In this document: one piece after another, positions 1-64,000 of the stretch
How the letters are laid out: the number at the start of each line of letters is the position of its first letter
Numbering within the stretch: the first letter of the stretch is position 1
Source: Escherichia phage phAPEC8
Sequence record: NC_020079.1
Reading direction: 5' to 3' (one strand)
DNA: 64,000 bases
Made by a program: the position numbers and the translations under genes
The notes under the pieces: generated by a model
What the model saw: the letters and a program-made list of their open reading frames with translations, nothing else
The model's database searches: none
Told to the model about the DNA's origin: nothing

Positions 1-504
1 ATCGTGCAGCCAAAAAGATTCTACTCTACAAACACAAATACCGTTGATAATGAAATCTACACAGGCTTTATTATTTTCGCACACTTGTTGACTATAAACA
101 ACCCCTAAAGAGTCATAAAGTGATCTCACTGTTGCTACCATTTCATCTGTTTCGTCTTCCTGTGAAACAAAGAAAACGAATACAGACAAGTTATTAGCGA
201 AAGTATTGCTATTCTCTACTTCAACCGACTTACAAGGTAAAAAGGAGTAATATTTACCGTTAGGTATCAATTTCGCCTCAACCTGGTTAAGTATGCTTTG
301 AGATGGTTTTGTTACATAAAAAAGATTTTCTGTTGGGTTTTCAACATTACTCCTTACTATGCAACGAGTGGGGTTCGAAGGATCAAAAACATGATCGAAA
401 TCGACACACACAGGTAAGTTAACAACTTTAAACTTTTTGCTAAGAATGCTTACTGCTGTAAAAATCAAACCAGCATTTATTTTGCCAGTGAAAGTTGAAC
501 GCAT
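1..504 (-). CDS. hypothetical protein, 3' end truncated by window edge
   Basis: ATG at 504..502 preceded by GGAG RBS; hand translation shows no stop down to position 1 (MRSTFTGKINAGLIF...); not in the ORF track because it runs off the edge. Confidence 0.5.
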   Translation of the reverse strand, partial: MRSTFTGKINAGLIFTAVSILSKKFKVVNLPVCVDFDHVFDPSNPTRCIVRSNVENPTENLFYVTKPSQSILNQVEAKLIPNGKYYSFLPCKSVEVENSNTFANNLSVFVFFVSQEDETDEMVATVRSLYDSLGVVYSQQVCENNKACVDFIINGICVCRVESFWLHD

Positions 505-518
505 AACTACTCCTCGGA

Positions 519-713
519 TCATTCTACCAAAGAGAATTCCGCCTCTTCCAGGTAGATTACAGACCTTGTTGCATGATATTTAACGCTCCAGAAATTACCT
601 TCGCGCCGTAAAAGTATCTCATTCACATCAAGATTGCTTAGAAAAACCATATAACTTAAAGCTTGTTGACGCGTTGAGAATTGTTTCTCTAAAAGTTCTT
701 CTCCGCTCTGCAT
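519..713 (-). CDS. hypothetical protein (64 aa)
   Basis: ORF track; co-oriented with the leftward gene block. Confidence 0.4.
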   Translation of the reverse strand: MQSGEELLEKQFSTRQQALSYMVFLSNLDVNEILLRREGNFWSVKYHATRSVIYLEEAEFSLVE

Positions 714-758
714 AATCCCTCCTTAAAATACTCCCTCCGAAAAGGGAGTATAAGTATA

Positions 759-962
759 TCACGTAGTTGTTATGTTGTCTTCTTGGATTCTAGAATCCAC
801 TTCTGCAAACATATCTTCTGCACTGTAATTATTTCCAGTCCAGCGTGATAAAAGGATAGCACCAATCTCTTTTGCATGAGATTCGGACTCCGCATAAACG
901 TTAGTCCCAGTGTCACCTTTTTTCTTTTCATGTGCATAAATGCAGTAATAATTGTAAGCCAT
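759..962 (-). CDS. hypothetical protein (67 aa)
   Basis: ORF track; stop/start abuts next gene. Confidence 0.4.
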   Translation of the reverse strand: MAYNYYCIYAHEKKKGDTGTNVYAESESHAKEIGAILLSRWTGNNYSAEDMFAEVDSRIQEDNITTT

Positions 963-1198
963 TAATCTTCCCAGTCATTGCCCTCGGTAGAGTGAACTAA
1001 AGCTCGCACGATACCACCGTAATCTACTGCCTGATTTGCAGCATGTTCGGCATAAACTTCAATGGCTTTTTTGAAGAAAAGAGCAGTAGCTGCTTCAATA
1101 TTATCCATTTCGCCATCTACGTCAGTAGAAAGTGAAAGGTTGAGGCTTTCATCTACTTCATCAAAATCAATAGCCACTGTCATAATTAGTTTACCCAT
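962..1198 (-). CDS. hypothetical acidic protein (78 aa)
   Basis: ORF track; tight packing with neighbours. Confidence 0.4.
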   Translation of the reverse strand: MGKLIMTVAIDFDEVDESLNLSLSTDVDGEMDNIEAATALFFKKAIEVYAEHAANQAVDYGGIVRALVHSTEGNDWED

Positions 1199-1210
1199 AG
1201 TTCACACTCC

Positions 1211-1720
1211 TTAAACAAAATAAAATGGTTGAGAGAGGCCCAAACGATTCTTTGGGTCGTATACATACCAAGCGTATGCTGTCTTATCTGTTCCACCTGC
1301 AACAAACGAAGGCCGTTCTGAAAGGACTATAAGGTTTGTTGGTGGATTCTTTTGATGGAACTCTCGTCGTTTCTTTGACTCCAAGAAGCCCAACCGAAGA
1401 AGATAAATACAAACATCCGCCTCTTTTAAGCTCTTTTCCAAGAACTCCATTGCTAACTTAAATGGAGGATTTGTGATTATAATATCGGGACGATTTTCCC
1501 ATTTATGACTAAAATAATCTTTACCTTCTTCAAGTTCGCAATATTCTGAACCTTCAGGAAAATGGCGATAAATCGCTTCAGCTTCACCTCTACAAGGTTC
1601 TGCAAAAACCCAACCTTCTTCCTTTAGATTTTTGAAATCTATAACACTAAACAAACTATTGATTGCTTTTTGCGGTGTCGGATAATAATCGCTCGTTGGG
1701 CGATCATAATCTAATGCCAT
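1211..1720 (-). CDS. small phage Dam-like DNA N6-adenine methyltransferase
   Basis: DYYPTP near N-terminus and catalytic-type motif DIIITNPPF; about 169 aa as in small phage Dam-family enzymes. Confidence 0.55.
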   Translation of the reverse strand: MALDYDRPTSDYYPTPQKAINSLFSVIDFKNLKEEGWVFAEPCRGEAEAIYRHFPEGSEYCELEEGKDYFSHKWENRPDIIITNPPFKLAMEFLEKSLKEADVCIYLLRLGFLESKKRREFHQKNPPTNLIVLSERPSFVAGGTDKTAYAWYVYDPKNRLGLSQPFYFV

Positions 1721-2138
1721 CTAAAATCTCCTCTTTTGTAATATTATCCAACTCTTTAAAGGATGAAATCTCGTTTAATAATCCTATTTGATCAGCTTCT
1801 AGAGGATAAGTGTTTTTATCTGTTTTTCTAGACAGGATATCTTCAACAAACTTATCAATAGCCAAAGAAGAATCATAAAATTTTAAAAGTTGGTAATCCA
1901 TAGGAGATATTTTGTCATCTCTTAGAAATATTTCTAACATGTTTTCAGGAGTATCGTGGTTTAGTTTATGTTCACCAAAAATATTAACTTCGTAAACATC
2001 TTTGCCAAACCAACGTTTCTTCTTTTCAACAGTATAGGTTTTTGCCACCAGACCATCTAAACAGTTTCTTGCCCTCTTACATGTTTGACGGTAAGAGTGG
2101 ATAGCGCCTTCAACAAACTTAGCAGGAACTTGTAACAT
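1704..2138 (-). CDS. hypothetical protein (144 aa)
   Basis: ORF track. Confidence 0.4.
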   Translation of the reverse strand: MLQVPAKFVEGAIHSYRQTCKRARNCLDGLVAKTYTVEKKKRWFGKDVYEVNIFGEHKLNHDTPENMLEIFLRDDKISPMDYQLLKFYDSSLAIDKFVEDILSRKTDKNTYPLEADQIGLLNEISSFKELDNITKEEILDGIRL

Positions 2139-2183
2139 TATTAATCTCCTATGTTTAAGAAATGCCCCCGAAGGGGCAGTTTG

Positions 2184-2876
2184 TTAAATAGCGGTTCCTT
2201 CGAAATCCGCCACATTTACGAGATTAATATTTTCAGATTTAGAAGTCAAGTTGTTTTCTGCAACAGATTTTTCTTCAGTATCCGCCTCGTTACCTGCCAC
2301 GTTACGAGGTTCTTCTTCACCGTAGGGATTACCGAATTTCAAAAGATTGATCAATTCTTCTTTGGAGAAGTTTTCTAAATCATCGTCTGTTAATTCAATA
2401 ATCTCGTCTTGTTCTTCAATAAATGTTTCACCACCAGAAAAAGCATCTCGCTTTTTAGCTACTTCCATAGCCTGTTCTGGTGTTGCCCCTGCATCAAGAG
2501 CAGCTAAAGCAAAGTCTGACCCACTTCCTACCGCATAATATTCTTCATCAATCGGATATGCACGTGTTGGGTTGTTACCTTCGTGCAGGAAAATACGTCC
2601 GTCTGGATGAACAACAAGTGCAATAAACTCTTCATCTTCTTTATCTGGATCAGAGTGAATCATCAAACCAGGGACAGCATCACGTGCTGCTTCGCACTGT
2701 AGATTTTGTTCAAACCATTGAAAGAAAGAAAGCACGGAGGTCAGACGACCAGCACCACCTACAAGGTAATCTCCAATTTTTCGGACCTTTTTGAAATTAA
2801 TAGAATCTACACGTCCACCAAAAGTTACCTTACCGTCACTCAAAATCTTATTTTTGGTTGCAATAATTGTCGTCAC
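2184..2876 (-). CDS. HslV-like N-terminal-threonine peptidase (proteasome family) with acidic C-terminal tail
   Basis: N-terminus MTTIIA (Thr right after Met), KVRKI, GGAGRLTS, AVGSGS motifs align with E. coli HslV (TTIVSV, KVRRL, AGGTADAF, AIGSGG). Confidence 0.55.
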   Translation of the reverse strand: MTTIIATKNKILSDGKVTFGGRVDSINFKKVRKIGDYLVGGAGRLTSVLSFFQWFEQNLQCEAARDAVPGLMIHSDPDKEDEEFIALVVHPDGRIFLHEGNNPTRAYPIDEEYYAVGSGSDFALAALDAGATPEQAMEVAKKRDAFSGGETFIEEQDEIIELTDDDLENFSKEELINLLKFGNPYGEEEPRNVAGNEADTEEKSVAENNLTSKSENINLVNVADFEGTAI

Positions 2877-3379
2877 TATTCTTCCTCCTCTGTTAATGTT
2901 TTAAGAACCGCTTTCCCGCCATTCACATATTTGCAGATGTATTCTATCGCACGTAGTGTCTCTTTGTCAACAAAAATTTGATCAGACGTTGCGAGCGGGT
3001 TATTAAGAAGATCACTGCAATCACGAACAAGCAGTGCTTTCTTATTAAACAAATTACTTAAGAACAGTAACTTCGCCTCTTCTTCTGTTATGTGCAGAAG
3101 GCTAGGATCGGAGCCAGCTATTCCTATTATACAATCAAACAAGCTTTCTTTACTATCAGAAAGTTCTTGAAAATGGTTTAAAAGCCAATCTTCTCCTAGA
3201 CACCAACATTTAAACATTTCCAGTTTATCTCGGAGGGTCATATTCTCTAAAGTAAGAGCAATCTCTTTTTCAATATGGTTTACACAAATTTGACGAAATT
3301 CGTTAGGTTTTACGAGTCCCGTTTGATAGCACTCATCTATACCGCTTCTTCCGATAGCTATTGTTGCTACACCCATCAA
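2876..3379 (-). CDS. hypothetical protein (167 aa)
   Basis: ORF track. Confidence 0.4.
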   Translation of the reverse strand: MMGVATIAIGRSGIDECYQTGLVKPNEFRQICVNHIEKEIALTLENMTLRDKLEMFKCWCLGEDWLLNHFQELSDSKESLFDCIIGIAGSDPSLLHITEEEAKLLFLSNLFNKKALLVRDCSDLLNNPLATSDQIFVDKETLRAIEYICKYVNGGKAVLKTLTEEEE

Positions 3380-3411
3380 TCCTCCTTATAAATGGCTTCC
3401 CTGCCATGTTA

Positions 3412-4221
3412 TTAAATAAACACTTCAGTAATCAGTTTAGACAAACGTCCACGTTTATTATCGTCCGTTGTCAGTTCAACGTATCCAATAAAATCTACAA
3501 TTGGCTCACGAACACCTTCTTCATTTTCTGGATATAAAAGTTCCAAAATTTGATGCAGACCATTGCTACGTTTTTTAATTGCATATGTCTGGCGAACATC
3601 GCCTAATACAATAACATGCGTATTAATACCTGCACGTTCAATAAGAAGTTTAAGTGTTTCTGTTGACATAAGTTGTGCTTCGTCAATAATGACGATTGTA
3701 TTATCCAGGGTGGCCCCCAACAAATAGTTAGGAATATTCAATTCGATCTTACCTGATCCAATATCGTTTTCCAATTTGTTGGCTGTCATGAATTGCTGGA
3801 AAATACGTTTTGTAGATTCATAGTGTGCTGCTAGTTTATCTGTTTTATCCCCAGACAAGAAACCAATCTGGTCATCTCCTACTTCAGTAGGGTTCTTGAT
3901 AAAAAGTAGTTTACGGAAGTCTCCTGAACGAAGCATCTGCAAAGCTTTCCATAAAGCAACAGAGGTTTTACCAGTCCCTGCCGGAGCATTTACAACAGTC
4001 AGATCATTCCAGATCATGCTTTGAACAATCTTATTTTGGTCCCCTTCAGGCATAAATTCATCTAAACGGTAATCGTCATTACCTACCGCTTTTGCTGCAT
4101 AACGGCTTTCAATCTTTGCTGAATTAGCCAATTTCTGCCGTTGTGTTTTAGCTGCGGTTTTATTTCCCATAGTAGCACTCCTTTTAGAAGGGGCCGAAGC
4201 CCCTTTATTAGTTGTAAGCAT
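3412..4221 (-). CDS. phoH: PhoH-like ATPase
   Basis: Walker A NAPAGTGKTS and PhoH signature IGFLSGDKTDK. Confidence 0.8.
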   Translation of the reverse strand: MLTTNKGASAPSKRSATMGNKTAAKTQRQKLANSAKIESRYAAKAVGNDDYRLDEFMPEGDQNKIVQSMIWNDLTVVNAPAGTGKTSVALWKALQMLRSGDFRKLLFIKNPTEVGDDQIGFLSGDKTDKLAAHYESTKRIFQQFMTANKLENDIGSGKIELNIPNYLLGATLDNTIVIIDEAQLMSTETLKLLIERAGINTHVIVLGDVRQTYAIKKRSNGLHQILELLYPENEEGVREPIVDFIGYVELTTDDNKRGRLSKLITEVFI

Positions 4222-4708
4222 CTAAAGTTCCAGAAGTCAGAACTTTAATTACTCGTTCAGCACGGTTTGGCGTCTGGCTATACCATTGGCTTTTACGCAT
4301 GTTTTTACCTGCTTGAGTATAATATGCATTGCTGATTAAAGTCAAGCTATTTTGAAACCCTTCAGCACCTTTTAACCCCAACTGGAAAACCATGTTGATT
4401 ATTCCCAATTTACGAGTATCACTAACCTTATCATAGATTGGTGATAAGATAGCACTGTTTTTTATGTCTCTCTTCACTTTTGCAACATCGTCAGCAAAGA
4501 TTTGACGGGCTTCTTTTTCTGTGATAACTCCATTAGTCTTACGACCAAGAAGATTATCTAAGATTTGAATAGCCTTTGCTTTATCTTTTATTTTAGTCAG
4601 AAGGTGTCCTATGCCGACTGTCCAATAACCAAGATGGTCTTGATAAACAGTAAGCTTCAGTCCTTCATCGACTCGTAGCATATCAAACTCATCTACTACT
4701 TTAGCCAT
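4208..4708 (-). CDS. T4 e-type lysozyme (endolysin)
   Basis: Near-collinear with T4 lysozyme: MLRVDEGLKLTVYQD..GYWTVGIGHLL..INMVFQLG..WYSQTPNRAERVI. Confidence 0.85.
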   Translation of the reverse strand: MAKVVDEFDMLRVDEGLKLTVYQDHLGYWTVGIGHLLTKIKDKAKAIQILDNLLGRKTNGVITEKEARQIFADDVAKVKRDIKNSAILSPIYDKVSDTRKLGIINMVFQLGLKGAEGFQNSLTLISNAYYTQAGKNMRKSQWYSQTPNRAERVIKVLTSGTLDAYN

Positions 4709-4715
4709 TTACTTC

Positions 4716-4865
4716 CTATTCGTCGTCTCCTACTCCGTGATCCAACTCGTTAAACAACAGATGTTCTGGAGAAGTTTCACGTTTTGGTTTCGTTTTCTTT
4801 ATGTTGGACTTCAGCTCATTTGCCAAAGCACGAGAAAAGATCTTACGTTTCTGTTTACTTTTCAT
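4716..4865 (-). CDS. small basic hypothetical protein (49 aa)
   Basis: Hand-translated sub-threshold ORF with GGAG RBS; MKSKQKRKIFSRALANELK... Confidence 0.3.
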   Translation of the reverse strand: MKSKQKRKIFSRALANELKSNIKKTKPKRETSPEHLLFNELDHGVGDDE

Positions 4866-4870
4866 AATTG

Positions 4871-5131
4871 TTACTCCGCAATTTGAGCCATGAGATCACG
4901 CAGTTCGGTAAAACCGCCTACGTATGTTACCTCCCCGTTCACTTCAGACAGAATTTGTGGAAATGTGCGTGGAGGAACTCCGGTAAGATCAACAACTGTT
5001 TTAGTCATTGATTCTAAATCATAGTCTTGATCAAGACTTAAATATTCAAACTGTTTATTGCGCATGGTTAATAGTTGTTTTGACATTTCACAAAATTGAC
5101 AGTTAGGTTTACCAAAAATTACAAATTCCAT
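4871..5131 (-). CDS. glutaredoxin-like protein (NrdC/NrdH type)
   Basis: CQFC redox motif near N-terminus, TFPQI and GGF motifs; adjacent to the nrd genes. Confidence 0.65.
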   Translation of the reverse strand: MEFVIFGKPNCQFCEMSKQLLTMRNKQFEYLSLDQDYDLESMTKTVVDLTGVPPRTFPQILSEVNGEVTYVGGFTELRDLMAQIAE

Positions 5132-5973
5132 TACCTCTCCTTATTAAGTAATACTGCTAAAGACTGTTCAATACCTTTATTTAAATCTGATTTTGTAAGA
5201 TAGTGACTGGTTACTAGTTGTGACTTCATCGGACGTGCTGCTGGAGCATTATAGGTTGAAGCTGATACCGCCGATATCTTAACAGGTTCTGGCATCTGTG
5301 TCAAGATCTTTTCCGCAAACTCCGCCCAAGAAATAAGATGGCTTCCTGCAAAATGGTAAGTCTTAACAGACCTTGACCAACCTGTTCTTAATACTTCAAA
5401 AATAGCTTCTGCTAAATCTGGAGCATATGTTGGACAAGAGAACTGATCAGCAACAATAATAAAATCACGTTGTCCATCATTATAGCGAGACAACATGGTT
5501 TTTAGAAAGTTATTTCCAAATTCGCTATATACCGAGGCTGTTCGAATAATATATGCATTTGGGTTAACTCCTCGCACCATTTTTTCACCAAGTTCTTTCG
5601 TATACCCATAATTGTTTATTGGGTTAGGTGTAGTATCTTCAAAAATAGGATGAGAATAATTAAAAATATAGTCTGTAGAAATATGCACAAAATCAATTTT
5701 AAGTTTGCTGCACACTGCCGCAATATTTGCAGGTCCATACGCATTAACAGCCAAAGCAGTAGCAAAATCATGTTCTGCTTTATCTACAGCCGTATAAGCG
5801 GCGCAATTAATAACACCATCTACATAATCTTCAATAATAGCGTTTCGCACAGCTTCAAAATTTGTAATATCTACACGTTCTTTAGGATAAATTAAAGATA
5901 CATTTGAAGGAGCCACTTTACGTAAAGCTTGTCCCAGTTGTCCATTACCGCCCAATACCAGATATGTTAGCAT
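5131..5973 (-). CDS. rmlD: dTDP-4-dehydrorhamnose reductase
   Basis: GGNGQLG Rossmann motif, NCAAYTAVDKAE, STDYIF, YGYTK motifs matching RmlD. Confidence 0.85.
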   Translation of the reverse strand: MLTYLVLGGNGQLGQALRKVAPSNVSLIYPKERVDITNFEAVRNAIIEDYVDGVINCAAYTAVDKAEHDFATALAVNAYGPANIAAVCSKLKIDFVHISTDYIFNYSHPIFEDTTPNPINNYGYTKELGEKMVRGVNPNAYIIRTASVYSEFGNNFLKTMLSRYNDGQRDFIIVADQFSCPTYAPDLAEAIFEVLRTGWSRSVKTYHFAGSHLISWAEFAEKILTQMPEPVKISAVSASTYNAPAARPMKSQLVTSHYLTKSDLNKGIEQSLAVLLNKER

Positions 5974-6533
5974 ACACCCTCGCTACGTAACTGTTGAAAA
6001 GATTTAGCCATTGCATCTTTTGTTGATAGAATAGGTTTAAAACCTTCGTCAAAAATCATATCGAAGCCCCAATCGATCCCTATATCAGGATCATCCCAAC
6101 GTAAACTTTGTTCACTAGAAGGGTCGTATGGAGTTGTGCATTTGTATTCAAAGATAGCATCCATACTCAAAACTATAAAACCATGAGCCAAACCAGGCGG
6201 AAGCCAAAACTGCGTATGGTGTCGTGCACGAAGAACAACACCGTCCCAAGCACCGTAAGTTGGACTATCTTTACGTAAATCTACAGCGAAATCCAATACT
6301 TCCCCACTTACACAACGAACTAGCTTACCTTGCGGGTTATTTGTTTGAAAGTGCATTCCTCGCAAAACACCGAAGTTTGATTTAGACATGTTATCTTGAA
6401 CGAAAGTTTGTCTACCAATAATATCTTCGTATTTTTGTTCATTATATGTTTCTAGAAAGAAACCACGATCATCTTTATAAACGTCTGGTTTGATAATTAC
6501 CGCACCTTCAATTTTTGTTTTTTCTACTTTCAT
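5967..6533 (-). CDS. rmlC: dTDP-4-dehydrorhamnose 3,5-epimerase
   Basis: Start moved to the internal ATG at 6533 ([26 protein letters not shown]..), giving an ATGA overlap with rmlA; the track ORF extends 40 codons further into rmlA. Confidence 0.8.
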
Positions 6534-7408
6534 TTTCTCTCCGCTAATTTGAGTAGGTATTGCCCGTACTCTGTTTTCTTCAGTGAGTTTCCATGATACA
6601 CCAAAGTCTCTAAAGAAATCCACCCTTTTTTGAAAGCAATTTCTTCCAAGCACGCAATCTTCAATCCTTGACAGTTCTCAATAGTCTGCACGAATTGACC
6701 AGCTTCCATCAGACTGGCGTGTGTTCCTGTGTCAAGCCAAGTAAATCCTCGTCCGAGAACTTCCACTTGTAACTTCCTGTCTTCTAGGTAGCTGCGATTG
6801 ATATCAGTGATCTCCAGTTCTCCACGCGCGGAAGGGGTTACTTCTAATGCACGTTGAATAACAGAGTTATCATAGAAATACAAACCTGTGACAGCATAAT
6901 CTGATTTAGGATTTTCAGGTTTCTCTTCAATAGAAATAGCTTGACGATTACTCCCAAATTCAACCACACCGAATCGTTCAGGATCTTTCACCAAATACCC
7001 GAAAATACAAGCTCCGCCCCAAACATCTACCATCTCACTGGCGTTAATCAGTAGTTTACCAAAGCTTTGTCCGAAGAATAGGTTGTCACCTAAAATAAGA
7101 GCAACAGAGTCTTCTCCGATAAAATCTTTACCTATGATGAAAGCTTCCGCAAGACCTCGTGGCTCGGATTGGATTGCGTAAGTGAGTTTTATCCCAAACA
7201 TAGACCCATCTCCGAGAAGATACTCAAAGTCTTCCTGATCACCTGGTGTGGTGATGATTAAAATATCCTTAATGTCAGCCAACATCAATACCGATAAAGG
7301 GTAGTAGATCATGGGTTTGTCATACACAGGGAGCAATTGCTTGCTCACACTGCGTGTTACCGGATGAAGGCGGGTTCCACTTCCTCCCGCCAAAATAATA
7401 CCTTTCAT
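6530..7408 (-). CDS. rmlA: glucose-1-phosphate thymidylyltransferase
   Basis: [19 protein letters not shown]-terminal nucleotidyltransferase signature; 292 aa. Confidence 0.9.
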
Positions 7409-7416
7409 AACCCTCC

Positions 7417-8409
7417 TTAAATTTTCTCACTCCACCATTGAGGGTTGTTTAAGTACCATTCAATCGTTGAGTAGAGATCTTGTTCAAATGTAGAGTTTGC
7501 ACTCCAGCCCAGTTCAGACTCTATCTTAGAAGGATTGATTTCATAACGCAAGTCATGTCCTTTACGATCTTCAACAAAAGTTATCAAGTTGGAAGAAGGG
7601 TAGGTTACTGCTTCTGGATGTACAGTATCCATATAGTCACAAACCATATAGATGATCTCCATATTGGTTTTGGGATTACGTGTTCCAACATTATACGTTT
7701 GACCTGGTTCTCCACCTGTTGCCACTTGAAGAATAGCTCGCGCATGATCCTCAACAAAAAGCCAGTCTCGCACCTGGTCGCCTTTACCATACACCGGAAT
7801 CTCTTTATTCGTCAAGATACTTGTGATGATTTTTGGGATCAGCTTTTCTGGATGTTGATAAGGCCCAAAGTTATTGGAGCAGTTGGTTATCACAACAGGC
7901 AAATCGTAGGTGCGGTGCCAAGCTTTCACAAGATGGTCAGATGCTGCCTTAGACGCACTGTACGGGCTTGAAGGGGCATAAGCTGTCTCTTCGGTAAAGG
8001 GAACGCCAGAGTCTGCCATATCGCCGTACACTTCGTCTGTGGAGACGTGTACGAACATCTTCAGTTTATTTTTTGGGAGGAGCCTTGCAGCTTCCAATAA
8101 ATTGTATGTACCGATAATATTGGAGTCGATGAAAACTCGTGGATTCTTGATAGAATTATCCACATGACTTTCTGCCGCTAAGTGAATGATGAAGTCAGGA
8201 TTGCACTCTACTACTAAACTTTTGACCTGGGTTTCGTTTGCCAAATCTGTCATGCTTAGTTTAACGTGAGTGATATCGCCTACATTCTCAATATCTGCTG
8301 CATAGCCCATCTTATCAACGACAAAAACTTCGTTATTAGGATCTTGACAAAGAGAGCGCACCACGGCACTCCCAATAAAACCAAGACCACCTGTTACCAG
8401 ATAGCGCAT
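7417..8409 (-). CDS. rmlB: dTDP-glucose 4,6-dehydratase
   Basis: [24 protein letters not shown] and YSASK motifs of SDR dehydratases; 330 aa. Confidence 0.9.
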
Positions 8410-8418
8410 CAGTTCTCC

Positions 8419-8745
8419 TTACCAGACATGTTGAGAAATAATAGTTTCCGTTTTAATGTTATATTTTTCAAGTAGCTTTGCATAGGCTTCTTTTGCATTC
8501 TCATTCAATTGCTCAAGATCTACAGCTATGCTTCCCTCTCCGCCTTCTAAATCAAGGCCATATATGCAATAAGACTCATCCGCATCGTAGAAAGGAGAGA
8601 TGCGGCTTAAGTCCAGACCTTCTTGTAAGAACCAGTTAAAATCTCCATCAAATTCTTCTTCAATTCTAGGATCTTCTCCTACAGCCTCTTCCCATTTATT
8701 AAAAGGTGCACCCTGTAACATACGCCATTCAATATCAATACCCAT
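8419..8745 (-). CDS. hypothetical acidic protein (108 aa)
   Basis: ORF track. Confidence 0.4.
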   Translation of the reverse strand: MGIDIEWRMLQGAPFNKWEEAVGEDPRIEEEFDGDFNWFLQEGLDLSRISPFYDADESYCIYGLDLEGGEGSIAVDLEQLNENAKEAYAKLLEKYNIKTETIISQHVW

Positions 8746-8920
8746 TTTTCATCTCCTCCTCTTCTTGAGCAGCTTTAATAATTGCTTCATAAATATCGTA
8801 AGCAATGCCTCCACAACATCTAGCTTCGAAAGCTATTGCTTCTGCAATGTGATCTGTTAATTCTCGTGGAATACGGACATACTCTTTTTCATTCTCCATC
8901 TTCCACCTCTTCTTTTTCAA
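8735..8920 (-). CDS. hypothetical protein; true start probably the internal ATG (MENEKEY..)
   Basis: ORF track (TTG-started); internal ATG overlaps the stop of the upstream zinc-ribbon ORF. Confidence 0.35.
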   Translation of the reverse strand: MKKKRWKMENEKEYVRIPRELTDHIAEAIAFEARCCGGIAYDIYEAIIKAAQEEEEMKNGY

Positions 8921-9035
8921 AGACTACTACTCGTCCCTCACCATGACAATTCAGGCAAGGAAATGTTACCATAATTTCCACTTCCATCTGTCCAGTCCCA
9001 CCGCACACAGGACAAAAAATAAGTTTTTCAGCCAT
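8889..9035 (-). CDS. small zinc-ribbon protein (48 aa)
   Basis: Hand-translated: MAEKLIFCPVCGG...CLNCHGEG; two CxxC pairs; start overlaps the upstream stop (TAATG). Confidence 0.35.
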   Translation of the reverse strand: MAEKLIFCPVCGGTGQMEVEIMVTFPCLNCHGEGRVVVFEKEEVEDGE

Positions 9036-9244
9036 TATTCCTCCTTAATTATTTCAAACTTGGCAACACCATTTACAATAATATGACCACAAGACATAAC
9101 TCCTAGCCAAGGATCGCCGTTTTTCTTCAGGCGTTTACCGAATACATCACAAAAACCATTCTTCATTTCGGAGGCTTCATAAGAAGCCCCTTTATCAAAA
9201 ACGTCTTTGAATGTGTCGATTATACCAACACATCTCAAAATCAT
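9035..9244 (-). CDS. hypothetical protein (69 aa)
   Basis: ORF track. Confidence 0.4.
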   Translation of the reverse strand: MILRCVGIIDTFKDVFDKGASYEASEMKNGFCDVFGKRLKKNGDPWLGVMSCGHIIVNGVAKFEIIKEE

Positions 9245-10329
9245 TAGAAGTCAAGCTCCTCATCATCAGAGAGATCTTTGTTAGCTGAATTCAATTTGTA
9301 ATTAGTTAACTGAATCTCTTGGGCTGCTGACTGAATCAAATCAGGATTCAACCATTTTTCCATCCAAGCTAAAGGACTATGTTTAGGTGCTTTAAACTTG
9401 GCTTTCATTTTCAATCGACGATAAATAGGAGCAGCATTGAAATAAACCCACTGTTTAGACAATTCGGCGTTAAGACCTACAATAAAACGACCTTCACTAA
9501 ACAGGTAGTCACACCACTGTTCCTCTTGTTCAACAACAGTGTCGAGGATCAAAGTCAACTCTTCAATATTGTCTTCGTAAATTTTACGCCAAATTGGGTC
9601 ATGCATCAATGCATCAATTACAGCATAATCCATCTTAACATGCAAGATTTCATCTAGCATAATTTTCTGGATCAGTTTACAAGCCCCAACAAACAGTTGT
9701 TGTTCTGCCATAGCAAAAGTAGCAGAGAAGGAAGATATAAACTGAATACCTTCTAATCCAATCAGGGCTACCATCCCTTTAAGAATCAACAATCGAAGTT
9801 CATCGTTAGCTTCAATCAATCCTAGAGCATACTTATGACCAGCTTCTTCCAACTGACCCATGATATCAGCAATGATACCCATACGATTGAAAATTTTATC
9901 ATTAACCATAATCTGATTGATGACTTCAATTGGATCTGGAGTACATTGGCGGATTATTTCAGAATACGTTAACGCATGGAGAACTTCCATTTCACTCTGC
10001 TTCATCATCATAGCACAGGCTTCATTGTTACTCAAGAATGGAGAGAACAAAGTGATGATTGATTTTGCAAGAGAATCATTTTCCCATTGGAACGATAAGT
10101 TTTTAATCATAACGTCATAGTTGTTTTTAGAACAAGCTACGAAATCTTTACGTGTCTGATCCAGATTAACTTCGTTTTCATCCCAATCTTGTGCTTTTTG
10201 AAGTTTGTAGAGTTTGTGCATTTCTGGATAAGTTACGTTAACAGAATCAAAGATCCCTAATTGCTCCCCCAAAAATACTGGATATTTCCCTGTCTTGTAA
10301 ACTTCGTTGTGTAAATTAATTGCTGCCAT
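9244..10329 (-). CDS. nrdB: ribonucleotide reductase class Ia small subunit
   Basis: 361 aa, adjacent to nrdA; length and overall pattern fit the R2 ferritin-like subunit. Confidence 0.75.
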   Translation of the reverse strand: MAAINLHNEVYKTGKYPVFLGEQLGIFDSVNVTYPEMHKLYKLQKAQDWDENEVNLDQTRKDFVACSKNNYDVMIKNLSFQWENDSLAKSIITLFSPFLSNNEACAMMMKQSEMEVLHALTYSEIIRQCTPDPIEVINQIMVNDKIFNRMGIIADIMGQLEEAGHKYALGLIEANDELRLLILKGMVALIGLEGIQFISSFSATFAMAEQQLFVGACKLIQKIMLDEILHVKMDYAVIDALMHDPIWRKIYEDNIEELTLILDTVVEQEEQWCDYLFSEGRFIVGLNAELSKQWVYFNAAPIYRRLKMKAKFKAPKHSPLAWMEKWLNPDLIQSAAQEIQLTNYKLNSANKDLSDDEELDF

Positions 10330-10654
10330 TTAAATCCTCCACTATTTCACAAAAACCTCTTAAGCTTAAAATATCTTCTTCCTCAAAATCATTGCTCCGG
10401 TAGAAAGCTTCCAGTGCTTCCCATACGCTTCTACCAAGTATAACAGTCACTGTTTCTTCACTTCTTGCCCTTATTATTGCGTAAGCCGTGGCTTCTGGAT
10501 AAAAAGATTCCCAAATCTGCATGTTAGCTATTTCAAGACCGCCAAGATAATGGTGACACCAAGTAGGGGTAAAATCTTCAGGGCGAATCAACAGAGGCTT
10601 AAACCCAGGTCGGTAGATTGGGGTTACTCCAGGTAAAACTATAAGTGTGCTCAT
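10316..10654 (-). CDS. hypothetical protein between nrdB and nrdA
   Basis: Start moved to the ATG at 10654 with GAGGAGG RBS (track start 10723 would overlap the nrdA 3' end). Confidence 0.4.
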   Translation of the reverse strand: MSTLIVLPGVTPIYRPGFKPLLIRPEDFTPTWCHHYLGGLEIANMQIWESFYPEATAYAIIRARSEETVTVILGRSVWEALEAFYRSNDFEEEDILSLRGFCEIVEDLNGSN

Positions 10655-10694
10655 AATCCTCCTCAATAAAAAGGGGCTGAAGCCCCTAGTTTCA

Positions 10695-12935
10695 TCACAT
10701 TTTGCAAGCTTCACAACCACCATCAGAATCTTCTTGTGCTAAAGAGTCTGCTGATTTTGTTCTACTGTTAAGGTAATACAATGACTTGCCACCAAGTCTA
10801 GCAAAATTCAGAATAAACTGCATCTCAGCTTTCACTGATAAACGTCCACCTACCAATTTAGAATAATCTAGCCAAGAATCACAAGAAATTCCTTGGTCCG
10901 TAAACTTGGTAAAGATACCATACATTTCTGCAAGATCTTTAGCCGGAGTGTCCCAGGCAGACTGGTAGAACATTTTCAGTTTTTCATAGTCTGGAACAAT
11001 AAATAATACACTACCTTTCTGACTTTGTTTATACATAATAGTATCACGAACAGGATACAGAGAGTTAGTAGTATTGCTTACCAAACTGCTGGACTCATTA
11101 GGTGCAATAGCAGCCAAGACACTGTTACGGATACCACCTTGTTCAATGATTTCAGCACGTAAGCCTTCCCAGTCCATTTTAAGATCAAAATTACCGATAC
11201 TATCTACTGTTTTAGCATAAGTGTCAATTGGTAGCCAACCTTGAGGCCATTTGGTCTTATCGATCCATTCTGCATTACCTTTTTCCTTAGCCAGACGCAG
11301 AGAGGCTTTTGCCAACCAAAAGTAATGACGTTCTGCAAGTTCATGCATTAATTTTTTAGCATAAGCGTCTGAATAATTTACAAAATTACTTGCCAAATAA
11401 TGCGCTAAGTTTGTAATGCCTACACCAATAGATCTACGTGCTTTAGCAGTTATTTCGTTATGTTTAAATGGATAATCCATTGTTTCAATAACGTTGTCAA
11501 TTGTCAATACAGTGTAGTATGCAACATCCTCATATTCTTCAGGTAAGACACGACCAGCAACAATAGAAGATAAGAAGCATAAAGCCAATTCTTGATTTTC
11601 TGTATTCTCACCAGTAAAGAGATCCGGCATACTGTGGAAAGCTTTAGTTGGTAAGAAGATCTCTTGACACAGGTTTGATTGATACACCGTATCCAGGAAA
11701 GGTGTATGGTTGTTAACGTTGTCAGCAAAGAACATGTAAATACGTCCTGTTTCTGCACGTTGAACAATAATCTCTGTCAGAAGATCACGAGCCTTAACAA
11801 ATTTTTTCTTAATGCGACGACGGCTTACTTTGTCATAAACTGCATCAAACTCTTCTTCACTTTTATACAAAGCTTCATAAAGTTCAGGAGCATCATCACA
11901 ACTAACTAACATCCAATCTTCGTTTTTTGCTGCTCGACGCAAGAACGAACGGTTAACAACAATAGAATAATCCAGTTTGTCTACTCGTTTATCTATAGGT
12001 GTTGTTGGATTCTTCAGTCGAATCAGATCGTCGAAGTCTGGTTCAAGTATGGTAAAGGTAACTGTAGCACTACCTCCACGGCTTGCTTGCTTCGAAGCTC
12101 CAACACTATCTTCCATCCATTTCAGATACGGAAGAAGACCACCATGAATAATACGATTATTCTTAACACCTTGACCTGTGGCACGAGTTTGAAGATTAAC
12201 ACCAATACCTGCGTTATTCAACGTATACTCATGAGCTAAGTAATTAGCAATGGCTAAAGACTCTGCCGTATCGTCTGCACGGAACAAACAACAAGACGCA
12301 CTTCCTTTGATTGGAGTTCGTAGAGTTGTCAGATACGGCGATGGCAGATTAATCTTAAGATCGCTAACATAAGTATAAAGTTTTTTAATATCTTCTATAC
12401 GGCGTTCTTTTGGTTGGATCTCCATAACCTTCATTGCGATACCAATGAAAAGAAACTGTGGAGACTCATGCACCACATCGTTTACTGCATCTCGAATAAG
12501 ATATTTATCTACCATCTGACGTAAAACAGAATAACCATAAGTTAGATTTTTATTATGCTTTACAATCTTACCGATTTCTTTGATCTCTTCATCAGTATAA
12601 TCCATTTTAGCCCAATGTCCACGTTCTACCATATCATGATAAAAGGTATTCAGTGAAGGGATACTGTGGTATCCCCCATGAGCCTGTTTGTAAATCATAC
12701 CCAGAAGAAGTCTTCCTGCCATATCACTGTAAGCTTGTGTTTTCTTGTCAATACACGCTGCAATCATTGCTTTATGCAGATCACGTGTAGACACACCGTC
12801 ATAACACCGCTTCACAGCTTCTAATTCAATTTCAGACCAGTTTAGTTTACCTGCTGCAAATTCAGACCACTTGCGAAGTTTTTCTGGATTAAACTCCTCT
12901 GTCTTACCGTTAGATTTAGTTACAAAACGAATCAA
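10695..12935 (-). CDS. nrdA: ribonucleotide reductase class Ia large subunit
   Basis: 746 aa; N-terminal ATP-cone-like region, NLCQEIFLPT active-site motif, C-terminal redox pair ..GGCEACKM; TTG start with GGAGG RBS. Confidence 0.9.
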   Translation of the reverse strand: MIRFVTKSNGKTEEFNPEKLRKWSEFAAGKLNWSEIELEAVKRCYDGVSTRDLHKAMIAACIDKKTQAYSDMAGRLLLGMIYKQAHGGYHSIPSLNTFYHDMVERGHWAKMDYTDEEIKEIGKIVKHNKNLTYGYSVLRQMVDKYLIRDAVNDVVHESPQFLFIGIAMKVMEIQPKERRIEDIKKLYTYVSDLKINLPSPYLTTLRTPIKGSASCCLFRADDTAESLAIANYLAHEYTLNNAGIGVNLQTRATGQGVKNNRIIHGGLLPYLKWMEDSVGASKQASRGGSATVTFTILEPDFDDLIRLKNPTTPIDKRVDKLDYSIVVNRSFLRRAAKNEDWMLVSCDDAPELYEALYKSEEEFDAVYDKVSRRRIKKKFVKARDLLTEIIVQRAETGRIYMFFADNVNNHTPFLDTVYQSNLCQEIFLPTKAFHSMPDLFTGENTENQELALCFLSSIVAGRVLPEEYEDVAYYTVLTIDNVIETMDYPFKHNEITAKARRSIGVGITNLAHYLASNFVNYSDAYAKKLMHELAERHYFWLAKASLRLAKEKGNAEWIDKTKWPQGWLPIDTYAKTVDSIGNFDLKMDWEGLRAEIIEQGGIRNSVLAAIAPNESSSLVSNTTNSLYPVRDTIMYKQSQKGSVLFIVPDYEKLKMFYQSAWDTPAKDLAEMYGIFTKFTDQGISCDSWLDYSKLVGGRLSVKAEMQFILNFARLGGKSLYYLNSRTKSADSLAQEDSDGGCEACKM

Positions 12936-12951
12936 CTTCTCCTCCCTATTA

Positions 12952-13206
12952 TTAATGCATATTCAAAACATCTACATCATAACCGAACTTCATTTCATTA
13001 AAAAGTCCATTAGCATATAGAAAACCTTCAAAATGAGTTATGTCATCAAACCCTTTTGCTTTTGCTCGACGGTCTGCTTCTTGTCTTTTAGGAGATAAAC
13101 GTTTTGAAGTGTCTAGAATTACAGTTACATTACAACCAACAGTTTCATCAAAATAGACTTCGATTTCACAGCCTTCATATTTATTATCAGTCATTGTCCC
13201 TCTCAT
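12952..13206 (-). CDS. hypothetical protein (84 aa)
   Basis: ORF track. Confidence 0.4.
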   Translation of the reverse strand: MRGTMTDNKYEGCEIEVYFDETVGCNVTVILDTSKRLSPKRQEADRRAKAKGFDDITHFEGFLYANGLFNEMKFGYDVDVLNMH

Positions 13207-13613
13207 TGATTAGTATCATCTGCTTTCGCAGGATCATAAGAGTTACCGAAATCATCCATCTTAATATGTGACGCACCCCAACCTGTAAATTCTTCATCAC
13301 CAAAATGAAAAATATCATTTTCTTGATAGATTCGTTTAAAACCACAATTAGGTGAAACAGGGAAAGTGAAAAGCGTTGTATTTGAAAACACTACTCGCTT
13401 ATCGTTATTGCTTCGGATATTCACATTACGCTCAACAGAATAGTGTGAATCTTCAGCCATACCCAGCATTACAAGCGACGCTCTAATAACAGCATTTTGT
13501 TTCTCGTGTGGGATATTGCCATTGTGTTTATTTGATTCTAGTTTCCAGATAGGGGTAGACATTACAGTAGACATGCTTACGGTAGCCCAAGTTGTAGTAT
13601 TTACTAATGACAT
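13203..13613 (-). CDS. hypothetical protein
   Basis: ORF track; start moved to the ATG at 13613 with AAGGAG RBS. Confidence 0.4.
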   Translation of the reverse strand: MSLVNTTTWATVSMSTVMSTPIWKLESNKHNGNIPHEKQNAVIRASLVMLGMAEDSHYSVERNVNIRSNNDKRVVFSNTTLFTFPVSPNCGFKRIYQENDIFHFGDEEFTGWGASHIKMDDFGNSYDPAKADDTNQ

Positions 13614-13711
13614 ATTTTCTCCTTCATTTTGAATGGGAGGACTCACCTCCTCCCAGTATTGTGCTATATTATACTAAAACTAATACTAAAGTCAATAACT
13701 ATTTAAACAGA

Positions 13712-14710
13712 TCACCATTTAGTATGATTTGTTAAAAGTTGACGATGTTGAATCCAGCCTTTGAAATTGCCAGACCAAAACTTACCATTACGATCTACAT
13801 GGGTAATACCTGGTTCCCAAGAGTTAAAATCCCAAGGAGCATTGATAAACAAATCTTCAAAACAGTTCTCTCCATATTGTTCGCATGTTTCTTGAATTGG
13901 AGTGGCTTGATGTTCAAACGGAGAAGCATGAACCTTGCGCCCAGTCAGCAAACGACCATAGATATCTAAAGCTTTATCTTTAGTTGCATTTAAACGACGA
14001 TAGCTAACCTGTGCACAACATGAAGCTGAAATAGCTTTGGCTTCTTCCAAAGTAAGCACAACAACTTCTCCAGATTCATCTTGAACGTAGTATCCACCAA
14101 AAACAAAATGATCGTCACCTTCTGTGCCAATATTATCGTAGAAATGGTCTACATAAGGTGTGTGCCATTGCCCTGGTTTCAGCACTTCTGGTGTAGATCC
14201 TTCATACTCTTTGTGCATCTCTTTAGCCAAAGCTTCGATAGTAGGATCGGCTTCTTTGTCATCACGTAGCCACCAGAAATTTTCATATTCTGTTGCTGTC
14301 AGAACTGTTTTAATTCGTTGGAAAGGTTCCAGAAGACGGTTTGCAACTTGTTTGTGGTACCCTGCCAAAGAGAATTCTTCTGCAAAACGTGCTGCACTAA
14401 GCGCGGCAAGATCCCACCACTCTTGAGCAGTATAACCTGCATCAATAAGAGCGTCATGATCAACACCTTTATCCTGCATACCAGGTTGGTTAGCCCCAAA
14501 ACGATAAGGACGAGCAGGTTGATTTCGCACCATTTCAATCAGTGTTTTAACAGGTATAGCACGGCTAGAAGCAGCATTACGACTGAACAGGCGGTGAGTC
14601 ATCAATTCTGAATGAATAATACGTGGATATTCTAGTTCAAAAGTTACAATCTCTTTTCCGTCTTCAGTGATGGAATGCGCAATAATACTAGCCGAAATCT
14701 GTTTTGTCAT
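13712..14710 (-). CDS. ThyX-like (FAD-dependent thymidylate synthase family) protein with divergent motif
   Basis: THRLFSRNAASSR aligns with the ThyX RHRx7-8S motif (compare RHRIASYNELSGR), but the first Arg is replaced by Thr; 332 aa. Confidence 0.55.
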   Translation of the reverse strand: MTKQISASIIAHSITEDGKEIVTFELEYPRIIHSELMTHRLFSRNAASSRAIPVKTLIEMVRNQPARPYRFGANQPGMQDKGVDHDALIDAGYTAQEWWDLAALSAARFAEEFSLAGYHKQVANRLLEPFQRIKTVLTATEYENFWWLRDDKEADPTIEALAKEMHKEYEGSTPEVLKPGQWHTPYVDHFYDNIGTEGDDHFVFGGYYVQDESGEVVVLTLEEAKAISASCCAQVSYRRLNATKDKALDIYGRLLTGRKVHASPFEHQATPIQETCEQYGENCFEDLFINAPWDFNSWEPGITHVDRNGKFWSGNFKGWIQHRQLLTNHTKW

Positions 14711-14719
14711 TTTTTCTCC

Positions 14720-15328
14720 TTAGTTTTTAAAATTGTTCAAAGTGTTAAAAACATCCAAACATGTTAGCCACTGATCTTCTAAACCTGTGATCACAACATT
14801 TGGTTTTTTCTTTAGTTCTTCTAGATGGTTATCTTTATAAGGCGTATTAAAATATATTTTAACCACTTCATCTGGAAAATATAGTAGGTTATCAGACCTG
14901 TCATCTATTGCTATATCACAAGGCAATAAGTATTTTTCTTTCGTAGCAAAAAAGCCGTTACCAGATCCTTTGCTAAAATCAATCGTATCTAACGTTCTTA
15001 AAACATGCTTATGTTTAGAACTTAAGTGACCACCTTTTGTCACACTTGCGATCAAAAGATTGCTACCTTTCCTTGAAACATACTTTAAGAAATCTGGCAT
15101 ACCTGGAACAAAACCCATTGTATCATAGAGATGAGGATTATCCAGAAATCCGTAAGGATCTATATTGAACTCCTCCCTGAAACCAGGAAAGTAGTTGGTA
15201 AGATCATAGTCTGCATTTTTTGTGAATGTGTCTATCTTAACACCAAGTCCACTAATCTTATTCAACCATTCTAACCAAGCAACATCTAATGGAGCCACAA
15301 CTAAATCCCAATCACATACTATCTGCAT
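14720..15328 (-). CDS. putative HAD-family 5'(3')-deoxyribonucleotidase
   Basis: N-terminal DxDxV-type motif (CDWDLVV); position within the nucleotide-metabolism module. Confidence 0.4.
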   Translation of the reverse strand: MQIVCDWDLVVAPLDVAWLEWLNKISGLGVKIDTFTKNADYDLTNYFPGFREEFNIDPYGFLDNPHLYDTMGFVPGMPDFLKYVSRKGSNLLIASVTKGGHLSSKHKHVLRTLDTIDFSKGSGNGFFATKEKYLLPCDIAIDDRSDNLLYFPDEVVKIYFNTPYKDNHLEELKKKPNVVITGLEDQWLTCLDVFNTLNNFKN

Positions 15329-15364
15329 AAAACCTCCTCTCTCTTTTAGTATAGTTATCTTATA

Positions 15365-15940
15365 CTAACTTTCAATTTCCTGCAATAGGATTTTGACTAT
15401 TTGTTTGCGGCGTTTCGCTACTGTGCTTTCAGGTTCTATTTTACGCTTCTTCAACCAAGCTTTATCTTTCTTAGCTCTACACAAAGCTATTGCTTCTTTT
15501 TCAGCTTTCGCTTCTTCAAAAGATATACCTTGTTTATCTGCATAAGCAAGAATAGAGTTGCACAATTTACAAACCATTCGCAAATCTTCTTCTTTCACAT
15601 AGATCAAACGGAAAACAAAAAGGGGAATATCCTCAAAACATTGAAGTTGTTTTGCTGCGTGAATATGATCCACTTGGAAGTCTTTCATTCCTCCTCTGTG
15701 TCCACATATTTCGCACTCACAATTCCAAACTTGTTTTGGTTTTCCAGTTTTCTTGTCTATCATCACATTGCCGTCTTTATCTACACGATCAACTTTAAAA
15801 CGCCTTGCATTGATAACCTTAATTTTATTAGGGTGTCTCATCCATGCTTTTCTAAAACATCCCCTAAGATAAGTATAAAATTCAGCTTGTGTTTTCCAGG
15901 GTGTTCCTTCACCCCACATTATTTTTGGTTCACCTGCCAA
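15365..15940 (-). CDS. HNH endonuclease (free-standing, homing-type)
   Basis: CECEICGH...VDHIHA and downstream CKLCNS motifs typical of HNH zinc-finger nucleases. Confidence 0.5.
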   Translation of the reverse strand: MAGEPKIMWGEGTPWKTQAEFYTYLRGCFRKAWMRHPNKIKVINARRFKVDRVDKDGNVMIDKKTGKPKQVWNCECEICGHRGGMKDFQVDHIHAAKQLQCFEDIPLFVFRLIYVKEEDLRMVCKLCNSILAYADKQGISFEEAKAEKEAIALCRAKKDKAWLKKRKIEPESTVAKRRKQIVKILLQEIES

Positions 15941-16163
15941 TATTGCTCACCTTTTTAGCTGTATATTCCCCTGGTGGGATATTGTGTTTAAAAAACAAAA
16001 GGCGGTCTAACCCCGCCTTGCACATTGTTTCTGGAATAGTCAAAGTTAGTAAAAGTTTATCACCTTTTCGGTTGAATATTTTATAAACTTCTCCTGCTCC
16101 ATATTGTTTAGTATTGCTCGCCACTAATACGTTCCTTAAGTTGTTTAATAGCTTCGATTGCAT
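15930..16163 (-). CDS. hypothetical protein (77 aa)
   Basis: ORF track. Confidence 0.3.
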   Translation of the reverse strand: MQSKLLNNLRNVLVASNTKQYGAGEVYKIFNRKGDKLLLTLTIPETMCKAGLDRLLFFKHNIPPGEYTAKKVSNIGR

Positions 16164-16509
16164 CTACATAAGAAGAGTTATACATGTGTTTCAGTGCTAC
16201 TCGTACTAAAGGATCTTTTGTGAAGAAATCAATAAGAAGCATAGCTTGATCATGTTTAGCTGCATTTGTCATAGATGGATAATTTTCACGAACCATATAC
16301 GTGTTATTTTGCATAAGGGTTCTTTCTAGTTCAATACAATGAATAGCTTTATCTAGGTTAATCTGACGTTCACCTTTAATACGTGTTGCGTATTTTGCCA
16401 ATTTGCAAAAACAAGGTGTGCCACCAACCAAATAAGCTAGTTCAATAGGTTGCATTGCCATTTTTGTGTAGTGATCACCGTCAACCTGATTATCAAAAGC
16501 ATTAGACAT
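16108..16509 (-). CDS. hypothetical protein, DUF3310-like (GDHY motif)
   Basis: N-terminal QVDGDHY motif recalled from a common phage domain of unknown function. Confidence 0.35.
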   Translation of the reverse strand: MSNAFDNQVDGDHYTKMAMQPIELAYLVGGTPCFCKLAKYATRIKGERQINLDKAIHCIELERTLMQNNTYMVRENYPSMTNAAKHDQAMLLIDFFTKDPLVRVALKHMYNSSYVDAIEAIKQLKERISGEQY

Positions 16510-16765
16510 AATTTTCCTCCTGAATTCCTACTGCACCTTCTTCTGGGTAGTCTGCATAATAAGCTACCCTACCTTGATAGATAACATCACCATCATTATT
16601 GTAGATTGCTGTATCTTCTTGAATTGTTATTTCAACATCAAGTAAATCTGGGTCTTTCTCGATGGTATAGTTCAAACCTAACATTTCAAACAGTTCGAAA
16701 ATTTCGTTACCTGTTAATGTAATGCTCATATTTCCTCCTTTTATTGTGGTTAGCAGAGTATACAC
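16502..16765 (-). CDS. hypothetical acidic protein (87 aa)
   Basis: ORF track. Confidence 0.35.
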   Translation of the reverse strand: MYTLLTTIKGGNMSITLTGNEIFELFEMLGLNYTIEKDPDLLDVEITIQEDTAIYNNDGDVIYQGRVAYYADYPEEGAVGIQEENYV

Positions 16766-16815
16766 TAATATAAAATTTTTGTCAATAAAAAAGGGAGCAA
16801 TAAGCTCCCTGATTA

Positions 16816-17775
16816 TTAGATTCCAATAATAGTTGCTGCTCGTTTATCCTTGGATCTGGTGTTTGCTCTACTACGTGACAAACCGCCGCAAGATTCACAA
16901 CGAATGATATCGAAAGAACTTACCGCAGTGTGGTATTGTTTACCAGTAACAACGTGAACGTGATCACTGCCACAACGAGAACAACGGACCTTCTCATCTG
17001 GGTAATAAGCGGATAAGTTAGGATGCTGTGGAATCCACGGAAGGATTTTCATATACAAATCACGGAGTGAAACAACATCACCATCATTGTAAATCTGCAT
17101 ACGTTCAAAAGCATCACGATCACCTTCACAACATGCTTTCCATAAAGGGAATCCCTCGTTATCCAGTTTTTCACTTTCTGTTTCGAAATATGCTCCCATT
17201 TCTTTAAGGGAGTTGGAAGGAAGTGCAAATTGTTTCTTAGCTGCCTTCAATGTATCAACAACTACATAATTAGAAGGAGGAGCCATATCGTGATATGCAA
17301 ATCGTTGGTTAATGTATGCACGGTCAAACTTATACCCGTTGTGTGCCACAACTACATCTGCCTCATTCAGAAGGTTCCAAAGATCTTGGCAAAGCTCCCA
17401 ATCATCTGTATGATCAATATCAAAAAGAGGATAAGAAGACAAGTTCTTACCTTCCACTTCACCAGTATACAGGTCAGCAGAAGAGTAAGATAACAAATAA
17501 CCCCTACGAATTACTTGATCTGGAGAAATGAAGGCTTTGAATCGACGGAAAGTATATGCAATCTCTGGTGCAGTTTCAACATCAATAATTTTAATAACGG
17601 GTTGTTTCTTTTTAACTAGCTCTTGTTTACTTGCTCCAAATCGTGCAAGGAAATCGTTCACTGTGCTTTTTCTTGTTGGACTACCTAAAACAATTGCTGC
17701 AATATTACGAGAAGACATACCCTCTGCACTCATACTAAGGATATCTGCTTTCTGCTCTTCTGTTAATCTGCTCAC
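16816..17775 (-). CDS. DEDD-type 3'-5' exonuclease with N-terminal HTH and C-terminal zinc ribbon
   Basis: Exo motifs IDVETAP (DxE), VAHNGYKFD, YNDGD; N-terminal HTH-like region; C-terminal CSRCGS...CESCGG. Confidence 0.5.
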   Translation of the reverse strand: MSRLTEEQKADILSMSAEGMSSRNIAAIVLGSPTRKSTVNDFLARFGASKQELVKKKQPVIKIIDVETAPEIAYTFRRFKAFISPDQVIRRGYLLSYSSADLYTGEVEGKNLSSYPLFDIDHTDDWELCQDLWNLLNEADVVVAHNGYKFDRAYINQRFAYHDMAPPSNYVVVDTLKAAKKQFALPSNSLKEMGAYFETESEKLDNEGFPLWKACCEGDRDAFERMQIYNDGDVVSLRDLYMKILPWIPQHPNLSAYYPDEKVRCSRCGSDHVHVVTGKQYHTAVSSFDIIRCESCGGLSRSRANTRSKDKRAATIIGI

Positions 17776-18890
17776 TCTGCCTCCTGTTGTGAGATGTATG
17801 ACTGAAGCATACTCTCAAATGTTGTATCGTCATTATCCCAGCGTTTCATGTATACCAACTGGAAAATTGTTTCTATCCATTCATCTGTTGTCATATGGAC
17901 TTCTTCTCCATCCCAAGAAGTAAAATTAACACCATCTGGGAACCATGAGTAGTAAGTATCTTTAACTGTTTGGAAAAGTTCTGCTTGAGTTTTACAAGCT
18001 GAAAGAAGATTAAAACAAGTAATATCTCCGAACTTAATATCAAAATCTTGATAAGGTCGGATACTATCTGTTTTATCTCCCATTAGCATCTGATATGCTA
18101 ACCAGTAACTGCCCCAACCTTTAACTTCTTTCTTTTTACCTTTATCTACGATCCATATATCGCCAATAGACTCGTCAATAAGAATTATATCTGGATTTTT
18201 AAATACTCCATCCTCTTTGTAGAAATTAAAAAGGATACTAGGAGTATGTAAACTATCTTTATCTATAGATACTACGATATAAGAAAATTTACCCGTCCTT
18301 TTATAATCTTTATAACCTTGGAAACCATACTTCTCTAACTCATCATCAGCTTCTATTACAGTAACAACATCACCATTGTGGAACTCCACAAGATAATCTT
18401 TGGTTTCTGAAAGCTGAAGTGGTTTGATATCTAATCGTTCAGATTTATATTCTACAGGCATTTTGAAGGCGTGTCTGAAAGTTTTTCCTACGCCAATAAC
18501 TCCGCAATATTTTTCTAAACGTAGATGTTTTAGAATACCTAAGACTTTTGTTTTAGCTGCTTGGAAGGTGTGTCCGATATCTTCTGGCGGGTATTGCTTA
18601 TCAATGATTTCGAACTCTTCCTTTGTGAAGGGACGTTTGTTTTTGGAGGCTCTTTCTGCATTTGTATCTCCTAGCCAACCTCCAATTTTAGTCTTGCTTT
18701 TACCCCAAAACTCTGTCTTATTTTTAAATTCCTTTTGAGCACCTGAAGGGATGTGCTTCGCAATGATTGTTCTTTTCTCTAATGCAGACGCTGCTTGGAA
18801 AGCGATCTGATCATAATCAATTGCAGCTATTGTTTCTTCATTGACATATAAATGAAGATCTTCAGGTTTAATTAAAATATAACCGCTAAT
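17772..18890 (-). CDS. RNase H / flap endonuclease (T4 rnh-like 5'-3' exonuclease); start codon non-canonical or unresolved
   Basis: Motifs AAIDYDQIAFQAAS, IEADDE, VSIDKDSLH, LMGDKTDSIRP match T4 RNase H in order; frame is open 146 codons upstream of the first ATG (18461) with no in-frame ATG/GTG/TTG; candidate ATT at 18890..18888 after a GGGGGA run. Confidence 0.55.
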   Translation of the reverse strand: MSGYILIKPEDLHLYVNEETIAAIDYDQIAFQAASALEKRTIIAKHIPSGAQKEFKNKTEFWGKSKTKIGGWLGDTNAERASKNKRPFTKEEFEIIDKQYPPEDIGHTFQAAKTKVLGILKHLRLEKYCGVIGVGKTFRHAFKMPVEYKSERLDIKPLQLSETKDYLVEFHNGDVVTVIEADDELEKYGFQGYKDYKRTGKFSYIVVSIDKDSLHTPSILFNFYKEDGVFKNPDIILIDESIGDIWIVDKGKKKEVKGWGSYWLAYQMLMGDKTDSIRPYQDFDIKFGDITCFNLLSACKTQAELFQTVKDTYYSWFPDGVNFTSWDGEEVHMTTDEWIETIFQLVYMKRWDNDDTTFESMLQSYISQQEAE

Positions 18891-18902
18891 ATTTCCCCCT
18901 AG

Positions 18903-19112
18903 TTATTCATCGTCATCCTCTGTTGAGAATGTTTTAGTATACGGACATTGACGACTTTTCGGGATTGCTATAACTTCATCTTGGTTAGCGTTAGAATAGT
19001 AGCAATATTTTGTATTGCCATTAACTTCAGAATCAGACAAGATTAAAGTAATTTGACCTGCTGCTACTGTGAAACTAAAAGCTAAAAGAACGACTGTCAG
19101 AATCTTTTTCAT
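18903..19112 (-). CDS. small secreted or lipoprotein-like protein (69 aa)
   Basis: AGGAGG RBS; hydrophobic signal-like N-terminus MKKILTVVLLAFSFTVAAG; two Cys. Confidence 0.45.
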   Translation of the reverse strand: MKKILTVVLLAFSFTVAAGQITLILSDSEVNGNTKYCYYSNANQDEVIAIPKSRQCPYTKTFSTEDDDE

Positions 19113-19184
19113 AACGCCTCCTAAAAAGCCTACCTCATTAAGTAGGTAGGCATAATATCATAACTAATCCCGCAAGTCAAGAAC

Positions 19185-20063
19185 TTATTTAAGGATTGTT
19201 GCTTTGGTTAAATCTTCCATCAGACCTCGAATCTCATTGAAGCACAGAAGGACTGAAGCTTCAATACTGCCTTCTTCGTCTGCAAAATATTTCGGAAAAC
19301 GTAGTTTAGAAAGTTTAAACTCTTTATCCACTACGAAATCTACAACACCGTCATATTCAAGACCGATTGCAACAACATCTTTACCATCTTCTTTTAGTTC
19401 GACAGCTTTAGACTCGTATAGGGATTCTTTACTCCAAACAACAACGCCCTCGCTATCCTCCATTTTGATATAATTTCCGAGAGTAATACGATCTGCTTCG
19501 TGATTCTCCAGCAATTCACCAAAACCTTTTACAATAGCTTCTTCATGCACACTAAAACCTACCGAAGGGAAAGTCCCCAGAACGGAACGGAGGAAAGAAG
19601 TAATCTCTTCTGCAACCTTTTTACTTCCATTAAGAACATAAAGAAGATTCGTAGTTTTATCCAAGACAACATAGTTAAAGAAATCTTCAGGTTCTGTTTC
19701 AGGCAATAGTGCAAATTCAATATCTTCCTTCATTGCTTTTACTACTTCTTTATCGACATAAAACTCTTTACCTTCGCTCTCCATGTCCTGACGCATTTCT
19801 TCTAGACGTTCATTCAGAATACGTTTAACTTTCTTTTTATCTACCTTCTTCACAGATTGACCTACATTAAGCAGTTCAAGATCTGAAAACTCTTTTACAA
19901 ATTTAGAGTCATCTTCGAAACGAACAAGACCGATAGTGTGTGACTGGGAGCCTTCTGCTGTTACAAATTCCAGAGGAATATCTGTAATGTTGTTAAGGGA
20001 TGCTACAGAAGCATTGTCACCAACAACCATAGGCAGAGCGGATTTAAAAGATTTTACAAACAT
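19185..20063 (-). CDS. RdgC-like recombination-associated protein
   Basis: 292 aa; C-terminal region (KLSKLRF...EASVLLCFNEIRGLMEDL) resembles E. coli RdgC (SLKRLKF...DADFILMTGELAALIQNL). Confidence 0.45.
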   Translation of the reverse strand: MFVKSFKSALPMVVGDNASVASLNNITDIPLEFVTAEGSQSHTIGLVRFEDDSKFVKEFSDLELLNVGQSVKKVDKKKVKRILNERLEEMRQDMESEGKEFYVDKEVVKAMKEDIEFALLPETEPEDFFNYVVLDKTTNLLYVLNGSKKVAEEITSFLRSVLGTFPSVGFSVHEEAIVKGFGELLENHEADRITLGNYIKMEDSEGVVVWSKESLYESKAVELKEDGKDVVAIGLEYDGVVDFVVDKEFKLSKLRFPKYFADEEGSIEASVLLCFNEIRGLMEDLTKATILK

Positions 20064-20119
20064 GTTTCCTCCTATTTAATACATCTCACATTACCGCCCG
20101 TAAAGGGCGGCTTACAACA

Positions 20120-20845
20120 TTACTTGTTAATAATACCTGCAATATTAGGTTTGACAAAGGTCGATGGTTTCATGATCTTACCTTTATCATCAAAGAACAC
20201 ATACACTTTCTGTTTTTCATTATAAACAGCATGAACACCAGTGTATGCCCCTTCTGGACGATTGGCATTTCGTTCTTCAATTGCAGCGCATTCTTGTGCA
20301 ATGGCTGAATCGATATCCGAAGTTTTCCAAGTTTTCAGCAACTGTTGTTTAGTTGGATACTTGGAATCATTACTTTTCAATACCTCTTTAATAACTTTCT
20401 TTTCTGGATATTTTGAACGGATTAGAGTGTCACGAGACATACGCATAATACCAGCAGCCATTAGTGCCATTTGAACTGGCTCTGTAAATGTTTGTTCCAA
20501 AGCATCAAAATCAGTATACACAGTTGGAGTAAAAACATCGCCTACAGCATAGTCCAAGAAATTCATCGTATGTTCTTCACCAAAGAACATGTAAGTCAGA
20601 TAACTGGATACTACAAAAATATCCGCTGCTGCATCCAAGAGTTCTACATGATCGTTTACTTTCGCGGCTGTTTCATACTCTTTAAGCTCTTCACGAACGA
20701 ACCCGATTTGGGACATAAATAACTCTTGAGTGAATTCAGGTTGTTCACCACCTCGTGCTTTGGCATTCCAATCAATTACGTGCTTTGCTGCATTTTTGAA
20801 AAATTCAGTATCGAATTTAATATCTTTAAAAAAATTCTCGATCAT
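20120..20845 (-). CDS. putative MazG-like nucleotide pyrophosphohydrolase
   Basis: FVREELKEYETA...ELLDAAADIFVV resembles the MazG EExxE...D helix pattern; weak. Confidence 0.3.
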   Translation of the reverse strand: MIENFFKDIKFDTEFFKNAAKHVIDWNAKARGGEQPEFTQELFMSQIGFVREELKEYETAAKVNDHVELLDAAADIFVVSSYLTYMFFGEEHTMNFLDYAVGDVFTPTVYTDFDALEQTFTEPVQMALMAAGIMRMSRDTLIRSKYPEKKVIKEVLKSNDSKYPTKQQLLKTWKTSDIDSAIAQECAAIEERNANRPEGAYTGVHAVYNEKQKVYVFFDDKGKIMKPSTFVKPNIAGIINK

Positions 20846-20854
20846 TATAACTCC

Positions 20855-21037
20855 TTATTTAAAATAGCTTTCTAGAAAGTTGCTAATATTTACTACAGAC
20901 TCACCCATGTAAATCCCTGCGAAACCGAAAACAAGCATACGTGGAATATTGAAATACCATTTATCTGCCGGAAAAGATGCCAGAATTACAATAGCAATTG
21001 CTATCAACATCATAAGAATTGTTGCTAAAATTATCAT
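20855..21037 (-). CDS. small membrane protein (60 aa)
   Basis: Strongly hydrophobic N-terminal half. Confidence 0.35.
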   Translation of the reverse strand: MIILATILMMLIAIAIVILASFPADKWYFNIPRMLVFGFAGIYMGESVVNISNFLESYFK

Positions 21038-21090
21038 AAAAATGCCTCCAGGTATTTTTCACAATGATAAGCTAAGAACATTTTTCCTCC

Positions 21091-22218
21091 TTATTCTGCT
21101 GGTTCCCAAGTGCCTGGGATCATTTCTCGAATACGAACACCAACAGGTTTTGTTGGAATACCTTCATCTGAAAATTCTTCATACTCTATTTCAACGAACT
21201 GATTAATCAAGGTAGAAGCATTCTCTGCTTTACGATAATTGATAGTCTCATGAGCATCTTTACGCATTAAGAATTCGACTACTTTACCATTTTCCATCTC
21301 GCCTGTCAACACTCCATCACCATTTTTATCACTTTTTGAATTTATTACTTTAACTTCAAGCGTATGACGAGGCTTACGTTTAATAACATCATAAGAACGT
21401 TTATCAAATTCGTAAACTCCGTGAGCATTACGATATACTACACCTTCAGCTTTCTCAAGTAAAGCTTTTTCATAGAAAGCATCAAACTGTTCTTGGTTTT
21501 CAATATACTCTGTATGAACTACACAAATAAGCTCATCAAGACCATAATCCTCCACTACTGCCTTAAGAGCAGTAAGAACATCAACACGTTTTTCAAACGG
21601 TAGATCTGGAACTGGAATATCGTATACGTAATAGTTCAGCAAAGGTGTATTTGCATTATGCTTCTTCCAGGCACTGTTAATTTGTTGTAGACTAAGGACA
21701 CCTAACCCAGCAAACACTTCACCATCAAGAGGATGACCAACAACTTCACTAATAAAGTTTGGAATACCTTTCCAATGAGGTGGCAGGTTATACACTTCCC
21801 CAGCTTTTGATAAACACTCCCCTTTCATGTTAATCATAGAACGTAACCCGTTCAGTTTGTATTGTGCATAACCAGGGAACACAACCCTTTCAGGATAATC
21901 TTTATAATCCTGGCATTTCATTGGTGTGGAAGGAACATGGTTTTCAGCTTCTTCTTTTGTTTTATAATAGCCATTCTTTAACTGTTTTGTCCATTTGGCA
22001 AAAGCTTCAAGTTCAGCTTGTTCTTCCGGTGTTGTTTCATTGGAACGACCAATGTTTTTTGCTTCTGCTGTATAAGATTTTTCTGTGATTTTTCCACCTA
22101 CCCTTCCATGAGCTACAGTAACAACTGCACCATCTGTATACACTGTCCACTGTTTAAGTTTTCCTTTTGAATCTTTACCATACAGCGTTTGATTTGTTTG
22201 TTGCATTAGTCCTCCCAT
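21091..22218 (-). CDS. putative ATP-dependent DNA ligase (nucleotidyltransferase superfamily)
   Basis: KLNGLR at about residue 121 fits the ligase motif I Kx(D/N)GxR; 375 aa. Confidence 0.45.
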   Translation of the reverse strand: MGGLMQQTNQTLYGKDSKGKLKQWTVYTDGAVVTVAHGRVGGKITEKSYTAEAKNIGRSNETTPEEQAELEAFAKWTKQLKNGYYKTKEEAENHVPSTPMKCQDYKDYPERVVFPGYAQYKLNGLRSMINMKGECLSKAGEVYNLPPHWKGIPNFISEVVGHPLDGEVFAGLGVLSLQQINSAWKKHNANTPLLNYYVYDIPVPDLPFEKRVDVLTALKAVVEDYGLDELICVVHTEYIENQEQFDAFYEKALLEKAEGVVYRNAHGVYEFDKRSYDVIKRKPRHTLEVKVINSKSDKNGDGVLTGEMENGKVVEFLMRKDAHETINYRKAENASTLINQFVEIEYEEFSDEGIPTKPVGVRIREMIPGTWEPAE

Positions 22219-22538
22219 TTAAAAACTGAAATTTTCAATCTGTTACACACTTCATCCAAATCTGCGTCGAGTAACGTTGTAGATGTTGCCAACATATAAT
22301 CAATGCTTGTGAAACCTTGCCCTTTGGCATAGTCAAACATATCTTCATACATATCTTCTTCAGTCCCGAAACAGAAGTCACCCAAATGCCACATCTTGAC
22401 ACCTGGACTCGTAGCGCATTTATTCCATGCTTCGATCAGTGCTTCTGTCATGTGGTCCATATCTTCCCACGGTCGATATTCAGGAGCAAACTCTCGTATA
22501 CGTTTGTGCATAAAATGCAAATCACTTGTAATAAACAT
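22206..22538 (-). CDS. hypothetical protein with metallophosphoesterase-like N-terminal motifs
   Basis: SDLHFMH ... HLGDF motifs; only 110 aa. Confidence 0.3.
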   Translation of the reverse strand: MFITSDLHFMHKRIREFAPEYRPWEDMDHMTEALIEAWNKCATSPGVKMWHLGDFCFGTEEDMYEDMFDYAKGQGFTSIDYMLATSTTLLDADLDEVCNRLKISVFKWED

Positions 22539-22894
22539 TAGTATAATCCCTCGCTAAATAGGTCACGATCATGACCATTACGTTCGTAGTCAATCTGGTC
22601 TGCGTGTTTTGCAATAATGTATGCATCTTCACGACTCCACCAATTGTAGTATTGATCAATAAAACCTTGATTGTTTGGAAGACAATGCACTTTATCAAGC
22701 ACACCTGCTTCTTTCAATACATTCAACTGTGTAGATAATACAGGATTTGCATGTCGAACACAAGGAATAATTAACTCTTCACCATTATTCAAAATATACT
22801 TATTCGCAGCACAGACTATAACACGTTGCGCATAATGACCCTCACCAATCCAGGTAAGAGGCTGGTAACAAATGTTGTTTTCAATACCACTCAT
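22538..22894 (-). CDS. hypothetical protein (118 aa)
   Basis: ORF track; GAGGAGG RBS. Confidence 0.4.
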   Translation of the reverse strand: MSGIENNICYQPLTWIGEGHYAQRVIVCAANKYILNNGEELIIPCVRHANPVLSTQLNVLKEAGVLDKVHCLPNNQGFIDQYYNWWSREDAYIIAKHADQIDYERNGHDRDLFSEGLY

Positions 22895-22900
22895 TGTTTC

Positions 22901-23044
22901 CTAATCCTCCTCTCTTAAGTTATCCTCTAAAAAGCTAGTATCTGGAAGTAAAAGATCATTACTTGTGTCGGGCCAACCCTCTTCTTCTCGGTAGATAAAG
23001 TAACCTTCGTCCTCTTCTTGTTCTGACCAAACCGAATGATGCAT
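22901..23044 (-). CDS. small acidic hypothetical protein (47 aa)
   Basis: Hand-translated sub-threshold ORF with AAGGAGA RBS filling the gap between track ORFs. Confidence 0.3.
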   Translation of the reverse strand: MHHSVWSEQEEDEGYFIYREEEGWPDTSNDLLLPDTSFLEDNLREED

Positions 23045-23053
23045 GTTCTCTCC

Positions 23054-23398
23054 TTAATAGTGCACACGAATCATTTTAATACCATAACGCAGCATGGATT
23101 CTTTTGCAAGCATGAATTTATCCCCAGCGGCGGGATTAGAAGTATGCACGAAAATGGTAGGTGAACCAAAGCAAGGTTTACCAAACGCCAGAAGTTCTTC
23201 CAGGTACAGGAAAACATCATACCCATCTTGGTCTGACTCCATACCTAAATCATTGTCAAAAGACCACTCGGTTACTCTTCGATACAGTTTAGCAGGATCA
23301 TTAAGAAAAGCCATAGCTTCTTGTGACGTTTTAAACCAAATTGCATCTTCCTGTCCATAGTCGGCTGGGTTCCGCATATCATCTATCCAAACTTTCAT
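23054..23398 (-). CDS. hypothetical protein (114 aa)
   Basis: ORF track. Confidence 0.4.
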   Translation of the reverse strand: MKVWIDDMRNPADYGQEDAIWFKTSQEAMAFLNDPAKLYRRVTEWSFDNDLGMESDQDGYDVFLYLEELLAFGKPCFGSPTIFVHTSNPAAGDKFMLAKESMLRYGIKMIRVHY

Positions 23399-23408
23399 AT
23401 AACCTCCT

Positions 23409-23879
23409 CTAAGCTGGCATGATTAAAAAAGAACTCTCCACTTCAAAATGCCAATCCTCCACAAGCCCTGATTCCCAGTCCTTCTCTTCGTGGAAGGAAC
23501 AGATCCAACGGTACATTCCTGGCGGTGTATTCTCCACATCTTCCGGCAACCCATAATCCAAGGCTGTCTTGCCATTCTCTGTAAAACCAGGGTGGAGATT
23601 AGGAGCTTTCAGTACAGAAACCATACCTCCAACATCCACAGCTACGATCCACTCTGTCATGTATGGGCTGTCATATTGAGGCTCATCAGAACCTACCTCA
23701 ACAGCCTCTGTGCGTAAGATGATAATAGGCTGCTCTGTGATTGGGGCTTTGACAATATAACCGTGGTCCTCAAAAAGATCGATAACCTCGAACTCATCGC
23801 CGTTTTCGACACCATAGCTCTTATTCAAAGAGATAAACTTCGGGTTATCATCATAAGCTTTAGTTACTTTAATTCTCAT
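23409..23879 (-). CDS. hypothetical protein (156 aa)
   Basis: ORF track. Confidence 0.4.
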   Translation of the reverse strand: MRIKVTKAYDDNPKFISLNKSYGVENGDEFEVIDLFEDHGYIVKAPITEQPIIILRTEAVEVGSDEPQYDSPYMTEWIVAVDVGGMVSVLKAPNLHPGFTENGKTALDYGLPEDVENTPPGMYRWICSFHEEKDWESGLVEDWHFEVESSFLIMPA

Positions 23880-24100
23880 TTTCCCTCCTTCACTTTAACC
23901 TCAAATTCTACAGGCTTACCCTCAATGTAAAAACACTGATACTCTGCCTTATCATCCTCATCACGAGGCCAAGTTACCAAGGAGTTATAGCAATCTTCTG
24001 GTGCTTTGAAGATGGTTTTAGTCTCCATAGTAACATTCCCATTAAGTGTTGCCAATACCACCCACCCAGCTACAGGGATCATAGTGCCTCCACTTTCCAC
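23876..24100 (-). CDS. hypothetical protein (74 aa)
   Basis: ORF track; 4-nt overlap with neighbour. Confidence 0.35.
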   Translation of the reverse strand: MESGGTMIPVAGWVVLATLNGNVTMETKTIFKAPEDCYNSLVTWPRDEDDKAEYQCFYIEGKPVEFEVKVKEGK

Positions 24101-24261
24101 GTTTTACCCTTATCAACCAAGGTCTTTGCTACAGCATACTCCTTCCCATTAACAAGGAAATAATAAACTATAAAAGATTTCCCGATTGTTACTGTCTTAG
24201 TAACCTCTACACGTTTAACACCTTGCATGTATTTTGCCTTACCGGAATAGAGTAAAATCAT
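24079..24261 (-). CDS. hypothetical protein (60 aa)
   Basis: ORF track. Confidence 0.3.
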   Translation of the reverse strand: MILLYSGKAKYMQGVKRVEVTKTVTIGKSFIVYYFLVNGKEYAVAKTLVDKGKTWKVEAL

Positions 24262-24539
24262 TTTGCATTCCTCTTGTTGTTGATAACATCCATAGCAGTA
24301 TATGGTTTATTAGTGCCATGATACTCTAGAATCATTGGAGAGCCTTCTTGCACTACTTCAAAAATACCATAAACAGAACTTTCAGCAAATACCATTTGCT
24401 TCGTTCCTTCATCGTTTACAACGAGAGAAAACTTCTTACCTGTCCCGTTGAGGATCTCGTATTTCTTGCCAGCAGTGAATAATCCAGAGTACCACTCACT
24501 ATCTGTTGCTTTTACACACTTCAGGAAAGTCTTGATCAT
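24258..24539 (-). CDS. hypothetical protein (93 aa)
   Basis: ORF track. Confidence 0.35.
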   Translation of the reverse strand: MIKTFLKCVKATDSEWYSGLFTAGKKYEILNGTGKKFSLVVNDEGTKQMVFAESSVYGIFEVVQEGSPMILEYHGTNKPYTAMDVINNKRNAK

Positions 24540-24889
24540 TTCTTTTTGCTCCTCTTCTTAGATTTATCATACAAACCTAACACAGCAGCCTCTTTTGCAC
24601 AAGTAGGGACTGAAGTCATTCCTCTTCGCTTTGCATCGGGCAGGTTGAGCGTCCACCATCCGAACCAGTAGATTTGGTCTTCCGTGAGTGGTTCAGCCAT
24701 TGGATCTGCCTCCTGCTTCTCAAGACGTTGCAACGCTTCTTCAATCTTCTCAATTGGTGTGTCAAAGACGAATGCCTCCGTATCAAACTTATCTTTCTTA
24801 GGAACTGATTTGGCTACTTTGAGAACCTCGTTTTTCGGTTTCTTAGTAACGTTCTTTGGCTTTGATAACTTCTTCGGTGTTTTCGCCAC
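24536..24889 (-). CDS. hypothetical lysine-rich protein (117 aa)
   Basis: ORF track; very basic N- and C-termini. Confidence 0.35.
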   Translation of the reverse strand: MAKTPKKLSKPKNVTKKPKNEVLKVAKSVPKKDKFDTEAFVFDTPIEKIEEALQRLEKQEADPMAEPLTEDQIYWFGWWTLNLPDAKRRGMTSVPTCAKEAAVLGLYDKSKKRSKKK

Positions 24890-25082
24890 TTACTACCTCC
24901 ATACGATCTAAAAAGTCATTCACAAATCTCCAATAACGTTGACCTGTTCTAAGATCTTCATAGATAACAACAGGATCAAACACTTTAGATATTCCGGCAG
25001 GTTTTGGAAATTCCACGACCGTATATAAGCCACCTTTTGATACACAAGAATAGGTTACACCTGTAATTGGATATTTGCTCAT
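24843..25082 (-). CDS. hypothetical protein (79 aa)
   Basis: ORF track. Confidence 0.3.
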   Translation of the reverse strand: MSKYPITGVTYSCVSKGGLYTVVEFPKPAGISKVFDPVVIYEDLRTGQRYWRFVNDFLDRMEVVSGENTEEVIKAKERY

Positions 25083-25273
25083 TTCTTTACGTACTCCATG
25101 ATTGGGGTATGGTCGCCAGTGAGCGTCACACGGTTGTAGGAAACGTTTTGTGTCTTCAACGTCTCAACCCATTCCAGGAAATGTTCTTTCGCTTCTGTGT
25201 AGTTCTGGGTGCCTTTAACAACATGAATATCATCCAGGGTGACACGGAATACCATTTGAATAACGTCTTTCAT
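25079..25273 (-). CDS. hypothetical protein (64 aa)
   Basis: ORF track. Confidence 0.3.
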   Translation of the reverse strand: MKDVIQMVFRVTLDDIHVVKGTQNYTEAKEHFLEWVETLKTQNVSYNRVTLTGDHTPIMEYVKK

Positions 25274-25386
25274 TTCTTACCTCCTTTGTTGTCAAAATAG
25301 CTTACCAGAACATCGTGAACCACACAAATGGCAAAAATCAGAACAATTGTTGCCAGGATTGGGTTCTCACTAATTAGTGCTATCAT
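25270..25386 (-). CDS. very small membrane protein (38 aa)
   Basis: Internal ATG with GGAGGTGG RBS inside the track ORF 25270..25467; hydrophobic core. Confidence 0.3.
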   Translation of the reverse strand: MIALISENPILATIVLIFAICVVHDVLVSYFDNKGGKK

Positions 25387-25693
25387 CTTTAACCACCTCC
25401 AATTGCCTTTCGAGTTTGACTCTGTTTGAGAACTGATAATGACACAACTTACATTGCATGTCAACAATCTGATCGTGATTTAACCCTACAATTTTAACTT
25501 CCTTTGCACCATCCCACTCCAAATACTCAAAGCCATCCAAATGATTACTCTTGTCCAACAGGAATGCTATCTGCTGCCATTCAATCTGAATGTCATTTAA
25601 ATGATATGCTGCACAGAAGATATCCTCATAGTAAAAGACGATCATTGTCATTGCTTCGTCCAGCACAACTACTTCTTGTCTTGTAAATCTCAT
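25370..25693 (-). CDS. hypothetical protein, first gene of the leftward block (107 aa)
   Basis: ORF track; begins right after the divergent intergenic region. Confidence 0.4.
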   Translation of the reverse strand: MRFTRQEVVVLDEAMTMIVFYYEDIFCAAYHLNDIQIEWQQIAFLLDKSNHLDGFEYLEWDGAKEVKIVGLNHDQIVDMQCKLCHYQFSNRVKLERQLEVVKDDSTN

Positions 25694-26164
25694 TCTAGCC
25701 TCCTAAACGCGTCTCTGACGCACTTTTTATATATAAGATGATAAATCACCTTACCTAGTAAGTAAGCTTGCTCTACGAGCCTCTTATGAAGCTTAAGTTA
25801 TACTATTGCTACCTGTTTAAGCAAGGTTTTGCACACAGAAAATAATTTTTAATAAAACTCTTGACTTTTGTGTTCGAAGTATGCTACCCTAGAAATCTAT
25901 TAACGAGCGCAGCGAGTTAAGGTTTTAGGTTGTTGATGTAGTACTCTGTACTAAAGCACTGTACTCCGTACTAGATTAATAATTATTAAATATTAATAAA
26001 TAATTATTAGATCTAACAAACAGGTACAGTGTATCAGAACTGGTACGTACATATCAACTTCTATCAATTAAAAAATAAAATAATAAATTATTATAAATAA
26101 TACTTGATCTATAAATCAGTATGAAGTACAGTACGTAACATCTTAACAAGAATGGAGGTGTGCA
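25694..26164. promoter_or_regulatory. divergent AT-rich control region between the leftward and rightward gene blocks
   Basis: About 470 nt without a credible ORF; GTAC-containing repeats (GTACTCTGTACT, CTGTACTCCGTACT, GTACAGT, GTACGTAC) and AT-only near-palindromes. Confidence 0.45.
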
Positions 26165-26350
26165 ATGATTAGTGAGAATCCGTGCAAATGGCATCATGTG
26201 CCTATTAAAGATTGTATGTCTTGTAATCCACGTTCTATTTATAACATTGCATCTTATGATGATGACAATGTGTTAGACGATGATGAAGGCTGGGAGGATT
26301 TAGATTGGACTGGTTATGAAACCAAAAAGGATAAAATTATTCCTAGTTGA
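26165..26350 (+). CDS. small Cys-containing acidic protein (61 aa)
   Basis: ORF track; GGAGG RBS. Confidence 0.4.
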   Translation: MISENPCKWHHVPIKDCMSCNPRSIYNIASYDDDNVLDDDEGWEDLDWTGYETKKDKIIPS

Positions 26351-26387
26351 CTTAAGATATCCTTCGTGCTAAACTAGAAGTGAGGAG

Positions 26388-26639
26388 ATGCCGATCACTC
26401 CCCATTTGGGGTTCGAAGGATATATGCAAAATAGCTTTTATTTTAGGTGCCGTGCTTGTAATAGGCATTTGACAAACCACTCCAGACGTGATAAAAATGG
26501 AGTCATCAAGGAATCAGACCTCTGTTCTATTTGCACAGGTTTGGCTTTTGATGATAGTCCCGAAAGGGTTTATCAGCATCAATGTATAACAGACGTTCTC
26601 GTGTCAAACTTGGTAGAGGACGAACAACTAACAGATTAG
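26388..26639 (+). CDS. zinc-ribbon protein (83 aa)
   Basis: CRACN ... CSIC Cys pairs. Confidence 0.4.
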   Translation: MPITPHLGFEGYMQNSFYFRCRACNRHLTNHSRRDKNGVIKESDLCSICTGLAFDDSPERVYQHQCITDVLVSNLVEDEQLTD

Positions 26640-26647
26640 GAGGAACA

Positions 26648-26896
26648 ATGTCTCTATTAGAAAAACACGTGTTTGAAGATGGTAACGGCAATGCAGTTTT
26701 TCTTTTCCATCCAGAAAAATACACATCTGAAAACAATGGTACAACTTCTATTGTAATCACTAAAGATGTTAAAGTTATTGATTTCTTGGCTCTGATGCGA
26801 GAGATGGATCTTGAAATTAATACTTTTAACGCAGAAGCTTTGGTTGTTGCTCTTCTGGAAAAGAAAGATAGTGAAGAAGTAGCAGAATATGCTTAA
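26648..26896 (+). CDS. hypothetical protein
   Basis: Start moved to the ATG at 26648 (MSLLEKH..) with AGGAGG RBS; track ORF starts earlier in the overlap. Confidence 0.4.
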   Translation: MSLLEKHVFEDGNGNAVFLFHPEKYTSENNGTTSIVITKDVKVIDFLALMREMDLEINTFNAEALVVALLEKKDSEEVAEYA

Positions 26897-26903
26897 ATAA
26901 CTA

Positions 26904-26933
26904 TTGACAAACGTATCCTTCATATGTTAGGAT
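26904..26933 (+). promoter_or_regulatory. sigma70-like promoter upstream of the tRNA operon leader
   Basis: CTATTGACA -35 box, about 17-nt spacer, weak TAnnnT -10. Confidence 0.4.
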
Positions 26934-27142
26934 ACGTTCATCAAGTGTGGTAACAGGGTCGTTGACTTTTGTTAAGAGGGGCTTGCACTGCGGTAGTGTT
27001 AGAGACTACTTCTTCAGAGGTTAGCTACCAAAGAGGAAAAGGAATAGTCTCGGCTCAAGAACTTTTACGCTGAAAGTTGGGCTTGGTCTTAGAGAATGTA
27101 GCGGTTCTCTACAATCGTCAGCGTCTCTGTTACCACATTTAT

Positions 27143-27217
27143 GGCCCTGTAGCTCAATGGGAGAGCTGTCGGCTCATAACCGATAGGTAGCTGGATCGAA
27201 ACCAGCCAGGGCCACCA
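27143..27217 (+). tRNA. tRNA-Met (anticodon CAT)
   Basis: Hand-folded cloverleaf: acceptor GGCCCTG/CAGGGCC, anticodon loop CTCATAA, encoded CCA; T-loop ATCGAAA. Confidence 0.7.
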
Positions 27218-27219
27218 AC

Positions 27220-27294
27220 GTCTTTATGGTGTAATGGATAGCACAGGAGTCTTCTAAACTCTTAGTCAAGGTTCGATTCCTTGTAAAGACACCA
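27220..27294 (+). tRNA. tRNA-Arg (anticodon TCT)
   Basis: Acceptor GTCTTTA/TAAAGAC, anticodon loop CTTCTAA, T-arm CAAGG-TTCGATT-CCTTG, CCA. Confidence 0.7.
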
Positions 27295-27490
27295 GAACAT
27301 TTTAACATGAATTAGCTCAAGTGATTTGAACCCACTACTGATCATGGTGGCAGAGAATGAGGCAAGTATGTCAGACATTATAAACAAAGGCCACGGTTAC
27401 ATTAGAAGACATAAATGCTCGAAGAGCACCGTTCGTGGAGAACGGGGGTTGGTGGAGTCACCATTCATGGTAAAATGTTTTAAAAAACTA

Positions 27491-27520
27491 TTGACAACTA
27501 ACATTATTTTATGTTAGATT
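27491..27520 (+). promoter_or_regulatory. sigma70-like promoter inside the tRNA operon
   Basis: CTATTGACA, 17-nt spacer, TTAGAT/TAGATT -10; a few nt upstream of tRNA-Ser. Confidence 0.45.
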
Positions 27521-32827: not shown

Positions 32828-34393
32828 GTGTCAACAGGAAAAAGAACGTACACTAAAAAGTCAGAATACTGGGACAAAGGTGCTGCAAATAAAGCTGCTC
32901 TCTCTCCAACAAAAGAGGCAGAGAAAGAGAAAACGTTACTCCTGTCACCTGAAATAGGAACGATCGGATTAAACTCAATCAAAGCATTTACGAATTTCAT
33001 GCAACCTTATGAGACTCGTTTCCCAGAATGTATTCGCACTTTTAAAGAGATGGGTGAAGACCCTGATGTAGCTACTGCTCTTGACGCTACATATATCTTT
33101 GTAGATAGAGCATTCTTTGATTTCAAGATAAAATACAATGTAAACTCGGCAAAGTCAAGAAAAGCTGCCAAGTTTATTGATTACATGTTACGCAATATGC
33201 AAGCCCCTCTACGTCAATATGTTAGATCACTTTTGACATATAAGCAATATGGTTTTGCATTCGCAGAGAAAGTTTATGAGTTGGATGAAGATCCTAAAAG
33301 TCCTTACTTTGGGTATTGGCGATTGACCAAATTGGCTTTTAGACCACAAGACACTCTTCACATGGCTCAACCTTTTACATATTCGGCAGACGGACGTTCT
33401 ATTCTATCTGTTAACCAGAATATCACCAATACGATGTTAGCTCCAGGTAATACAACTTTAGAAACTGGTATCAAAGAAATTCCTTTCAGTAAAGTTTTAT
33501 TTGTTGGTAGCAACATTACAGAGAATAACCCACTAGGAGTTAGTCCGCTTTTAGCTGTATATCGTAGCTGGCGTGAAAAATCTCTTATTCAGGAATTTGA
33601 GGTTATTGGGGTATCTAAAGATTTAGGCGGTATGCCAGTTCTCAAGGTTCCAAGTGACATTCTAAACAGGGCATCTTTAGATCCTGCTGGGGATGAAGCA
33701 CAATCTCTTCGAGTTCTCCAAGCCAACATCGCTAACCTGCACTCTGGTGAGCAAGCCTACATGGTATTGCCTTCAGACGTTTATGAAGGTACAGTGATGC
33801 GTCAATACGATCTTGTATTCCAAGGTGTTGATGGCACGGGTAAACAGTTTGACACTCAAGCGCTAATCAAACAACGCAAACTGGATATTTATAACCGTTT
33901 TGGTGCGGGTGTGTTGATTATGGGTGATGGTGATGCAGGAAGTTTTGCGCTTTCTGACAACAAACAAACACTATTGTCTCATTTTATTGAGCGAGATGTA
34001 GATATTGTTGTAGAAGCTATAAACTCTCAACTGATCCCTCAAACACTACGATTAAACAATATCTTCCTCTCTGATGAAGATATGCCTAAGTTTGTCAGTG
34101 GTGAAATGGGTGATCCTGATATTGAAGTAAATGCTAAAGCTATTCAGCAGTTGGTAGCCTCTGGTGCAATACCTTTAACCCCAGAAGTTATTAACGAGTT
34201 CCTTGAAAAAATTGGTTTTGAATATCGCATCCCTGATGATATTGTTGCCAACAAAGAGAAATTCTTTGAATTCATGGATAACTATATGCCTGACAAAACT
34301 TCACGATCAGGAGATGGTTTAGCTACAGCAGGAACTGGAACATCTGATAGCATTTCTGCTTTAGATCCTTCAGCACAAAACCTGTCGAATTAA
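32828..34393 (+). CDS. portal protein
   Basis: 521 aa, directly downstream of the terminase large subunit; GTG start with GGAGGA RBS. Confidence 0.65.
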   Translation: MSTGKRTYTKKSEYWDKGAANKAALSPTKEAEKEKTLLLSPEIGTIGLNSIKAFTNFMQPYETRFPECIRTFKEMGEDPDVATALDATYIFVDRAFFDFKIKYNVNSAKSRKAAKFIDYMLRNMQAPLRQYVRSLLTYKQYGFAFAEKVYELDEDPKSPYFGYWRLTKLAFRPQDTLHMAQPFTYSADGRSILSVNQNITNTMLAPGNTTLETGIKEIPFSKVLFVGSNITENNPLGVSPLLAVYRSWREKSLIQEFEVIGVSKDLGGMPVLKVPSDILNRASLDPAGDEAQSLRVLQANIANLHSGEQAYMVLPSDVYEGTVMRQYDLVFQGVDGTGKQFDTQALIKQRKLDIYNRFGAGVLIMGDGDAGSFALSDNKQTLLSHFIERDVDIVVEAINSQLIPQTLRLNNIFLSDEDMPKFVSGEMGDPDIEVNAKAIQQLVASGAIPLTPEVINEFLEKIGFEYRIPDDIVANKEKFFEFMDNYMPDKTSRSGDGLATAGTGTSDSISALDPSAQNLSN

Positions 34394-34421
34394 AAATATT
34401 TAATATTTTTTAATTTTTCTA

Positions 34422-34450
34422 TTGACAAAACAACAAATATCCTGTAGACT
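34422..34450 (+). promoter_or_regulatory. sigma70-like promoter upstream of the head-assembly genes
   Basis: ATTGACA, 17-nt spacer, TAGACT. Confidence 0.4.
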
Positions 34451-34486
34451 AAGATTTATGGGATATCTGTTTTTAAGAGGTTTCAA

Positions 34487-34966
34487 ATGGAACTCAATAA
34501 AGATACACTGTGGGAACTCTTCAAAACCTTCGCTGGTTTTAAAGAGAATTCTGAATCCCAACAAGATTCTATACCATCTCAAAAACCTGAAACTCTAGTC
34601 AAACAAAATAAATTTGATGAAGAAAAGATGCAGGTTATTGAGGTCTTGTATTGTCCACCTGAAGAAGACGATCTCCACGGAGAGCGCATGTCTGATTTGG
34701 AAATCAGGAAGATGGTTGACAACTTCAATGAGAATATTACCAACATTAGTGGTAATCTTGGTCACATGAAGAACACCGATAAGTTTTCTCCAATTAAAGC
34801 TTGGGTAAATGAAGTCGATTGTTACATTGGTGACGAACTCGTTGTGGAAGGAACTCCCCTCGTTAAAATCCAATTCAACGACCCTGAATTATATCAAGCT
34901 CGTAAAGACGGCGTTCTTAAAGGTTTGAGTATAGGCGCAATGGGCGTTAAAGTCAAGAAGGACTAA
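34487..34966 (+). CDS. putative head morphogenesis protein (159 aa)
   Basis: Position between portal and scaffold-like genes; no motif recognised. Confidence 0.3.
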   Translation: MELNKDTLWELFKTFAGFKENSESQQDSIPSQKPETLVKQNKFDEEKMQVIEVLYCPPEEDDLHGERMSDLEIRKMVDNFNENITNISGNLGHMKNTDKFSPIKAWVNEVDCYIGDELVVEGTPLVKIQFNDPELYQARKDGVLKGLSIGAMGVKVKKD

Positions 34967-34968
34967 TC

Positions 34969-36084
34969 GTGGCAAATACATATTTAACTAACGTAGACTT
35001 TTCAGGAAAAGCTACGGAAGAGTCACTAGGTGCTCATATTGCTTACACTTTTGATTTTCAAGGTGGAGCGGCATCTGGTTATAATACCCCCCTTTTATTT
35101 AAGTCAGACGGATCTCCAGACATAACTTTTGAAAAGTTAGAAGCTCTCACTAAAATGGGAGAAGATGTTACAGAGTTACGTAAAAGCTATATTCAACAAG
35201 TGATGGATCGCATTTCTGAAAAAGTGCGTGAAAAATTTGAAGCTGGTTGGGATTGGGTTTACGTTATTGATGCTGACTTCGATGCGAACGTTGCAATTTT
35301 CTGTTCAGATAACGGTATGTTCTCTGTTGGCTTTAAAGTTGACGGACTGAATGTTGAAGTTGAAGAGGTTGCTAAACCTGTTGTTCGTGTTACTGATTAT
35401 CAAGTTGTTGATGGTGATGTAATGATCTCCATTGATTTCTTTGAGGACGTTTTAGACGATGCTTTGAGTAATCTCGTTAAGAGTTCCTTGAAACAAAGTC
35501 AAGTTAAAGATTATTTAGTGAAAGCTCACGCTAAAGCTAATACAAACTCTGTGGATGCAGAGGCTAACCCCGCAGGTGATAAATCTGCAAACACAACTGG
35601 AATCAATAAAGGAGAAACCCCTTTGGAAAATATCAACAAAGAAGAATTCCTGAAATCTGCTGAATTCCAAGAACTGATGAAAGCACAGATTGCTGAAGCT
35701 GTAGAAAAAGCAGCAGCAGATGCACGTGCAGCCGCAGAACTTGAAGCACAGGAAAAAATCGCTAAGGCAGAACAGGAAGCAGAAGAACTTCGTAAAGCTG
35801 AACAAGCTCGTATCGAAGAAGAATATACAACTGTTGTTAAATCCTATTCTTTCGTAGAAGAAGACAAAGTTGAAGCTCTCGTTAAATATCTGGTAGACAA
35901 TAAAGATATCGCTGAAACTATCGTCAAAGCATTCGAAAAAGCACGTGCAGAAGTGGACGCAGTTAAGAAAGAATTTGGAACAGAACGTGGTGTTGACGTG
36001 ATCAATACTCAACCTGTAGCTAAATCTTCTTCTGAACTGATTAGTCAGAAAGCTGCTGAACTTAAAAAAGCCCAGAAACAATAA
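34969..36084 (+). CDS. putative scaffolding protein
   Basis: 371 aa; C-terminal half Ala/Glu/Lys-rich and helical (AEAVEKAAADARAAAELEAQEKIAKAEQEAEELRKAEQ); immediately upstream of the decoration and capsid genes. Confidence 0.4.
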   Translation: MANTYLTNVDFSGKATEESLGAHIAYTFDFQGGAASGYNTPLLFKSDGSPDITFEKLEALTKMGEDVTELRKSYIQQVMDRISEKVREKFEAGWDWVYVIDADFDANVAIFCSDNGMFSVGFKVDGLNVEVEEVAKPVVRVTDYQVVDGDVMISIDFFEDVLDDALSNLVKSSLKQSQVKDYLVKAHAKANTNSVDAEANPAGDKSANTTGINKGETPLENINKEEFLKSAEFQELMKAQIAEAVEKAAADARAAAELEAQEKIAKAEQEAEELRKAEQARIEEEYTTVVKSYSFVEEDKVEALVKYLVDNKDIAETIVKAFEKARAEVDAVKKEFGTERGVDVINTQPVAKSSSELISQKAAELKKAQKQ

Positions 36085-36103
36085 TCTTAGGAGATTAAAT
36101 TAA

Positions 36104-36502
36104 ATGGCTAAAGGAATTACTTTATCTAACTCTCGCCAGGAATTCGGACACCTGGTTCTGGGTGGAGTGTTTAGCTCTGACCTTGGACACTGTGTACGTG
36201 AAGTTAACCTGGTTAAAACAGCAACCATGAAAATTGGTTCTATCCTGAAAGCTGACAACACTGAAGCTGCTAAAGCTGAAGCTGCCGATGCTGCTAAAGT
36301 TCTGATTTGGACTGATGCTCTGTTCGGTATTGACGATGTAGCAGTAGGTGACACTTTCACCGCAGTTGTTGGCGTACGTGATCTTACTCTGAACCGCTTT
36401 GCAGTATACTACAAAGATGGCTCCCTGGTAGATGACGCTGGCGTAGCAGCACTGGAAACACATGATCTGAAACTGACCGAAAAAGTCGTTTTCACTTCTT
36501 AA
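36104..36502 (+). CDS. head decoration protein (lambda gpD-like position)
   Basis: 132 aa; strong RBS TAGGAGATTAAATTAA; high-expression codon bias; sits immediately before the major capsid gene. Confidence 0.5.
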   Translation: MAKGITLSNSRQEFGHLVLGGVFSSDLGHCVREVNLVKTATMKIGSILKADNTEAAKAEAADAAKVLIWTDALFGIDDVAVGDTFTAVVGVRDLTLNRFAVYYKDGSLVDDAGVAALETHDLKLTEKVVFTS

Positions 36503-36523
36503 TTTTAATAGGAGATTAATATA

Positions 36524-37525
36524 ATGCCAGCAGTAATTTTAGATCAGGTTGTAGATTTCAGCCCTATGATCGAACTTCAGGATTCCCCTGATACACTGAT
36601 TGCCAGCCTGAATCTGTTCAGTGTTGACTATCATTCAACTACCGCTATTGAAATCGGTAAAGAAAAAGCTGAAGATGCTCTGATCTCCGCTCGTGAGCGT
36701 GGTGGTGAGCGTAACTTCCTGACCATGAAAAATCCAGAACTGAAAGCGTTCCGCATTCCGTTCTTCCCTCTGGATAAAAACATCAAAGCTCAAGATATTC
36801 AATCTTTCCGTAGCTTTGCAATGGCAGGAATCAATGACTCTCTGCGCACAGACGCTGAAGTTGTTAACCGCTATATGTCCCAGATTCTGCGTGACGTAGC
36901 AAAAACCAAAGAGAAAATCTTTGCAGAAGCAGTTATGGGTCGTGCCTATAACGGCGTAGGTGGTGCAGCTAACTCTGCATACAACTGGTATACCGAATGG
37001 GGTGCTACCCAGAAATCTGTTGCTGTAGACTTTGCTTCTACCACTGTTTCTCCAGCAGCCACTATCGAACAAGAAGCTCGTGCTTACATCATCGATACTA
37101 AACAAGATGGCTCTACCGCTACCCGTATCGTAGCTCTGTGTTCTCGTGAATTTTTCGCATCTCTGGTTAACTCTCCGTTTGTTCGCCAGGCGTATCAGTA
37201 TTTCCAGGGAACTCCTAACCTTCTGCGTGACCGCCTTAGCGGTAACATGGATGTTCAGGTGTTCGAATGGAATGGTGTAACTTACATTGAAGATATCCAC
37301 GGTAACATCCCTGCTGGTGAAGCATATGTTCTGCCTATGGGTATCGAAGGTATGTTCCAGGCGCACTACGCTCCTGCGGATACTCCAGAACTGGCTAACA
37401 CCCAGGCTCGTGAACTGTATACCTTCATGATCAGCCAGCACCGCACTATTCAGCTTCAGTCTGAATTCTCGCTGCTCGCAGTTAACACCCGTCCAGAACT
37501 GGTAGTTAAACTGACTACGGCTTAA
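36524..37525 (+). CDS. major capsid protein (lambda gpE-like)
   Basis: 333 aa; C-terminal ANTQARELYTF.. resembles lambda E (GNTQARGLRTYG..); strong RBS, codon bias, terminator downstream. Confidence 0.7.
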   Translation: MPAVILDQVVDFSPMIELQDSPDTLIASLNLFSVDYHSTTAIEIGKEKAEDALISARERGGERNFLTMKNPELKAFRIPFFPLDKNIKAQDIQSFRSFAMAGINDSLRTDAEVVNRYMSQILRDVAKTKEKIFAEAVMGRAYNGVGGAANSAYNWYTEWGATQKSVAVDFASTTVSPAATIEQEARAYIIDTKQDGSTATRIVALCSREFFASLVNSPFVRQAYQYFQGTPNLLRDRLSGNMDVQVFEWNGVTYIEDIHGNIPAGEAYVLPMGIEGMFQAHYAPADTPELANTQARELYTFMISQHRTIQLQSEFSLLAVNTRPELVVKLTTA

Positions 37526-37546
37526 TAGAACTCTGTTAATATTAGA

Positions 37547-37575
37547 GGCTCGTCCGTGATGGGCGAGCCTTTTCT
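37547..37575 (+). terminator. rho-independent terminator after the major capsid gene
   Basis: GGCTCG...CGAGCC hairpin followed by TTTTCTGTTT. Confidence 0.5.
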
Positions 37576-37609
37576 GTTTACAATAAGAGTTTACAATGAG
37601 GAGATTGAT

Positions 37610-37954
37610 ATGTCAAACCCAGAATTGAAACGTTACTTTAGTTATCACGAAATGATTCGTGATTTCGAATCGCTTTCACCACTGATTGATGCTGATAAAA
37701 CATTAGTATCTGCGCCACCAATGTCTTTCTATCTGAAAGATGGTCGTATTGCATTAGGTGGAAACTTCATTCACTTCCTCACGCGTTTGAGAGAAGAAAC
37801 AGGTATTCTTGTGCATCCTTTTGCAAGTGAAGAACACATGGGTTACTATCTTGTGAGTTACGAAGACTATGCACCTGTAAAAATCAAAGAAGAAGTTTTA
37901 AAAGTAGAAGCGGTAGACACTCCAGCTAAAAAACGTTCCCTTCGTAAAAAATAA
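37610..37954 (+). CDS. hypothetical head-tail joining region protein
   Basis: Start moved to the ATG at 37610 (MSNPELKRY..) with GAGGAG RBS; the track start lies inside the terminator hairpin. Confidence 0.35.
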   Translation: MSNPELKRYFSYHEMIRDFESLSPLIDADKTLVSAPPMSFYLKDGRIALGGNFIHFLTRLREETGILVHPFASEEHMGYYLVSYEDYAPVKIKEEVLKVEAVDTPAKKRSLRKK

Positions 37955-37963
37955 GGTGGGCTT

Positions 37964-38512
37964 ATGCTGAATGCGGTAGAGTTGGCACCACTGATCCGAA
38001 TTCTTGTTTATAACCCTTCTCAAGAAGTATTGCCAGATGCAATGCTGATTCAGATCATCCAAACTTGGATTGATATTATAGGGAATGAAGATAAGGATAA
38101 GTGTGCAGTATTGTGGAACAGCTTGATTTCTGTTTTAGAGTATTTATGGAACAACGATGTTCTTAACAACAGTACTCAAACAGGGGGAGCTATGTCCCGC
38201 AGAGAAAAGATGGGTGAAGTCGAAGTTGAAGTTAAATTTAACAACGGTCAAATCACTTATAAGTCTCCGTGGGAAGATATCTATCATAACTATTTAAATG
38301 GTCTTATGGTCATTCCTGGGTGCACGGCAGGACGAGGAGCAACCAGTAAAGTTCTTATTGGTGGTGTTGATGCTCGTGAGATTGATCGAGTAAACAGCGA
38401 TCCTAACTCTGTAAATGGTCTTGGTAATGTTGCAAGTGTTGATCGTAATACACGCAACGTTAATTATTTGCGAAATTACGGACCTGTTTCTTTTTATCGT
38501 AGGGACAAATAA
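37964..38512 (+). CDS. hypothetical structural protein (182 aa)
   Basis: ORF track; within the head-to-tail module. Confidence 0.35.
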   Translation: MLNAVELAPLIRILVYNPSQEVLPDAMLIQIIQTWIDIIGNEDKDKCAVLWNSLISVLEYLWNNDVLNNSTQTGGAMSRREKMGEVEVEVKFNNGQITYKSPWEDIYHNYLNGLMVIPGCTAGRGATSKVLIGGVDAREIDRVNSDPNSVNGLGNVASVDRNTRNVNYLRNYGPVSFYRRDK

Positions 38513-39000
38513 TGGAAAGTGAGATCTTACCAGGGGACGATACAGATTGGGAAACCATTATCAAAAAGATGATGGACCTTGAACAAGTTCAAATCGAAGC
38601 TGGTTTTTTAACAAACAGAAGGCATCCTGAATCAGATCTCACTATTCCTGCAATAGCAGCTATTCAACAATATGGTAATGAAACAAATAACATACCTGCT
38701 CGCCCTTTTATAACAGATGGTGCTGTTATCTCACAGAACAATATCGCTAAAAAGATGAAGCAGGTGTTTGCAAATTACTTAATGCATAATGTTGGGTTAG
38801 CTGTTTTTGAGCCTATAGCGAGAGCCTCTAGAGAAGGAATAGCTCAAGCGATTGCAATGCAACGTTATCGTCCTTTATCTCCTGTGACAATTAAGATACG
38901 ACAAGATAAAGGCAACTATTCTAATCATATCTTAATAGATACGGCACACATGATAAATGCAATCGAAACAAAAATCACAAAAAGCAAGTCTAAAAAATAA
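38512..39000 (+). CDS. hypothetical structural protein (162 aa)
   Basis: ORF track; start overlaps the previous stop. Confidence 0.35.
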   Translation: MESEILPGDDTDWETIIKKMMDLEQVQIEAGFLTNRRHPESDLTIPAIAAIQQYGNETNNIPARPFITDGAVISQNNIAKKMKQVFANYLMHNVGLAVFEPIARASREGIAQAIAMQRYRPLSPVTIKIRQDKGNYSNHILIDTAHMINAIETKITKSKSKK

Positions 39001-39045
39001 CTTGCATAAACTTTGTTTTTGATGTATACTAAAAAGGAGATACAA

Positions 39046-39462
39046 GTGTTACTAGATCAATTTACTCTCCTTGATCTAACTGAATACCAAGGTCGTAGAC
39101 GAGTCTACAAAGAGGCCGTTGGTTCAGTTATTGCTAACTTAGAAAGTAGTGTAGAATATGAACCATTTACTATTGAAGCTGCAAGCTTACAACCGATATC
39201 TGGTAAAACACTGAATGCACTACCTGAAGGTTACAGATCTAAGGCTCAATATAGTTTCTGGACTAAAACAGAAATGAAGGGGTTACAACAAGGAACAGAA
39301 CAGTTATCAGATCAGATATTGATAGATGGTAAATGGTATTCTGTTTATTCCCTTAAAGATTGGACCAGAACATCTTTCTTAGTCCATCATCACTGTGTTG
39401 CAATATTAGATGATCAAAACAACTCCTGGTCTTATGGAACAGAAGGAGGAAATTTTGGCTAA
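39046..39462 (+). CDS. hypothetical structural protein
   Basis: Start moved to the GTG at 39046 with AAGGAGA RBS. Confidence 0.35.
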   Translation: MLLDQFTLLDLTEYQGRRRVYKEAVGSVIANLESSVEYEPFTIEAASLQPISGKTLNALPEGYRSKAQYSFWTKTEMKGLQQGTEQLSDQILIDGKWYSVYSLKDWTRTSFLVHHHCVAILDDQNNSWSYGTEGGNFG

Positions 39463-40093
39463 TATTTACCAACAAATAGAAGCATACGAAAATGCCATCT
39501 ACTTAAATATAGGTGGCTTCCTTCAAGAATTAGTGGGGTTGCCAGTCTATGTTATGGATAAGCCATTCATTAAACCGGATACTCCTTACCTAGCACTACG
39601 TATTATCACTTCCAGCGATTCTGGAGGTTGGTCTTACCGAAGCTCTATTCAAAATGATATGTATTCCTACGAGATGGATAATACCTACGAGATTGAACTT
39701 GTAGCCTATCGTGGAAGACCTACCACTTTGATGAGCTATGTTCTGGCTGCTCTCCGTGGTGCAGAGGAATTAAAATACAAACATCTCTATTCTAAAGGTC
39801 TTGGTTTTTTAGGAGCCTCTAATATAGCTCAAGCCAATACAATTGTAGACGGAGATAAGACTGAATTAAGAGCGCGTATGGTTATGACGTTCAACACTCG
39901 TATGAGTATTGAAGATATTGCTACTACACCAATAGAAGCAATCAACATGCACATCCGTTCATTCAGAGATAGTTACAATGATCCTATCCCTTTAGATTTA
40001 ATTCTAAACAGGGTTTATGCAATTACTTTGGTTCCAGGCGAATACTCGTCAGTTAATCAAAATGGATCATTATTTAACAACCCTACCGAATAA
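39434..40093 (+). CDS. hypothetical neck or tail-completion protein
   Basis: Start uncertain (ATG 39434, or TTG 39455 after AAGGAGG); precedes the sheath gene. Confidence 0.35.
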   Translation: MEQKEEILANIYQQIEAYENAIYLNIGGFLQELVGLPVYVMDKPFIKPDTPYLALRIITSSDSGGWSYRSSIQNDMYSYEMDNTYEIELVAYRGRPTTLMSYVLAALRGAEELKYKHLYSKGLGFLGASNIAQANTIVDGDKTELRARMVMTFNTRMSIEDIATTPIEAINMHIRSFRDSYNDPIPLDLILNRVYAITLVPGEYSSVNQNGSLFNNPTE

Positions 40094-40127
40094 ACTCATT
40101 GGAATTAAGTTTCTAACAGGAGCATAA

Positions 40128-41501
40128 ATGGCAACTTTTCGTGAAAAGGTAGCAACCGTAACTTTACTGTATGGTGCTACATCAATTCGTGAAACCCAGT
40201 TCGATATTCCCCTGATCCTTACAGGTCAGAACGTAACTGGCGAAGCGATTCAATATTACTCTTCTTCCGATGCACTTTTGGAAGCAGGTTATGGATTAAA
40301 TGATCCAGCGTATATTATGGCAGTCAAACTGTTTAACGGTTTGTTCCCACCAGATCAAGTCATGGTTGGTAAGCGTGAAGTTACAAACTTTACTCTAACT
40401 CCAATCGTAGAAGATAGTGCAACTTACACAATTACCATCAAAAATGGTACCAAGAAAAAAGAATTTAAATTCATTGCTGATGACACTGCAACTGCACAAG
40501 AGATTGTAGTTGGTCTGACTGAAATGATCAATGCAGATCTTGTTTATGGCCCACTGTTTACAGTAGCTAACAACGGTGCTGCAATGACTTTCACTCCAGT
40601 AGAAGGTAAGTTTGGTTCTATTGACAGCACAGGTTTCACTCAAGAAACTGTCTATGCTAATGCTATTACGGAAGATATTGCTGCTCTGCATGATATTGAT
40701 AGTAGCTGGTTCTGGACCCTTTCAGATTCCCATGAAACAGAAGATGTTCTAGCTTTGGCTGCATGGGTAGAAGAGAATGATAAAGTTTACTTCTTCTCTA
40801 GCTCTGAACCTGGAATTAAAACGAAAGCAGAAGATAACGTTCTGGAACGACTGAATGACCTCGGTTATAATAACACTTGCTTTGCTTTGTGGATGACCGA
40901 TGCAGATTCTGTATTCCCAGAAGCAGCAGTTGTTGGTGCAATCTGTTCTCGTCAACCTGGTTTAACTACTCTTCACGGTAAAACACTGGTAGGCGTAGAG
41001 ATCGAGAAACTGGATCAGACTTCGGAAAACAATATTGTTCAACAGAACGGTAACATCTATCGTAAAGAGCATGGAACTCTGTTCTATCGTGACGGATTGA
41101 TGGTTAGCGGTTTCTTTGTTGACTATGTTGTTCATGCTTTGTGGTTTAAAGCTCGCACAGAAGAATCACTGTTTACACTGTTTAAACAACAGTCTATGCT
41201 GGGTGGTGGTGTTCGTGCTACTTCAAATGGTCTGGCTTTGATTCGACAAGCTGTTCTGGCTAACCCGATCCAAGTAGGTATCCTCAACGGTTCCATCGCT
41301 AATGAAGTTGTTACTTCTGAAGAGACTGGTTTGCGTGTCGATCTGAAACCTATCGTTTATATTCCTTCTCGTGCCGATATGACTGATGCGCAAATCAATG
41401 CTCGTCTGGTCGATGGGATGAAGATTGAATATGTTTACGCTGGCTTCTTCCATTACGTTAAAGTTCAGGTTAACGTCCTGACTAACCGTACTGCAAACTA
41501 A
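40128..41501 (+). CDS. tail sheath protein
   Basis: 457 aa; high-expression codon bias; followed by tube, chaperone and tape-measure genes in canonical contractile-tail order. Confidence 0.55.
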   Translation: MATFREKVATVTLLYGATSIRETQFDIPLILTGQNVTGEAIQYYSSSDALLEAGYGLNDPAYIMAVKLFNGLFPPDQVMVGKREVTNFTLTPIVEDSATYTITIKNGTKKKEFKFIADDTATAQEIVVGLTEMINADLVYGPLFTVANNGAAMTFTPVEGKFGSIDSTGFTQETVYANAITEDIAALHDIDSSWFWTLSDSHETEDVLALAAWVEENDKVYFFSSSEPGIKTKAEDNVLERLNDLGYNNTCFALWMTDADSVFPEAAVVGAICSRQPGLTTLHGKTLVGVEIEKLDQTSENNIVQQNGNIYRKEHGTLFYRDGLMVSGFFVDYVVHALWFKARTEESLFTLFKQQSMLGGGVRATSNGLALIRQAVLANPIQVGILNGSIANEVVTSEETGLRVDLKPIVYIPSRADMTDAQINARLVDGMKIEYVYAGFFHYVKVQVNVLTNRTAN

Positions 41502-41547
41502 TACGGCGGGGGTTAAGCCCCCGTTATCAAAATAAAGAGGATCTATA

Positions 41548-42027
41548 ATGGATAAAATGCTTACTGGCGTAATGGCCTACGACCCATCTCAAGTTATCCT
41601 TTCATTAGGTGGTTGGGAACCGTGGGGTTTTGCGGCTGATACTAAAATCGTTATTGCTAAATCTAACGATATTATCAACCCTTATTCAGGGACTGATGGC
41701 GACGTTTCACTAGCTTTGAGTCGTAACCGTTTAGGAACACTCACAATGTCTTTGCAACGCACATCTCCAGCTAACGAAGTACTTGCAACATATGCACAAA
41801 CAATGTATTCTACTCGTCAAGTAGCGTTCAGTGTTTACTTGGAAGACCCACGTGGCTATTACATTAGCACGATTGGATGGATTCAAAGTCAGCCTGAAGA
41901 TACTATTGGCGAAATGATTACAGAGAACCAATGGGTTATTGGTCTTAAAGATGCAAGCCTTCTGCGTAATGAAGTTGGTGTAGGTTTGAGCACCCTTAAC
42001 TCAATCTCTGCTCTGACAATTCAATAA
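41548..42027 (+). CDS. tail tube protein
   Basis: 159 aa gene immediately after the sheath gene; terminator hairpin downstream. Confidence 0.5.
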   Translation: MDKMLTGVMAYDPSQVILSLGGWEPWGFAADTKIVIAKSNDIINPYSGTDGDVSLALSRNRLGTLTMSLQRTSPANEVLATYAQTMYSTRQVAFSVYLEDPRGYYISTIGWIQSQPEDTIGEMITENQWVIGLKDASLLRNEVGVGLSTLNSISALTIQ

Positions 42028-42034
42028 TAAATAA

Positions 42035-42056
42035 AGGGCAGAAATGCCCTTTTTAT
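42035..42056 (+). terminator. rho-independent terminator after the tube gene
   Basis: AGGGCA-GAAA-TGCCCT hairpin followed by TTTTT. Confidence 0.55.
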
Positions 42057-42072
42057 CATTAGAGAGGAAAAT

Positions 42073-42555
42073 ATGTCACAAGAACAAGATAACACAATTC
42101 AAAAATATGCTCGACCAGAAGAAGTAGTTGAGATTCCGTTAGATGGAAACAGATCTGTTACTTTCCGTATTATGAAGTGGAGTCCATCTAAAGTGTTTGA
42201 CAGGATTCCAGAATTAGGTAGTGTTCTGGTTGTTCCTATGACTATGTATAGCACAGCAACAATGTCCGCAGACGAAGACCTTGAGTCACGTATTGCTATG
42301 GCACTGATCCAACTTTTTGCAGGTTTGGAAGAAAAGAATTTAACTGTCTTTTTGCGTAAAATTTTAGATGAGGTTTATACTCAAGACGGTTATAACGTTG
42401 CAGAAAATTTTGATGAATTATTTATGGCTCACCCAGAACTAGTGTTAGATCTTACGGCTAAAGTTCTGGAGGTAAACTACGGCCCTTTTTTCAAACGAGG
42501 TTTCGGAAAACTGTTCACACAGCTTCAGGCGATGACGAGTTTAGCAGCAAATTAA
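42073..42555 (+). CDS. tail assembly chaperone (lambda G-like, zero-frame product)
   Basis: 160 aa ORF directly upstream of the tape measure gene; contains a slippery heptamer near its 3' end. Confidence 0.5.
   Translation: MSQEQDNTIQKYARPEEVVEIPLDGNRSVTFRIMKWSPSKVFDRIPELGSVLVVPMTMYSTATMSADEDLESRIAMALIQLFAGLEEKNLTVFLRKILDEVYTQDGYNVAENFDELFMAHPELVLDLTAKVLEVNYGPFFKRGFGKLFTQLQAMTSLAAN
42486..42492 (+). other. -1 programmed ribosomal frameshift slippery heptamer T_TTT_TTC
   Basis: X_XXY_YYZ heptamer in the zero frame of the chaperone gene; the -1 frame is open from 42462 to 42821. Confidence 0.5.
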
Positions 42556-42821
42556 CACCTGCGATTGAACATGCTATCGACACAGCAACGAAAACCCTTA
42601 CTTTGAAGTGGTATGAGGTTATTCTTTGCAAAGTCGTTAAAGATACCTCGGAAACACTGAAAACATTGGATAACTACGGTGTAGATTATCTTTTAAAACT
42701 ATATGAGTATTTAACATACGAAGAGTATGTTGAAGCCATGTATGTTAAAGACACTTCAATAAAGAGAAAACATCAAAACCAGACAAATAAAATGTCAGAT
42801 TTGTTTAAGAAACTTGTTTAA
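42492..42821 (+). CDS. frameshift extension of the tail assembly chaperone (GT-like)
   Basis: -1 frame open across the overlap and continuous with the track ORF 42603..42821; fusion about 249 aa. Confidence 0.45.
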   Translation, partial: QTRFRKTVHTASGDDEFSSKLTPAIEHAIDTATKTLTLKWYEVILCKVVKDTSETLKTLDNYGVDYLLKLYEYLTYEEYVEAMYVKDTSIKRKHQNQTNKMSDLFKKLV

Positions 42822-42841
42822 TCCAACACGAGGAACATACT

Positions 42842-44830
42842 TTGTTAGAAATTAACGCCTCCAAAATTAGTAACGTGGTTACGTTTAAGGTGGACAAGAA
42901 CAGTCTCAAGGAAGCAAAAGATGCCGTGTTGAGTGTTCAGAAGTTTGCAAATAAAATGCAACCCACTATGAACATGACCAAGTTTAGACAGCAAATGAAA
43001 GAGATTGAGCGTGAACTTAAGAAAGCTCAAACTCAAAGTCAAAAACCTATGCGAGCACCTACTCCCGCTGGAGCGGGTGCTCCTGTAGGAGGATCTGGTA
43101 GACCTAGAACTCCTAAAACCCCGCAAGGAAGAGAAGAAGAAAAAGCTCGTAAAGCTGCTGAACGCGAAGCTAAAGCAGCAGCACGTAGGGAAGATTTAGG
43201 TAATCTTCGTTTGCAGAACTTTAACTATCGAGCAAGAGCATTTAGTAAAGCTAGTCCTGGCGCTATGCAAGAAGCTAGAGACGTTATGGGTAAAGCTGTA
43301 GAACAATACAAAAAGGGTGAAATAACTCTTCAACGTATGAACCAAGCTCTTGCTCACCAGTTAGATGCCTTACGCAGATCTCATCGTGAAAAGAATGCTG
43401 AAATAGAAGACGAGGTTCGCGGTCGTCGCCGTATTCGTAGAGAGCTAGAAGCAGAAGCTAAAATGCGTATACGTATGCGAAATCGTGAACTTAGAGATAT
43501 AGAACGCAACCGTAAGCGTGAATTAGCTCAACAAAAACGTGATCGTGATCGTCGATATGGACAATTAAAAGAAGGTGCAGCAGGTCTTAATCCACGCATG
43601 ATTGCATCCTCTTTAATAGGTGCTGGGCTGTTTGCAGGTGGTTCTGTAGTTGGTAACACGTTGATGAATACTAACGAAAGAATTAAACTTGTAAGTCGTG
43701 GTGCTGAAAACGTTCAGACAAACGCCAACGCTATTTTGGCAATGACAGCTTGGGGTGAACAGAACGGTGTAGACTCTGCAAATATTATTAAGTCAATAGA
43801 TAATATTAAAGACGTTCGTGAACGTCTTGGTAATACAGTTTTAGCCTCAAAATGGAATGAGAAAGAAGGGAAGTGGAAAGGCGGTGATAATGGCATAAAT
43901 GACATTATGAACTTGTTTGGATGGAATCCAGAACAGCTTAAACCTTTACAGAACGATCCTTTAGCTTTTATTCAGGCTACTGTTAATGAAGGTGAGCGTC
44001 GAGGTATGAACTCTGCTCAAATCGGGCGACTTCTTGAAAACCTTGGTGATGACCTTATGCACTACCAACGTATGTTTAGTAAAAACGGCGAAGGGTATAA
44101 TGAAGTATTGAAAATGCTTCAAAGAACAGGTGCAACATTAACTCAAGAACAAATAGATGCTTCTAAAGAGTTTACTCGTTTTGCTGCAACAGTTCAGCTT
44201 GTAGGTCAAGGTATGCAGAACCATTTCTTAGAGGGTTTTGTAAAAGCTTTACCTAAAGATGATTCTTGGTTGGATAACGTTAAAGTGCTAGATCAGTTCG
44301 CCAAAGATTTAGGTGAAGAACTTGGTAAAACAACAGTTCAACTTGGTGGTTTTGCTAAAGAATTAGGAGATGGTTTCGGATCTTTTACCAATTGGCTTAA
44401 AGAAACATTCCCAGATACCTTCGGAGACAACACAGATCCTAATAAATCTTTGGCACAAAAAGCATACGAGGCAACGCAAAGTGGAGACAGCAATCCTGTA
44501 GCAGATTGGTTGTACAATTTAACAGGTATTGATACACAAGATATTGGTCGTATGTGGAGAGGAGAAGAAACAAGGACACGTGCTTTTGGATTTGGTAATC
44601 CTCTTGAAGATTTACGTGAATCAGCCTATACACCTAACGTAAGTTTGGCTCGTAATCAACCTGTTGTTGAGAATACGGTAGCAATACCAAGTGATCTTAT
44701 CAAAGTTACGATCAGCCCTTCTTCAGAGTTTGGAAATATTCTTGATGCAAGAATTCAAAATAGCGGAAATAGCATTTTCCAACGTTTGTCTCTTTCAACT
44801 CTAAGTGGACAATCTAACACTGGTGGTTAA
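42842..44830 (+). CDS. tail tape measure protein
   Basis: 662 aa; Arg/Lys/Glu-rich N-terminal third; follows the chaperone pair; TTG start. Confidence 0.7.
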   Translation: MLEINASKISNVVTFKVDKNSLKEAKDAVLSVQKFANKMQPTMNMTKFRQQMKEIERELKKAQTQSQKPMRAPTPAGAGAPVGGSGRPRTPKTPQGREEEKARKAAEREAKAAARREDLGNLRLQNFNYRARAFSKASPGAMQEARDVMGKAVEQYKKGEITLQRMNQALAHQLDALRRSHREKNAEIEDEVRGRRRIRRELEAEAKMRIRMRNRELRDIERNRKRELAQQKRDRDRRYGQLKEGAAGLNPRMIASSLIGAGLFAGGSVVGNTLMNTNERIKLVSRGAENVQTNANAILAMTAWGEQNGVDSANIIKSIDNIKDVRERLGNTVLASKWNEKEGKWKGGDNGINDIMNLFGWNPEQLKPLQNDPLAFIQATVNEGERRGMNSAQIGRLLENLGDDLMHYQRMFSKNGEGYNEVLKMLQRTGATLTQEQIDASKEFTRFAATVQLVGQGMQNHFLEGFVKALPKDDSWLDNVKVLDQFAKDLGEELGKTTVQLGGFAKELGDGFGSFTNWLKETFPDTFGDNTDPNKSLAQKAYEATQSGDSNPVADWLYNLTGIDTQDIGRMWRGEETRTRAFGFGNPLEDLRESAYTPNVSLARNQPVVENTVAIPSDLIKVTISPSSEFGNILDARIQNSGNSIFQRLSLSTLSGQSNTGG

Positions 44831-44837
44831 TAAAATA

Positions 44838-44860
44838 CCTCGCTTCGGCGGGGTTTTTTC
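44838..44860 (+). terminator. rho-independent terminator after the tape measure gene
   Basis: CCTCGC-TTCG-GCGGGG hairpin followed by TTTTTT. Confidence 0.6.
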
Positions 44861-44867
44861 GTTTCCC

Positions 44868-44897
44868 TTGACACGAAGTTTCTATATGTGTTACAAT
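44868..44897 (+). promoter_or_regulatory. sigma70-like promoter for the baseplate genes
   Basis: TTGACA, 18-nt spacer, TACAAT. Confidence 0.5.
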
Positions 44898-44956
44898 AAT
44901 CAATATGGGAAGATCTTGCATCTTCCTTTTGGCATTATCATTACTACGAGGTTATC

Positions 44957-45658
44957 ATGGCAGCAATGACTCCACAACAGTCGGTGAGAGCCGTCTATAA
45001 GGCAGAACAGGAAATCAACTCTACCGAGAATAAAAATACCTCGGCATCTACTGTAAAGGGTGATAATGGTTTCTGCATTTTAGCAAGTGTTTATAATAGT
45101 TCAAGTGATCAATATATTCAAAACTTTAAAGCAATTACTTTCGATTCAGTCCCTGAAATAGGTGTAACTCGTGAGGCAGATGTTACAAGTTTTCCAGTAG
45201 AATCAGGATCAGATGTAAGTGACCACGTTCAAATAAAAAACAACAGATTTAAACTTTCAGGTATAATTACCGAAACACCAATTCGGCTTATGCGAGATCA
45301 ACTATACAGCGCAGGTGTAAATGGGGCAAGGATTTCTCAAGCAATAGAATATCTAGATCAAATATTTGAGTCAAGACAACCAATAGTTCTTTTGACAGAA
45401 CACAGGACTTTTGAAAATGTTATTCTGAAAGGCTACTCTTATGATTATAAATCTGAATTTGCTATGCAATTTGATTTAGAGTTCGAACAAATTCGTCTAG
45501 TCTCTAAGGCCACTACTAATGCTATTGCTGTAAAAACAGCACCAAATAAGTCAACTGGTGGTGATGTGAAAGGTCAAGTCGCTTCTAATGGTCCTAAGTC
45601 AGATATTACAGTAAGAACTGCTGAAGCTACTAACACCCCAACAAACAACGGAGGTTAA
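44957..45658 (+). CDS. hypothetical tail or baseplate protein (233 aa)
   Basis: ORF track; first gene after the tape measure gene. Confidence 0.35.
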   Translation: MAAMTPQQSVRAVYKAEQEINSTENKNTSASTVKGDNGFCILASVYNSSSDQYIQNFKAITFDSVPEIGVTREADVTSFPVESGSDVSDHVQIKNNRFKLSGIITETPIRLMRDQLYSAGVNGARISQAIEYLDQIFESRQPIVLLTEHRTFENVILKGYSYDYKSEFAMQFDLEFEQIRLVSKATTNAIAVKTAPNKSTGGDVKGQVASNGPKSDITVRTAEATNTPTNNGG

Positions 45659-45660
45659 TA

Positions 45661-46074
45661 GTGACAACTTATTCTAAAACAACAAGGTCTACAAGTAATA
45701 CAGGCTACAGTGCAGTTTATCTGGAGGACCATTCTACTTATTTTGCATGGTATCTGAAAACTGAAGAGTACCCTGATCAAACATATACAGTTACATTGGA
45801 TGGAGTTGATTATGACATTCGTTTAAGGTGGAACACTAGGGACGAGTCTTGGCAATGTCAGATCGGATTATCTGGAGATGATCCAAGTATAAGTTTCAAA
45901 GTTACAAATGGTTTAGATCTTCTTAAACCTTATAAATATCTTGAAAGTGTGCCAGATGGTCAATTGTATATAGTAGATACAGTTAAGATTAATGGTCGTC
46001 CTGGGTATACAACTACAGGTCGAGATAAACGTTTTGTATTGGTTTATATTGATAACAAACCTAATCAGGCGTAA
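45661..46074 (+). CDS. hypothetical tail or baseplate protein (137 aa)
   Basis: ORF track. Confidence 0.35.
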   Translation: MTTYSKTTRSTSNTGYSAVYLEDHSTYFAWYLKTEEYPDQTYTVTLDGVDYDIRLRWNTRDESWQCQIGLSGDDPSISFKVTNGLDLLKPYKYLESVPDGQLYIVDTVKINGRPGYTTTGRDKRFVLVYIDNKPNQA

Positions 46075-46083
46075 GGAGATAAT

Positions 46084-47094
46084 ATGGCAGAAAGAGAGTA
46101 TACAAAAGCTCCTGCCCCTAATTTAAACAGGGCATACAAATTATTAATTGGTTCTGCCACAAACACAATACAGAAGAGAACTAAGAACTCGGCATTTAAA
46201 TCTACAGTAGATTTGGATACCAAGTTAGGAACAACAGAAAAATCCTCTTCTAATTTGTATTTGTTGCAAGACCATCAAATAACCTTCAGTATTAAGAAAG
46301 ATAATAACAAAGATCCTAACCAAGCAGAGATTGTAGTTTATAACCTTTCGGATGATACTGTTAACTATATAAACCGTGGTATCCGAAATAACTTGGCTGT
46401 TGCTTTAGCGGTAGGATACGAAGGTGAAGAGTTGGTTATGGTCTTCAAAGGAACTATCCAGTGGGTTAGTGATACTTTTGACTCGGTAGACAGGAAAACC
46501 ACTTTACACTGTTTGGATGGCGGTATTAACATTGCAGAAGCAAGAACAAGCCGCAGTTATCCAAAAGGAACTAAAATCAAACGTGTTGTGACAGATTTGG
46601 TAAAGGATTTAGGAACTACAGAAGGTAATATACACGTAGATAATGATCAAACCTTATCCTCAGCAACAGCTATGTGTGGAAACACTTCACATTACCTAGA
46701 ACATATTTGTAAAAGTATTGATCACAATGTGTCAATACAAGATGGATCTGTTTATGTCACTCCTCGTTCACAAATGTCTAGTGCACGTAGCGCCTACATT
46801 AGCCCTGAAACTGGTCTGATAGGAAGTCCAGAACCATTCCACAACGATATAAAACCTACTAAAAAAGTTACCAAGTCATCTAAGAAGGCAAAGAAACCTA
46901 CAGATGGTGTTAAATTCAAATGCCAAATGAATGGTGCAATATTACCAGAAAAAACAATCTGGTTAAAAAGCCGAGATTATGATGGTCCATTTAAAGTTGT
47001 TTCTGTTTCTCACAATGGTGATAAAGAGGGTAAAGAGTGGGTTACTGAAGTGGAGTGTGTATCCGTGTCTGAAATAATGACTAAGGAGAAATAA
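46084..47094 (+). CDS. putative baseplate hub protein (336 aa)
   Basis: Position immediately upstream of the spike gene. Confidence 0.3.
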   Translation: MAEREYTKAPAPNLNRAYKLLIGSATNTIQKRTKNSAFKSTVDLDTKLGTTEKSSSNLYLLQDHQITFSIKKDNNKDPNQAEIVVYNLSDDTVNYINRGIRNNLAVALAVGYEGEELVMVFKGTIQWVSDTFDSVDRKTTLHCLDGGINIAEARTSRSYPKGTKIKRVVTDLVKDLGTTEGNIHVDNDQTLSSATAMCGNTSHYLEHICKSIDHNVSIQDGSVYVTPRSQMSSARSAYISPETGLIGSPEPFHNDIKPTKKVTKSSKKAKKPTDGVKFKCQMNGAILPEKTIWLKSRDYDGPFKVVSVSHNGDKEGKEWVTEVECVSVSEIMTKEK

Positions 47095-47828
47095 TGGATG
47101 CATTGAATTTTGTCACAGCAATGCGTGGCTTAATGACAGAACAATTAGCAGAAGTCCATACAGCCTTGCCAGTCCGTGTGACTGGCGTTAATTATGGTGC
47201 TAAAACTGTCACTTTAGAATCTATTGTTAAAAACACACGATCTAGTGAAGATGAAATAGATTACCCTACTTTTGAAGATGTTCCTTTTATGGTTAATGGC
47301 GGGGGGACAGGAAGAATCTCATTCCCTATTAAAGCTGGTGATTTAGGAACTGTTATATTTTCTGAAAGAGATCCTTCTAATGCACTGCAAACTAGTGGGG
47401 AAACCTCTTCATCATCCACTTTTATGCAGCCTTGTGGATTATACCCTATTTGTTTTATTCCCAAAATAGCTACAGGAACAGATTCAACAGAAGCTGTAGA
47501 TTCTGAAAAGGTAGTTATTTCTAATAACAAAAACACGTACGCTTCTTTCGACCCTACAGGTAATATTTCAATATGGAATAGTCAAGGGATGAAAATAGAT
47601 ATTACTACCTCTGGTATTACTATTACAGATGGCACAGGGACTTTGGATCTAAAAGGTGGTAATTTAACTTTCAAAGGCGGCGTAGCAGATATTAATGGTC
47701 TTAAAATAGATCAGAACGGTTTGATGACAGATGGTAATGGCATCGGATTCCATACTCACACGCACACGGTTCGTAACATTCAGAGCGGTAGCTCAAGTGC
47801 CGAGTCCTTAAAACCAACAGGAGCCTAA
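47094..47828 (+). CDS. baseplate central spike (Mu gp45 / P2 gpV-like)
   Basis: C-terminal GIGFHTHTHTV HxH repeat typical of iron-binding spike tips; 244 aa. Confidence 0.5.
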   Translation: MDALNFVTAMRGLMTEQLAEVHTALPVRVTGVNYGAKTVTLESIVKNTRSSEDEIDYPTFEDVPFMVNGGGTGRISFPIKAGDLGTVIFSERDPSNALQTSGETSSSSTFMQPCGLYPICFIPKIATGTDSTEAVDSEKVVISNNKNTYASFDPTGNISIWNSQGMKIDITTSGITITDGTGTLDLKGGNLTFKGGVADINGLKIDQNGLMTDGNGIGFHTHTHTVRNIQSGSSSAESLKPTGA

Positions 47829-47829
47829 C

Positions 47830-48456
47830 ATGGGAATCCCTTTTGACTTAAAACTTGGACCAAACAACGACCTCATCATGGATGATGGGGATTTGGTCCT
47901 CACTACAACCAGAACAGAAATTGCAGCACAAACTCTTGGGATAACTCTGAACACGTATCGTGGGGAGTGGTTTTTAAATACTAACTTCGGTGTTCCTTAC
48001 TTACAAGAGATTATTGGTGTTGCTAGAAAGAAAGATATTGTAGACAGAATATTTTTAGCAGAGATTGCCAAAAACGTTTACATAGATACAATAAACAGTT
48101 ATAAATCTGCTTATGATATGGATCAACGTTATTACTCAATGACAGTTATGGTCACAGTTGGAGCAGATACAGTAACATCTATATTCAATACTCAACCTTC
48201 TGAAGAGTTTATTTACCCTGAAGCTGGTGAAGACAATGCAGCGATCATTTGTGAAGCTTACAGTATTGTTGAGAATTCGAATAGACTTTATCGCTTTATC
48301 AACTTTGTTGGTTTGCCACGTGATACCTACTCTACTTGGTGGAATGAATGGTCTACAGAGTCAGCAGTGGAAAGAATCATGGTTAACGAAAAAGGTGATG
48401 CATTAGCTACAAACAATAATTTCGGTATAACAGCTATGACAGGAGTAGAAGAGTAA
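47830..48456 (+). CDS. putative baseplate protein (208 aa)
   Basis: ORF track; gene order. Confidence 0.3.
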   Translation: MGIPFDLKLGPNNDLIMDDGDLVLTTTRTEIAAQTLGITLNTYRGEWFLNTNFGVPYLQEIIGVARKKDIVDRIFLAEIAKNVYIDTINSYKSAYDMDQRYYSMTVMVTVGADTVTSIFNTQPSEEFIYPEAGEDNAAIICEAYSIVENSNRLYRFINFVGLPRDTYSTWWNEWSTESAVERIMVNEKGDALATNNNFGITAMTGVEE

Positions 48457-48929
48457 TGGCAGATTTAACTACGATCAAAATTTCTGATCTTACACAAACA
48501 ACCTCTGTGTCTGATACAGATTTCTTTGTAACAGATCAGGCTGGAATAACAAAGAAAACTTCTTTGAAAGTGCTGTTGAGTGGTGCAGGGGTAACTAGAA
48601 ACCGTTTAAATGCACGTGGAACAGTAACTAGCACCTTGGCATTAGATATTAGTTCAGCAGAATATTTTTCGGCAACTTTATCTTCTGCAACATGCACAAT
48701 TAGTTTTACTAATATTCCAGTAGCAACAAATGCAGTTTTAAACTTTACTTTAGCTTTGCGTCAAGGAAGTGGTGCAAATAAAGTTGTATGGCCTTCTTCT
48801 GTAAAATGGAGTTTTGGTCGTTCCCCAGTTTTGAGTTATCGTCAAGGTGCAACAGACACTTTTGAGTTTATCAGTTATGATAATGGTGCAACTTGGACAG
48901 GTAGCTTAGTTTTAGCAGGAGTTATTTAA
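48456..48929 (+). CDS. hypothetical baseplate or tail protein (157 aa)
   Basis: ORF track; start overlaps the previous stop. Confidence 0.3.
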   Translation: MADLTTIKISDLTQTTSVSDTDFFVTDQAGITKKTSLKVLLSGAGVTRNRLNARGTVTSTLALDISSAEYFSATLSSATCTISFTNIPVATNAVLNFTLALRQGSGANKVVWPSSVKWSFGRSPVLSYRQGATDTFEFISYDNGATWTGSLVLAGVI

Positions 48930-51805
48930 TGTCAAGAGTTAAGCACAATATTGACAACACGTTTCAGTTGATTGAAGGGTTGGTTCAGTTTTTGGAAAGA
49001 AATACTGGGCTTACCATAGATCCTACGGTTCAGCATTACATTATCAACCCACAAAACGTATTGGCGAACAACAGACACTTTATTAACTGGACAGCGCAGG
49101 AAGGGCAACCAAACGGTGACGCTACTACCGAAGGTCAATCTGTGCTTATCACTGGTTTTGCCTATGCATATTTGGCTACAGGGGATAAAAAATATCTTGA
49201 ATCTGCCGAGAAGTATTGGCAAGCCTATATAGATCACTTCTTCGGGGGCCAACCTATTCCTGATCCTCCGGCTAAATATCGTCCCAACTGGATCATCAAT
49301 GGTAAAGAACCACGTTTAGCACATTACCCTCTCACAGATGATGGGTATCCTACGCACGGTGGGTTCAAAGGTAGCATGATGACTTGGATTAACGGAAGGA
49401 CTGTTATTCCTAAAGGTGCACCGCATTGGGGGGAATACTTAGATAAAGCTTGGTTTGCTTTCAATGGCAATCTTGGTTGGAACTCCGTTAACGCAACAGT
49501 TTATGCAACTAACCCAGATGGTTCAACCAACTGGAAAGAATATGGAGATCAGTGGGACGTTGAATGGATTATAGACCGTCTAGGACGTAAAGTTGATTGG
49601 GATGGTAACATTTTATCTACTGGTCATAGCTTTGCAGAATATGGAACAGTACAACTTAAAAATGCTTCTGTGAACGGGGACTATAAATTCAACTACGCTA
49701 CATGCAATCCTGTAGAACACGGTGGATATCTGCTTAAGCGTAATGAGATGTGGCATAACCGTCCTGTAAACGTTCCGGTAGAGTTAGGCTATCAAGATAA
49801 TGCTTCCGATGCTGAAACGTGGTGGTGTGATGCAAACTACTTGATGTATCAGATCACAGGAGAGAGAAAATACTGGCTTTGCTGGCAATCTTCTTTATTG
49901 TTGTGTCAAGACTACTCAAACATCGATATGTTTGATAAATTCTTCCGTAGATCTACGACAGCAATAATTCCTTTTACAGATGGTATCTCGTATGATTACT
50001 CATACCCATCTACAGCAATACCTAAATATTCTCGTGACGAATTAGGATACACAGTAATTCGCCAAGATGTTTCAGCACAAACAACTCTAGAACAACAGGC
50101 AGTTTGGTTCAGAGTAGATCAGAATTCAAAACTGCGTATTGAGTTTCAAGGTGTAGATGATGCAGGGGAAGGTGTTCTTTTCCGTCCAGAGCTAGAATTA
50201 AGCAAAACTAAGAGTGAAACAGACACAGTGACATATCGTTGTGGCTTACCTCTTGGTGCAGCTAATATGACTAAGATGGATATACCTTTATCTAGTTTTA
50301 TGCGCACCGAACCTCCTGGAGGTGGTGTATATATTATTGCTGAACCTAGAATTATTGTTGACTGGGGAAGCAATACTGTGATACAATATAAATATGCAAC
50401 TGGTATTGCTGGGACAAATAGTGATCAGATAGTTTCTGCTAATATGGATTCAGATGGTGGTTTTACTGTTGGGTTTTGGTTAACACCAACTAAAACAGCC
50501 AATTTAAAATCTATTACGTATCGTTCATACGCAGATGATTTTAACATCACTATTACGGATTCCGCAGGTTGGAGATGGTGGGCCATGTTAGAAAAAACAA
50601 ATTCTGCATGGGTTACTAAAGCTTTAAGTCCTGCTGATTTCAAATTAAGCACTTGGCAACCCAATCATAACGACACAGAGACAAAACCTTCGTCAATAAA
50701 CCTGACTGCTGTTGATCAGATCAACATTGCATTGGATTCTGAACCTGCAAATGGCTTGACAGGGGCAATCGATTTTTATTGTGTTAACGATATCCCATCT
50801 TTGTATTCTTCAGCCGCTGGTGATGATTACACAATGTATTTCAGGGTTACAGTTTCATCTGAAAATCCTTATACAGCAAAACTTGGAGATTGTACAATAC
50901 TGGACTATAAACTTGACAGTTTGAATTATACTCCAGGAATCATTCCATTTTCCAATATTAGTGATCCTAACACAGCATTATATGACGGTTGGCGTGGTAT
51001 TCCTTACCCAGGTTATCAATACCCATCCTTATATTGTTTTAAAGGGAGAGATATTGACTGGGTTCGTATGAACAACAGTATAGACTTTTTATATGATTCA
51101 CAAATGTGGTTTTATAATAAGTTTGCCCCTGTGATGCCTGGGCCAATGGCACAAGCTTATGTTTGGGATCGTTGGGATGCTCATAAATACGGAAACAAGA
51201 ATGAGTTCACAATGTATCATTGGAACGATAAAGCTTGGGATGGTTATGAAGCACGAGCATTCTTCTGTGCGTGTCATACAGTATACGAACTGAAGCAACG
51301 AGGAGCAGAAGTTCCTGAAAAACTTTTAACAGTTTGTAAAAACTGGATCAATTATCTGAAGTGGTTCCAGGATAACAACGAAGGAAGAACACCAACAATA
51401 TTTTATCCCAACGGAGAAGTGGCTGCGCCTGTAGATGACTTTACAAGTCACATGTCTGCGCTCTTTATGGCGGGATGTGCTATAATGGGGATGGCTGGAT
51501 ATGATTCAGAAATTCCTAACATTAAAATAGTAGCAGATCGCTGTTTTGAACTTATTCAGGAAAATTATATTGTTCTTGGTCCTAATCACGTTATGAATGG
51601 TTGTTGGAGTGCTGCTCCTAGACCAGACAGTGATAACGGAGTCTTCTTTGGCTTCCACGCCGGAGAGTTGTTACGTGGTTTTGGGTTGTATGCCTTATAC
51701 AAAAAACTTAATCCCCAAAATGCATTACCTGTTTTGGATTCGAGCAATATTCCTGCACTTACTGTTTTGACAATGGCAAACATTAGTGTGGACGTTACCG
51801 AGTAA
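48929..51805 (+). CDS. large Trp-rich tail-associated protein, possible glycan-degrading enzyme (958 aa)
   Basis: ORF track; many Trp/Tyr/Asp residues reminiscent of glycoside hydrolases; no motif firmly recognised. Confidence 0.3.
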   Translation: MSRVKHNIDNTFQLIEGLVQFLERNTGLTIDPTVQHYIINPQNVLANNRHFINWTAQEGQPNGDATTEGQSVLITGFAYAYLATGDKKYLESAEKYWQAYIDHFFGGQPIPDPPAKYRPNWIINGKEPRLAHYPLTDDGYPTHGGFKGSMMTWINGRTVIPKGAPHWGEYLDKAWFAFNGNLGWNSVNATVYATNPDGSTNWKEYGDQWDVEWIIDRLGRKVDWDGNILSTGHSFAEYGTVQLKNASVNGDYKFNYATCNPVEHGGYLLKRNEMWHNRPVNVPVELGYQDNASDAETWWCDANYLMYQITGERKYWLCWQSSLLLCQDYSNIDMFDKFFRRSTTAIIPFTDGISYDYSYPSTAIPKYSRDELGYTVIRQDVSAQTTLEQQAVWFRVDQNSKLRIEFQGVDDAGEGVLFRPELELSKTKSETDTVTYRCGLPLGAANMTKMDIPLSSFMRTEPPGGGVYIIAEPRIIVDWGSNTVIQYKYATGIAGTNSDQIVSANMDSDGGFTVGFWLTPTKTANLKSITYRSYADDFNITITDSAGWRWWAMLEKTNSAWVTKALSPADFKLSTWQPNHNDTETKPSSINLTAVDQINIALDSEPANGLTGAIDFYCVNDIPSLYSSAAGDDYTMYFRVTVSSENPYTAKLGDCTILDYKLDSLNYTPGIIPFSNISDPNTALYDGWRGIPYPGYQYPSLYCFKGRDIDWVRMNNSIDFLYDSQMWFYNKFAPVMPGPMAQAYVWDRWDAHKYGNKNEFTMYHWNDKAWDGYEARAFFCACHTVYELKQRGAEVPEKLLTVCKNWINYLKWFQDNNEGRTPTIFYPNGEVAAPVDDFTSHMSALFMAGCAIMGMAGYDSEIPNIKIVADRCFELIQENYIVLGPNHVMNGCWSAAPRPDSDNGVFFGFHAGELLRGFGLYALYKKLNPQNALPVLDSSNIPALTVLTMANISVDVTE

Positions 51806-51813
51806 GGGGTAAA

Positions 51814-53967
51814 ATGAAACAAGCTATATTTACTGTCACGCGAGACAAGAGAGTAAATGCGAGTTCATTTAACTACACGACTGTTGATGGAACAGCAGTC
51901 GCTGGTAGAGATTATATTGCAAAATCGGGAACACTTGTGTTCCCTGATGATGCTGATTCTGCTACCATTGTGGTTGAAGTATTTGAACGACCAAAGAACT
52001 CAATAGATCTTAACTTCTCCCTCCAAGTTTCAGGGATTAGTCAAAATAATATGATGGTTGAAACAACCATCAATTGTATTATAACTACTATCCAAGAAAA
52101 TACTACTCCAATAACTTGGACTACAAAAGACGTTAAAATGTTCTCTCCTATGTATTGGACAATAGATTCTCAAGCAACGGAAAGTTGTTCTATTGTATCT
52201 CATGGAGACTCTTTTACTGCAAGATTTGTAAACAGAACAACAGCAGGTTTGGCAGGGGTTATCTGGAGCACAGTTGACAAATATGACCATAAAGGTGTTG
52301 GGTATTTACCCCACACAGATTTAAGTTCAGAGAAACTTTGGTTTAAAATGGAAATTAGTCAAAACATGCCAGGTTTTAAAGAAGAACCTTTGGTGCCGAC
52401 TTTGACTGTAACTCTCCTGGATAAAAGTGTTCATTATGTCAGTTTAGGATTCTACGCTTCAGATATTTCAGAAGATGGTAAAACAGCTACAATCAAGTTA
52501 GATTTTGGTAATATCTTTTCTGGCCCTAATAATGATATTCCTTTGGATATGAGTGCTGTAGATAATATTTTCTTCTCTTTGATTACAGCAAGGTATGAAG
52601 AAATAGAAGAGGTTGTACCTATTGACAGTCAAGAGGCTTGGTTTACTTTCACTCTTCTTGAACCTACTTCTGGTTACAGTATGATGAAAGTCAGCAACCT
52701 TGTCCAGCCTGAACATGATATTCGCATGTGCACATCTTATGATGATATGTATAACCTGACTCCAGAGAGAGTTATTTATAATACATATGCACTAGGTTAT
52801 CGTGGGATGATTAACCATTATAACGGAATGTCTCACTATTATGAGTTCTCATGGAATGGAACATCTTGGGCTTTAAATAAATCTGTTTTCCTGAATCCGG
52901 CTACAGAAGCTTGGCTTAACAGCTTTCATTCTATAGCAAACGAGAAGGGCTACACAATAATGAACTCTTTAAGTTTTGAATTGATGAGCACAGTTTGTCC
53001 TGTAGAATGGGTCCAGCATGATTGGAACGATGCTCTTGCAGCAACAGGGTATAAACCTCCTAGTTATGTGTTGTCTCCAACTATTGACGAAGGTATGGAA
53101 TATTTGCAAAATGTTATTAATAAAATAGCATCTATTTCTCAAGCTAACAATATTCCAGTCGTCATTCAAATTGGTGAACCTTGGTGGTGGTATAATACAG
53201 CAAGTAAAATGCCTTGCATATATGATTACACTACCAAACTGGCATTCAACACAGAAACAGGTTTATTTGCACAAGATGCAGGAACAATAGATAATTATAA
53301 AACAGGAACGCCGTTTGACGAATACTATGCATTTTTGTCTCGTAAACTAGGATTAAGAGTTACAAAGTTTGCAACAGATCCCAGAGCAACTTACCCAGGA
53401 GCCAAGGTAACATTGCTTCCGTTCTTGCCATCAATTATCGGCAACGGTTTGATGGAGAAAGTTAACTTTCCGTCTGATTACTACATTCCTGAAACTTTTG
53501 ATTTTTACTGTTCAGAGTGTTACGACTGGCTTCTGGAAGGTAAAATGATGAAAGCATTCGATGCAATTACCATACCACATGAAAAATTAGGTTTTGAATA
53601 TTCTGATATTCACTATCTTTCGGGTTTTGTTCCAGATGCTACTCTTGCACCTTTGTATGGCTTCGATCCTGAATCAAACTACCGAACGTATCTTTGGAAA
53701 ATGATTATAGGCAATATAGTATTGAACGCCAACAAGTTTGACGGACTTACACAATATATATGGGCCTATCCTCAAATAATGCACGATTCCATCACGGTAG
53801 TTAATTCTCAATCTCAAGTTTTCTATATGGGTAACGTGCCTTTGAACGTTTATTTACAGGATATCACTCTTAAACAGGTAAATGTTGAGATTGCCACCAT
53901 AAGTGGAATTACATTAGCCACTAAATCTGGAGAAGATTTGGTAACAACACAAAAATTTTATATATAG
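51814..53967 (+). CDS. tail-associated protein with N-terminal Calx-beta-like domain (717 aa)
   Basis: TVDGTAVAGRDYIAKSGTLVFPDDADSATIVVEV matches the Calx-beta consensus pattern. Confidence 0.4.
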   Translation: MKQAIFTVTRDKRVNASSFNYTTVDGTAVAGRDYIAKSGTLVFPDDADSATIVVEVFERPKNSIDLNFSLQVSGISQNNMMVETTINCIITTIQENTTPITWTTKDVKMFSPMYWTIDSQATESCSIVSHGDSFTARFVNRTTAGLAGVIWSTVDKYDHKGVGYLPHTDLSSEKLWFKMEISQNMPGFKEEPLVPTLTVTLLDKSVHYVSLGFYASDISEDGKTATIKLDFGNIFSGPNNDIPLDMSAVDNIFFSLITARYEEIEEVVPIDSQEAWFTFTLLEPTSGYSMMKVSNLVQPEHDIRMCTSYDDMYNLTPERVIYNTYALGYRGMINHYNGMSHYYEFSWNGTSWALNKSVFLNPATEAWLNSFHSIANEKGYTIMNSLSFELMSTVCPVEWVQHDWNDALAATGYKPPSYVLSPTIDEGMEYLQNVINKIASISQANNIPVVIQIGEPWWWYNTASKMPCIYDYTTKLAFNTETGLFAQDAGTIDNYKTGTPFDEYYAFLSRKLGLRVTKFATDPRATYPGAKVTLLPFLPSIIGNGLMEKVNFPSDYYIPETFDFYCSECYDWLLEGKMMKAFDAITIPHEKLGFEYSDIHYLSGFVPDATLAPLYGFDPESNYRTYLWKMIIGNIVLNANKFDGLTQYIWAYPQIMHDSITVVNSQSQVFYMGNVPLNVYLQDITLKQVNVEIATISGITLATKSGEDLVTTQKFYI

Positions 53968-53975
53968 GAGTAAAA

Positions 53976-56741
53976 ATGTCAACTACAATTACTAATTTAC
54001 CCGAAACATCAAAAGTTAATGGTTCTGATTACCTGGTTTTAGATCAACCTGATAAGACTGTTAAAAGCACAGTTTCCAACTTTCTTACTGACACTGGGGT
54101 GGTTTTAGCCACCCAGCTAAAAGATACTTCTGGAGCTACCAAGTATCCAGAACTTCAAATGTCACGTTGGAGAGATGAAGGTGATCCTAGAGGATGGGGA
54201 GCAGTAGGTGACGGAGCAACAGACGATACTAATGCCATAACACAGCTTCTTGCTGCTATGCCTGATGGATGGATTGTTGATGGGCGTAATCTCACTTTCA
54301 AGGTTACAACACTACCAGATATAAGCAAGTTTAAAAACGCTGCTTTTGTTTACGAGCGTATTGTTGGACAACCCCTTACTTACGTATCTGAGGGTTTCTT
54401 TGATGGAAATCTGACAAAAATTACGGATACACCATTTTACAATGCTTGGACGCAAGATAAGACGTTTGTTTATGACAATGTTATATATGCACCATTTATG
54501 GCTGGCGAACGTCATGGTGTACAAAACCTCCATGTAGCGTGGGTTAAATCAGGAGATGATGGACAAACTTGGTCTATGCCAGAATGGTTAACTCCAATTC
54601 ATCCTGATTATAATGCCTCTTCAGCAAACAAAGTTAACTATCATTGTATGAGTATGGGTGTATGTGGTAATCGCTTATATGCGGTGATCGAAACCCGTTA
54701 CTTATCTAACATGCGATTGAAGAAAGCAGAACTTTGGTCACGTCCAATGCCTTATTATAGAAGGCCAACTGGAGGCATAACAATTAGTTCTGGGTCTACT
54801 ACAGCGACAATTGTTTTAGAAAAGCATGGTCTTAAAGTTGGAGATGCTGTTAACTTTTCCAATTCAGGTGCAACTGGCGTATCTGGAAATATGACTGTTG
54901 CATCTGTAATTAACAAGGATACATTTACTGTTACATTAGCGAGTGCTGCCACATCTAATATAGATAATACAGGAACTACTTGGCATTTTGGAACACGTTT
55001 CTGGGATAGCCCTTGGGAAATTACAGAATTACCAGATGTTGCCTATTCTACTAATGCAGATTTATGTGTTACAGAAACCCATAGTTTTACAGTTATAGAT
55101 GATGATAATTACACTTTTGCTGTTGGTTATCACAATGGTGATGTTTCCCCAAGAAGATTAGGTATTTTGTATTTCAATAATGCTTACTCTGACCCAAGTT
55201 CTTTTACTCGTAGAACAATTAGTCAAGAATATGCTGACAATGCAGCAGAACCCTGCATTAAATATTATGATGGAATTTTATATTTAACTACCAGGGGTAC
55301 TTCAACTTCTGCTGCTGGTTCTACATTAGCAATGAGTACCGACCTTGGAGAAAACTGGAACTACTTAAGATTCCCTAACAACGTTCATCATACAAACTTA
55401 CCATTTGCAAAAGTTGGTAACTACCTTTATATCTTTGGTACAGAACGTTCATTCGGAGAATGGGAAGGAGAAGAACTAGATAATAGATATAAAGGCACGT
55501 ATCCTCGAACGTTTATGTGCAAGATTAATGTATCTTCATGGCCTACATCTTTATCCGATGTTCAATGGTTTAATATCACTGATCAGATGTATCAAGGGCA
55601 TATTGTTAATTCTGCATGTGGTGTTGGTTCGGTATGTGTTAAAGATGGTTGGTTATATTATATCTTTGGAGGCGAAGATTTCTTATCTCCTTGGTCTATT
55701 GGGGATAATAGTAAAAAATTATGGTACAAGCATGATGGTCATCCAGCCGATTTATATAGTTATAGACTAAAGATTACCGAACATGATTTTGTATCACGTG
55801 ATTTCAAATATGGAGCTACGCCAAACCGTACATTGCCTGTATCTATGGGTACAGATGGGGTAAGGCATGTCTCAGCCCCTGTAACTTTTGATAATGATGT
55901 ACAAGTATACTCTTTAACAGTTACTGGCCTTGAGCATGATGGGACACAACAATCTGCCGTTAGAATAAAATTAGATGGTGATTATGGGGTTGTTGCAAAA
56001 AATGTCCCAATAAAAAATCCTTCTAAACAGCGACTAATCCTATGTGGAGGAGAAACTCCTTACGTTACTGATGGATCGCTATTACAACTATATGGTTCAA
56101 ACCATACGTATCCAAACAGAGCAGTTTTATATGCCCCAGGAGGAGCATATACCCAAAATAATTTCATGCCGTATTTAGATGGACAAGTTGCATTAGGCGG
56201 TGCGTCTAACAGATGGTCAGAAGTGTACGCATCTACAGGAACCATTAATACTTCAGATGGAACATTAAAAACTAAACCTACAGAGATTGAAGATATTTTA
56301 CTGAAAGCATGGGAAGATATTCATGTAATCTCTTACCAATGGCTTAGTGCTGTCGCGGAGAAAGGAGATTCTGCGCGTATTCATTTTGGTGTTATAGCTC
56401 AAGATGTAAGAGATATTCTGATTAATTATGGCTTAATGGATGAAAATAGCACTGATTGTAAGTATGCTTTTCTGTGTTATGATGAATACCCTGCTATGTA
56501 CGATAGTGTTGTTACGGGACAAAAAGAAATCCCTTTATTTGATGATGAAGGGAATGTTGTAATTGATGAAGAAGGTAATCCAGTAACAATCGTAGAAGAT
56601 GTTGTAGAAACTATCGAAATAATTCCAGCAGGATCGCGATGGGGTATCCGCGCTGACCAAATGTTTTTTATTGAGATGGCTTATCAACGTAAAAAGTTAA
56701 AAGCTCTTGAAGAAAGACTTGCAACCCTGGAAAGTAAATAA
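53976..56741 (+). CDS. sialidase-like (Asp-box) tailspike or fibre with C-terminal intramolecular chaperone domain
   Basis: Asp-box repeats SGDDGQTW and STDLGENW; last about 163 aa (from 56250: TSDGTLKTK...GVIAQDV...AYQRKKLKALEERLATLE) match the endosialidase / T5 pb1 chaperone domain. Confidence 0.6.
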   Translation: MSTTITNLPETSKVNGSDYLVLDQPDKTVKSTVSNFLTDTGVVLATQLKDTSGATKYPELQMSRWRDEGDPRGWGAVGDGATDDTNAITQLLAAMPDGWIVDGRNLTFKVTTLPDISKFKNAAFVYERIVGQPLTYVSEGFFDGNLTKITDTPFYNAWTQDKTFVYDNVIYAPFMAGERHGVQNLHVAWVKSGDDGQTWSMPEWLTPIHPDYNASSANKVNYHCMSMGVCGNRLYAVIETRYLSNMRLKKAELWSRPMPYYRRPTGGITISSGSTTATIVLEKHGLKVGDAVNFSNSGATGVSGNMTVASVINKDTFTVTLASAATSNIDNTGTTWHFGTRFWDSPWEITELPDVAYSTNADLCVTETHSFTVIDDDNYTFAVGYHNGDVSPRRLGILYFNNAYSDPSSFTRRTISQEYADNAAEPCIKYYDGILYLTTRGTSTSAAGSTLAMSTDLGENWNYLRFPNNVHHTNLPFAKVGNYLYIFGTERSFGEWEGEELDNRYKGTYPRTFMCKINVSSWPTSLSDVQWFNITDQMYQGHIVNSACGVGSVCVKDGWLYYIFGGEDFLSPWSIGDNSKKLWYKHDGHPADLYSYRLKITEHDFVSRDFKYGATPNRTLPVSMGTDGVRHVSAPVTFDNDVQVYSLTVTGLEHDGTQQSAVRIKLDGDYGVVAKNVPIKNPSKQRLILCGGETPYVTDGSLLQLYGSNHTYPNRAVLYAPGGAYTQNNFMPYLDGQVALGGASNRWSEVYASTGTINTSDGTLKTKPTEIEDILLKAWEDIHVISYQWLSAVAEKGDSARIHFGVIAQDVRDILINYGLMDENSTDCKYAFLCYDEYPAMYDSVVTGQKEIPLFDDEGNVVIDEEGNPVTIVEDVVETIEIIPAGSRWGIRADQMFFIEMAYQRKKLKALEERLATLESK

Positions 56742-56789
56742 TACAGCTTAGGTGGTATTTCAATCTTTATATCCCACTTAGAGGTACTC

Positions 56790-57053
56790 ATGGCTAAAGA
56801 GAAAAATGGTTTTAAAAAATTTATTCGCGGAATGTTCTGCACTTACCCCGGCAACGGGGTAAGCTCTACGAAAGTCTGGAACGCTGTAGGCATGTCTGTT
56901 ATGACAGGCATGTTTATCTTTTTAGGAATAGAAAAAGAAATTCCTGAATGGATGGGCTGGGCTTTTGTTTTCATGATAACCCCTTCTCGCCTCATGAAAA
57001 ATCTTATTGATTTACGTTGGGGCAGATCACAATCTACCAAAGAGGATGACTAA
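56790..57053 (+). CDS. small two-segment membrane protein (87 aa), holin-like topology
   Basis: Two hydrophobic stretches and a charged C-terminus. Confidence 0.3.
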   Translation: MAKEKNGFKKFIRGMFCTYPGNGVSSTKVWNAVGMSVMTGMFIFLGIEKEIPEWMGWAFVFMITPSRLMKNLIDLRWGRSQSTKEDD

Positions 57054-58540
57054 TGGACGAATATGGTTTGACAGATGCGGGATTTGTAATCCCGACTTTT
57101 GACGATGTTTTAAACAACTACATGACAGCAGTAAAAAACACATTTGGTGCAGATGCAGCCACTTCGGAAGACACTGTGATCGGGCAACTGTTTAGAATAA
57201 TTGCATACACAGATTACACATTGTGGGAAGGTATGCAAGGTGTTTATAATACTCAAACACTGGATGGTGCAGAAGGTATTTATCTTGACGAAATCTTTTC
57301 TAAACGCGGTTTCTATCGAGCAGGGGCAGCAGCAAGTACAGGTTATGCATATGTTAAGAGCAATAACAAAGCAGCTTGGACTTATGAGCTAGGCACGGAT
57401 ATTTACTTCAACTCTGATAGTGATATGAACTACTATGTTAGCACACCAACTATGTTGAATGCTAAGATTGCAGCTTATCAAATCTCTTGTGCTAATGCAA
57501 CTGCTACAGGTGTTCCAAATATTACTTTTTATGCACAAAGTGCGGTAGATGGAGGACTAAACAGTAAAACACTTGCACCTGGTTCTTCTACATTTATAAC
57601 CGATCTTGAAACTTTTATCAAGGCAAATTTAACAGAAGCTGATCGTAGTCTTGTATTTTCTGATTCAGGTAACTTATCAATTGGTTTTACTTCTTTAACT
57701 AGTGATACTCCAGTGGGACTGGTAACTCCTATTAAATTTTATGCTAGTGTTCCGGTTGGAACCAAGTGGAGTGAGATTCCGGTAGTTGCAGCAGAGAAAG
57801 GATACAACCCTGTTGGCGTGGAGTCTATTACAGGGATATCTTCTACCTTTACAGGTTATCTTGACAGTGGTAACTTTTATTCATTTTCTCCTGGTCGGGA
57901 TGTTGAGACAGACGCAGAATTCCGCTCTCGTTTCAATGACAACGTTGATGAAGCTAACGCAGGGACACGAGCAGCTATTGTGAAAGCTCTGCTACTTACA
58001 GATGGTGTTACTAAGGTGAAGATTTATGATAACCCTACATTACATGATCAAGAACATGCTCCGGCTATGACTTTCCAGACTATAGTTTATGGAGGAAGTG
58101 CTGAAGAAGTTGCTGAAGTTATTTACAAAACTAAACCAATCAACAGTTTGACACATGGAACAACCAACATAACTGTTACAACGGAAGACGGAGGACAAGA
58201 AATTATTCGTTTTTCTCCTGGTGCTTCTGCTACGTATTCCGTAAAACTTGTTTATCAAACTGTCAACGGAACAACTTTAAGTGGAACAGAAAAACAAAAC
58301 ATTGTAGAAGCTTTACAAAACCTGCAAGCTTACTTTGAATTAGGTTCTTCAGTAACGAACGATCAAATCAAAGGTGTTATTTATGCAGCACTTGCTTTTG
58401 GACGCTTGACTTCTCTTCGTGTTTATGTTAAACTTAATACTGAGGATGACAGTAAATATACAGAGAATAATATAGTTCCTGCTTATAATGTTGTCCCTTC
58501 TTTTGACCTTGATAACATTTCTTACGAGTATGGAGTGTAA
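57053..58540 (+). CDS. putative baseplate wedge protein (J-like)
   Basis: 495 aa; position in the baseplate and fibre module. Confidence 0.3.
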   Translation: MDEYGLTDAGFVIPTFDDVLNNYMTAVKNTFGADAATSEDTVIGQLFRIIAYTDYTLWEGMQGVYNTQTLDGAEGIYLDEIFSKRGFYRAGAAASTGYAYVKSNNKAAWTYELGTDIYFNSDSDMNYYVSTPTMLNAKIAAYQISCANATATGVPNITFYAQSAVDGGLNSKTLAPGSSTFITDLETFIKANLTEADRSLVFSDSGNLSIGFTSLTSDTPVGLVTPIKFYASVPVGTKWSEIPVVAAEKGYNPVGVESITGISSTFTGYLDSGNFYSFSPGRDVETDAEFRSRFNDNVDEANAGTRAAIVKALLLTDGVTKVKIYDNPTLHDQEHAPAMTFQTIVYGGSAEEVAEVIYKTKPINSLTHGTTNITVTTEDGGQEIIRFSPGASATYSVKLVYQTVNGTTLSGTEKQNIVEALQNLQAYFELGSSVTNDQIKGVIYAALAFGRLTSLRVYVKLNTEDDSKYTENNIVPAYNVVPSFDLDNISYEYGV

Positions 58541-58542
58541 AA

Positions 58543-59172
58543 ATGGCAGTGAGTGTTGACCATGTAACAACTTGGGCCAGTATCAATGAAGACGTTAAAA
58601 ACCTTCTGATTGAAGATTTTAAATCTTCTCCTAACATTGTCAAGCTCCTCTACATCGTATCCAGTGAAAAGCAAAAGATAGATCAGGCAATGATCTATCT
58701 TGCTAAACACCGCTTGATCTCCACAGCCACAGGCAAATACCTAGATATCTTAGGAGAAGAAATGGGGATCGAACGTAATGGCTCTGATGATGAAGAGTAT
58801 AGAACAATATTAAAAATCAGGGCTTACCGCGTAGCCTCATCGGGGACTCGTGGTGACATAATTGATATCTTCGCCCGTTTCACAGGAACAGAGCGTGAAA
58901 CGCTTAATACTTACGTAGGTTTGAATAAAACCTTTGATGTGTTTTTCTACAACCTGTGTCTTCAATCTGATCAAGCTTTAGAGCAGTTGCTAAGTGTTTT
59001 CCCTATTATTAGTAGCTACCGTCTTGGAGCAAAAGCAGGATCAGCTTTTGGTTTTAGTTCTTATTATGCTACCAAACCGCCTCATGGTATTGGTGGTTTA
59101 GGTTCCCTGTACATGGAATCTACTGGGGATGAAACAGGACGCATGTGTACGCTTCTCAAGCAAATAGATTAA
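58543..59172 (+). CDS. putative baseplate protein (209 aa)
   Basis: ORF track; gene order. Confidence 0.3.
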   Translation: MAVSVDHVTTWASINEDVKNLLIEDFKSSPNIVKLLYIVSSEKQKIDQAMIYLAKHRLISTATGKYLDILGEEMGIERNGSDDEEYRTILKIRAYRVASSGTRGDIIDIFARFTGTERETLNTYVGLNKTFDVFFYNLCLQSDQALEQLLSVFPIISSYRLGAKAGSAFGFSSYYATKPPHGIGGLGSLYMESTGDETGRMCTLLKQID

Positions 59173-59181
59173 GGAGTTTAA

Positions 59182-60243
59182 ATGGCGAAGCCAATATATT
59201 ATCCTGACTGGGCTACACAAACTGTAACGCTCCCAGGAACTTTAAACACAAACAAAATTAGACCTAAAGAAACCATCCGCACAATTGGTATGGATTATGG
59301 TCAAATCATGACTTGCGAAGAGATGAACTGGATTCTTAATAATATCGGTTTATGGATTCGCTATTTGGTGGATGATTTTCTTCCAACTTTACCTAATACC
59401 TACTTGCCTTTAGTGGGAACTAAGATTACAATGGCAGGTGATGCTACTGGTGAGGCCACTTGGAACGGTAACAAAGAAGTTACTTTATCTATCCAAGTTC
59501 AAGATAACAGTCATAATCACTTGTCAGCAAACATTACAGATGCTACTAGTTCAACAGTAACACCAAACGTGTTGGTAAAACGTGATGCGGGTGGTGCTAT
59601 TTATGGTGGCGATGTTTATGTTAACGGTACTTCCACAACAGATCCTGCAACACTGTTCTTCAAAAACTTTGCAGGACAAACAAATGGTGAGATTTCTGCC
59701 GAGTATCAAAGCGGAGGTCAGCTTTACATCTATCGTAGAAATCCTAGCACAGGTAGTGTATCGGCAGGTGTTCGTTTATATGATGCAGGTTATGTTCTAA
59801 TAGATAATCCAAGATCGAACAGTGGACAAGATACTTCTAACGGAAATGCTTTAGTTCGTTTAGATTATCTGAACTCTCGTTTGACTTCCCTTCAGAACAC
59901 ATTGCAGACGAATATTAACACTGTTCAAAACAACTTGAATAATGTTAACAACAACCTCTCTTCTCGTATAAACAATGTAGAAAGTAATCATCAAAGTCAG
60001 ATTACAAATAACTACAACTATGCTAACGGAACCTTTGTAAGAGATATTCGTTATACTAGCCAAGGTGTGTATTATCCACCAGGGAACGAGGTTTCTTGGA
60101 CTTATATCTGTTCTTCTGGTTATGTTCTTTCTGGTATTATCGTACAGGAAACAGGACGTAGCTCTGCGGATAACATCGGTGGGGTTTACTTCAAACGCCT
60201 CCAGCGCAACGTTAACGGAAACTGGTACGATATTGGAGGCTAA
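59182..60243 (+). CDS. putative tail fibre protein
   Basis: 353 aa; Asn/Gln-rich heptad-like segment NTLQTNINTVQNNLNNVNNNLSSRINNVESN. Confidence 0.4.
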   Translation: MAKPIYYPDWATQTVTLPGTLNTNKIRPKETIRTIGMDYGQIMTCEEMNWILNNIGLWIRYLVDDFLPTLPNTYLPLVGTKITMAGDATGEATWNGNKEVTLSIQVQDNSHNHLSANITDATSSTVTPNVLVKRDAGGAIYGGDVYVNGTSTTDPATLFFKNFAGQTNGEISAEYQSGGQLYIYRRNPSTGSVSAGVRLYDAGYVLIDNPRSNSGQDTSNGNALVRLDYLNSRLTSLQNTLQTNINTVQNNLNNVNNNLSSRINNVESNHQSQITNNYNYANGTFVRDIRYTSQGVYYPPGNEVSWTYICSSGYVLSGIIVQETGRSSADNIGGVYFKRLQRNVNGNWYDIGG

Positions 60244-60789
60244 ATGATATTTACAAACTTTAAAAAATATATTCCTGAAGACCCTGAACTAAAAGAATTG
60301 GTAGAAGCAGAGAACATTCTTTTTCTTCGTTGCGATCAAGGTTACGACTGGTATGATTTACGTAGCACAGAATTCAATAACGATAAAATGAAAGTCGTTT
60401 TTGATGATCAAAATCGTATTGTGTTTTGGAATACTGATCCTACACTACTTTGCCCTGAAGATCTTTCTATAGCACAAGTAGATTTTAATATAGATACTTT
60501 TGAGGATATTAGGAACAAGGTTCTGGATTTAGAAACCTTAACTCTTAAGGATAAAGAGTATTCCCGTGAAGAGTTGATGACACAAGCTAGTGCAAAAATT
60601 CGCTCTTTACAAGAAACAGCGGTAGCACTTATAACACCTTTACAGTATGCTAAAGATTTAGAAATGGCTACTGAAGACGAATTAGCTTATCTTAAAAATC
60701 TTCAAGTTTATGTAGTTAAACTAAATCGTGTTCCGCTTCAAAAAGACTATCCTTACGCTATAGATTGGCCTACATTACCGACAGAATAA
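60244..60789 (+). CDS. putative tail fibre assembly protein
   Basis: 181 aa gene directly after the fibre gene (ATGA overlap). Confidence 0.3.
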   Translation: MIFTNFKKYIPEDPELKELVEAENILFLRCDQGYDWYDLRSTEFNNDKMKVVFDDQNRIVFWNTDPTLLCPEDLSIAQVDFNIDTFEDIRNKVLDLETLTLKDKEYSREELMTQASAKIRSLQETAVALITPLQYAKDLEMATEDELAYLKNLQVYVVKLNRVPLQKDYPYAIDWPTLPTE

Positions 60790-60798
60790 GGGATCACT

Positions 60799-61134
60799 AT
60801 GGAATTTCAAGAAGCATGGGGACTTGCAAAGGATGCAATAATCCCTTTAATCGGAGTCATCTGGTTCTTTTTCAAACAAAAAATGGATAAATTCGGCTCT
60901 GATCTTGAGGAAATGGAGGAGAAAAGTCGAGAGCTAGAGAAGAAGTTGGTCTTTGTTGAATCAACTTACGCAACTAAAGCCGAACTTACCCAGATGCTAA
61001 ATCAAATTAACTCTACATTAATGGCAAATAACAACACCCTTGAGCAAAAAATTGAAAAGATTATGGACCTCAAGAATGCGACTATCCAAATGATGCTAGA
61101 TGACATAGTTAAACGTACACAGAATAAGGGGTAA
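60799..61134 (+). CDS. small membrane-anchored coiled-coil protein (111 aa)
   Basis: N-terminal hydrophobic segment IIPLIGVIWFFF followed by a charged helical region. Confidence 0.3.
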   Translation: MEFQEAWGLAKDAIIPLIGVIWFFFKQKMDKFGSDLEEMEEKSRELEKKLVFVESTYATKAELTQMLNQINSTLMANNNTLEQKIEKIMDLKNATIQMMLDDIVKRTQNKG

Positions 61135-61137
61135 TTA

Positions 61138-64000
61138 ATGGCAACATTCCCAACATATCCAGCAACGTCTCTCGAACAGGGCGTAGACCTGGTTATTTTC
61201 TCATCTAACCAACTCCATGATGTTATTAATGGAAGTGCTACAGAGAGTATTGAAACAGAATCAGGGTTGATACCAACCCTGAGAAAAGCCCTTGTTGACA
61301 ACTTTTTCTTTAAAAGTCCATTAGATTGGGCGCAAGGCACAAACGAAACAGTTTTTAACCAACTTCGTTATTTCCAGAACGGGGTGTTGAGTGGTTATTA
61401 CTATGCGCCTAACGCTACACTGGTAAACCCAATTCCTATGCAAGGGACTCCAGTAGGAGATAACAACTGGGTATTGTGGGGACTGAAGACAGAACAACTA
61501 GCAACAGAAGTCACCCCTTGGGTATATTCTGGTGCAACTGGTTATGAAACAGTAATCAGTCCTCCCTACATCTTTGATAGTGCTATTGTTACGATCAATG
61601 GTGTTATTCAGGTTCTGGGAGAAGCTTTCCGCATAGAAGATAGTAAAATCATCTTATCTGAACCTTTGGGACACGATCCTGCAACAGGACTGCCAAACAA
61701 ACTTTTTGCCTATATTGGTAAAATCGTAGCTTCCGCAGATACAGATCCTAACTTAGAAAACCGTCTTGTCAGTTTAGAAACAAAAACTGAAGAACTGACA
61801 GAAAGCATGGATAAAGTACCTTTACAAACTATTGCTCGTAAATACGGTTTGTTGGATGATGAAGTAGCTTACGCAACAGCGGGTCAATCGTTAACAGGGA
61901 TTAAAGCTCTGTATGATCCAGTAGCACAATCTTCCTACACATTGCCTCCTAACATCACAGGGACTTTAACATCCTTGTCTGTTTCTGGAGTAATGACTTA
62001 TTCTGGCGGATCTGTAGATCTTTCTGCATTGGCTGTTGAACGTGGACAGTTTGTTCATTTGCCTACAAGCTTTGGTAATAACGTAACTCTGACAGCTAAA
62101 AATCAGACGATTGGACGTGGTGCTGGTCGTTATCGTTGGGCTGGGAGTTTACCAAAAAGTATTTTGGCCTCAGATACATTGGAGACAAGCGGTGGATTAG
62201 GTCCAAATGCATGGGTTCTGACCAATACAGAAGGACTGTTAACCCCTCGTGGTGGAACATACAACGATTTATTCGATGTTGTCTACTTATCAGAATTTGC
62301 TAACAACACAACAACATATACCACACCAGAAGCAGCTTTCCAAGCGGCACTGTTAGCAGCAAAAGCTTCGAAAAGCAAGATTCTCGATGCTTACGGTTGC
62401 GATATGACTTTCACGACAAGCTCTTTTGATATTCAAGGTATCACTTTGCGTGGGGGTGTGTTCCGTGGTCAACGCGACTATCGTGTGCAAAATGCTACAG
62501 TAGAAGGCACAACTTTCCGTAACTCTCGTGTTATGTATTGGGGTGGTGCTGTGCGCATGTTCGATTGTTTGTGGGACGGTGCTCCTCGCGCAGGTCAAGT
62601 TGGTAGCTTGGTATTCCAAGGCAACCCAATATCAGGTACTTTTGAAATTGATAACTGTACTTTTAAAAACGGGTTGTATGGCATCCTTCAACAAGGAACA
62701 GGGGAACCAGTAACACGTGGTGTCTTCCGTAACCTTACCTTCATGGACATGCAAGGTGATGCAATAGAACTGAACGTCATCAATAAACATTATGACGATG
62801 GTTGTGTGATTGAGAATATTTACCTGTCTAATATCGATGGGACTAACGCTCCTATTCCTCTGTCCAACTGGGGTATCGGTATCGGTGTAGCTGGTAAAGG
62901 ACCATATGGTTACGGAATCCCTGATGATCAATATTGCAAGAATATTACAATTCGTAACGTTTTTGCAAAACGTTGTCGTCAGATTGTCCACGTAGAAGTT
63001 GGTCGTAATATCTCTATCGAAAACATTCATGGCGATCCAGACCAGACCGTATCTGTTGGGACAGGTTTGGCAACTGGCGCAGTTGTAATGTATGGAAGTA
63101 AAGATTTTACGATTGACGGTGTTTACGGAGAGCCTAAAACAGACGGTAGCACACTTGCAAGTAATATCCGTATGATTTATTTGGAGTGGGGAACTAACGC
63201 AGTTCTGGACGAAGAGGGTAATCCGGTAGTTCCGGCACAGGGTAGACCTTCAAACCCATGCTTTAACTATTCTGTTCGTAATATTCACACCAAAACTGGG
63301 CGTGTTTTTGCAGGAGTTTCCGCTGGGCCAGGTTATGAAAACAGAGTTAGCTTTGAAAATATTCGTTGCGCTGCATTGCAGTTATTCGGTATAGCTTCTT
63401 GGCTTTCAATGTCTAACATCACCTGTAATATCTTCGATTGTGTTGGTCAACCTGAATCTGGTCCAGGGACATTTTATGATGGATTCTTCCGTAGAGAAAA
63501 ATCTGTTCTTGAAATGGTTAACGTGAACTGTTACCCAGATGGCAAGACGATGGTTACTGGTCGTCCACAGTGGAGCCGTTGCCGTTACTCGGATATTCAT
63601 CGTGTCAATTGTAATGTTGAAGCTAATATGTATACCAATATCGCAGGTGGTATTGGAGCTATTGTAGGGACAACGGGCAAAGTTTATTACTTAGAGCCTA
63701 ATCCTAGTCGAAACATTGATGGAATGCATTTCCCAACAGGGAAAGAGTTTGACAAAGGTGATATGATAGTCAAGGCGGATAATACGTTCTTCCTTGTAAC
63801 AACAAGTGGGGCATATATTCCAGATATCCCAGCTTTCGGTATTCGAGCTACACAGGCAGGAGATACCTTCCTGACACAGAACTTGACTCCTAACGGGACA
63901 GCAACAAATGCTTCTTGGTTGTATCATTACCCTCTGTCAGCAGGGACACGTATCCGTATTCCTGGCGCTGGTGTAGGTGGAGCAGATTTGGACACAGTTA
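61138..64000 (+). CDS. tailspike with parallel beta-helix (pectate-lyase-like depolymerase fold), 3' end beyond the window
   Basis: Hand-translated from the ATG at 61138 with no stop to 64000; repeated beta-helix-type segments (NITIRNVF, NISIENIHG, VRNIHT); absent from the ORF track because it lacks a stop. Confidence 0.5.
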   Translation, partial: MATFPTYPATSLEQGVDLVIFSSNQLHDVINGSATESIETESGLIPTLRKALVDNFFFKSPLDWAQGTNETVFNQLRYFQNGVLSGYYYAPNATLVNPIPMQGTPVGDNNWVLWGLKTEQLATEVTPWVYSGATGYETVISPPYIFDSAIVTINGVIQVLGEAFRIEDSKIILSEPLGHDPATGLPNKLFAYIGKIVASADTDPNLENRLVSLETKTEELTESMDKVPLQTIARKYGLLDDEVAYATAGQSLTGIKALYDPVAQSSYTLPPNITGTLTSLSVSGVMTYSGGSVDLSALAVERGQFVHLPTSFGNNVTLTAKNQTIGRGAGRYRWAGSLPKSILASDTLETSGGLGPNAWVLTNTEGLLTPRGGTYNDLFDVVYLSEFANNTTTYTTPEAAFQAALLAAKASKSKILDAYGCDMTFTTSSFDIQGITLRGGVFRGQRDYRVQNATVEGTTFRNSRVMYWGGAVRMFDCLWDGAPRAGQVGSLVFQGNPISGTFEIDNCTFKNGLYGILQQGTGEPVTRGVFRNLTFMDMQGDAIELNVINKHYDDGCVIENIYLSNIDGTNAPIPLSNWGIGIGVAGKGPYGYGIPDDQYCKNITIRNVFAKRCRQIVHVEVGRNISIENIHGDPDQTVSVGTGLATGAVVMYGSKDFTIDGVYGEPKTDGSTLASNIRMIYLEWGTNAVLDEEGNPVVPAQGRPSNPCFNYSVRNIHTKTGRVFAGVSAGPGYENRVSFENIRCAALQLFGIASWLSMSNITCNIFDCVGQPESGPGTFYDGFFRREKSVLEMVNVNCYPDGKTMVTGRPQWSRCRYSDIHRVNCNVEANMYTNIAGGIGAIVGTTGKVYYLEPNPSRNIDGMHFPTGKEFDKGDMIVKADNTFFLVTTSGAYIPDIPAFGIRATQAGDTFLTQNLTPNGTATNASWLYHYPLSAGTRIRIPGAGVGGADLDTV

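Follow-up and report, generated by a model that had tools for sequence, protein, structure and literature searches.

The gene at positions 1211-1720 of the analyzed window (the whole stretch of 64,000 nucleotides of Escherichia phage phAPEC8; NC_020079.1) encodes a 169-residue protein that we predict, with near certainty, to be an active amino-methyltransferase, and whose family is best described as a bare catalytic core of the gamma type. The composite explanation that we favor, and that we consider probable, is that of an orphan DNA m6A enzyme with a short recognition motif that provides the phage with at most narrow protection against restriction. The data assembled below establish the ORF, its motifs, the fold class, the membership in phrog_799, the lack of a recognition domain and the genomic context; the DNA substrate, the m6A product and any anti-restriction benefit are what we infer from them. 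Public records already carry an annotation of the gene, and it is well established that phages possess orphan DNA methyltransferases.

Reading frame, motifs and predicted fold

The initial annotation had described a 169-aa ORF with DYYPTP and DIIITNPPF motifs, and our reading of the sequence confirmed this: both motifs can be read off the DNA of ORF 1211-1720, which is the sole carrier of a (D/N)PP(Y/F) motif among all ORFs of 90 aa or more that the window contains. The gene, its surroundings and the motifs of its product are laid out as follows.

1211-1720, minus strand: coding sequence of the methyltransferase, 169 aa (ATG at 1718-1720, stop codon TAA at 1211-1213)
1728-1733, minus strand: Shine-Dalgarno sequence GAGGAG, 7 nt 5' of the methyltransferase ATG and within the 3' end of the upstream ORF, identified by sequence reading
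1704-2138, minus strand: upstream ORF of 144 aa (phrog_15078, E=4e-83), overlapping the methyltransferase start by 17 nt
1673-1690, minus strand: motif X-like DYYPTP, residues 11-16 (consensus D-x-Y-x-T-P; T15 invariant, Y13 and P16 at least 90% conserved)
1586-1600, minus strand: motif I-like EPCRG, residues 41-45 (E41, P42 and C43 invariant, G45 at least 90% conserved)
1460-1486, minus strand: motif IV DIIITNPPF, residues 79-87, the catalytic (D/N)PP(Y/F) loop (T83, N84, P85 and P86 invariant; strand at residues 80-83 in the structure model)
1304-1315, minus strand: RPSF, residues 136-139, a motif VIII-like strand-loop (R136, P137 and F139 invariant)

The Shine-Dalgarno site of the methyltransferase ORF is strong, and the encoded protein is mildly acidic, with a pI of 5.5. 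We considered the overlapping 144-aa ORF as a partner of the methyltransferase and rejected it, since it is lineage-specific: it is absent from rV5-like phages (the protein at the same position in the rV5-like phage nomo bears no similarity to it), and a Pfam scan of its product returned zero matches. A perfect GC-rich hairpin (TGCCCC-TTCG-GGGGCA; 2163-2178), which scores as a terminator on both strands, separates this gene pair from the gene of an HslV-like peptidase; it may delimit a transcription unit or stabilize the mRNA. The peptidase gene (2184-2876, minus strand) codes for a 230-aa protein that begins with a proteasome/HslV-like domain (Pfam Proteasome, 1e-5) and whose C-terminal tail is acidic, and the gene order PhoH, HslV-like peptidase, methyltransferase is kept across phAPEC8-, phi92- and rV5-like phages.

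Alignment of 35 homologs with identities down to 42% identified T15, E41-P42-C43, T83-N84-P85-P86, F93, E100, R118, R136-P137-F139 and W151 as invariant. NPP[FY] is found in all 34 non-redundant viral representatives of the family, and D-x-Y-x-T-P in 28 of them; judged by this degree of conservation, the motifs of the phAPEC8 protein are not chance occurrences. EPCRG, which in the structure model follows strand 1 (residues 39-41), is the predicted SAM-binding loop. Cys-rich insertions occur in 7 of the 35 aligned homologs, with a Cys4 insertion sitting just after RPSF, and orf8 of phage K139 carries a zinc ribbon at its C-terminus. In the phAPEC8 protein, the loop that follows RPSF is short and forms the least confident part of the model, with pLDDT values down to 74-85 at residues 131-150. 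Because a minority of the relatives possess the Cys4 insertion or a zinc ribbon, we regard this loop as a likely substrate-contact element.

The structure model matches the fold of gamma-class DNA m6A enzymes (scores of 13.0 for MmeI, 12.9 for M.TaqI, 12.0 for M.BseCI, 11.9 for HsdM and 11.6 for CamA) and that of the M.TaqI-like protein lmo1582 (13.2). Small RNA m6A enzymes score alike (PH1948, 13.2; METTL5, 12.8; ErmC', 11.9). The fold is hence undecided between DNA and RNA as the substrate, and we therefore used genomic context to address this question. All 169 residues make up a Rossmann core, and since 141-159 of them align to catalytic domains, there is no space for a target-recognition domain.

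Family membership and relationship to Dam and gamma-class enzymes

The protein is matched over its full length by the PHROGs family phrog_799 ('DNA methyltransferase'; E=8.1e-59, 201 bits, residues 4-163). No Pfam model scored above threshold; the sub-threshold matches, among them EcoRI_methylase (E=0.034) and MTS (0.24), lie at motif IV. An NCBIfam search with the protein returned nothing, PDB sequence searches with the protein and with the family profile gave only marginal matches to motif IV, and precomputed Pfam domains were present in 0 of 247 close homologs; the weak Pfam, PDB and PADLOC matches are all centered on motif IV. A structure search of BFVD retrieved only members of the same family or generically named phage methyltransferases. 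An exhaustive profile search, in which clusters were counted at 50% identity, recovered 13,551 clusters at E<=1e-3; at the stricter cut-off of E<=1e-10 there were 7,054, nearly all of them with proteins of 160-220 aa. As gauged by these searches, the family is a very large set of standalone mini-proteins without a Pfam model, and we found no characterized member. Long members are rare; one is P0224 (L007:347-2029), a 560-aa protein with the methyltransferase core at residues 378-544, whose N-terminal region contains no recognizable domain and whose context is uninformative, and another is a 419-aa gene call (L049).

Searches with tblastn detected relatives in 544 phage records. Copies with at least 95% identity are present in 63 Phapecoctavirus-type (phAPEC8-like) records, copies with 80-90% identity in 62 phi92-like records, including the BASEL phage EmilieFrey/Bas61 (84.6%); the remaining 419 records contain copies of lower similarity. 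Orthologs from rV5-like Vequintavirinae are about 47% identical and relatives from Vibrio K139-like and Aeromonas P2-like temperate phages about 35%, while Escherichia phage MRostami-2023b encodes a protein with 100% identity. The window itself belongs to a Phapecoctavirus: its first 8 kb are 99.4-99.7% identical to genomes of this genus such as ASO2A, PNJ1809-36, tuntematon (99.6%) and nieznany. The protein is an ortholog of phi92 gp056 and of tuntematon gp229, and the RefSeq record of the latter phage already labels this gene 'DNA methyltransferase'. In the same region (locus L001, 2932-3521; about 1-520 of the window), tuntematon gp224/gp225 are ORFs of 70-110 aa that RefSeq calls 'histidyl tRNA synthetase'; since they are far too short for this enzyme, the label is probably an annotation artefact.

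Family members were also found on plasmids. We rejected the idea that these matches mark anti-defense islands in conjugative leading regions, since they are mainly located on phage-plasmids. On the Paracoccus plasmid pHAE2 (5.8 kb; locus L018, 1476-3843), a gene for a 205-aa family member is convergent with a small ORF and with the gene of a 473-aa DndB-like (DGQHR) protein. The trio lies inside a low-GC 'plasmid islet' that in sibling plasmids is occupied by a retron reverse transcriptase, a RelA/SpoT protein or an SMC ATPase. The methyltransferase and the DndB-like protein may represent an undescribed two-gene defense module with the family core as its modification half.

The initial annotation had called the protein a small Dam-like adenine methyltransferase. 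That it is a small SAM-dependent enzyme of the adenine type (NPPF) is upheld by phrog_799 and by the fold, but membership in the PF05869 Dam family is not: the PF05869 model gave no match to the protein even at E<=10, while the positive control, HP1 Dam (orf13, 173 aa), scored 250.8 bits against a gathering threshold of 28.1 bits. We therefore compared profiles (hhalign), with the family of tuntematon gp120, a 264-aa gamma-type NPPF enzyme adjoining the DNA polymerase, as the control.

Studied family versus PF05869: 85.9%, E=5e-6, 157 columns, collinear and with every motif in register
Studied family versus gp120-type gamma family: 94.9%, E=4e-8, 154 columns
PF05869 versus gp120-type family: 1.2%, E=0.044 (not significant), 20 columns

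Profiles were needed on both sides, as single-sequence comparisons were uninformative (HP1 Dam, 45%; gp120, 28%). In the profile alignments, DYYPTP corresponds to DLWATP of PF05869 and to QYYTNP of gp120, and EPCRG corresponds to EPSAGEG of gp120. Since the studied family is closer to the gp120-type family than to PF05869, it is best described as a bare gamma-type catalytic core; from the same comparisons, PF05869 is best described as a more distant cousin that is either architecturally convergent or anciently related, and GATC specificity cannot be inferred.

With the gamma class (M.TaqI/Eco57I/HsdM/MmeI), the phAPEC8 protein shares the linear motif order X-I-II-III-IV-VIII, with E62 and D68 in the positions of motifs II and III. 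It differs from this class in that it ends with the catalytic core and possesses neither a C-terminal target-recognition domain nor a specificity subunit or a cognate nuclease. Pfam Eco57I, N6_Mtase and EcoRI_methylase all stay sub-threshold, and none of the curated gamma-class models PF07669, PF02384, PF13651 and PADLOC MTase_II is passed. While gp120 matches the PADLOC MTase_II models, which are derived from RM systems, at 1.5e-36, the studied protein barely does so (3.4e-4). The gp120 protein (L017:4211-5005) is a distant paralog of the studied protein. In the complete phage genome it is, together with gp211, one of two further small putative DNA methyltransferases that are encoded outside of the window and lack a Pfam match, so that the studied gene is one of three small methyltransferase genes of the phage. 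The gp211 protein (L016:2292-2975; 227 aa, phrog_757) is C5-cytosine-like and carries a GFPPCT motif.

A functional Dam would be a GATC-specific m6A enzyme that tops up the host's Dam methylation on fast-replicating phage DNA, either as a shield against MboI/DpnII-type enzymes or in the service of replication, packaging or mismatch-repair evasion. The studied protein indeed shares with PF05869 enzymes, including the cloned HP1 Dam, the minimal single-domain architecture and size, the motifs D-x-(W/Y)-x-T-P, NPP(Y/F)S and R-(I/P)-x-F and the presence in phage replication modules, and the remote profile match of 85.9% fits this picture. K139-like P2-type phages hold a family member in their early replication operon, and HP1 holds its PF05869 Dam in the corresponding operon. 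Furthermore, the window shows no avoidance of GATC (261 sites versus 285 expected), but this is to be expected anyway in phages of Dam+ enterobacteria. Against a functional Dam stand the complete failure of the PF05869 model and the closer kinship to a gamma family that is not Dam. Motif I reads EPCRG in the studied protein versus LDxCA in PF05869. Moreover, in an island of a metagenomic phage (L013:2251-7538), a family member shares a stretch of 5 kb with a PF05869 Dam, a D12-like gene and another D12 methyltransferase, and D12 or PF05869 enzymes are neighbors elsewhere as well. This co-occurrence of the family with a PF05869 enzyme and two D12 Dam-type enzymes in one phage suggests that its specificity is non-redundant with theirs, and we consider a GATC-specific Dam function rather unlikely.

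Restriction sensitivity of phages carrying the family

EcoKI, EcoCFT_I, EcoRI, EcoRV, EcoCFT_II and EcoP1_I are each blocked by cognate adenine methylation. These are the six RM systems that were tested in the BASEL study, in which Vequintavirinae and phi92-like phages proved 'exceptionally susceptible' to all RM classes tested. The susceptible phages carry orthologs of the studied protein with 47% (Vequintavirinae) and 85% (phi92-like) identity; the BASEL collection includes no Phapecoctavirus, and the RM phenotypes are consequently those of sister phages. Because these close relatives are highly sensitive to restriction, a broad anti-restriction role of the enzyme is unlikely. The probable anti-restriction function that had been assigned to it from the sequence is a reasonable default for an orphan methyltransferase of a phage, and narrow protection against particular restriction enzymes is, at most, possible, but the RM sensitivity of ortholog-bearing phages and the avoidance of restriction sites described below, on which the genome itself relies, speak indirectly against broad or effective protection. 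The further proposal, that the enzyme and a sugar pathway together give layered protection, is weakened by the BASEL data, according to which phi92-like phages and Vequintavirinae are RM-susceptible 'despite a putative dTDP glycosylation machinery'. A literature search for methylomes, nucleoside analyses or restriction digests of phAPEC8-, phi92- or rV5-type phages yielded none, and the DNA-modification paper on the Durham collection does not cover this clade.

The sugar pathway itself is complete in the window: the dTDP-L-rhamnose genes rmlD, rmlC, rmlA and rmlB are located at 5131-8409 (minus strand), plus 4871-5131, and adjoin a glutaredoxin gene. Four glycosyltransferase genes (gp113-116) are present elsewhere in the near-identical tuntematon genome; the sugar may be destined for DNA, the virion or the surface of the host.

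Since the gene is conserved in the supergroup of Stephanstirmvirinae and Vequintavirinae, which is itself hypersensitive to restriction, the selected function may be one other than anti-restriction. The enzyme could label phage DNA epigenetically as self, so that phage nucleases or the packaging or replication machinery can distinguish it from that of the host; it could counter a defense system that senses unmethylated replicating DNA; or it could be a 'mini-methyltransferase' with an unusually short motif. We view such a function as unlikely, although, if true, a short-motif 'mini-methyltransferase' would be useful as a tool enzyme.

Genomic context, substrate and proposed mechanism

In tuntematon, gp229 is part of a leftward block with genes for PhoH, the HslV-like peptidase, lysozyme, glutaredoxin, RmlABCD and ribonucleotide reductase. 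The surroundings of family members are consistently phage replication modules, often with another DNA methyltransferase nearby. In a K139-like phage, the family gene is positioned directly upstream of rep; in a streptococcal prophage, it follows genes for RecT and a Holliday-junction resolvase; and in metagenomic phages and on a cyanobacterial plasmid, it adjoins genes for DnaB and DNA polymerase A. To tally the neighbors, we clustered 80 viral loci at 60% identity, which left 34 clusters, and compared with Pfam the 116 proteins encoded at positions ±1 and ±2. Other DNA methyltransferases were the most recurrent functional class among these neighbors, accounting for nine family matches (two each for N6_N4_Mtase, MT-A70 and D12, and one each for EcoRI-type, C5 and PF05869 enzymes). 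The other family matches were largely to proteins of replication or nucleotide metabolism: ribonucleotide reductase, DNA polymerase A, DnaB, ThyX, dCMP deaminase, HNH and SMC-like proteins were next, and no RNA-modification family was present among the top 25 neighbor families of the 116 proteins from the 34 viral loci. A neighbor gene conserved across the family was not found. Because there is no such family-wide neighbor and because the overlapping ORF is absent in rV5-like phages, the enzyme probably acts alone.

Both this neighborhood and the homology to a DNA methyltransferase family favor DNA as the substrate, which we consider likely. An RNA N6-adenine methyltransferase that modifies tRNA or rRNA, of the phage or of its host, in a phage that itself carries tRNA genes, would have a similar fold, and is represented by small RNA m6A enzymes such as METTL5/PH1948 (COG2263) and Erm/KsgA; none of these enzymes is matched by the studied protein at the sequence level. 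In contrast to METTL5-type RNA enzymes, it is not accompanied by a TRMT112-like partner, and its context is DNA replication and DNA methyltransferase islands and not translation or RNA processing. DNA methyltransferases and replication genes dominate the tally of neighbors, with zero RNA-modification families among its top 25, the family is frequent in small temperate phages, where it resides inside replication modules, and it is homologous to a family that is matched by RM-derived DNA methyltransferase models and shows a remote profile match to PF05869 Dam. Taken together, an RNA substrate appears quite unlikely.

We accordingly return to the orphan DNA m6A enzyme as our preferred reading. 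The protein would be a single-domain SAM-dependent N6-adenine methyltransferase that consists of the gamma-class catalytic Rossmann core alone. By analogy with M.TaqI, SAM would be held at motifs I-III, the target adenine would be flipped into the pocket formed by N84-P-P-F87 and stacked there by F87 and F139, and the methyl group would be passed to the N6 of the adenine. Double-stranded phage DNA during replication would be the most likely substrate, and the enzyme would work as an orphan that lacks both a cognate nuclease and a conserved partner. As there is no target-recognition domain, the selection of a sequence must come from loops of the core, probably from the loop at residues 134-148, the site of the Cys4 insertion in some relatives; selection by core loops leads us to expect a short recognition motif. 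The low pI of 5.5 and the missing recognition domain are unusual for a sequence-specific DNA enzyme.

The missing target-recognition domain would also fit a relaxed specificity. Non-specific adenine methyltransferases are known from phages (PMC3299994); like the studied protein, Hia5, Hin1523, Nme1821 and M.EcoGII are orphan adenine methyltransferases of phages or prophages for which a role against restriction has been proposed. An enzyme that functions like Hia5 or M.EcoGII, with little or no sequence specificity, would confer blanket m6A and broad anti-restriction, but the phages with the 85%- and 47%-identical orthologs are those found 'exceptionally susceptible' to six RM systems and do not display broad RM resistance. 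The kinship to Hia5 that we considered was rejected, since Hia5 is an unrelated 281-aa alpha-class enzyme and a relative of Dam. Furthermore, restriction sites are strongly avoided in the window, which would be needless under blanket modification. When compared to Markov expectation, the palindromes GTAC (0.33), CCGG (0.48) and GGCC (0.49) are depleted, with GATC at 0.92, and CTGCAG/PstI (15 copies expected), CAGCTG/PvuII, GGATCC/BamHI, CCATGG/NcoI and GCATGC/SphI have zero copies. This avoidance is the signature of a genome without blanket modification. A non-specific enzyme is thus very improbable, and a non-specific shield can be regarded as effectively excluded. No avoidance is seen for GATC, GAATTC and GATATC; we rejected the derivation of a specificity from such site statistics, because several other A-containing palindromes are unavoided as well, just as GATC is.

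That the protein is catalytically inactive, or moonlights as a SAM- or DNA-binding protein without methyl transfer, is hardly credible, since, although the second glycine of motif I is lost in the phAPEC8 lineage (EPCRGEAEAI versus the consensus EPCRGxGAI), the catalytic residues are all invariant, the fold is confidently predicted and the protein is strongly conserved across hundreds of phages.

The practical value of our analysis is limited to correcting an over-specific 'Dam-like' label and to tempering the anti-restriction story, to which the phenotypes of the sister phages give no support. For the family as a whole, the recognition motif of a single member would annotate thousands of phage genes, and the same motif would reveal how a methyltransferase without a recognition domain chooses its target.

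Follow-up and report, generated by a model that had tools for sequence, protein, structure and literature searches.

Near the start of a 64,000-nt stretch of Escherichia phage phAPEC8 DNA (NC_020079.1), referred to here as the window, lies the gene for a compact Ntn peptidase that belongs to a phage-borne branch of the HslV/BPH group and carries a C-terminal extension. The protein is not HslV proper; it is a PPH-type homolog without the helix on which HslU docks. An earlier note on this DNA had described it as an HslV-like threonine peptidase, and of that description membership of the proteasome family holds (PF00227, PHROG 1040, catalytic residues), whereas orthology with HslV does not (equivalog models, absence of helix H2). 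The peptidase is already known, both from annotation and as part of a published family (Fuchs et al., 2021, PMC8665760); because the same protein is already annotated in RefSeq and GenBank, it is not a discovery, and the phAPEC8 gene is a routine, correctly annotated family member. The outcome is a change of label, from an HslV that borrows host HslU to a PPH-type homolog lacking the docking helix; the analysis also defines a tail motif and points to gene X as a conserved neighbour. Coordinates of the features are collected in Table 1.

Table 1. Features of the peptidase gene and its neighbours (window coordinates).
Feature	Position	Strand	Basis
PPH-type peptidase CDS, 230 aa	2184..2876	-	ORF call, PHROG 1040, PF00227, phage records at >=99% identity
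Peptidase gene codons	start GTG 2874-2876; stop 2184-2186	-	
Shine-Dalgarno GAGGAGG	2884-2890	-	7 nt 5' of GTG, within 3' end of gene X; read from sequence
Catalytic core, residues 1-155	2412..2876	-	
Proximal tail, residues 156-186: acidic stretch, then two-helix motif ELTDDDLENFSKEELINLLKFG	2319..2411	-	AlphaFold2 model, motif count, homologs
Distal tail, residues 187-230: acidic, predicted disordered	2187..2318	-	pLDDT 48-59, conservation, charge
Terminator-like hairpin TGCCCCTTCGGGGGCA, then T-rich TTTCTTAAAC	2163..2178	-	5 nt past peptidase stop; consensus scan
Gene X, 166 aa, phrog_14834	2876..3376	-	ORF, PHROG
PhoH-like P-loop ATPase, first gene of the PhoH-X-peptidase block	3412..4221	-	profile matches, synteny

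The motifs MTTIIA, KVRKI, GGAGRLTS and AVGSGS, to which the earlier note had drawn attention, are all found in the reading frame, and the protein could be aligned to solved HslV chains (HMMER). Its N-terminus reads MTTIIATK, and that of E. coli HslV reads MTTIV. An MTT start is common to all close and most distant homologs, which makes the start codon secure. Once the initiator Met is removed, Thr would be exposed, by analogy with E. coli HslV. At the other end of the gene, the GC-rich hairpin predicted by the consensus scan may be where the transcription unit ends. A sigma-70-like site (TTGACA-18-TAGAAT, 11/12 match) occurs inside X at 2941..2970 on the minus strand, some 65 nt before the start of the peptidase gene; the region holds 12 promoter-like sites, against 11.1 in shuffled sequences, and because this number equals the shuffle expectation the site is not claimed as a promoter. 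RefSeq also annotates a 'repeat_region' within the peptidase gene, where a repeat scan turned up no more than an inverted repeat of 13 nt and a 15-nt match in two copies, as might be expected by chance.

The peptidase belongs to the proteasome/HslV (MEROPS T1-type) Ntn peptidase superfamily. It matches PHROG 1040, 'peptidase HslV family', over residues 1-229 (E = 1.6e-63), and a profile search against proteasome-family peptidases, as had been proposed, placed it above the gathering score of the Pfam Proteasome model PF00227 (25.6 bits vs 22.4). The best sequence matches are solved HslV chains, with T. maritima 1m4y at E = 4.9e-9 and the E. coli, H. influenzae and B. subtilis chains at about 1e-5 (HMMER); by BLASTP, MG1655 HslV is 27% identical over 157 aa (E = 2e-9). 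Alignment pairs the catalytic residues of the precursor with those of E. coli HslV as follows: Thr2 with Thr1, Asp14 with Asp17, Lys30 with Lys33, Gly40/Gly43 with Gly45/48, and Gly117-Ser118-Gly119 with Gly123-Ser124-Gly125. In 151 sequences, most of which represent 50%-identity clusters, Thr1 is kept in 140 of the 142 aligned, Asp17 in 146/148, Lys33 in 150/150 and Gly48 in 150/151, and the serine position of GSG is Ser or Thr in 145/151. The catalytic Thr, Lys and Gly residues, whose conservation the earlier note had left to be checked, are intact and near-invariant in homologs, so its assignment to the threonine peptidases withstands that check.

Structure prediction, likewise suggested beforehand, bore out the core and departed from HslV in one element. 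The core was modelled with confidence by AlphaFold2 from 43 homologs (pLDDT exceeds 90 at residues 1-70 and 81-160, and is 82 at residues 71-80) and displays the alpha-beta-beta-alpha sandwich fold. Helix H1 spans residues 45-67, H3 120-128 and H4 133-143; residues 68-83 form a loop, and the HslV helix H2 is absent.

In 20S proteasomes and HslV, helices H1 and H2 make up the face touching the alpha ring or HslU, and H3 and H4 provide the ring-ring contact. The modelled loss of H2 with H3 and H4 kept may fit a particle able to stack rings yet without the usual cap-docking surface. Departures from HslV are not confined to this helix. Both NCBIfam HslV equivalog models were missed (NF003964, 32.2 bits vs a cut-off of 137; TIGR03692, 31.4 vs 157.75), and deletions relative to E. 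coli HslV fall at HslV residues 7-10, 38-39, 86-87 and 133-141. Work on how C-terminal peptides of HslU activate HslV defined the pocket for the HslU tail in E. coli and H. influenzae HslV as Phe54, Phe57, Gln114, the main chain of Ala79, and Lys80 (PMC6429459). In the phage peptidase, Phe54 corresponds to Leu49, Phe57 to Phe52, Gln114 to Pro108, and Ala79/Lys80 to His74/Ser75 in the loop; Phe57 alone is kept among the four listed side-chain positions, and Ala79 and Lys80 of HslV sit in H2, the helix that is missing here. Because H2 and most of the HslU-pocket residues are missing, the peptidase is most likely independent of host HslU.

Among ORFs of 100 aa or more in the 64-kb window, PhoH alone has a canonical Walker-A motif, and no HslU/ClpX-like Walker-A ORF was found. 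PhoH itself is a P-loop protein of the helicase-like kind rather than an AAA+ unfoldase. When E. coli HslU (MG1655) was compared by tblastn with 50,697 phage records, no Phapecoctavirus, Justusliebigvirus or Stephanstirmvirinae record appeared among the matches listed or in the organism tally. Four Escherichia-named records were hit in all; of the two among the matches listed, one is a jumbo phage of 240 kb and the other a fragment of 2.5 kb; the matches otherwise comprise Erwinia and Salmonella jumbo phages, ClpX-bearing phages and contaminant-like fragments. The earlier statement that no HslU partner is encoded nearby was thereby borne out, with PhoH as the sole Walker-A ORF of the window and the tblastn search negative among the matches listed. 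A separate observation concerns Salmonella phage pSal-SNUABM-04, in which a two-piece HslU match of 37% identity at 106144..107868 (tblastn) is annotated 'putative DnaA protein' and 'hypothetical protein'; this jumbo phage is stated to carry HslV genes and no HslU (PMC7823757).

Beyond the core, the protein carries a tail with two distinct parts. E. coli HslV can be aligned to about residue 159, leaving an extension beyond the core of roughly 70-75 aa (residues ~156-230), and residues 161-230 hold 18 D/E against 5 K/R. A Glu/Asp-rich tail had been noticed from the start, and it is indeed present at the C-terminus; its length is about 70-75 aa rather than the approximately 50 first given. Nor is it of low complexity throughout: residues ~160-186 (ELTDDDLENFSKEELINLLKFGNPYG) form a conserved helical motif, which AlphaFold2 models as a pair of short helices (164-169, 172-181; pLDDT about 90). 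The motif [ST][KRQ][EDKQA][EDQ][LIVMF][LIVMF] occurs in 46 of 78 tailed representatives, compared with 0.7 in shuffled tails, and this 'SKEELL' motif lies at a fixed offset, 21.3±2.1 residues past core position 150. SKEELL-type motifs are also present in the homologs of Vibrio phage VnaP and Aeromonas phage 4L372D, which are 35-36% identical. A profile of 41 proximal-motif segments found nothing significant among PDB sequences, the best match being the N-terminus of an actinobacterial Rieske protein (E = 0.096). The distal tail is weakly conserved (top-residue frequency below 0.45, gaps 13-81%), and acidity is shared across the family, in which 87% of tails carry a net negative charge and the mean is −12. 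Fuchs et al. describe the C-termini of proteasome homologs as pointing away from the presumed rings and as possible interaction sites (PMC8665760). The two-helix motif and acidic tail of the phage protein probably extend away from the body and have a docking or regulatory function.

Longer relatives have an extra middle region and a terminal motif, 'L..LA..L.I.YAHNIG.EKLR.RI', which the phAPEC8 protein lacks. The motif resembles HeH/SAP/Rho_N and is carried by P0101, P0102, P0111, P0120, P0133 and L004 (4001..4834). When ten long-tailed relatives were searched against Pfam, P0120 alone gave matches, both of them sub-threshold and located at the HeH-like motif of the distal part: Ish1 with E = 0.009 and Rho_N with E = 0.02. 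Because the matches are sub-threshold and in one protein, and the motif is absent from the phAPEC8 protein, the HeH idea is a lead for the relatives only.

Over its first 8 kb the window shares 99.7% identity with Escherichia phage vB_EcoM_ASO2A and at least 99.0% with many phAPEC8/ESCO5/tuntematon-like myoviruses (genus Phapecoctavirus, subfamily Stephanstirmvirinae). At an identity of at least 99%, the peptidase is encoded in 62 phage records, and the family as a whole was matched in 232, from phages of Escherichia, Vibrio, Caulobacter, Aeromonas, Klebsiella and Rhizobium. A HMMER library search retrieved 123 cluster representatives at E <= 1e-10 and 2,334 at E <= 1e-3, a count that probably takes in bacterial HslV-type proteins too. 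Lengths among the top 150 matches are bimodal, about half being 130-170 aa and half having extensions up to ~340 aa; relatives of 130-160 aa that begin with MTT are present among the matches. Existing labels include 'peptidase HslV family' for tuntematon gp231 (RefSeq), 'peptidase HslV family / putative 20S proteasome' for phi92 gp058, and, from other depositors of near-identical proteins, 'ATP-dependent protease subunit HslV'. Full-text literature searches returned annotations and one bioinformatic survey only, with no experimental study of any phage HslV/PPH protein.

Two relatives have unusual arrangements. Aeromonas phage 4L372D has two adjoining PHROG-1040 genes (3432..3983 and 4001..4885). 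The first (183 aa) starts with MTC, has GCG in place of GSG and contains insertions where the phAPEC8 protein is compact; the second (294 aa) is an orthologue with a 'SKKELI' tail motif. The two products may form a hetero-oligomeric pair. In the Justusliebigvirus VEcB, vecB_055 (at the equivalent of window positions ~2685..3885, minus strand) joins residues 1-~113 of PhoH in frame to the peptidase from about residue 65, a deletion that takes out the C-terminal half of PhoH, all of X and the catalytic N-terminus of the peptidase. The gene is intact in a later VEcB record (OZ035773.1), and the fusion is either a laboratory deletion variant or an assembly error. A genuine laboratory variant would mean that the PhoH-X-peptidase block is dispensable, and such phages may then manage without the peptidase gene in laboratory culture.

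The tuntematon reference has its structural genes (terminase, portal, head and tail) on one strand and the peptidase in the oppositely oriented arm, together with genes for DNA ligase, exonucleases, four dTDP-rhamnose enzymes, glutaredoxin, lysozyme, PhoH, a DNA methyltransferase and a Ser/Thr phosphatase. Within the window, a complete dTDP-L-rhamnose pathway (glucose-1-phosphate thymidylyltransferase, 4,6-dehydratase, 3,5-epimerase and reductase; 5131..8409, minus strand) adjoins the glutaredoxin, T4-type lysozyme and PhoH genes. The order glutaredoxin-lysozyme-PhoH-X-peptidase is kept in phi92 and in two metagenomic phages whose peptidases are 48-59% identical, and Vibrio phage VnaP keeps the same local order with an added HNH insertion. 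The 131-aa PPH of Caulobacter phage CcrColossus is encoded in an unrelated context. The TAG stop of X shares 1 nt with the GTG start of the peptidase, and because of this overlap the two genes may be translationally coupled. Homologs of X are located on the same contigs as homologs of the peptidase, and X is 31-37% identical to its metagenomic versions. The AlphaFold2 model of X is mainly helical and confident (pLDDT 91.6). Searches with X yielded no PDB fold match, no Pfam match and no PADLOC match, and a PHROG match of unknown function only; with no Pfam, PADLOC or PDB fold match, X was set aside as a recognisable regulator. PADLOC likewise found no match for the peptidase, X or the downstream ORF, and a link to defence or anti-defence was rejected on that result.

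With moderate confidence, we favour an HslU-independent PPH/RPC-type Ntn peptidase that probably assembles by itself and would use its tail as a docking or regulatory appendage. Alternatively, the peptidase might dock on the host HslU (ClpY) hexamer, replacing or competing with HslV, so that the host unfoldase would feed it substrates. Phe57 and helix H1 are still present and the hosts of these phages have HslU, but H2 with its contacts Ala79 and Lys80 is gone, Phe54 and Gln114 are replaced, four deletions separate the protein from E. coli HslV and its scores fall over 100 bits short of the equivalog cut-offs; such docking is unlikely. The coupling to a host unfoldase that the earlier note had raised therefore found no positive support, H2 being absent and three of the four pocket side-chain positions changed. 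It is conceivable, if doubtful, that the peptidase instead needs a partner from the phage itself, with X, perhaps together with the PhoH ATPase, acting as cap, adaptor or inhibitor. The overlapping stop and start, the shared contigs, the persistence of the PhoH-X-peptidase order down to ~48% identity and the confident model of X with its unmatched fold all speak for such a partnership. However, synteny may just reflect the shared ancestry of related phages, the Caulobacter phage and other PPH-bearing phages have no adjacent PhoH or X, one relative has an inserted 92-aa gene separating X from the peptidase, and a helicase-like PhoH offers no unfoldase.

Two further readings concern the chemistry and the stage of infection. 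An Ntn enzyme with non-degradative chemistry, acting as a connectase-like sequence-specific ligase or transpeptidase, or as an amidase, would be a monomer or small oligomer with one target; we regard this as improbable. That the protein is a prohead (capsid maturation) protease, or else a decayed, inactive relic, is highly improbable. A maturation protease is common in phages, and the N-terminus is deleted in one deposited genome (VEcB), but the gene stands outside the structural module on the opposite strand, and even distant relatives keep the catalytic residues with hardly a change, which argues against decay. A better candidate for maturation also exists between the portal and scaffold-like genes, where a 159-aa ORF matches a head-maturation-protease PHROG (phrog_3017, 3e-12); because of this match a capsid-maturation role for the peptidase is unlikely, and it was rejected on gene position and on the better candidate. 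In tuntematon this ORF is gp161 (28604..29083), which is flanked by the portal gene and a scaffold-sized gene of 371 aa, is labelled 'DNA methyltransferase' in RefSeq, and from its profile match is probably a mislabelled prohead protease; the adjacent 371-aa gp160-like ORF is found at 34969..36084 (plus strand) of the window.

For the HslU-independent peptidase that we favour, a course of action can be proposed from the alignment and the model. Removal of Met would free Thr1 to act as nucleophile with Asp17 and Lys33, and the backbone of Gly45/48 would supply the oxyanion hole. By analogy with HslV and BPH, the subunits would probably form rings enclosing the active sites. Such an enzyme would most likely act without host HslU on peptides and on loosely folded or specifically recruited proteins, with the 'SKEELL' motif and the floppy acidic tail probably providing the docking or regulatory element and X as a possible partner. 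Expression would go with the non-structural (DNA-metabolism, auxiliary) arm, a timing suggested by gene position. Because the gene ends the PhoH-X-peptidase block on the non-structural-arm strand, its role would be the remodelling or scavenging of intracellular proteins in infection rather than virion maturation. More speculatively, the extended PPH of Stephanstirmvirinae and of the Vibrio and Aeromonas relatives could be the core of a phage-specific, HslU-independent degradation device, in which the SKEELL motif (or, in the longer relatives, the HeH-like motif) would tether the protease to a target or nucleic acid and a co-transcribed X would act as adaptor or gate, allowing selective destruction of host proteins. 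We consider this picture conceivable, if doubtful; in it, the destruction would serve host takeover or act against defence systems.

Phage-encoded proteasome homologs are widespread, as the 232 phage records attest. If active, phage PPHs would represent a virus-owned compartmental protease inside bacteria, with a bearing on host takeover, amino-acid scavenging, counter-defence and the evolution of proteasome-like rings without an unfoldase. The remaining interest of the PPH-type peptidase lies chiefly in its partner, its substrate and the function of its tail.

Among known systems, HslV (ClpQ, the bacterial HslVU peptidase) differs from the phage protein in several respects: the equivalog models fail, H2 is missing, there are four deletions and no adjacent hslU, three of the four HslU-pocket side-chain positions are changed, and a 75-aa tail is added. 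BPH and Anbu are bacterial homologs without a known ATPase partner. Both keep the two apical helices, are larger than the phage protein, are not phage-borne and have no equivalent of its tail; BPH forms heptameric double rings. The loss of apical helices together with extra C-terminal domains recalls connectase, the archaeal proteasome-homolog ligase.

The closest resemblance is to the PPH and RPC clusters described among proteasome homologs in a bioinformatic survey (Fuchs et al., 2021, Bioinformatics 37:4694, PMC8665760). In that survey, PPH/RPC are uniquely without H2 and have no propeptide, PPH is described as ~140 aa, RPC is listed for proteobacterial genomes only, and the authors caution that stacked-ring assembly may not extend to every proteasome homolog (PMC8665760). 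Set against this description, the phAPEC8 protein resembles PPH/RPC in its carriage by a tailed phage, in its Met-Thr start without a propeptide, in its compact core with Thr1/Asp17/Lys33/Gly47 and without S12/H5 elements, and in the loss of H2 with H1, H3 and H4 kept (AlphaFold2 model). Like RPC, it has a C-terminal extension without a known structural match (a 75-aa tail; best PDB E = 0.096). Unlike PPH, at ~140 aa, it has 230 aa, and unlike RPC, with its proteobacterial genomes only, the extended form found here is clearly phage-borne. The conserved 'SKEELL' tail motif of phAPEC8-type proteins finds no mention in the available part of the PPH/RPC description. Likened through that published description to the OC.1434257 and OC.1493145 clusters, the peptidase is a PPH-type core with an RPC-like extension.

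Follow-up and report, generated by a model that had tools for sequence, protein, structure and literature searches.

What does a strictly lytic coliphage do with dTDP-rhamnose of its own making? The question is raised by Escherichia phage phAPEC8 (NC_020079.1), of which we analysed a stretch of 64,000 nt (hereafter the window). Between positions 5131 and 8409, on the minus strand, four contiguous and co-oriented open reading frames correspond to rmlB, rmlA, rmlC and rmlD. Over this region the window, itself a Phapecoctavirus, is 99.8% identical to phage tuntematon; the two genomes are related in mosaic fashion, and that of the window has, among other differences, one more small gene between nrdB and nrdA. 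The operon itself is already known: the four genes carry GenBank annotation in phAPEC8, phi92 and dozens of relatives, and Olsen et al. (2020) remarked on the odd position of the pathway in this phage group and proposed DNA glycosylation (PMC7552041), an idea later restated with caveats (PMC8594841; PMC10844046). As a finding, the embedded pathway of the initial annotation thus adds nothing to the public record. New here are a glycosyltransferase cluster in tuntematon, its recurrence as a module in unrelated phages, the records that contain only rmlC and rmlD, and the evidence against global DNA glycosylation. We found no publication in which rhamnose is reported for these phages, whether on their virions, in their DNA or on glycans of their hosts.

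The identity of the four genes is clear. Curated NCBIfam equivalog cut-offs served as the yardstick, with Pfam as a second profile set, and all four products were assigned to the expected Rml families. RmlB (330 aa, 7417-8409) scored 431.2 bits against TIGR01181 (cut-off 365.1), RmlA (292 aa, 6530-7408) 464.5 bits against TIGR01207 (cut-off 360.65), and RmlC (188 aa, 5967-6533) 224.2 bits against TIGR01221 (cut-off 155.75). The smallest margin was that of RmlD (280 aa, 5131-5973), with 237.1 bits against TIGR01214 (cut-off 224.05); Pfam was consistent with all four calls, matching RmlD to PF04321 with an E-value of 2.2e-73. The catalytic motifs are intact. Aligned to its top solved structure, Salmonella RmlB (1g1a, E 1.5e-110), the dTDP-glucose 4,6-dehydratase RmlB keeps the Rossmann GxxGxxG, the Thr-Asp-Glu and the YxxxK (YSASK), and is about 30 residues shorter than its enterobacterial counterparts. 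The glucose-1-phosphate thymidylyltransferase RmlA, closest to 4ho0 (E 4.8e-125) and then to E. coli RffH (1mc3, E 2e-118), retains the N-terminal nucleotide-binding loop GGxGTRL as GGSGTRL. In the dTDP-4-dehydrorhamnose 3,5-epimerase RmlC, alignment to Salmonella RmlC (1dzr, E 4e-56) places the conserved His (RGMHFQ), Lys (QGKLVRC), Tyr (FEYK) and Asp (STKDA), which we take to be the catalytic residues of the cupin active site. Finally, the dTDP-4-dehydrorhamnose reductase RmlD (top structure 3sc6, E 3.6e-44) preserves GxxGxxG and the Thr/Tyr/Lys triad as GGNGQLG, STDY and YGYTK when aligned to 3sc6 and 1vl0. These scores and motifs bear out the initial naming of the four genes. That the phage makes a dTDP-sugar and uses it up in the course of infection is also what one would naturally conclude. 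The four enzymes would convert glucose-1-phosphate and dTTP into dTDP-L-rhamnose in the infected cell.

Transcription runs rmlB, rmlA, rmlC, rmlD and then a glutaredoxin gene; the initially given order rmlD-rmlC-rmlA-rmlB named the right genes but followed plus-strand coordinates. We placed the rmlC start at the ATG at 6533, which has the Shine-Dalgarno sequence GGAGAG ahead of it and shares bases with the stop codon of rmlA (ATGA), and set aside the GTG at 6653 from a mechanical ORF list. As rmlD also overlaps rmlC by 7 bases and the glutaredoxin gene by 1 base, translational coupling is suggested. The glutaredoxin itself (4871-5131, minus strand; PF00462, E 1.8e-9) lies directly downstream of rmlD with overlapping stop and start codons, and several NCBIfam glutaredoxin models match it, all below cut-off. 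The same gene string continues into a phage lysozyme (4208-4708, minus strand; PF00959, E 9e-11), after which a consensus terminator scan found a GC-rich hairpin, GAAGGGGCCGAAGCCCCTTT (4187-4206), at which the transcription unit might end. Directly upstream of the rml genes, a gene on the same strand (8419-8745) encodes a 108-aa protein that matches phrog_15453 (E 3e-73), gave no match in Pfam and NCBIfam scans and has no assigned function. Further out, all on the minus strand, are nrdB for the small subunit of ribonucleotide reductase (9244-10329; PF00268, E 3.9e-33; phrog_86, E 1.9e-103), nrdA for the large subunit (10695-12935, after the annotation in the near-identical tuntematon record) and a divergent ThyX-type thymidylate synthase (13712-14710; PF02511, 33.3 bits, E 5e-8; phrog_85, E 1e-107). 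An NT5C-like nucleotidase and a MazG-like pyrophosphohydrolase are also encoded around the rml genes. The operon therefore does lie, as first described, between the glutaredoxin and nrdB/nrdA, on the strand of the ThyX-like gene and within a nucleotide-metabolism block.

The pathway is intact in this genome, yet the complete four-gene set is not the conserved unit. In phi92 the synteny is identical (rmlBACD, glutaredoxin, small ORF, lysozyme, PhoH), with 53-71% amino-acid identity, but about 40% of the Phapecoctavirus records contain rmlC and rmlD only; rmlCD DNA was found in 69 phage records, against about 41 for rmlBA. Phage anhysbys illustrates a clean absence of rmlB-rmlA, two GGAGA Shine-Dalgarno sites flanking the junction, and its rmlC differs from that of the window by 14 synonymous changes and 1 non-synonymous change. 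A homologue of the 108-aa gene lies directly upstream of rmlC in anhysbys, so that this gene adjoins the rml genes whether there are four of them or two. Phage ESCO37 is also reported to be without rmlA and rmlB (PMC10269720). Of 5426 complete E. coli genomes, 5423 have an rmlA/rmlB-type locus (rffH/rffG or rfbBA), whose nucleotide identity to the phage genes is no higher than 60-68%, and the rmlCD-only records fit with E. coli RffH and RffG supplying the first two steps. RmlC and RmlD would then be the steps for which E. coli cannot be relied on, and RmlA and RmlB, duplicating RffH and RffG, might act as a booster. Given this low nucleotide identity, and cellular RmlD homologues at most 45% identical to the phage protein, the rml genes are not recent captures from the host. 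For RmlD homologues at least 50% identical, the long contigs, where listed, measure about 110-157 kb, the size of phage genomes. Sited between nrdB and the glutaredoxin gene, the operon is probably functional and probably an accessory module that the Stephanstirmvirinae have long conserved.

Where, then, would the sugar go? Pfam scans of the window proteins and the tuntematon annotation of the corresponding part gave no glycosyltransferase, in agreement with the initial annotation. Scanning the remaining genome of near-identical tuntematon did, however, uncover four consecutive glycosyltransferase genes (tuntematon 48463-51607), about 70 kb from rml and outside the region equivalent to the window; the cluster is thus known from a close but non-identical relative of the window genome. 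It comprises a gp113-like small enzyme with a GT-A-type motif, one GT-A enzyme and two GT4-like GT-B paralogs, none of which has a transmembrane segment, as for soluble proteins. A SleB-type endolysin gene precedes the cluster, its neighbours include primase, Dam and DNA polymerase genes, and the arrangement is syntenic in Justusliebigvirus. Structures were predicted at a pLDDT of 89 for the GT-A and 94.6 for the GT4-like GT-B enzyme. Among the top 50 matches of a fold search, the closest to the predicted GT-B were GT4 enzymes, including the protein-glycosylating Gtf3, GtfC and SdgB; T4 AGT and BGT were absent from these 50. Overall, the fold searches with the transferases gave generic GT-A and GT4 matches, which also include PglA, TarM and TarP. 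In a cultured-phage collection, the only matches to gp115 outside enterobacterial phages were transferases of Streptomyces and Arthrobacter phages.

The same three gene types (gp113-like, GT-A and GT-B) recur together in unrelated phages and prophages. In prophages it is a late module, with lysis genes (holin or endolysin) on its upstream side and terminase on the other. Twice, in an Enterobacter prophage and in an IMG/VR contig (L027), it encloses an NDP-hexose 4,6-dehydratase gene (STDEVYG, YxxxK). Klebsiella phage KP13-16 has the transferases and no Rml homologue was found in it, and no sugar-nucleotide gene was detected within the 8-10 kb flanks examined around the module of Pseudomonas prophages. 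These two cases indicate that phage rml genes are not an absolute requirement of the module and that its donor could be another sugar.

We favour an explanation in which dTDP-L-rhamnose is the donor for the four soluble transferases of the phage, which would assemble a short glycan with rhamnose in it. The acceptor would be a cytoplasmic product other than DNA, most probably one or more virion proteins. A tie to 6-deoxy-sugar nucleotides is suggested by the recurrence of the transferase module, by the two dehydratase genes enclosed in it and by the rml-like gene string of cyanophage S-B05. A virion-directed, non-DNA acceptor is suggested by the late position of the module in prophages, between lysis genes and terminase, and by the protein-glycosylating GT4 enzymes among the nearest folds of the GT-B. 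On the other hand, both the rml and the transferase genes lie among genes for replication and nucleotide metabolism, which fits a DNA-related or early function better than virion decoration. The two clusters are about 70 kb apart in different gene blocks, and their co-occurrence within one subfamily may reflect only shared ancestry. GT4 enzymes are mostly retaining and most known rhamnosyltransferases inverting, which also counts against this explanation, and we know of no glycosylated virion protein in this phage group. Taken as a whole, from rml operon to virion-protein glycan, we give it a probability of roughly 45%.

The published alternative is that rhamnose is transferred from dTDP-rhamnose to a modified base of the phage DNA, as T4 does with glucose on hydroxymethylcytosine, perhaps only at particular motifs, as protection from host nucleases (PMC7552041). 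The dNTP-supply setting of rml and the primase, Dam and DNA polymerase genes beside the transferases would suit such a role, as would the Dcm-like and other DNA methyltransferases encoded in the genome. Moreover, around its DDD motif gp114 weakly matches PF20691, a TET-associated glycosyltransferase family (19.5 bits, below the cut-off of 27.5; E 1e-3), and phrog_842, beta-glucosyl-HMC-alpha-glucosyltransferase, over 39 residues (E 7.6e-6). Nonetheless, Pfam scans of about 60 non-structural proteins of at least 130 aa from the window and tuntematon gave neither a ThyA-type dNMP hydroxymethylase nor a TET/JBP dioxygenase, and the sole thymidylate-synthase-like gene among them was of the ThyX type. 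Of 57 six-base palindromes, 10 do not occur in the 150-kb tuntematon genome, although 24 copies of GGATCC and 31 of CTGCAG, for example, would be expected; among 3932 non-palindromes, 8 are missing. The mean observed/expected ratio is 0.64 for palindromes and 1.00 for non-palindromes (Mann-Whitney p 4e-13). Such strong avoidance is a signature of DNA exposed to restriction enzymes, unlike broadly resistant DNA. The GT-B resembles GT4 enzymes and not T4 AGT/BGT, and four transferases exceed, to our knowledge, the number in any known DNA sugar modification. The phi92-like relatives in the sister genus, which carry the same genes, are reported to be exceptionally susceptible to restriction-modification (PMC8594841; echoed in PMC10844046). 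Judging from these genomic signatures, wholesale DNA glycosylation seems unlikely given the scan result, the site avoidance and the reported sensitivity of the sister genus, and even with a motif-restricted form included we consider the DNA explanation improbable; DNA, the first acceptor listed in the initial annotation, comes out as the least favoured of those listed.

Remodelling of the host envelope deserves more credit, though we hold it to be unlikely too. Extra dTDP-rhamnose could alter an undecaprenyl-linked glycan (O-antigen, LPS core or ECA-type) through phage or host transferases, thereby blocking superinfection, keeping progeny off debris or tying up undecaprenyl phosphate. dTDP-L-rhamnose is the classical precursor of O-antigens and cell walls, and soluble GT2-like and GT4-like enzymes usually build undecaprenyl-linked repeat units, which, like the PglA, TarM and TarP fold matches, would agree with this. 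So would the many fibres and spikes with which this phage group recognises surface glycans, and the lytic company of the genes: a lysozyme gene closes the rml string, and ahead of the transferases stands a SleB-type endolysin gene (tuntematon) or a gene for holin or endolysin (prophages). Against it, Pfam scans of the phage proteins found no flippase, polymerase, GtrA/B-type or other membrane component, the transferases have no membrane anchor of their own, and a strictly lytic phage would leave little time for envelope turnover. The late-operon position of the prophage module is also unlike the placement of lysogenic-conversion genes. Serotype conversion of the Gtr/Oac type, which uses membrane-embedded GtrA/GtrB/Gtr(type) proteins or an acyltransferase made by a prophage, was rejected: the phage is lytic, the Pfam scans showed no such families and the transferases are devoid of transmembrane segments. 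Finally, the operon might only manage nucleotide pools, as a sink for dTTP or glucose-1-phosphate or a source of a feedback effector, or be a dispensable moron with no dedicated acceptor. This we find highly improbable: the surrounding nrdAB, glutaredoxin, thyX, nucleotidase and pyrophosphohydrolase genes and the natural dispensability of rmlB-rmlA are in keeping with it, but a four-step route to a specific activated sugar would be an odd dTTP drain, rmlC-rmlD persist throughout the subfamily and have changed mostly at synonymous sites, and the same genomes encode transferases.

Food for thought is whether the virion-protein explanation extends beyond this subfamily. The rml genes could be the donor arm of an uncharacterised gp113-like, GT-A and GT4-like GT-B module, shared by lytic and temperate phages of Proteobacteria, that places a short, 6-deoxyhexose-containing glycan on virion proteins; we regard this generalisation as doubtful. 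If it is true, phages of Gram-negative bacteria would gain their first described virion glycosylation system. A rarer alternative would be rhamnosylation of DNA at restricted motifs. The phages concerned have a broad host range and are now in therapy cocktails; a virion glycan, if present, would bear on immune recognition and stability, and a DNA modification, if present, on defence evasion. The search is now narrowed to the four-transferase cluster, ordinary DNA is expected, and the natural rmlCD-only and rmlBACD variants are ready-made controls.

Compared with known systems, the operon of tuntematon, phAPEC8, phi92 and other Stephanstirmvirinae is the same locus with the same published reading, with no difference of substance. 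Bacterial RmlABCD/RfbABCD (Salmonella; E. coli RffH/RffG) share the enzyme families, the catalytic residues and the tightly packed operon, whereas the genes described here are borne by a lytic phage, run in the order B-A-C-D and include a shorter RmlB. T-even DNA glucosylation is likewise found in lytic myoviruses with sugar-transfer genes among replication and nucleotide-metabolism genes. That system combines a dCMP hydroxymethylase with alpha- and beta-glucosyltransferases and host UDP-glucose as donor; here no hydroxymethylase was found, a dTDP-6-deoxyhexose would replace UDP-glucose, GT-A and GT4-like enzymes stand where T4 has AGT and BGT, restriction sites are avoided and relatives are reportedly sensitive to restriction-modification. 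Cyanophage S-B05, also a large lytic myovirus, carries rmlB/C/D-like genes in a single string with those for a glycosyltransferase and an O-methyltransferase; its sugar genes and transferase are contiguous beside tail-fibre genes, as opposed to about 70 kb apart, and RmlC identity is 41%. Virion glycosylation in actinobacteriophages, of which mycobacteriophages Che8 and Corndog are reportedly examples, depends on phage-encoded soluble glycosyltransferases, often at least two, as in the present case. The hosts there are Gram-positive, and the transferases described here lie beside primase and polymerase genes instead of structural genes; in prophages, however, the homologous module stands at the head of the structural operon, much as in the actinobacteriophages.

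We confirmed the claim of the initial annotation that four contiguous, co-oriented genes encode RmlA to RmlD. They span 5131-8409 on the minus strand in the transcription order rmlB, rmlA, rmlC and rmlD, and each was assigned by the curated NCBIfam equivalog cut-off: RmlB (7417-8409, 330 aa) scores 431.2 against TIGR01181 (cut-off 365.1), RmlA (6530-7408, 292 aa) 464.5 against TIGR01207 (360.65), RmlC (5967-6533, 188 aa) 224.2 against TIGR01221 (155.75) and RmlD (5131-5973, 280 aa) 237.1 against TIGR01214 (224.05). The Pfam assignments agree, and in alignments with solved structures all four keep their catalytic signatures: GGSGTRL in RmlA, a 16-residue stretch and YSASK in RmlB, the His, Lys, Tyr and Asp of the Salmonella enzyme in RmlC, and GGNGQLG, STDY and YGYTK in RmlD. 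The ATG start of rmlC at 6533 overlaps the rmlA stop (ATGA) and is preceded by a GGAGAG Shine-Dalgarno sequence; the overlap between rmlC and rmlD is 7 bases, that between rmlD and the glutaredoxin gene a single base. Promoter and terminator scans returned matches at the consensus level only. As judged from sequence, dTDP-L-rhamnose is well supported as the predicted product of the operon.

The operon is flanked by lysozyme (4208-4708) and glutaredoxin (4871-5131) genes on one side, by nrdB (9244-10329) and nrdA (10695-12935) on the other, and by four small ORFs. Further along lies a divergent ThyX-type thymidylate synthase gene (13712-14710, minus strand), whose product is exceptionally long (332 aa) and matches Pfam Thy1 with only 33 bits and phrog_85 at 1e-107. 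The same block holds two more nucleotide-pool genes on the minus strand, for an NT5C-like 5'-deoxynucleotidase (14720-15328) and a MazG/PRA-PH-like nucleotide pyrophosphohydrolase (20120-20845). An additional small gene (10316-10723, minus strand; phrog_17458, 1e-60), with a GC-rich hairpin at 10672-10687, separates nrdB from nrdA; in the near-identical relative tuntematon (NC_052660.1) this gap is only 45 bases, the window being about 321 bases longer there. Downstream of PhoH, also on the minus strand, are a small DNA methyltransferase (1211-1720) and an HslV/proteasome-like peptidase (2184-2876), the latter with a weak Pfam Proteasome match and placed in the HslV family by the annotation of relatives. 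Eleven tRNA genes (27143-29148, plus strand; Met twice, Arg, Ser, Tyr, Asn, Thr, Gly, Gln, Pro and Ile) mark the switch from the minus- to the plus-strand block, and the GC skew changes sign near 26 kb.

Positions 4800-8800 match tuntematon (Phapecoctavirus, Stephanstirmvirinae) at 99.8% identity and dozens of other relatives at 97-99%. The records of these phages already name the four rml genes, many citing phAPEC8. Several records of the phage collection carry the name 'Campylobacter phage' (MG065650.1, MG065689.1 and MG065656.1) but share 98% identity with E. coli phage genomes of Phapecoctavirus or Justusliebigvirus, and are probably mislabelled or contaminant sequences. In phi92 (Justusliebigvirus) the order is nrdB, small ORFs, rmlB-A-C-D, thioredoxin/glutaredoxin, lysozyme and PhoH, with 53-71% protein identity. 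The isolators of tuntematon described the complete dTDP-rhamnose pathway in phapecoctaviruses and phi92-like phages, called its location among DNA-metabolism genes "peculiar" and suggested, by analogy with T4, that hydroxymethylated nucleotides might be glycosylated with rhamnose (Olsen et al., 2020; PMC7552041). These phages were nonetheless found to be exceptionally susceptible to restriction-modification (Maffei et al., 2021; PMC8594841), and a 2024 paper restates both points (PMC10844046). Given the GenBank annotation and these papers, the operon and its main interpretation are already in the literature, where we found no experiments on the function of these genes.

The sequence comparisons indicate that the operon belongs to an old viral lineage and is no recent pick-up. 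RmlD homologs with at least 50% identity lie, where long contigs are listed, on contigs of about 110-157 kb, in the range of phage genomes, and cellular homologs appear from about 45% identity down, mostly in Bacteroidota. DNA covering the four genes is absent from all 5426 complete E. coli genomes searched; the best matches there are the host rffH/rffG or rfbBA genes (60-68% identity, locus in 5423 of the 5426). Since no E. coli genome exceeds 68% identity, recent capture from this host was rejected.

The conserved core of the operon is rmlC-rmlD. Phage anhysbys, isolated in the same campaign, carries only these two genes behind the same upstream 108-aa gene. Its junction lies precisely between two GGAGA Shine-Dalgarno sequences, the one ahead of rmlB and the one ahead of rmlC in the window. 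Relative to the window, its rmlC shows 14 synonymous and 1 non-synonymous codon differences and its rmlD 9 and 6, respectively. ESCO37 has likewise been reported without rmlA and rmlB (PMC10269720). By megablast, 69 phage records contain rmlCD DNA, compared with about 41 for rmlBA DNA. Essentially every E. coli makes dTDP-4-keto-6-deoxyglucose with RffH/RffG for its enterobacterial common antigen. The epimerase and the reductase are therefore all that the phage strictly requires to arrive at dTDP-L-rhamnose, and rmlB-rmlA look like an optional booster.

Pfam scans of the window proteins and the annotation of the corresponding tuntematon region bore out the earlier statement that the window holds no glycosyltransferase. 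Outside the window, about 70 kb from the rml genes, tuntematon carries four consecutive glycosyltransferase genes (48463-51607; 1464-4608 of locus L003), immediately upstream of primase/helicase, Dam methylase and DNA polymerase I. They encode gp113 (187 aa, phrog_14179, RDxDT motif), gp114 (227 aa, invariant DDD motif, AlphaFold pLDDT 89, GT-A fold), gp115 (315 aa, pLDDT 94.6, GT4-like GT-B fold) and its paralog gp116 (314 aa); none of the four has an NCBIfam model or a transmembrane segment. At the sequence level, neither gp114 nor gp115 gave a usable match to a solved structure. The closest structures to the gp114 model are STIV A197, TarP and collagen glycosyltransferases, and those to the gp115 model are sucrose-phosphate synthase, GlgM, PglA, BshA, MshA, Gtf3, SdgB and TarM. 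The top 50 fold matches of gp115 include no T4 DNA glucosyltransferase; the structural neighbours of both models are generic GT-A and GT4 enzymes and identify neither donor nor acceptor. The cluster is syntenic in Justusliebigvirus, and the phage genera carrying it are the same set as for rmlC. Just upstream of it (tuntematon about 32468-47140, locus L002) is a tellurite-resistance-type set (TerC, TelA, TerD, vWA-TerF, ComF-like PRTase, HAD hydrolase and Macro domain), accompanied by the anaerobic ribonucleotide reductase genes nrdD/nrdG.

The initial annotation had offered DNA, virion proteins and the host envelope as acceptors; its interpretation is supported in part, in that the dTDP-sugar pathway stands by sequence and the DNA option is weakened. 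DNA is favoured by the genomic placement of the genes and by gp114, which matches, weakly and below threshold, a TET-associated transferase family and the PHROG of the T-even beta-glucosyl-HMC-alpha-glucosyltransferase. Against this, Pfam scans covering about 60 non-structural proteins of at least 130 aa from the window and tuntematon detected neither a ThyA-type hydroxymethylase nor a TET/JBP dioxygenase; some proteins were joined by GS linkers, which caused spurious Serglycin matches, and the same scans did find NADAR, CapR, ComF-like PRTase, Macro, TelA, TerD, vWA-TerF, SprT, resolvase, NT5C-like and MazG-like domains. Restriction-site avoidance is expected of DNA that is visible to restriction enzymes, not of hypermodified DNA. 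It is very strong in the tuntematon genome (150 kb, pieced together from L001-L004 and L045): the mean observed/expected ratio is 0.64 for six-base palindromes and 1.00 for the remaining hexamers (Mann-Whitney p 4e-13), and 10 of 57 palindromes are missing altogether, versus 8 of 3932 non-palindromes. The missing palindromes include GGATCC (24 expected), CTGCAG (31 expected), GCATGC and GTCGAC, and the missing non-palindromes include the type IIS site GGTCTC/GAGACC; CCGG and GGCC are depleted about two-fold. Counts over the whole window alone reproduced the pattern. Moreover, the sister genus, which carries the same genes, is RM-sensitive experimentally (PMC8594841), and four GT-A/GT4-type transferases are better suited to oligosaccharide assembly than to base decoration. 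DNA is thus probably not the acceptor, at least not globally; a motif-restricted modification is possible.

We propose instead that dTDP-L-rhamnose would supply the four transferases that the phage itself encodes, and that they may build a short glycan on a non-DNA acceptor in the cytoplasm. Genes homologous to those of gp113, gp114 and gp115 are adjacent in 27 IMG/VR loci and in Pseudomonas and Enterobacter prophages (L006, L007, L010-L012 and L015-L041), between lysis genes and terminase; the trio is thus a mobile module, shared by phages and prophages that are not related to one another. Between the gp113-like and GT-A genes of the Enterobacter prophage, and likewise in IMG/VR contig L027, lies an NDP-hexose 4,6-dehydratase gene (30% identity to phage RmlB; STDEVYG and YxxxK motifs; best model TIGR01181 with 180 bits, under the cut-off), which provides independent neighbourhood evidence for a 6-deoxyhexose-type donor. 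Strict co-occurrence with rml genes was rejected: Klebsiella phage KP13-16 has the trio, yet the roughly 99% of its genome that was covered contains no Rml homolog, and no sugar-nucleotide gene was seen within 8-10 kb of flanking DNA beside the module in Pseudomonas prophages. A link between the module and rml genes is not obligatory.

Virion proteins are the favoured acceptor in our analysis, given the late, terminase-adjacent module in temperate phages, the soluble transferases and the actinobacteriophage relatives. The main alternative is that envelope glycans linked to undecaprenyl are remodelled; pool management or passenger status is a minor one. Natural variants with rmlCD or rmlBACD offer, along with the cluster of four transferases, a clear experimental handle on the acceptor question. 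As for known systems, the closest cultured-phage transferases outside this group are those of actinobacteriophages, in which virion glycosylation is documented, and Cyanophage S-B05 carries a fused string of rmlB/C/D-like genes, epimerase, glycosyltransferase and O-methyltransferase adjoining its tail-fibre genes.

Follow-up and report, generated by a model that had tools for sequence, protein, structure and literature searches.

The gene described here encodes a long-form, ThyX-like protein, a putative flavin-dependent thymidylate synthase in which threonine (Thr38) takes the place of the first arginine of the ThyX signature. Comparison with its relatives indicates that this threonine is an ancestral, clade-wide signature and not a local substitution, and that the clade, as the alignments define it, is a large, phage-specific branch of the ThyX superfamily. 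The distribution of basic residues around the motif suggests that the charge of the missing arginine was relocated rather than lost, and the protein is probably a functional enzyme that converts dUMP to dTMP and makes ordinary thymidylate. The remodelled motif, the rule that a single basic residue is kept among three positions, and the non-collinear order of the protein segments did not turn up in the literature searched. The same search found no characterised or "permuted" phage ThyX, and within it we know of no member of the long-form clade that has been assayed, crystallised or used for thyA complementation.

The DNA analysed, a stretch of 64,000 nucleotides referred to below as the window, comes from a phAPEC8-like E. 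coli myovirus (Phapecoctavirus, Stephanstirmvirinae); phages PNJ1809-36, ASO2A and UP17 are 99.9% identical to its positions 13000-16000. The thyX-like gene starts at 14710, with a strong AAGGAG Shine-Dalgarno sequence just 5' of the ATG (Table 1), and many records already label it as a thymidylate synthase. Its product matches the Pfam family Thy1 (PF02511) with 33.3 bits, above the gathering cut-off of 24.8; the match places residues 22-174 on positions 59-190 of the 191-position profile and covers the collinear part only. PHROG_85, "thymidylate synthase", is matched at 1e-107. The 332-residue protein has the ThyX fold and by these matches is a member of the superfamily, as the initial annotation had proposed. 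With the NCBIfam thyX equivalog TIGR02170 it scores 31.1 bits, far below the cut-off of 87.9. A search of the PDB with the single phage sequence returned no match at E<=10, and a family profile built from 115 relatives was needed to reach the ThyX of Thermotoga maritima (Tm) in that database.

Table 1. Position of the thyX-like gene, of segments and residues within it, and of neighbouring genes of nucleotide metabolism in the window.
Feature	Position	Strand	Remark or basis
Long-form ThyX-like gene, putative flavin-dependent thymidylate synthase	13712..14710	-	332 aa, ATG start
Remodelled ThyX motif T38-H39-R40-L-F-S43-R44-N45-A-A-S48-S49-R50	14561..14599	-	Read from DNA; aligned to Tm ThyX 78-90
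Arg44 codon (CGT), candidate relocated substitute for canonical Arg78	14579..14581	-	Covariation
Core segment, residues 20-174 = Tm ThyX 60-199; holds R125, N144, R149	14189..14653	-	hhalign, Pfam
Relocated segment, residues 226-271 = Tm N-terminal helices 20-63; holds S236, H261, S263, E266, H267	13898..14035	-	HMMER, hhalign
NT5C-family 5'(3')-deoxyribonucleotidase-like gene	14720..15328	-	Pfam NT5C 27.2 bits, cut-off 24.8
Class Ia ribonucleotide reductase alpha subunit (nrdA)	10695..12935	-	ORF; annotation of near-identical phAPEC8_ev052; Bas53 synteny
Ribonucleotide reductase beta subunit (nrdB)	9244..10329	-	ORF; annotation in phAPEC8_ev052 and Bas53
Glutaredoxin, end of thyX–nrdA–nrdB–grx module	4871..5131	-	Pfam Glutaredoxin 38.1 bits
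rmlD-rmlC-rmlA-rmlB (dTDP-rhamnose synthesis)	5131..8409	-	Pfam RmlD_sub_bind, NTP_transferase, GDP_Man_Dehyd; annotation

The signature motif of ThyX is R-H-R-x7-S (Myllykallio 2002, as cited in PMC2826268), and the canonical counterpart of the phage motif reads R78-H-R-x2-S-Y-N-E-x-S-G-R. The phage protein has T-H-R-x7-S, with one mismatch at the first arginine, and would pass the filter of Stern et al., which allowed up to two mismatches (PMC2826268). Thr38, His39 and Arg40 are encoded by ACT CAC CGC at 14599-14591 and lie within the peptide MTHRLFSRNAASSRA (residues 37-51). When the family profile is aligned with the PDB, RHRIASYNELSGR of T. maritima ThyX pairs with tHrvfsrnaaSSR, which equates T38 with R78, H39 with H79, R40 with R80, S48 with S88 and R50 with R90, while S49 pairs with G89. 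The register given by hhalign is identical to that of the profile search, three independent alignments agree on T38=R78, and the T. maritima numbering was checked against the exact TM0449 sequence. Alignment to the family and its structures thus confirms what had been read from the sequence at first sight: the threonine does occupy the position of the substrate-binding arginine, and the Ser/Ser/Arg positions are kept, S48-S49-R50 lying on S88-G89-R90. In canonical enzymes Arg78 hydrogen-bonds dUMP (PMC3498832) and faces N1/C2=O of the reduced flavin (PMC11940539).

In an exhaustive search the protein matches 4982 clusters (50% identity) at E<=1e-3, 1608 of them at E<=1e-30, and by tblastn homologs are present in 1033 phage records, among them rV5-like, N4-like and phiCbK-like phages, ICP1, and Pbuna- and Pakpunavirus (PB1-, PaP1-like). 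Threonine stands at position 38 in 354 of 362 full-length relatives and in 125 of 130 in another sample. Across the same 362 proteins conservation is similarly high at H39 (362), R40 (337), S43 (348), R or K44 (352), N45 (357), S48 (361), S49 (351), R50 (362) and A51 (362), which yields the clade signature T-H-x-x-x-S-[RK]-N-x-x-S-S-R-A; only the histidine and the serine of the ThyX signature are invariant in it. Bas53, ICP1 gp193, N4-like PhAPEC7 gp31, phipa10 and PaP1 gp110 carry an identical MTHR..SSRA motif. Among 119 sampled canonical ThyX proteins of the Thermotoga type, R78, H79, R80, E86, S88, R90 and Y91 are each present in 119 of 119, and position 84 is Y, F or I in all of them and never basic. 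Relative to these canonical enzymes the clade has replaced R78 by T, Y84 by R or K, E86 by A or S, G89 by S and Y91 by A, has relaxed R80, and has an invariant glutamate (E35) for Q75.

Given that Arg78 is missing from its homologous position, the question is where its charge might come from. Exactly one basic residue is found among positions 37, 38 and 44 in 359 of 362 members, at 44 only in 350, at 38 only in 6 and at 37 only in 3; two members have two basic residues and one has none. A basic residue at 38 and one at 44 are anticorrelated (Fisher p=5e-10, a value that ignores phylogeny and depends on about ten exceptional sequences). These exceptional sequences are 37-56% identical among themselves and each is 50-78% identical to a member with the standard pattern, and their greater closeness to standard-pattern members indicates that the basic residue shifted independently to position 38 at least three times and to position 37 at least three times. 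In other words, at least six independent lineages that lost the basic residue at 44 have gained one at 37 or 38. In a model of the monomer, position 44 lies in a short strand (residues 43-46) and faces the same way as A46 (=E86) and S48 (=S88), and the E86 and S88 of T. maritima ThyX contact C2=O, N3 and C4=O of the pyrimidine ring of the flavin (PMC11940539). The covariation points to R/K44, or K/R at 37 or 38, as the source of the charge, and together with the strand geometry it inclines us, by a modest degree, to regard R44 as the functional replacement for R78. A further arginine, Arg238 (13997-13999 of the window), corresponds to Asp32 of T. maritima and lies two residues past a conserved FAD-contacting serine. 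It is specific to the clade and nearly invariant there (355 of 363). P0241, one of the few members without it, has R-H-R restored and nothing basic at 44, so that Arg238 may also take part in the rearrangement of charge.

The remainder of the active site is largely retained. S48, R50, R125 and R149 align with S88, R90, R147 and R174 of T. maritima and are present in 361-363 of about 363 members; R50, R125, R149, N144, H261 and S236 are found in 362-363 of 363. The set includes the arginines that read and activate uracil (R50=R90 and R149=R174), the phosphate-binding R125 (=R147) and N144 (=N169). R174 and R90, which are R199 and R107 in the Mycobacterium tuberculosis (Mtb) enzyme, act in activation of uracil N3/O4 (PMC8316439, PMC12004180). 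Likewise, the FAD- and folate-contacting residues S30, H53, T55, E58 and H59 have invariant counterparts in S236, H261, S263, E266 and H267, although these come about 190-230 residues after the motif and not in an N-terminal segment ahead of it. Tyr91, proposed to act as general acid when the carbinolamine breaks down (PMC8316439), is present in 119 of 119 canonical proteins and replaced by an invariant alanine (Ala51, 362 of 362) in the clade.

Some relatives are much longer than the phage protein. Seventeen of 150 cluster representatives, 524-683 aa in length, carry inteins (Intein_splicing with HNH, or LAGLIDADG): P0128, P0135, P0143, P0151, P0157, P0172, P0187, P0203, P0210, P0216, P0217, P0222, P0225, P0234, P0255, P0256 and P0267. 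We considered these proteins as tandem ThyX or as informative fusions and rejected both, as they are intein-containing precursors. The inteins occupy five sites, after H33, after R40, between S48 and S49, after R149-x-H151 and after H261, and every one of these is inside an invariant motif. Inteins placed in this way typically mark the active sites of important enzymes. That all five sites fall in motifs argues that the clade is under strong purifying selection.

The protein owes its length, 332 aa against about 220 aa for canonical ThyX, to its architecture. The core segment aligns by hhalign with a probability of 86.5-90.7% and E of about 1e-6. The helices that are N-terminal in canonical ThyX, including H-x-[ST]-P-F-E-H, sit near the C-terminus of the phage protein, where "ISASCCAQVSYR...HASPFEH" aligns with "SAVRAARVSFD...HETPFEH" of T. 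maritima (hhalign probability 81-92%, E 7e-7 to 1e-5); the same segment emerges as a separate HMMER piece in the profile search of the PDB. When this segment is spliced before the core, the Pfam score rises from 33.3 to 39.2 bits and the match extends over profile positions 14-190. A re-permuted construct tested for three-dimensional equivalence brought no gain. By these alignments the order of segments is non-collinear with canonical ThyX, and this arrangement is the specific cause of the extra length that the initial annotation had remarked upon. The C-terminal G-W-I-Q-H-R was also considered as a vestigial second W-F-R-H-R and is unsupported, with a best hhalign E of 0.25 and a probability of 0.2%.

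The neighbourhood of the gene is one of deoxynucleotide synthesis. Directly upstream lies the NT5C-like gene, whose stop codon falls within the Shine-Dalgarno region of the thyX-like gene. The two are probably co-transcribed, the stop codon in the ribosome-binding site suggests a co-translated pair, and such a pair could balance the pools of dUMP and dTMP. Downstream follow two small ORFs, nrdA, nrdB, rmlBACD and glutaredoxin. In Vequintavirus Bas53 (JohannBauhin, L010 9001-14506) the thyX-like gene, nrdA, nrdB and grx occur in the same order without rml, which makes rml look like an insertion peculiar to this lineage, separate from the ThyX system. Ribonucleotide reductase also adjoins the gene in ICP1 and in Pakpunavirus (phipa10, PaP1), a dCTP deaminase is near it in N4-like phages, and a dCMP deaminase is near it in roseophages and PaP1 (PMC2784036, PMC5377924). 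We find by tblastn no ThyA or canonical ThyX in the window or in the remainder of the genome of the relative ukendt; the thyX-like gene is the sole thymidylate-synthase-family gene of the phage.

Several other features of the region were observed. A free-standing HNH endonuclease gene, annotated in relatives and possibly a homing endonuclease, occupies 15365-15940 (minus strand), just upstream of the genes of nucleotide metabolism. At 20120-20845 (minus strand) a MazG/PRA-PH-like nucleoside triphosphate pyrophosphohydrolase domain (Pfam PRA-PH, 28.2 bits) makes the product another candidate dNTP-pool-editing enzyme of the same early-gene cluster. GC skew and AT skew switch sign near 26 kb, with minus-strand ORFs below and positive skew above, consistent with a divergence point of two transcription or replication blocks. 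In ukendt, a close relative (NC_052661.1), four consecutive glycosyltransferase genes at 145545-148689 (L007 17546-20690), outside the window, directly adjoin primase/helicase and DNA polymerase genes. These four genes and rmlBACD could form one glycosylation pathway, for which the virion, a host glycan and DNA are candidate targets.

Taken together, these observations are best read as those of a functional flavin-dependent synthase of the long-form clade that probably carries out the ordinary reaction, dUMP + CH2-THF + NADPH -> dTMP. Arg/Lys44 would supply, in place of Arg78, the positive charge to the flavin N1/C2=O and to dUMP. The enzyme would cooperate with the neighbouring ribonucleotide reductase, glutaredoxin and deoxyribonucleotidase to provide more, and balanced, dTTP for phage replication, and in the phAPEC8-like lineage its dTMP may incidentally also supply dTDP-rhamnose synthesis. 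Correlative evidence comes from PaP1, whose gp110 is 49% identical to the phage protein; free thymidine rises during PaP1 infection and the gp110 gene is highly expressed (PMC5377924). Against this reading stand the score far under the TIGR02170 cut-off, the invariant alanine in place of the proposed general acid Tyr91 and the loss of R78 and R80, both of which hydrogen-bond dUMP. Given these losses, that the chemistry is identical would be an assumption of the reading. In addition, host ThyA is present, so that a phage dTMP synthase is not strictly needed.

The strongest of the competing explanations, already suggested in the initial annotation, is a ThyX homolog that has taken on a new function, the making of a modified pyrimidine nucleotide; we consider it improbable. 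In one version the exocyclic-methylene intermediate is trapped by water, yielding 5-hydroxymethyl-dUMP for the products of the phage rml and glycosyltransferase genes to decorate. The active site is indeed remodelled (R78T, Y91A, E86A), and without the general acid Y91 and the arginine at flavin N1 the fate of the intermediates could in principle change (PMC8316439, PMC11940539). The genomic setting lends itself to such a scheme as well, with rmlBACD about 5 kb away, the ukendt glycosyltransferase genes by the replication genes and the NT5C-like gene directly upstream. Nucleotidases accompany base replacement in some phages. Yet more than 1000 phage genomes share the motif, and no rml genes were found at the loci inspected outside the phAPEC8-like phages, namely N4-like, ICP1, Pakpunavirus, PaP1 and Bas53; the link to the rml operon drawn in the initial annotation is rejected on this ground. 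BASEL Vequintavirinae and relatives share this enzyme and are "exceptionally susceptible" to restriction, even though phi92-like phages have a "putative dTDP glycosylation machinery" (PMC8594841), which speaks against bulk hypermodification of thymidine, and it is normal thymidine that rises in PaP1 infection (PMC5377924). Known thymidine hypermodification begins with a ThyA-family dUMP hydroxymethylase and not with ThyX (PMC8989533). For that route we find no ThyA by tblastn in the window and the rest of ukendt, and its 5-hmdU DNA kinase and aGPT-Pplase are absent from the annotations here, as checked in the annotations only. The pattern of charge relocation, too, favours a conserved function. 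Nor do the data bear out the altered specificity first suggested for the Arg-to-Thr change, since Thr38 is the rule in the clade, a basic residue is kept at 44 (or 37/38) and R50, R125 and R149 are invariant; altered chemistry of the phage enzyme appears unlikely. Broader still is the proposal that the whole long-form clade, with Arg78 and Tyr91 gone, runs an altered chemistry in which the flavin-bound or exocyclic-methylene intermediate is intercepted, for example by hydration to 5-hydroxymethyl-dUMP, the product being decorated in phAPEC8-like phages by means of dTDP-rhamnose and the four glycosyltransferases. We judge it very improbable; if true, it would be the first ThyX-fold enzyme to feed a DNA-modification pathway.

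A methylase acting on another substrate, be it UMP (as PolB does in polyoxin synthesis), dCMP or uracil in a polynucleotide, has a probability just under that of a modified-pyrimidine enzyme and above that of altered chemistry throughout the clade. The pair of arginines that reads the Watson-Crick edge of uracil (R50 and R149) and the phosphate-binding R125 are invariant, which makes cytosine an unlikely target and favours a nucleoside monophosphate; the neighbourhood is that of deoxynucleotide synthesis (RNR, grx, dC deaminases), and a nucleoside-antibiotic pathway would be senseless in a lytic phage. Least credible is a catalytically dead relic of ThyX whose retained part is structural or regulatory, for instance to seed the assembly of a dNTP-synthesis complex. 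Canonical R78, Y91 and E86 are missing, the equivalog score is low and host ThyA could provide dTMP, but about 40 positions show little or no variation in relatives that are roughly 40% identical, and nearly every residue that contacts a ligand is among them; inteins sit at five sites in these motifs, and the single-charge rule at 37/38/44 is hard to account for without catalysis.

If the enzyme does make ordinary thymidylate, the gene is an ordinary phage auxiliary dTMP synthase and more is to be learned from its clade. Thousands of clusters belong to this branch, and over 1000 sequenced phages carry a member, among them the models N4, ICP1, PB1/PaP1-like phages and rV5. The clade does without Arg78, Arg80 and Tyr91, residues held to be conserved or mechanistically important in ThyX enzymology, and offers a natural "mutant" series for work on ThyX mechanism and inhibitors, one that tests which residues the enzyme cannot do without. 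Annotation is affected too, since a major branch of ThyX is overlooked by both the RHRx7S signature and the TIGR02170 equivalog.

Three known systems invite comparison. The ThyA-family hydroxymethylases (T4 gp42, SPO1 gp29 and the enzyme of the first step of M6/ViI hypermodification) are likewise phage-encoded and transfer one carbon to C5 of a pyrimidine dNMP, a function of the kind that the initial annotation had suggested, but their fold is that of ThyA, unrelated to ThyX, no ThyA homolog is found by tblastn in the window and the rest of ukendt, and their companions are a 5-hmdU DNA kinase and aGPT-Pplase, or hmC glucosyltransferases (PMC8989533). PolB of Streptomyces cacaoi, a UMP/dUMP C5-methylase (PDB 4p5a), is a neofunctionalised ThyX paralog that is collinear with T. 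maritima ThyX and matches it at E 3.7e-34, whereas the phage protein matches no PDB chain in a single-sequence search; PolB belongs to an antibiotic gene cluster and the phage gene to a dNTP-synthesis module. Canonical ThyX itself (T. maritima TM0449, PDB 1kq4/4gt9; M. tuberculosis Rv2754c; PBCV-1 A674R) is the shorter protein and forms homotetramers whose subunits share the active sites. Compared with it, the phage enzyme has the equivalent of Tm 60-199 first and that of 20-63 after it, carries the substitutions listed above from Q75 to Y91, and possesses conserved, beta-rich elements of its own, S13, W-H183-x-P185-Y (WHxPY, 182-186), N315 and Q321-x-R323.

Follow-up and report, generated by a model that had tools for sequence, protein, structure and literature searches.

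Translation of a flap endonuclease (FEN)-like nuclease gene in Escherichia phage phAPEC8 very probably starts at a near-cognate AUU codon (18890..18888) that follows AGGGGG, and the product would be a flap endonuclease of 372 residues. We base this reading on a 64,000-nt stretch of NC_020079.1 (the window), which belongs to Phapecoctavirus and is 99.9% identical to MT944117, and on comparison with the same locus in related phages. AUU is presumably the codon in actual use in infected cells. The features of the gene that matter for the argument are as follows.

17772..18890, minus strand: complete FEN-like 5'-3' exonuclease coding sequence of 372 codons, running from ATT 18890 to TGA 17774..17772
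18888..18890, minus strand: ATT, proposed initiation codon, to be read as fMet by initiator tRNA; aligned with the starts of relatives and annotated as the start in phage ESCO13
18895..18900, minus strand: Shine-Dalgarno sequence AGGGGG, 4 nt 5' of the ATT, matching AGGAGG at 5 of 6 positions
18462..18887, minus strand: N-terminal coding part (residues 2-143), with IDYDQ at 18821..18807, under purifying selection
18459..18461, minus strand: ATG of Met144, an internal methionine taken as the start by most records (229-aa product), with no Shine-Dalgarno sequence
18903..19112, minus strand: signal-peptide ORF of 69 aa preceding the nuclease gene; 12 nt separate its TAA from the ATT, and the TAA directly adjoins the Shine-Dalgarno sequence

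On the minus strand, TAA 18905..18903 closes the signal-peptide ORF, and the same frame is then open to the TGA of the nuclease gene. The first in-frame ATG, GTG or TTG after that TAA is ATG 18461, which leaves 441 nt (18902..18462, 147 sense codons) with none of the three. The sequence-only reading from which this work started had placed the beginning of the start-free frame directly after the TAA and had found no canonical start in it. Both points are borne out, with the count corrected from 146 codons to 147. Across the window's 33 long ORFs, 4.6% of codons are ATG, GTG or TTG; at that frequency, one given stretch of this length would lack all of them with P = 9e-4, and the longest start-free run within any other long ORF of the window is 106 codons. 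The run is not kept in relatives (the open frame has a GTG at codon 33 in phi92 and a TTG at codon 16 in phiWec179), so its length is partly luck. Judged from these sequences, what is conserved is that the true N-terminus has no canonical start codon, not the start-free run. Conserved, selected coding sequence lies 5' of the first canonical start, and no canonical start could encode it. When the whole window was scanned for other genes with long start-free leaders, five further candidates emerged. All five are apparently non-coding frames and have no Shine-Dalgarno sequence with a near-cognate codon, which makes the nuclease gene the only such case within the window.

The start region is laid out as AGGGGG-AAAT-ATT. 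No other spacing is as frequent in the window as 4 nt, which 17 of the 49 ORFs having such a hexamer show, and the upstream 69-aa gene is arranged in the same manner, as AGGAGG-CGTT-ATG. Relatives have GGAGG or GGGGG at the place of AGGGGG, and the codon homologous to ATT 18890 always follows it by 3-5 nt. RNA folding of the start region revealed no special structure (z = -0.6) and thus no evidence for a structural switch. Two in-frame ATT codons a little farther on, at 18878 and 18872, could conceivably act as additional starts.

The homologous codon varies among other phages. It is ATT in the phAPEC8 and phi92 groups, Bas62, and the Klebsiella phages FBKp34 and KP13-16, as well as in lineages L024, L025, L026, L029, L030/31, L037, L053-L059 and L062. 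It is ATC in phiWec179/L011, L014, L015, L023, L027/28 and L032, ATA in L016 and L038, and CTG in L017 and L036. Altogether, 17 distinct start-region sequence types from one clade have ATT, ATC, ATA or CTG at this site, and none has a canonical codon. A neighbor-joining tree places all near-cognate starts in that single clade, with at least five switches among the four codons and none to a canonical one; the lineages are phylogenetically correlated, so this "never ATG" pattern is suggestive rather than statistically strong. In L015, an in-frame TAA directly precedes the ATC and the next canonical start lies 35 codons on, past the IDYDQ motif, so that only a near-cognate start is left in that lineage. 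In phiWec179, L027 and L032, the ATC is preceded by ATT or ATA, which makes the exact start ambiguous by one codon. The four codons of the clade are exactly the four (AUA, AUC, AUU and CUG) measured at 1-2% of AUG initiation in E. coli (bioRxiv 10.1101/063800).

The sister Vequintavirinae have a canonical start at the same position. The "putative exodeoxyribonuclease" of that subfamily, represented by rV5 ORF94 (PHROG 107), is an orthologue, 37-42% identical along its full length; its Shine-Dalgarno-to-start geometry is the same and its start aligns with the ATT. Unlike the gene studied here, these relatives start with TTG (rV5), GTG (Seunavirus SPLA5a) or ATG (Certrevirus PBES02); the homologous codon is ATG also in Serratia phage ChuuTotoro, L020 and PAK_P5. 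ATT 18890 aligns codon-for-codon both with the ATT, ATC, ATA or CTG of its own clade and with the annotated TTG of rV5, and other Vequintavirinae have ATG or GTG at the equivalent position or within one codon of it. The sequence-only reading had argued that the N-terminus needs a non-canonical start and had named this ATT, after its run of G, as a candidate; the comparative data back that choice.

The same comparisons bear on whether the missing start codon is a sequencing or assembly error, or the mark of a pseudogene whose original ATG was recently inactivated. The absence of a canonical start is all that speaks for such an event, and we give it practically no credence. The region is found at 95-100% identity in 63 GenBank records (some of them GenBank/RefSeq duplicates of one phage), a near-cognate codon occupies the same site in all 17 start-region types, the reading frame is unbroken, and dN is much lower than dS. 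An artefact or nonsense mutation, as once suggested for this locus, is ruled out by an arrangement common to so many records.

Public records mostly describe a shorter gene. In those that we opened, ESCO13 apart, only the 229-aa part from Met 18461, the final 60% of the protein, is annotated, and among the 60 GenBank rows listed the N-terminal part is covered by "none" or by small unrelated ORFs, with no exonuclease feature there except in ESCO13. If that annotation were right, the functional protein would begin at ATG 18461, which is after all the first canonical start, and the upstream frame would be an untranslated remnant. We regard this as very unlikely. The bases before ATG 18461 (TTTCAGACACGCCTTCAAA) contain nothing resembling a Shine-Dalgarno sequence. 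Met144 lies within F-K-M-P-V-E-Y-K, just 5' of the FEN "EYK" motif (Y148, K149), and is not conserved, the L016/L017 group having L-A-L-P there. Purifying selection acts on the 143 codons before Met144 (pN 0.16-0.25, pS 0.7-0.8 in comparisons with phi92, phiWec179, L014 and L015), and in all relatives they remain free of stops although synonymous divergence is saturated. They hold D25 (18818..18816, minus strand, inside IDYDQ), which is invariant in 55 homologues, and several core strands; the region is also present in distant homologues that start normally at ATG. In the predicted model, beta strands occupy residues 16-25, 39-46, 93-100 and 127-137, and the model shows the PIN-like alpha/beta core, built around a central parallel sheet, of solved FEN structures. 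The N-terminal third of the FEN fold is encoded upstream of ATG 18461, and on this model a 229-aa product would be without the first core strands.

Translated from the ATT, the gene contains all four T4 RNase H-type motifs that the sequence-only reading had listed, in the order given: AAIDYDQIAFQAAS at residues 22-35, IEADDE at 179-184, VSIDKDSLH at 207-215 and LMGDKTDSIRP at 269-279. The first of these does lie upstream of Met 18461, at a distance of about 110-120 codons rather than about 100. Two segments correspond to catalytic or metal-binding sites of known enzymes.

18342..18353, minus strand: EADD catalytic acidic cluster (E180-A-D182-D183), invariant columns, aligning to "GVEADD" of T5 FEN
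18066..18080, minus strand: G271-D272-K-T-D275, matching the FEN helix-three-turn-helix metal/DNA-binding site and aligning to "GDLGDNIRG" of T5 FEN

Besides D25, the residues invariant among the 55 homologues are E180, D182, D183, D210, D212, D272, D275, R139, Y148 and K149. Profile comparison with 5'-3' exonuclease families, which had been suggested as a check, gave a mixed outcome. PHROG 107 ("exonuclease") matches at E = 1e-55. Pfam scans of the whole protein and of its N-terminal and C-terminal parts yielded no match of note, PF02739 (5_3_exonuc_N) not appearing even at E ≤ 1; distant homologues have precomputed PF02739 matches, some flagged weak. A single-sequence phmmer search against the PDB found nothing for the nuclease, and a profile search yielded weak matches (E about 0.25), the top ones all to T5 FEN. 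In the profile-to-T5 alignment, itself weak (E = 0.25), the position of T5 D68 is a Gly here, so the active site is seemingly not a textbook copy; the nearly invariant D27 might substitute for the D68 equivalent. Identity to T4 RNase H (rnh, PDB 1tfr) and T5 D15 (PDB 1ut5, 1exn) is 15-16%. The phAPEC8 protein is about 80-100 residues longer than either and has insertions. T4 rnh and T5 D15 start with ATG. We read the product as a 5'-3' exonuclease/flap endonuclease of the T4 RNase H/T5 D15 family with predicted nuclease activity, most likely removing RNA primers and flaps in phage DNA replication and recombination.

How ribosomes arrive at the AUU may depend in part on the gene upstream. In the simplest scheme, AGGGGG would set the AUU, 4 nt downstream, in the ribosomal P site, and initiator tRNA would read it, so that the product would begin Met-Ser-Gly-Tyr-Ile-Leu. 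Ribosomes ending the 69-aa ORF 12 nt away probably add some initiations. Alternatively, termination-reinitiation from that ORF could be the main route to the same start site: ribosomes ending at TAA 18905..18903 would remain bound to the mRNA, be captured by the neighboring Shine-Dalgarno sequence and begin again at AUU, a site at which initiation by free ribosomes would be rare. The stop of the upstream ORF does lie 0-18 nt before the near-cognate start in every lineage examined, and this short gap is kept even with other neighbors, as in L036 (an HNH gene) and L030 (an additional hydrophobic ORF of 34 aa, which in L030/L031 ends 15 nt before the ATT). In E. coli reporters with a Shine-Dalgarno sequence and gaps of 3-20 nt, the infC AUU context among them, reinitiation was credited with about 40-50% of initiations on the second cistron (PMC3592434). 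However, reinitiation by itself would have no need of a strong Shine-Dalgarno sequence at optimal spacing, yet one is conserved. Sister-clade genes with ATG, GTG or TTG starts are also equally tightly packed; genes in these phages are as a rule separated by short gaps, so the stop-start arrangement is not specific to reinitiation. Reinitiation as the main route, which is partly compatible with our preferred reading, is possible but rather unlikely. Coupled reinitiation had been among the options raised from the sequence alone, and it may stand as a contributor, while the comparative data favor a start at ATT 18890.

Another option raised there, read-through of TAA 18905..18903, fared worse. 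Either it or programmed frameshifting would fuse the nuclease to the upstream ORF, and the TAA is indeed in frame in the window and several near-identical genomes. A 444-aa metagenomic protein, P0005, also looked like such a fusion. That protein proved to be a gene-calling artefact: a TAG stands at the junction in the DNA, and translating the locus does not give the query protein. Close relatives differ in the frame of one ORF relative to the other (0, +1 or -1), the upstream ORF being out of frame in MT944117 (L001; 6 G instead of 5), phi92 and phiWec179, and two in-frame stops intervene in L015. A cleavable signal peptide on a cytoplasmic replication nuclease would also make no biological sense. 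We consider a fusion extremely unlikely.

If initiation at the AUU is the correct reading, the gene joins E. coli infC and pcnB as a known kind of near-cognate-start gene. Those two are the only confirmed natural AUU starts in E. coli (bioRxiv 10.1101/063800). In pcnB, which encodes poly(A) polymerase I, the AUU limits translation of an enzyme harmful in excess, according to Binns & Masters (2002) as summarized in PMC3592434. The phage gene likewise combines a strong ribosome-binding site with a weak codon, and by analogy the same logic may apply: selection would keep the weak codon and hold the nuclease at a few percent of AUG output. Unlike pcnB, a host gene, this is a phage gene, and throughout a whole virus clade its orthologous start position switches between AUU, AUC, AUA and CUG. 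In infC, the start is AUU or AUC across bacteria (PMC5499595) and falls a few nucleotides past the stop of the upstream cistron (thrS-infC; PMC3592434). The nuclease gene resembles it in keeping a near-cognate start over a long evolutionary distance just after an upstream stop, and its synthesis is possibly sensitive to IF3 in the same way. Both suggestions, dose limitation and IF3 sensitivity, draw on the evolutionary persistence of the weak codon and on analogy. The weak codon of infC is a feedback sensor of its own product, and no such loop is evident for the phage nuclease.

A more ambitious version of the infC parallel is that the weak start is itself a sensor, kept subfamily-wide, that ties nuclease synthesis to the initiation state of the host. 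Initiation at AUU, AUC, AUA or CUG would then rise as IF3 runs short compared with ribosomes and mRNA, or as ppGpp declines. A phage tRNA with a CAU anticodon (29070..29148) could act jointly with the weak start; it has an initiator-like A1.C72 mismatch and is without the three G:C pairs that IF3 inspects. We think this phage analogue of the infC circuit improbable. No phage tRNA combines an initiator-like acceptor end with an anticodon matching AUU. The tRNA-Ile(GAU) was considered as an AUU initiator and rejected as an ordinary, fully paired elongator tRNA.

Whatever its role, this one orthologous gene shows all four second-tier near-cognate codons at a single start site. Near-cognate starts have persisted over deep divergence while a sister subfamily uses ATG, GTG or TTG, which makes the clade a natural resource for comparing how, and for what reasons, selection favors weak start codons. 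It is also an easily testable system for asking whether a flap endonuclease must stay scarce.

The ATT start is already annotated in one record. In ESCO13 (NC_047770/KX552041), the CDS HOR21_gp105 (YP_009786567.1), which is the same gene at 98.7% DNA identity, is independently annotated from the same ATT together with a ribosome-binding-site feature. This is a database annotation alone, and no other record listed follows it. The ESCO13 genome announcement is silent on the ATT start (PMC5374246), and our literature search found no paper discussing this gene or its start and no proteomic or Ribo-seq data. Elsewhere, the annotated nuclease ranges from 229 to about 345-363 aa, compared with 372, because gene callers take only ATG, GTG and TTG. 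A seemingly core replication/recombination nuclease is thereby cut down in essentially every public genome of these therapeutic-candidate coliphages, a widely isolated group that includes Phapecoctavirus, Justusliebigvirus and Klebsiella relatives. The shortened sequences spread into protein databases, families and structure predictions, and in one metagenome the same start problem gave a spurious TAG-recoding call.

The nuclease gene is flanked by an RdgC-like gene and a DnaQ-like exonuclease gene. Three further features of the neighborhood are listed here.

16816..17775, minus strand: gene for a DnaQ-like exonuclease of 319 aa, downstream of the nuclease gene; its annotation reads "DNA polymerase exonuclease subunit"
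19180..19152, minus strand: probable operon promoter, TTGACT-17-TATTAT, from a consensus scan only
19151..19128, minus strand: GC-rich hairpin and T-run directly after the promoter, from a consensus scan only

The GTG start of the DnaQ-like gene overlaps the nuclease TGA as GTGA, with a GGAGG inside the 3' end of the nuclease gene, and homologues of its product carry PF13482. The phi92 homologue of the 69-aa ORF is annotated with a SignalP call. The hairpin is annotated as a terminator in ASO2A and Schickermooser, and FBKp34 has a promoter annotated at the equivalent place.

Beyond the stop codon of the signal-peptide ORF, the same minus-strand frame stays open for 376 codons, until the TGA at 17774..17772. 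Three elements lie at its head:

19112..18903, minus strand: signal-peptide ORF, 69 codons with a typical signal peptide, ending in TAA at 18905..18903
18900..18895, minus strand: AGGGGG, Shine-Dalgarno sequence, 4 nt before the ATT
18890..18888, minus strand: ATT, in-frame proposed start of the nuclease gene, 4 nt after AGGGGG

A mechanical ORF list and our own codon walk agree that the first ATG, GTG or TTG of the nuclease frame is at 18461. The open, start-free stretch that a sequence-only reading had described before this codon is therefore real, although it is 147 codons long (18902..18462, minus strand) and not 146. Since ATG, GTG and TTG jointly account for 4.6% of all codons of the 33 long ORFs of the window, the chance that a given 147-codon stretch has none of them is low (P ~9e-4). 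The longest start-free run in the other long ORFs is 106 codons, and a scan of the window found the same start problem in no other gene.

PHROG 107 ("exonuclease") matched residues 14–371 of the open frame (E = 1e-55) and also matched the N-terminal 147 residues alone (E = 5e-7). The full length, N-terminus included, was found by tblastn in rV5-like, PVP-SE1-like, ICP1, PAK_P-like and many other phages. Against phi92, phiWec179 and two relatives' loci, L014 and L015, the N-terminal part had a saturated pS of 0.7–0.8 and a pN of only 0.16–0.25, and because of this difference we judge that purifying selection clearly acts on it, to much the same degree as on the C-terminal part. Twelve residues are invariant in an alignment of 55 homologues (D25, R139, Y148, K149, E180, D182, D183, D210, K211, D212, D272 and D275). 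From that alignment, AlphaFold2 predicted one compact domain (mean pLDDT 96, pTM 0.90) with beta strands at residues 16–25, 39–46, 93–100 and 127–137. A profile-to-PDB sequence search gave a weak match (E about 0.25) in which "EYK..R", "EADD" and "GD..DN" align with T5 FEN, and in which the position equivalent to T5 FEN D68 appears to be Gly. The protein scored below threshold for Pfam PF02739. All four nuclease motifs quoted in the sequence-only reading were found in the order stated, and the T4 RNase H/FEN-like identity it proposed therefore follows from profile match, conservation, selection, fold and motif alignment together. A 229-aa product from Met 18461 would start just ahead of the EYK motif (F-K-M-P-V-E-Y-K) and would be without the catalytic D25 and several core strands. 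There is no Shine-Dalgarno sequence ahead of this Met, and it is not conserved among relatives.

The 4-nt spacing between AGGGGG and ATT is the commonest in the window (17 of the 49 ORFs having an AGGAGG-like hexamer), and the upstream gene's own start reads AGGAGG-CGTT-ATG. Copies of the locus were gathered from GenBank, IMG/VR and Logan/ENA contigs, and every start region was read. Among these relatives, GGAGG or GGGGG in every case stands 3–5 nt ahead of the codon that corresponds to ATT 18890.

Start codons at the homologous position (L numbers are relatives' loci)
ATT: phAPEC8 group; phi92/Bas62 group; Klebsiella FBKp34 and KP13-16; L024; L025; L026; L029; L030/31; L037; L053-L059; L062
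ATC: phiWec179/L011; L014; L015; L023; L027/28; L032
ATA: L016; L038
CTG: L017; L036
TTG: rV5 (annotated start, in exact alignment with ATT 18890)
GTG: Seunavirus SPLA5a
ATG: Certrevirus PBES02; Serratia ChuuTotoro; L020; PAK_P5

In a neighbor-joining tree, every lineage with a near-cognate start falls into a single clade, formed by Stephanstirmvirinae together with Klebsiella and metagenomic relatives. Within it, the start has changed from one of ATT, ATC, ATA and CTG to another at least five times, and in no case to a canonical codon. ATG, GTG or TTG is used in the sister group, Vequintavirinae. Across the 343 aa called, the proteins of L036 and L037 are identical, but their start codons differ (CTG in one, ATT in the other). 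For L015, a near-cognate start is the sole option, because an in-frame TAA stands immediately ahead of its ATC and no canonical start follows until 35 codons further on, past the IDYDQ motif. We regard this comparison of relatives as decisive for the start site; together with AGGGGG at 4 nt, it bears out the suggestion of a non-canonical start at ATT 18890..18888 after the G-run.

Synthesis of the nuclease as a fusion with the signal-peptide ORF, by read-through or frameshift, is excluded by the same loci, since the frame relation of the two ORFs differs between close relatives. MT944117 (L001), from a phage 99.9% identical, carries one more G in the Shine-Dalgarno G-run (18895..18899), six against five in the window; the extra base shifts the two ORFs out of frame with each other and leaves the nuclease frame and the Shine-Dalgarno-to-ATT distance unchanged. 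The ORFs are also out of frame in phi92 and phiWec179, and L015 has two in-frame stops; read-through of the TAA, one option of the sequence-only reading, falls with these observations. An apparent 444-aa fusion, metagenomic protein P0005 (L023 1001..2335, Logan SRR30397360 contig), was rejected, as the gene call has Gln where the DNA has TAG; for want of a canonical start in this gene, the gene caller appears to have taken TAG for a sense codon. A sequencing error or pseudogene, also raised earlier, is excluded by the selection signature on the coding sequence and by the agreement of 63 GenBank records, a number that includes some GenBank/RefSeq duplicates of the same phage.

Termination-reinitiation from the upstream ORF is a possible contributor to nuclease initiation. 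An upstream ORF stops 0–18 nt ahead of the start in every lineage, including L036, where the neighbor is an HNH gene, and L030, and reporter work attributes ~40–50% of second-cistron initiations at such distances to reinitiation (PMC3592434). However, packing is equally tight in the sister clade having canonical starts, and the strong Shine-Dalgarno sequence is conserved, which argues for ordinary Shine-Dalgarno-directed selection of the start codon as the central process. In the metagenomic relative L030, the gap between signal-peptide ORF and nuclease gene holds an extra, very hydrophobic 34-aa ORF (797..901, MFTDKPLTITLFLILLVLVGLIIKEAVYQHRHKD) ending 15 nt ahead of the ATT. We found no special RNA structure around the start and no phage tRNA with an anticodon to read AUU as initiator.

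In E. coli, Hecht et al. described a near-cognate tier of AUU, AUC, AUA and CUG that initiates at 1–2% of AUG (bioRxiv 10.1101/063800), exactly the four codons seen in this clade. Confirmed AUU starts in E. coli are limited to infC and pcnB (bioRxiv 10.1101/063800), and the infC start is AUU in some bacteria and AUC in others (PMC5499595); the nuclease gene resembles both in its near-cognate start. Under Shine-Dalgarno-directed initiation, the initiator tRNA would pair with AUU in the P site to give an N-terminal Met, and expression would be limited to a few percent of the AUG level. Selection may keep the start weak if, by analogy with pcnB, a flap/5' nuclease is needed in catalytic amounts only and is harmful in excess; an infC-type IF3-sensing role is also possible. 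Weak start codons have persisted in evolution. The CTG lineages lie within an ATT/ATA background and would have needed two substitutions, and since the sole path retaining a start codon at each step would go via ATG, there is a hint that ATG comes up at times without being retained.

Escherichia phage PNJ1809-36 matches the region at 99.9% identity, and the 63 GenBank records, all phAPEC8-like myoviruses (Phapecoctavirus, Stephanstirmvirinae), match it at 95–100%. Except in ESCO13, the records examined carry only the 229-aa piece from Met 18461, named "putative exonuclease", "RNaseH" or similar, and the 441 nt upstream are blank or occupied by small unrelated ORFs. The N-terminal 391 nt are given as "none", "no annotation" or "hypothetical protein" in 60 listed records, again with ESCO13 (KX552041 / NC_047770, YP_009786567.1) as the sole exception: its 372-codon CDS is annotated exactly from the ATT, with a ribosome-binding-site feature, and its genome announcement does not comment on the start (PMC5374246). 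The ATT start is thus already in one database record. The searchable literature yielded nothing that discusses it, and the clade-wide near-cognate pattern is, to our knowledge, newly described; its practical value for annotation is real and its conceptual interest moderate. In more distant relatives, annotations from an internal GTG (phi92 and Bas62, where the depositor remarks "No RBS identified; weak Prodigal statistics") or an internal TTG (phiWec179, Klebsiella FBKp34 and KP13-16) are truncations at arbitrary codons. Close homologues called in metagenomes are 229 to 369 aa long and have false N-termini of various kinds. The Seunavirus homologue in Salmonella phage SPLA5a (L034, OR413583, 265..1386) starts at a canonical GTG that follows GAGGG by 3 nt and is annotated from an internal codon 76 codons further downstream, a second, unrelated mis-annotation of this gene family. 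The GenBank matches also include near-identical genomes deposited as "Campylobacter phage", "Acinetobacter phage" and "Klebsiella phage ZCKP1", host labels that look doubtful for phages 99% identical to coliphages.

Consensus matches at 19180..19128 on the minus strand give a sigma-70-like promoter (TTGACT-17-TATTAT, with TG ahead of the -10 hexamer) directly followed by an 8-bp GC-rich hairpin with TTTTT; next comes the signal-peptide ORF with its AGGAGG-ATG. Such a hairpin would terminate transcripts of the RdgC-like gene and also serve as 5' end for the transcript begun at this promoter. At the other end, the nuclease TGA overlaps the GTG start of a downstream DnaQ-like 3'-5' exonuclease gene as GTGA (17772..17775, minus strand), with GGAGG 4 nt upstream of the GTG, in what reads as a classic translational-coupling arrangement. 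The tRNA cluster at 27143..29148 (plus strand) holds 11 tRNAs, two with a CAU anticodon. In one of these (29070..29148, plus strand), A1.C72 is unpaired atop the acceptor stem; its sequence also reads as having an A11:U24 pair and the T arm GGUUCAAAUCC, features that we take to resemble E. coli initiator tRNA. Its anticodon stem (CCAGU:GCUGG) is without the three G:C pairs typical of initiator tRNAs. The other, at 27143..27217, looks like a lysidine-type tRNA-Ile2.
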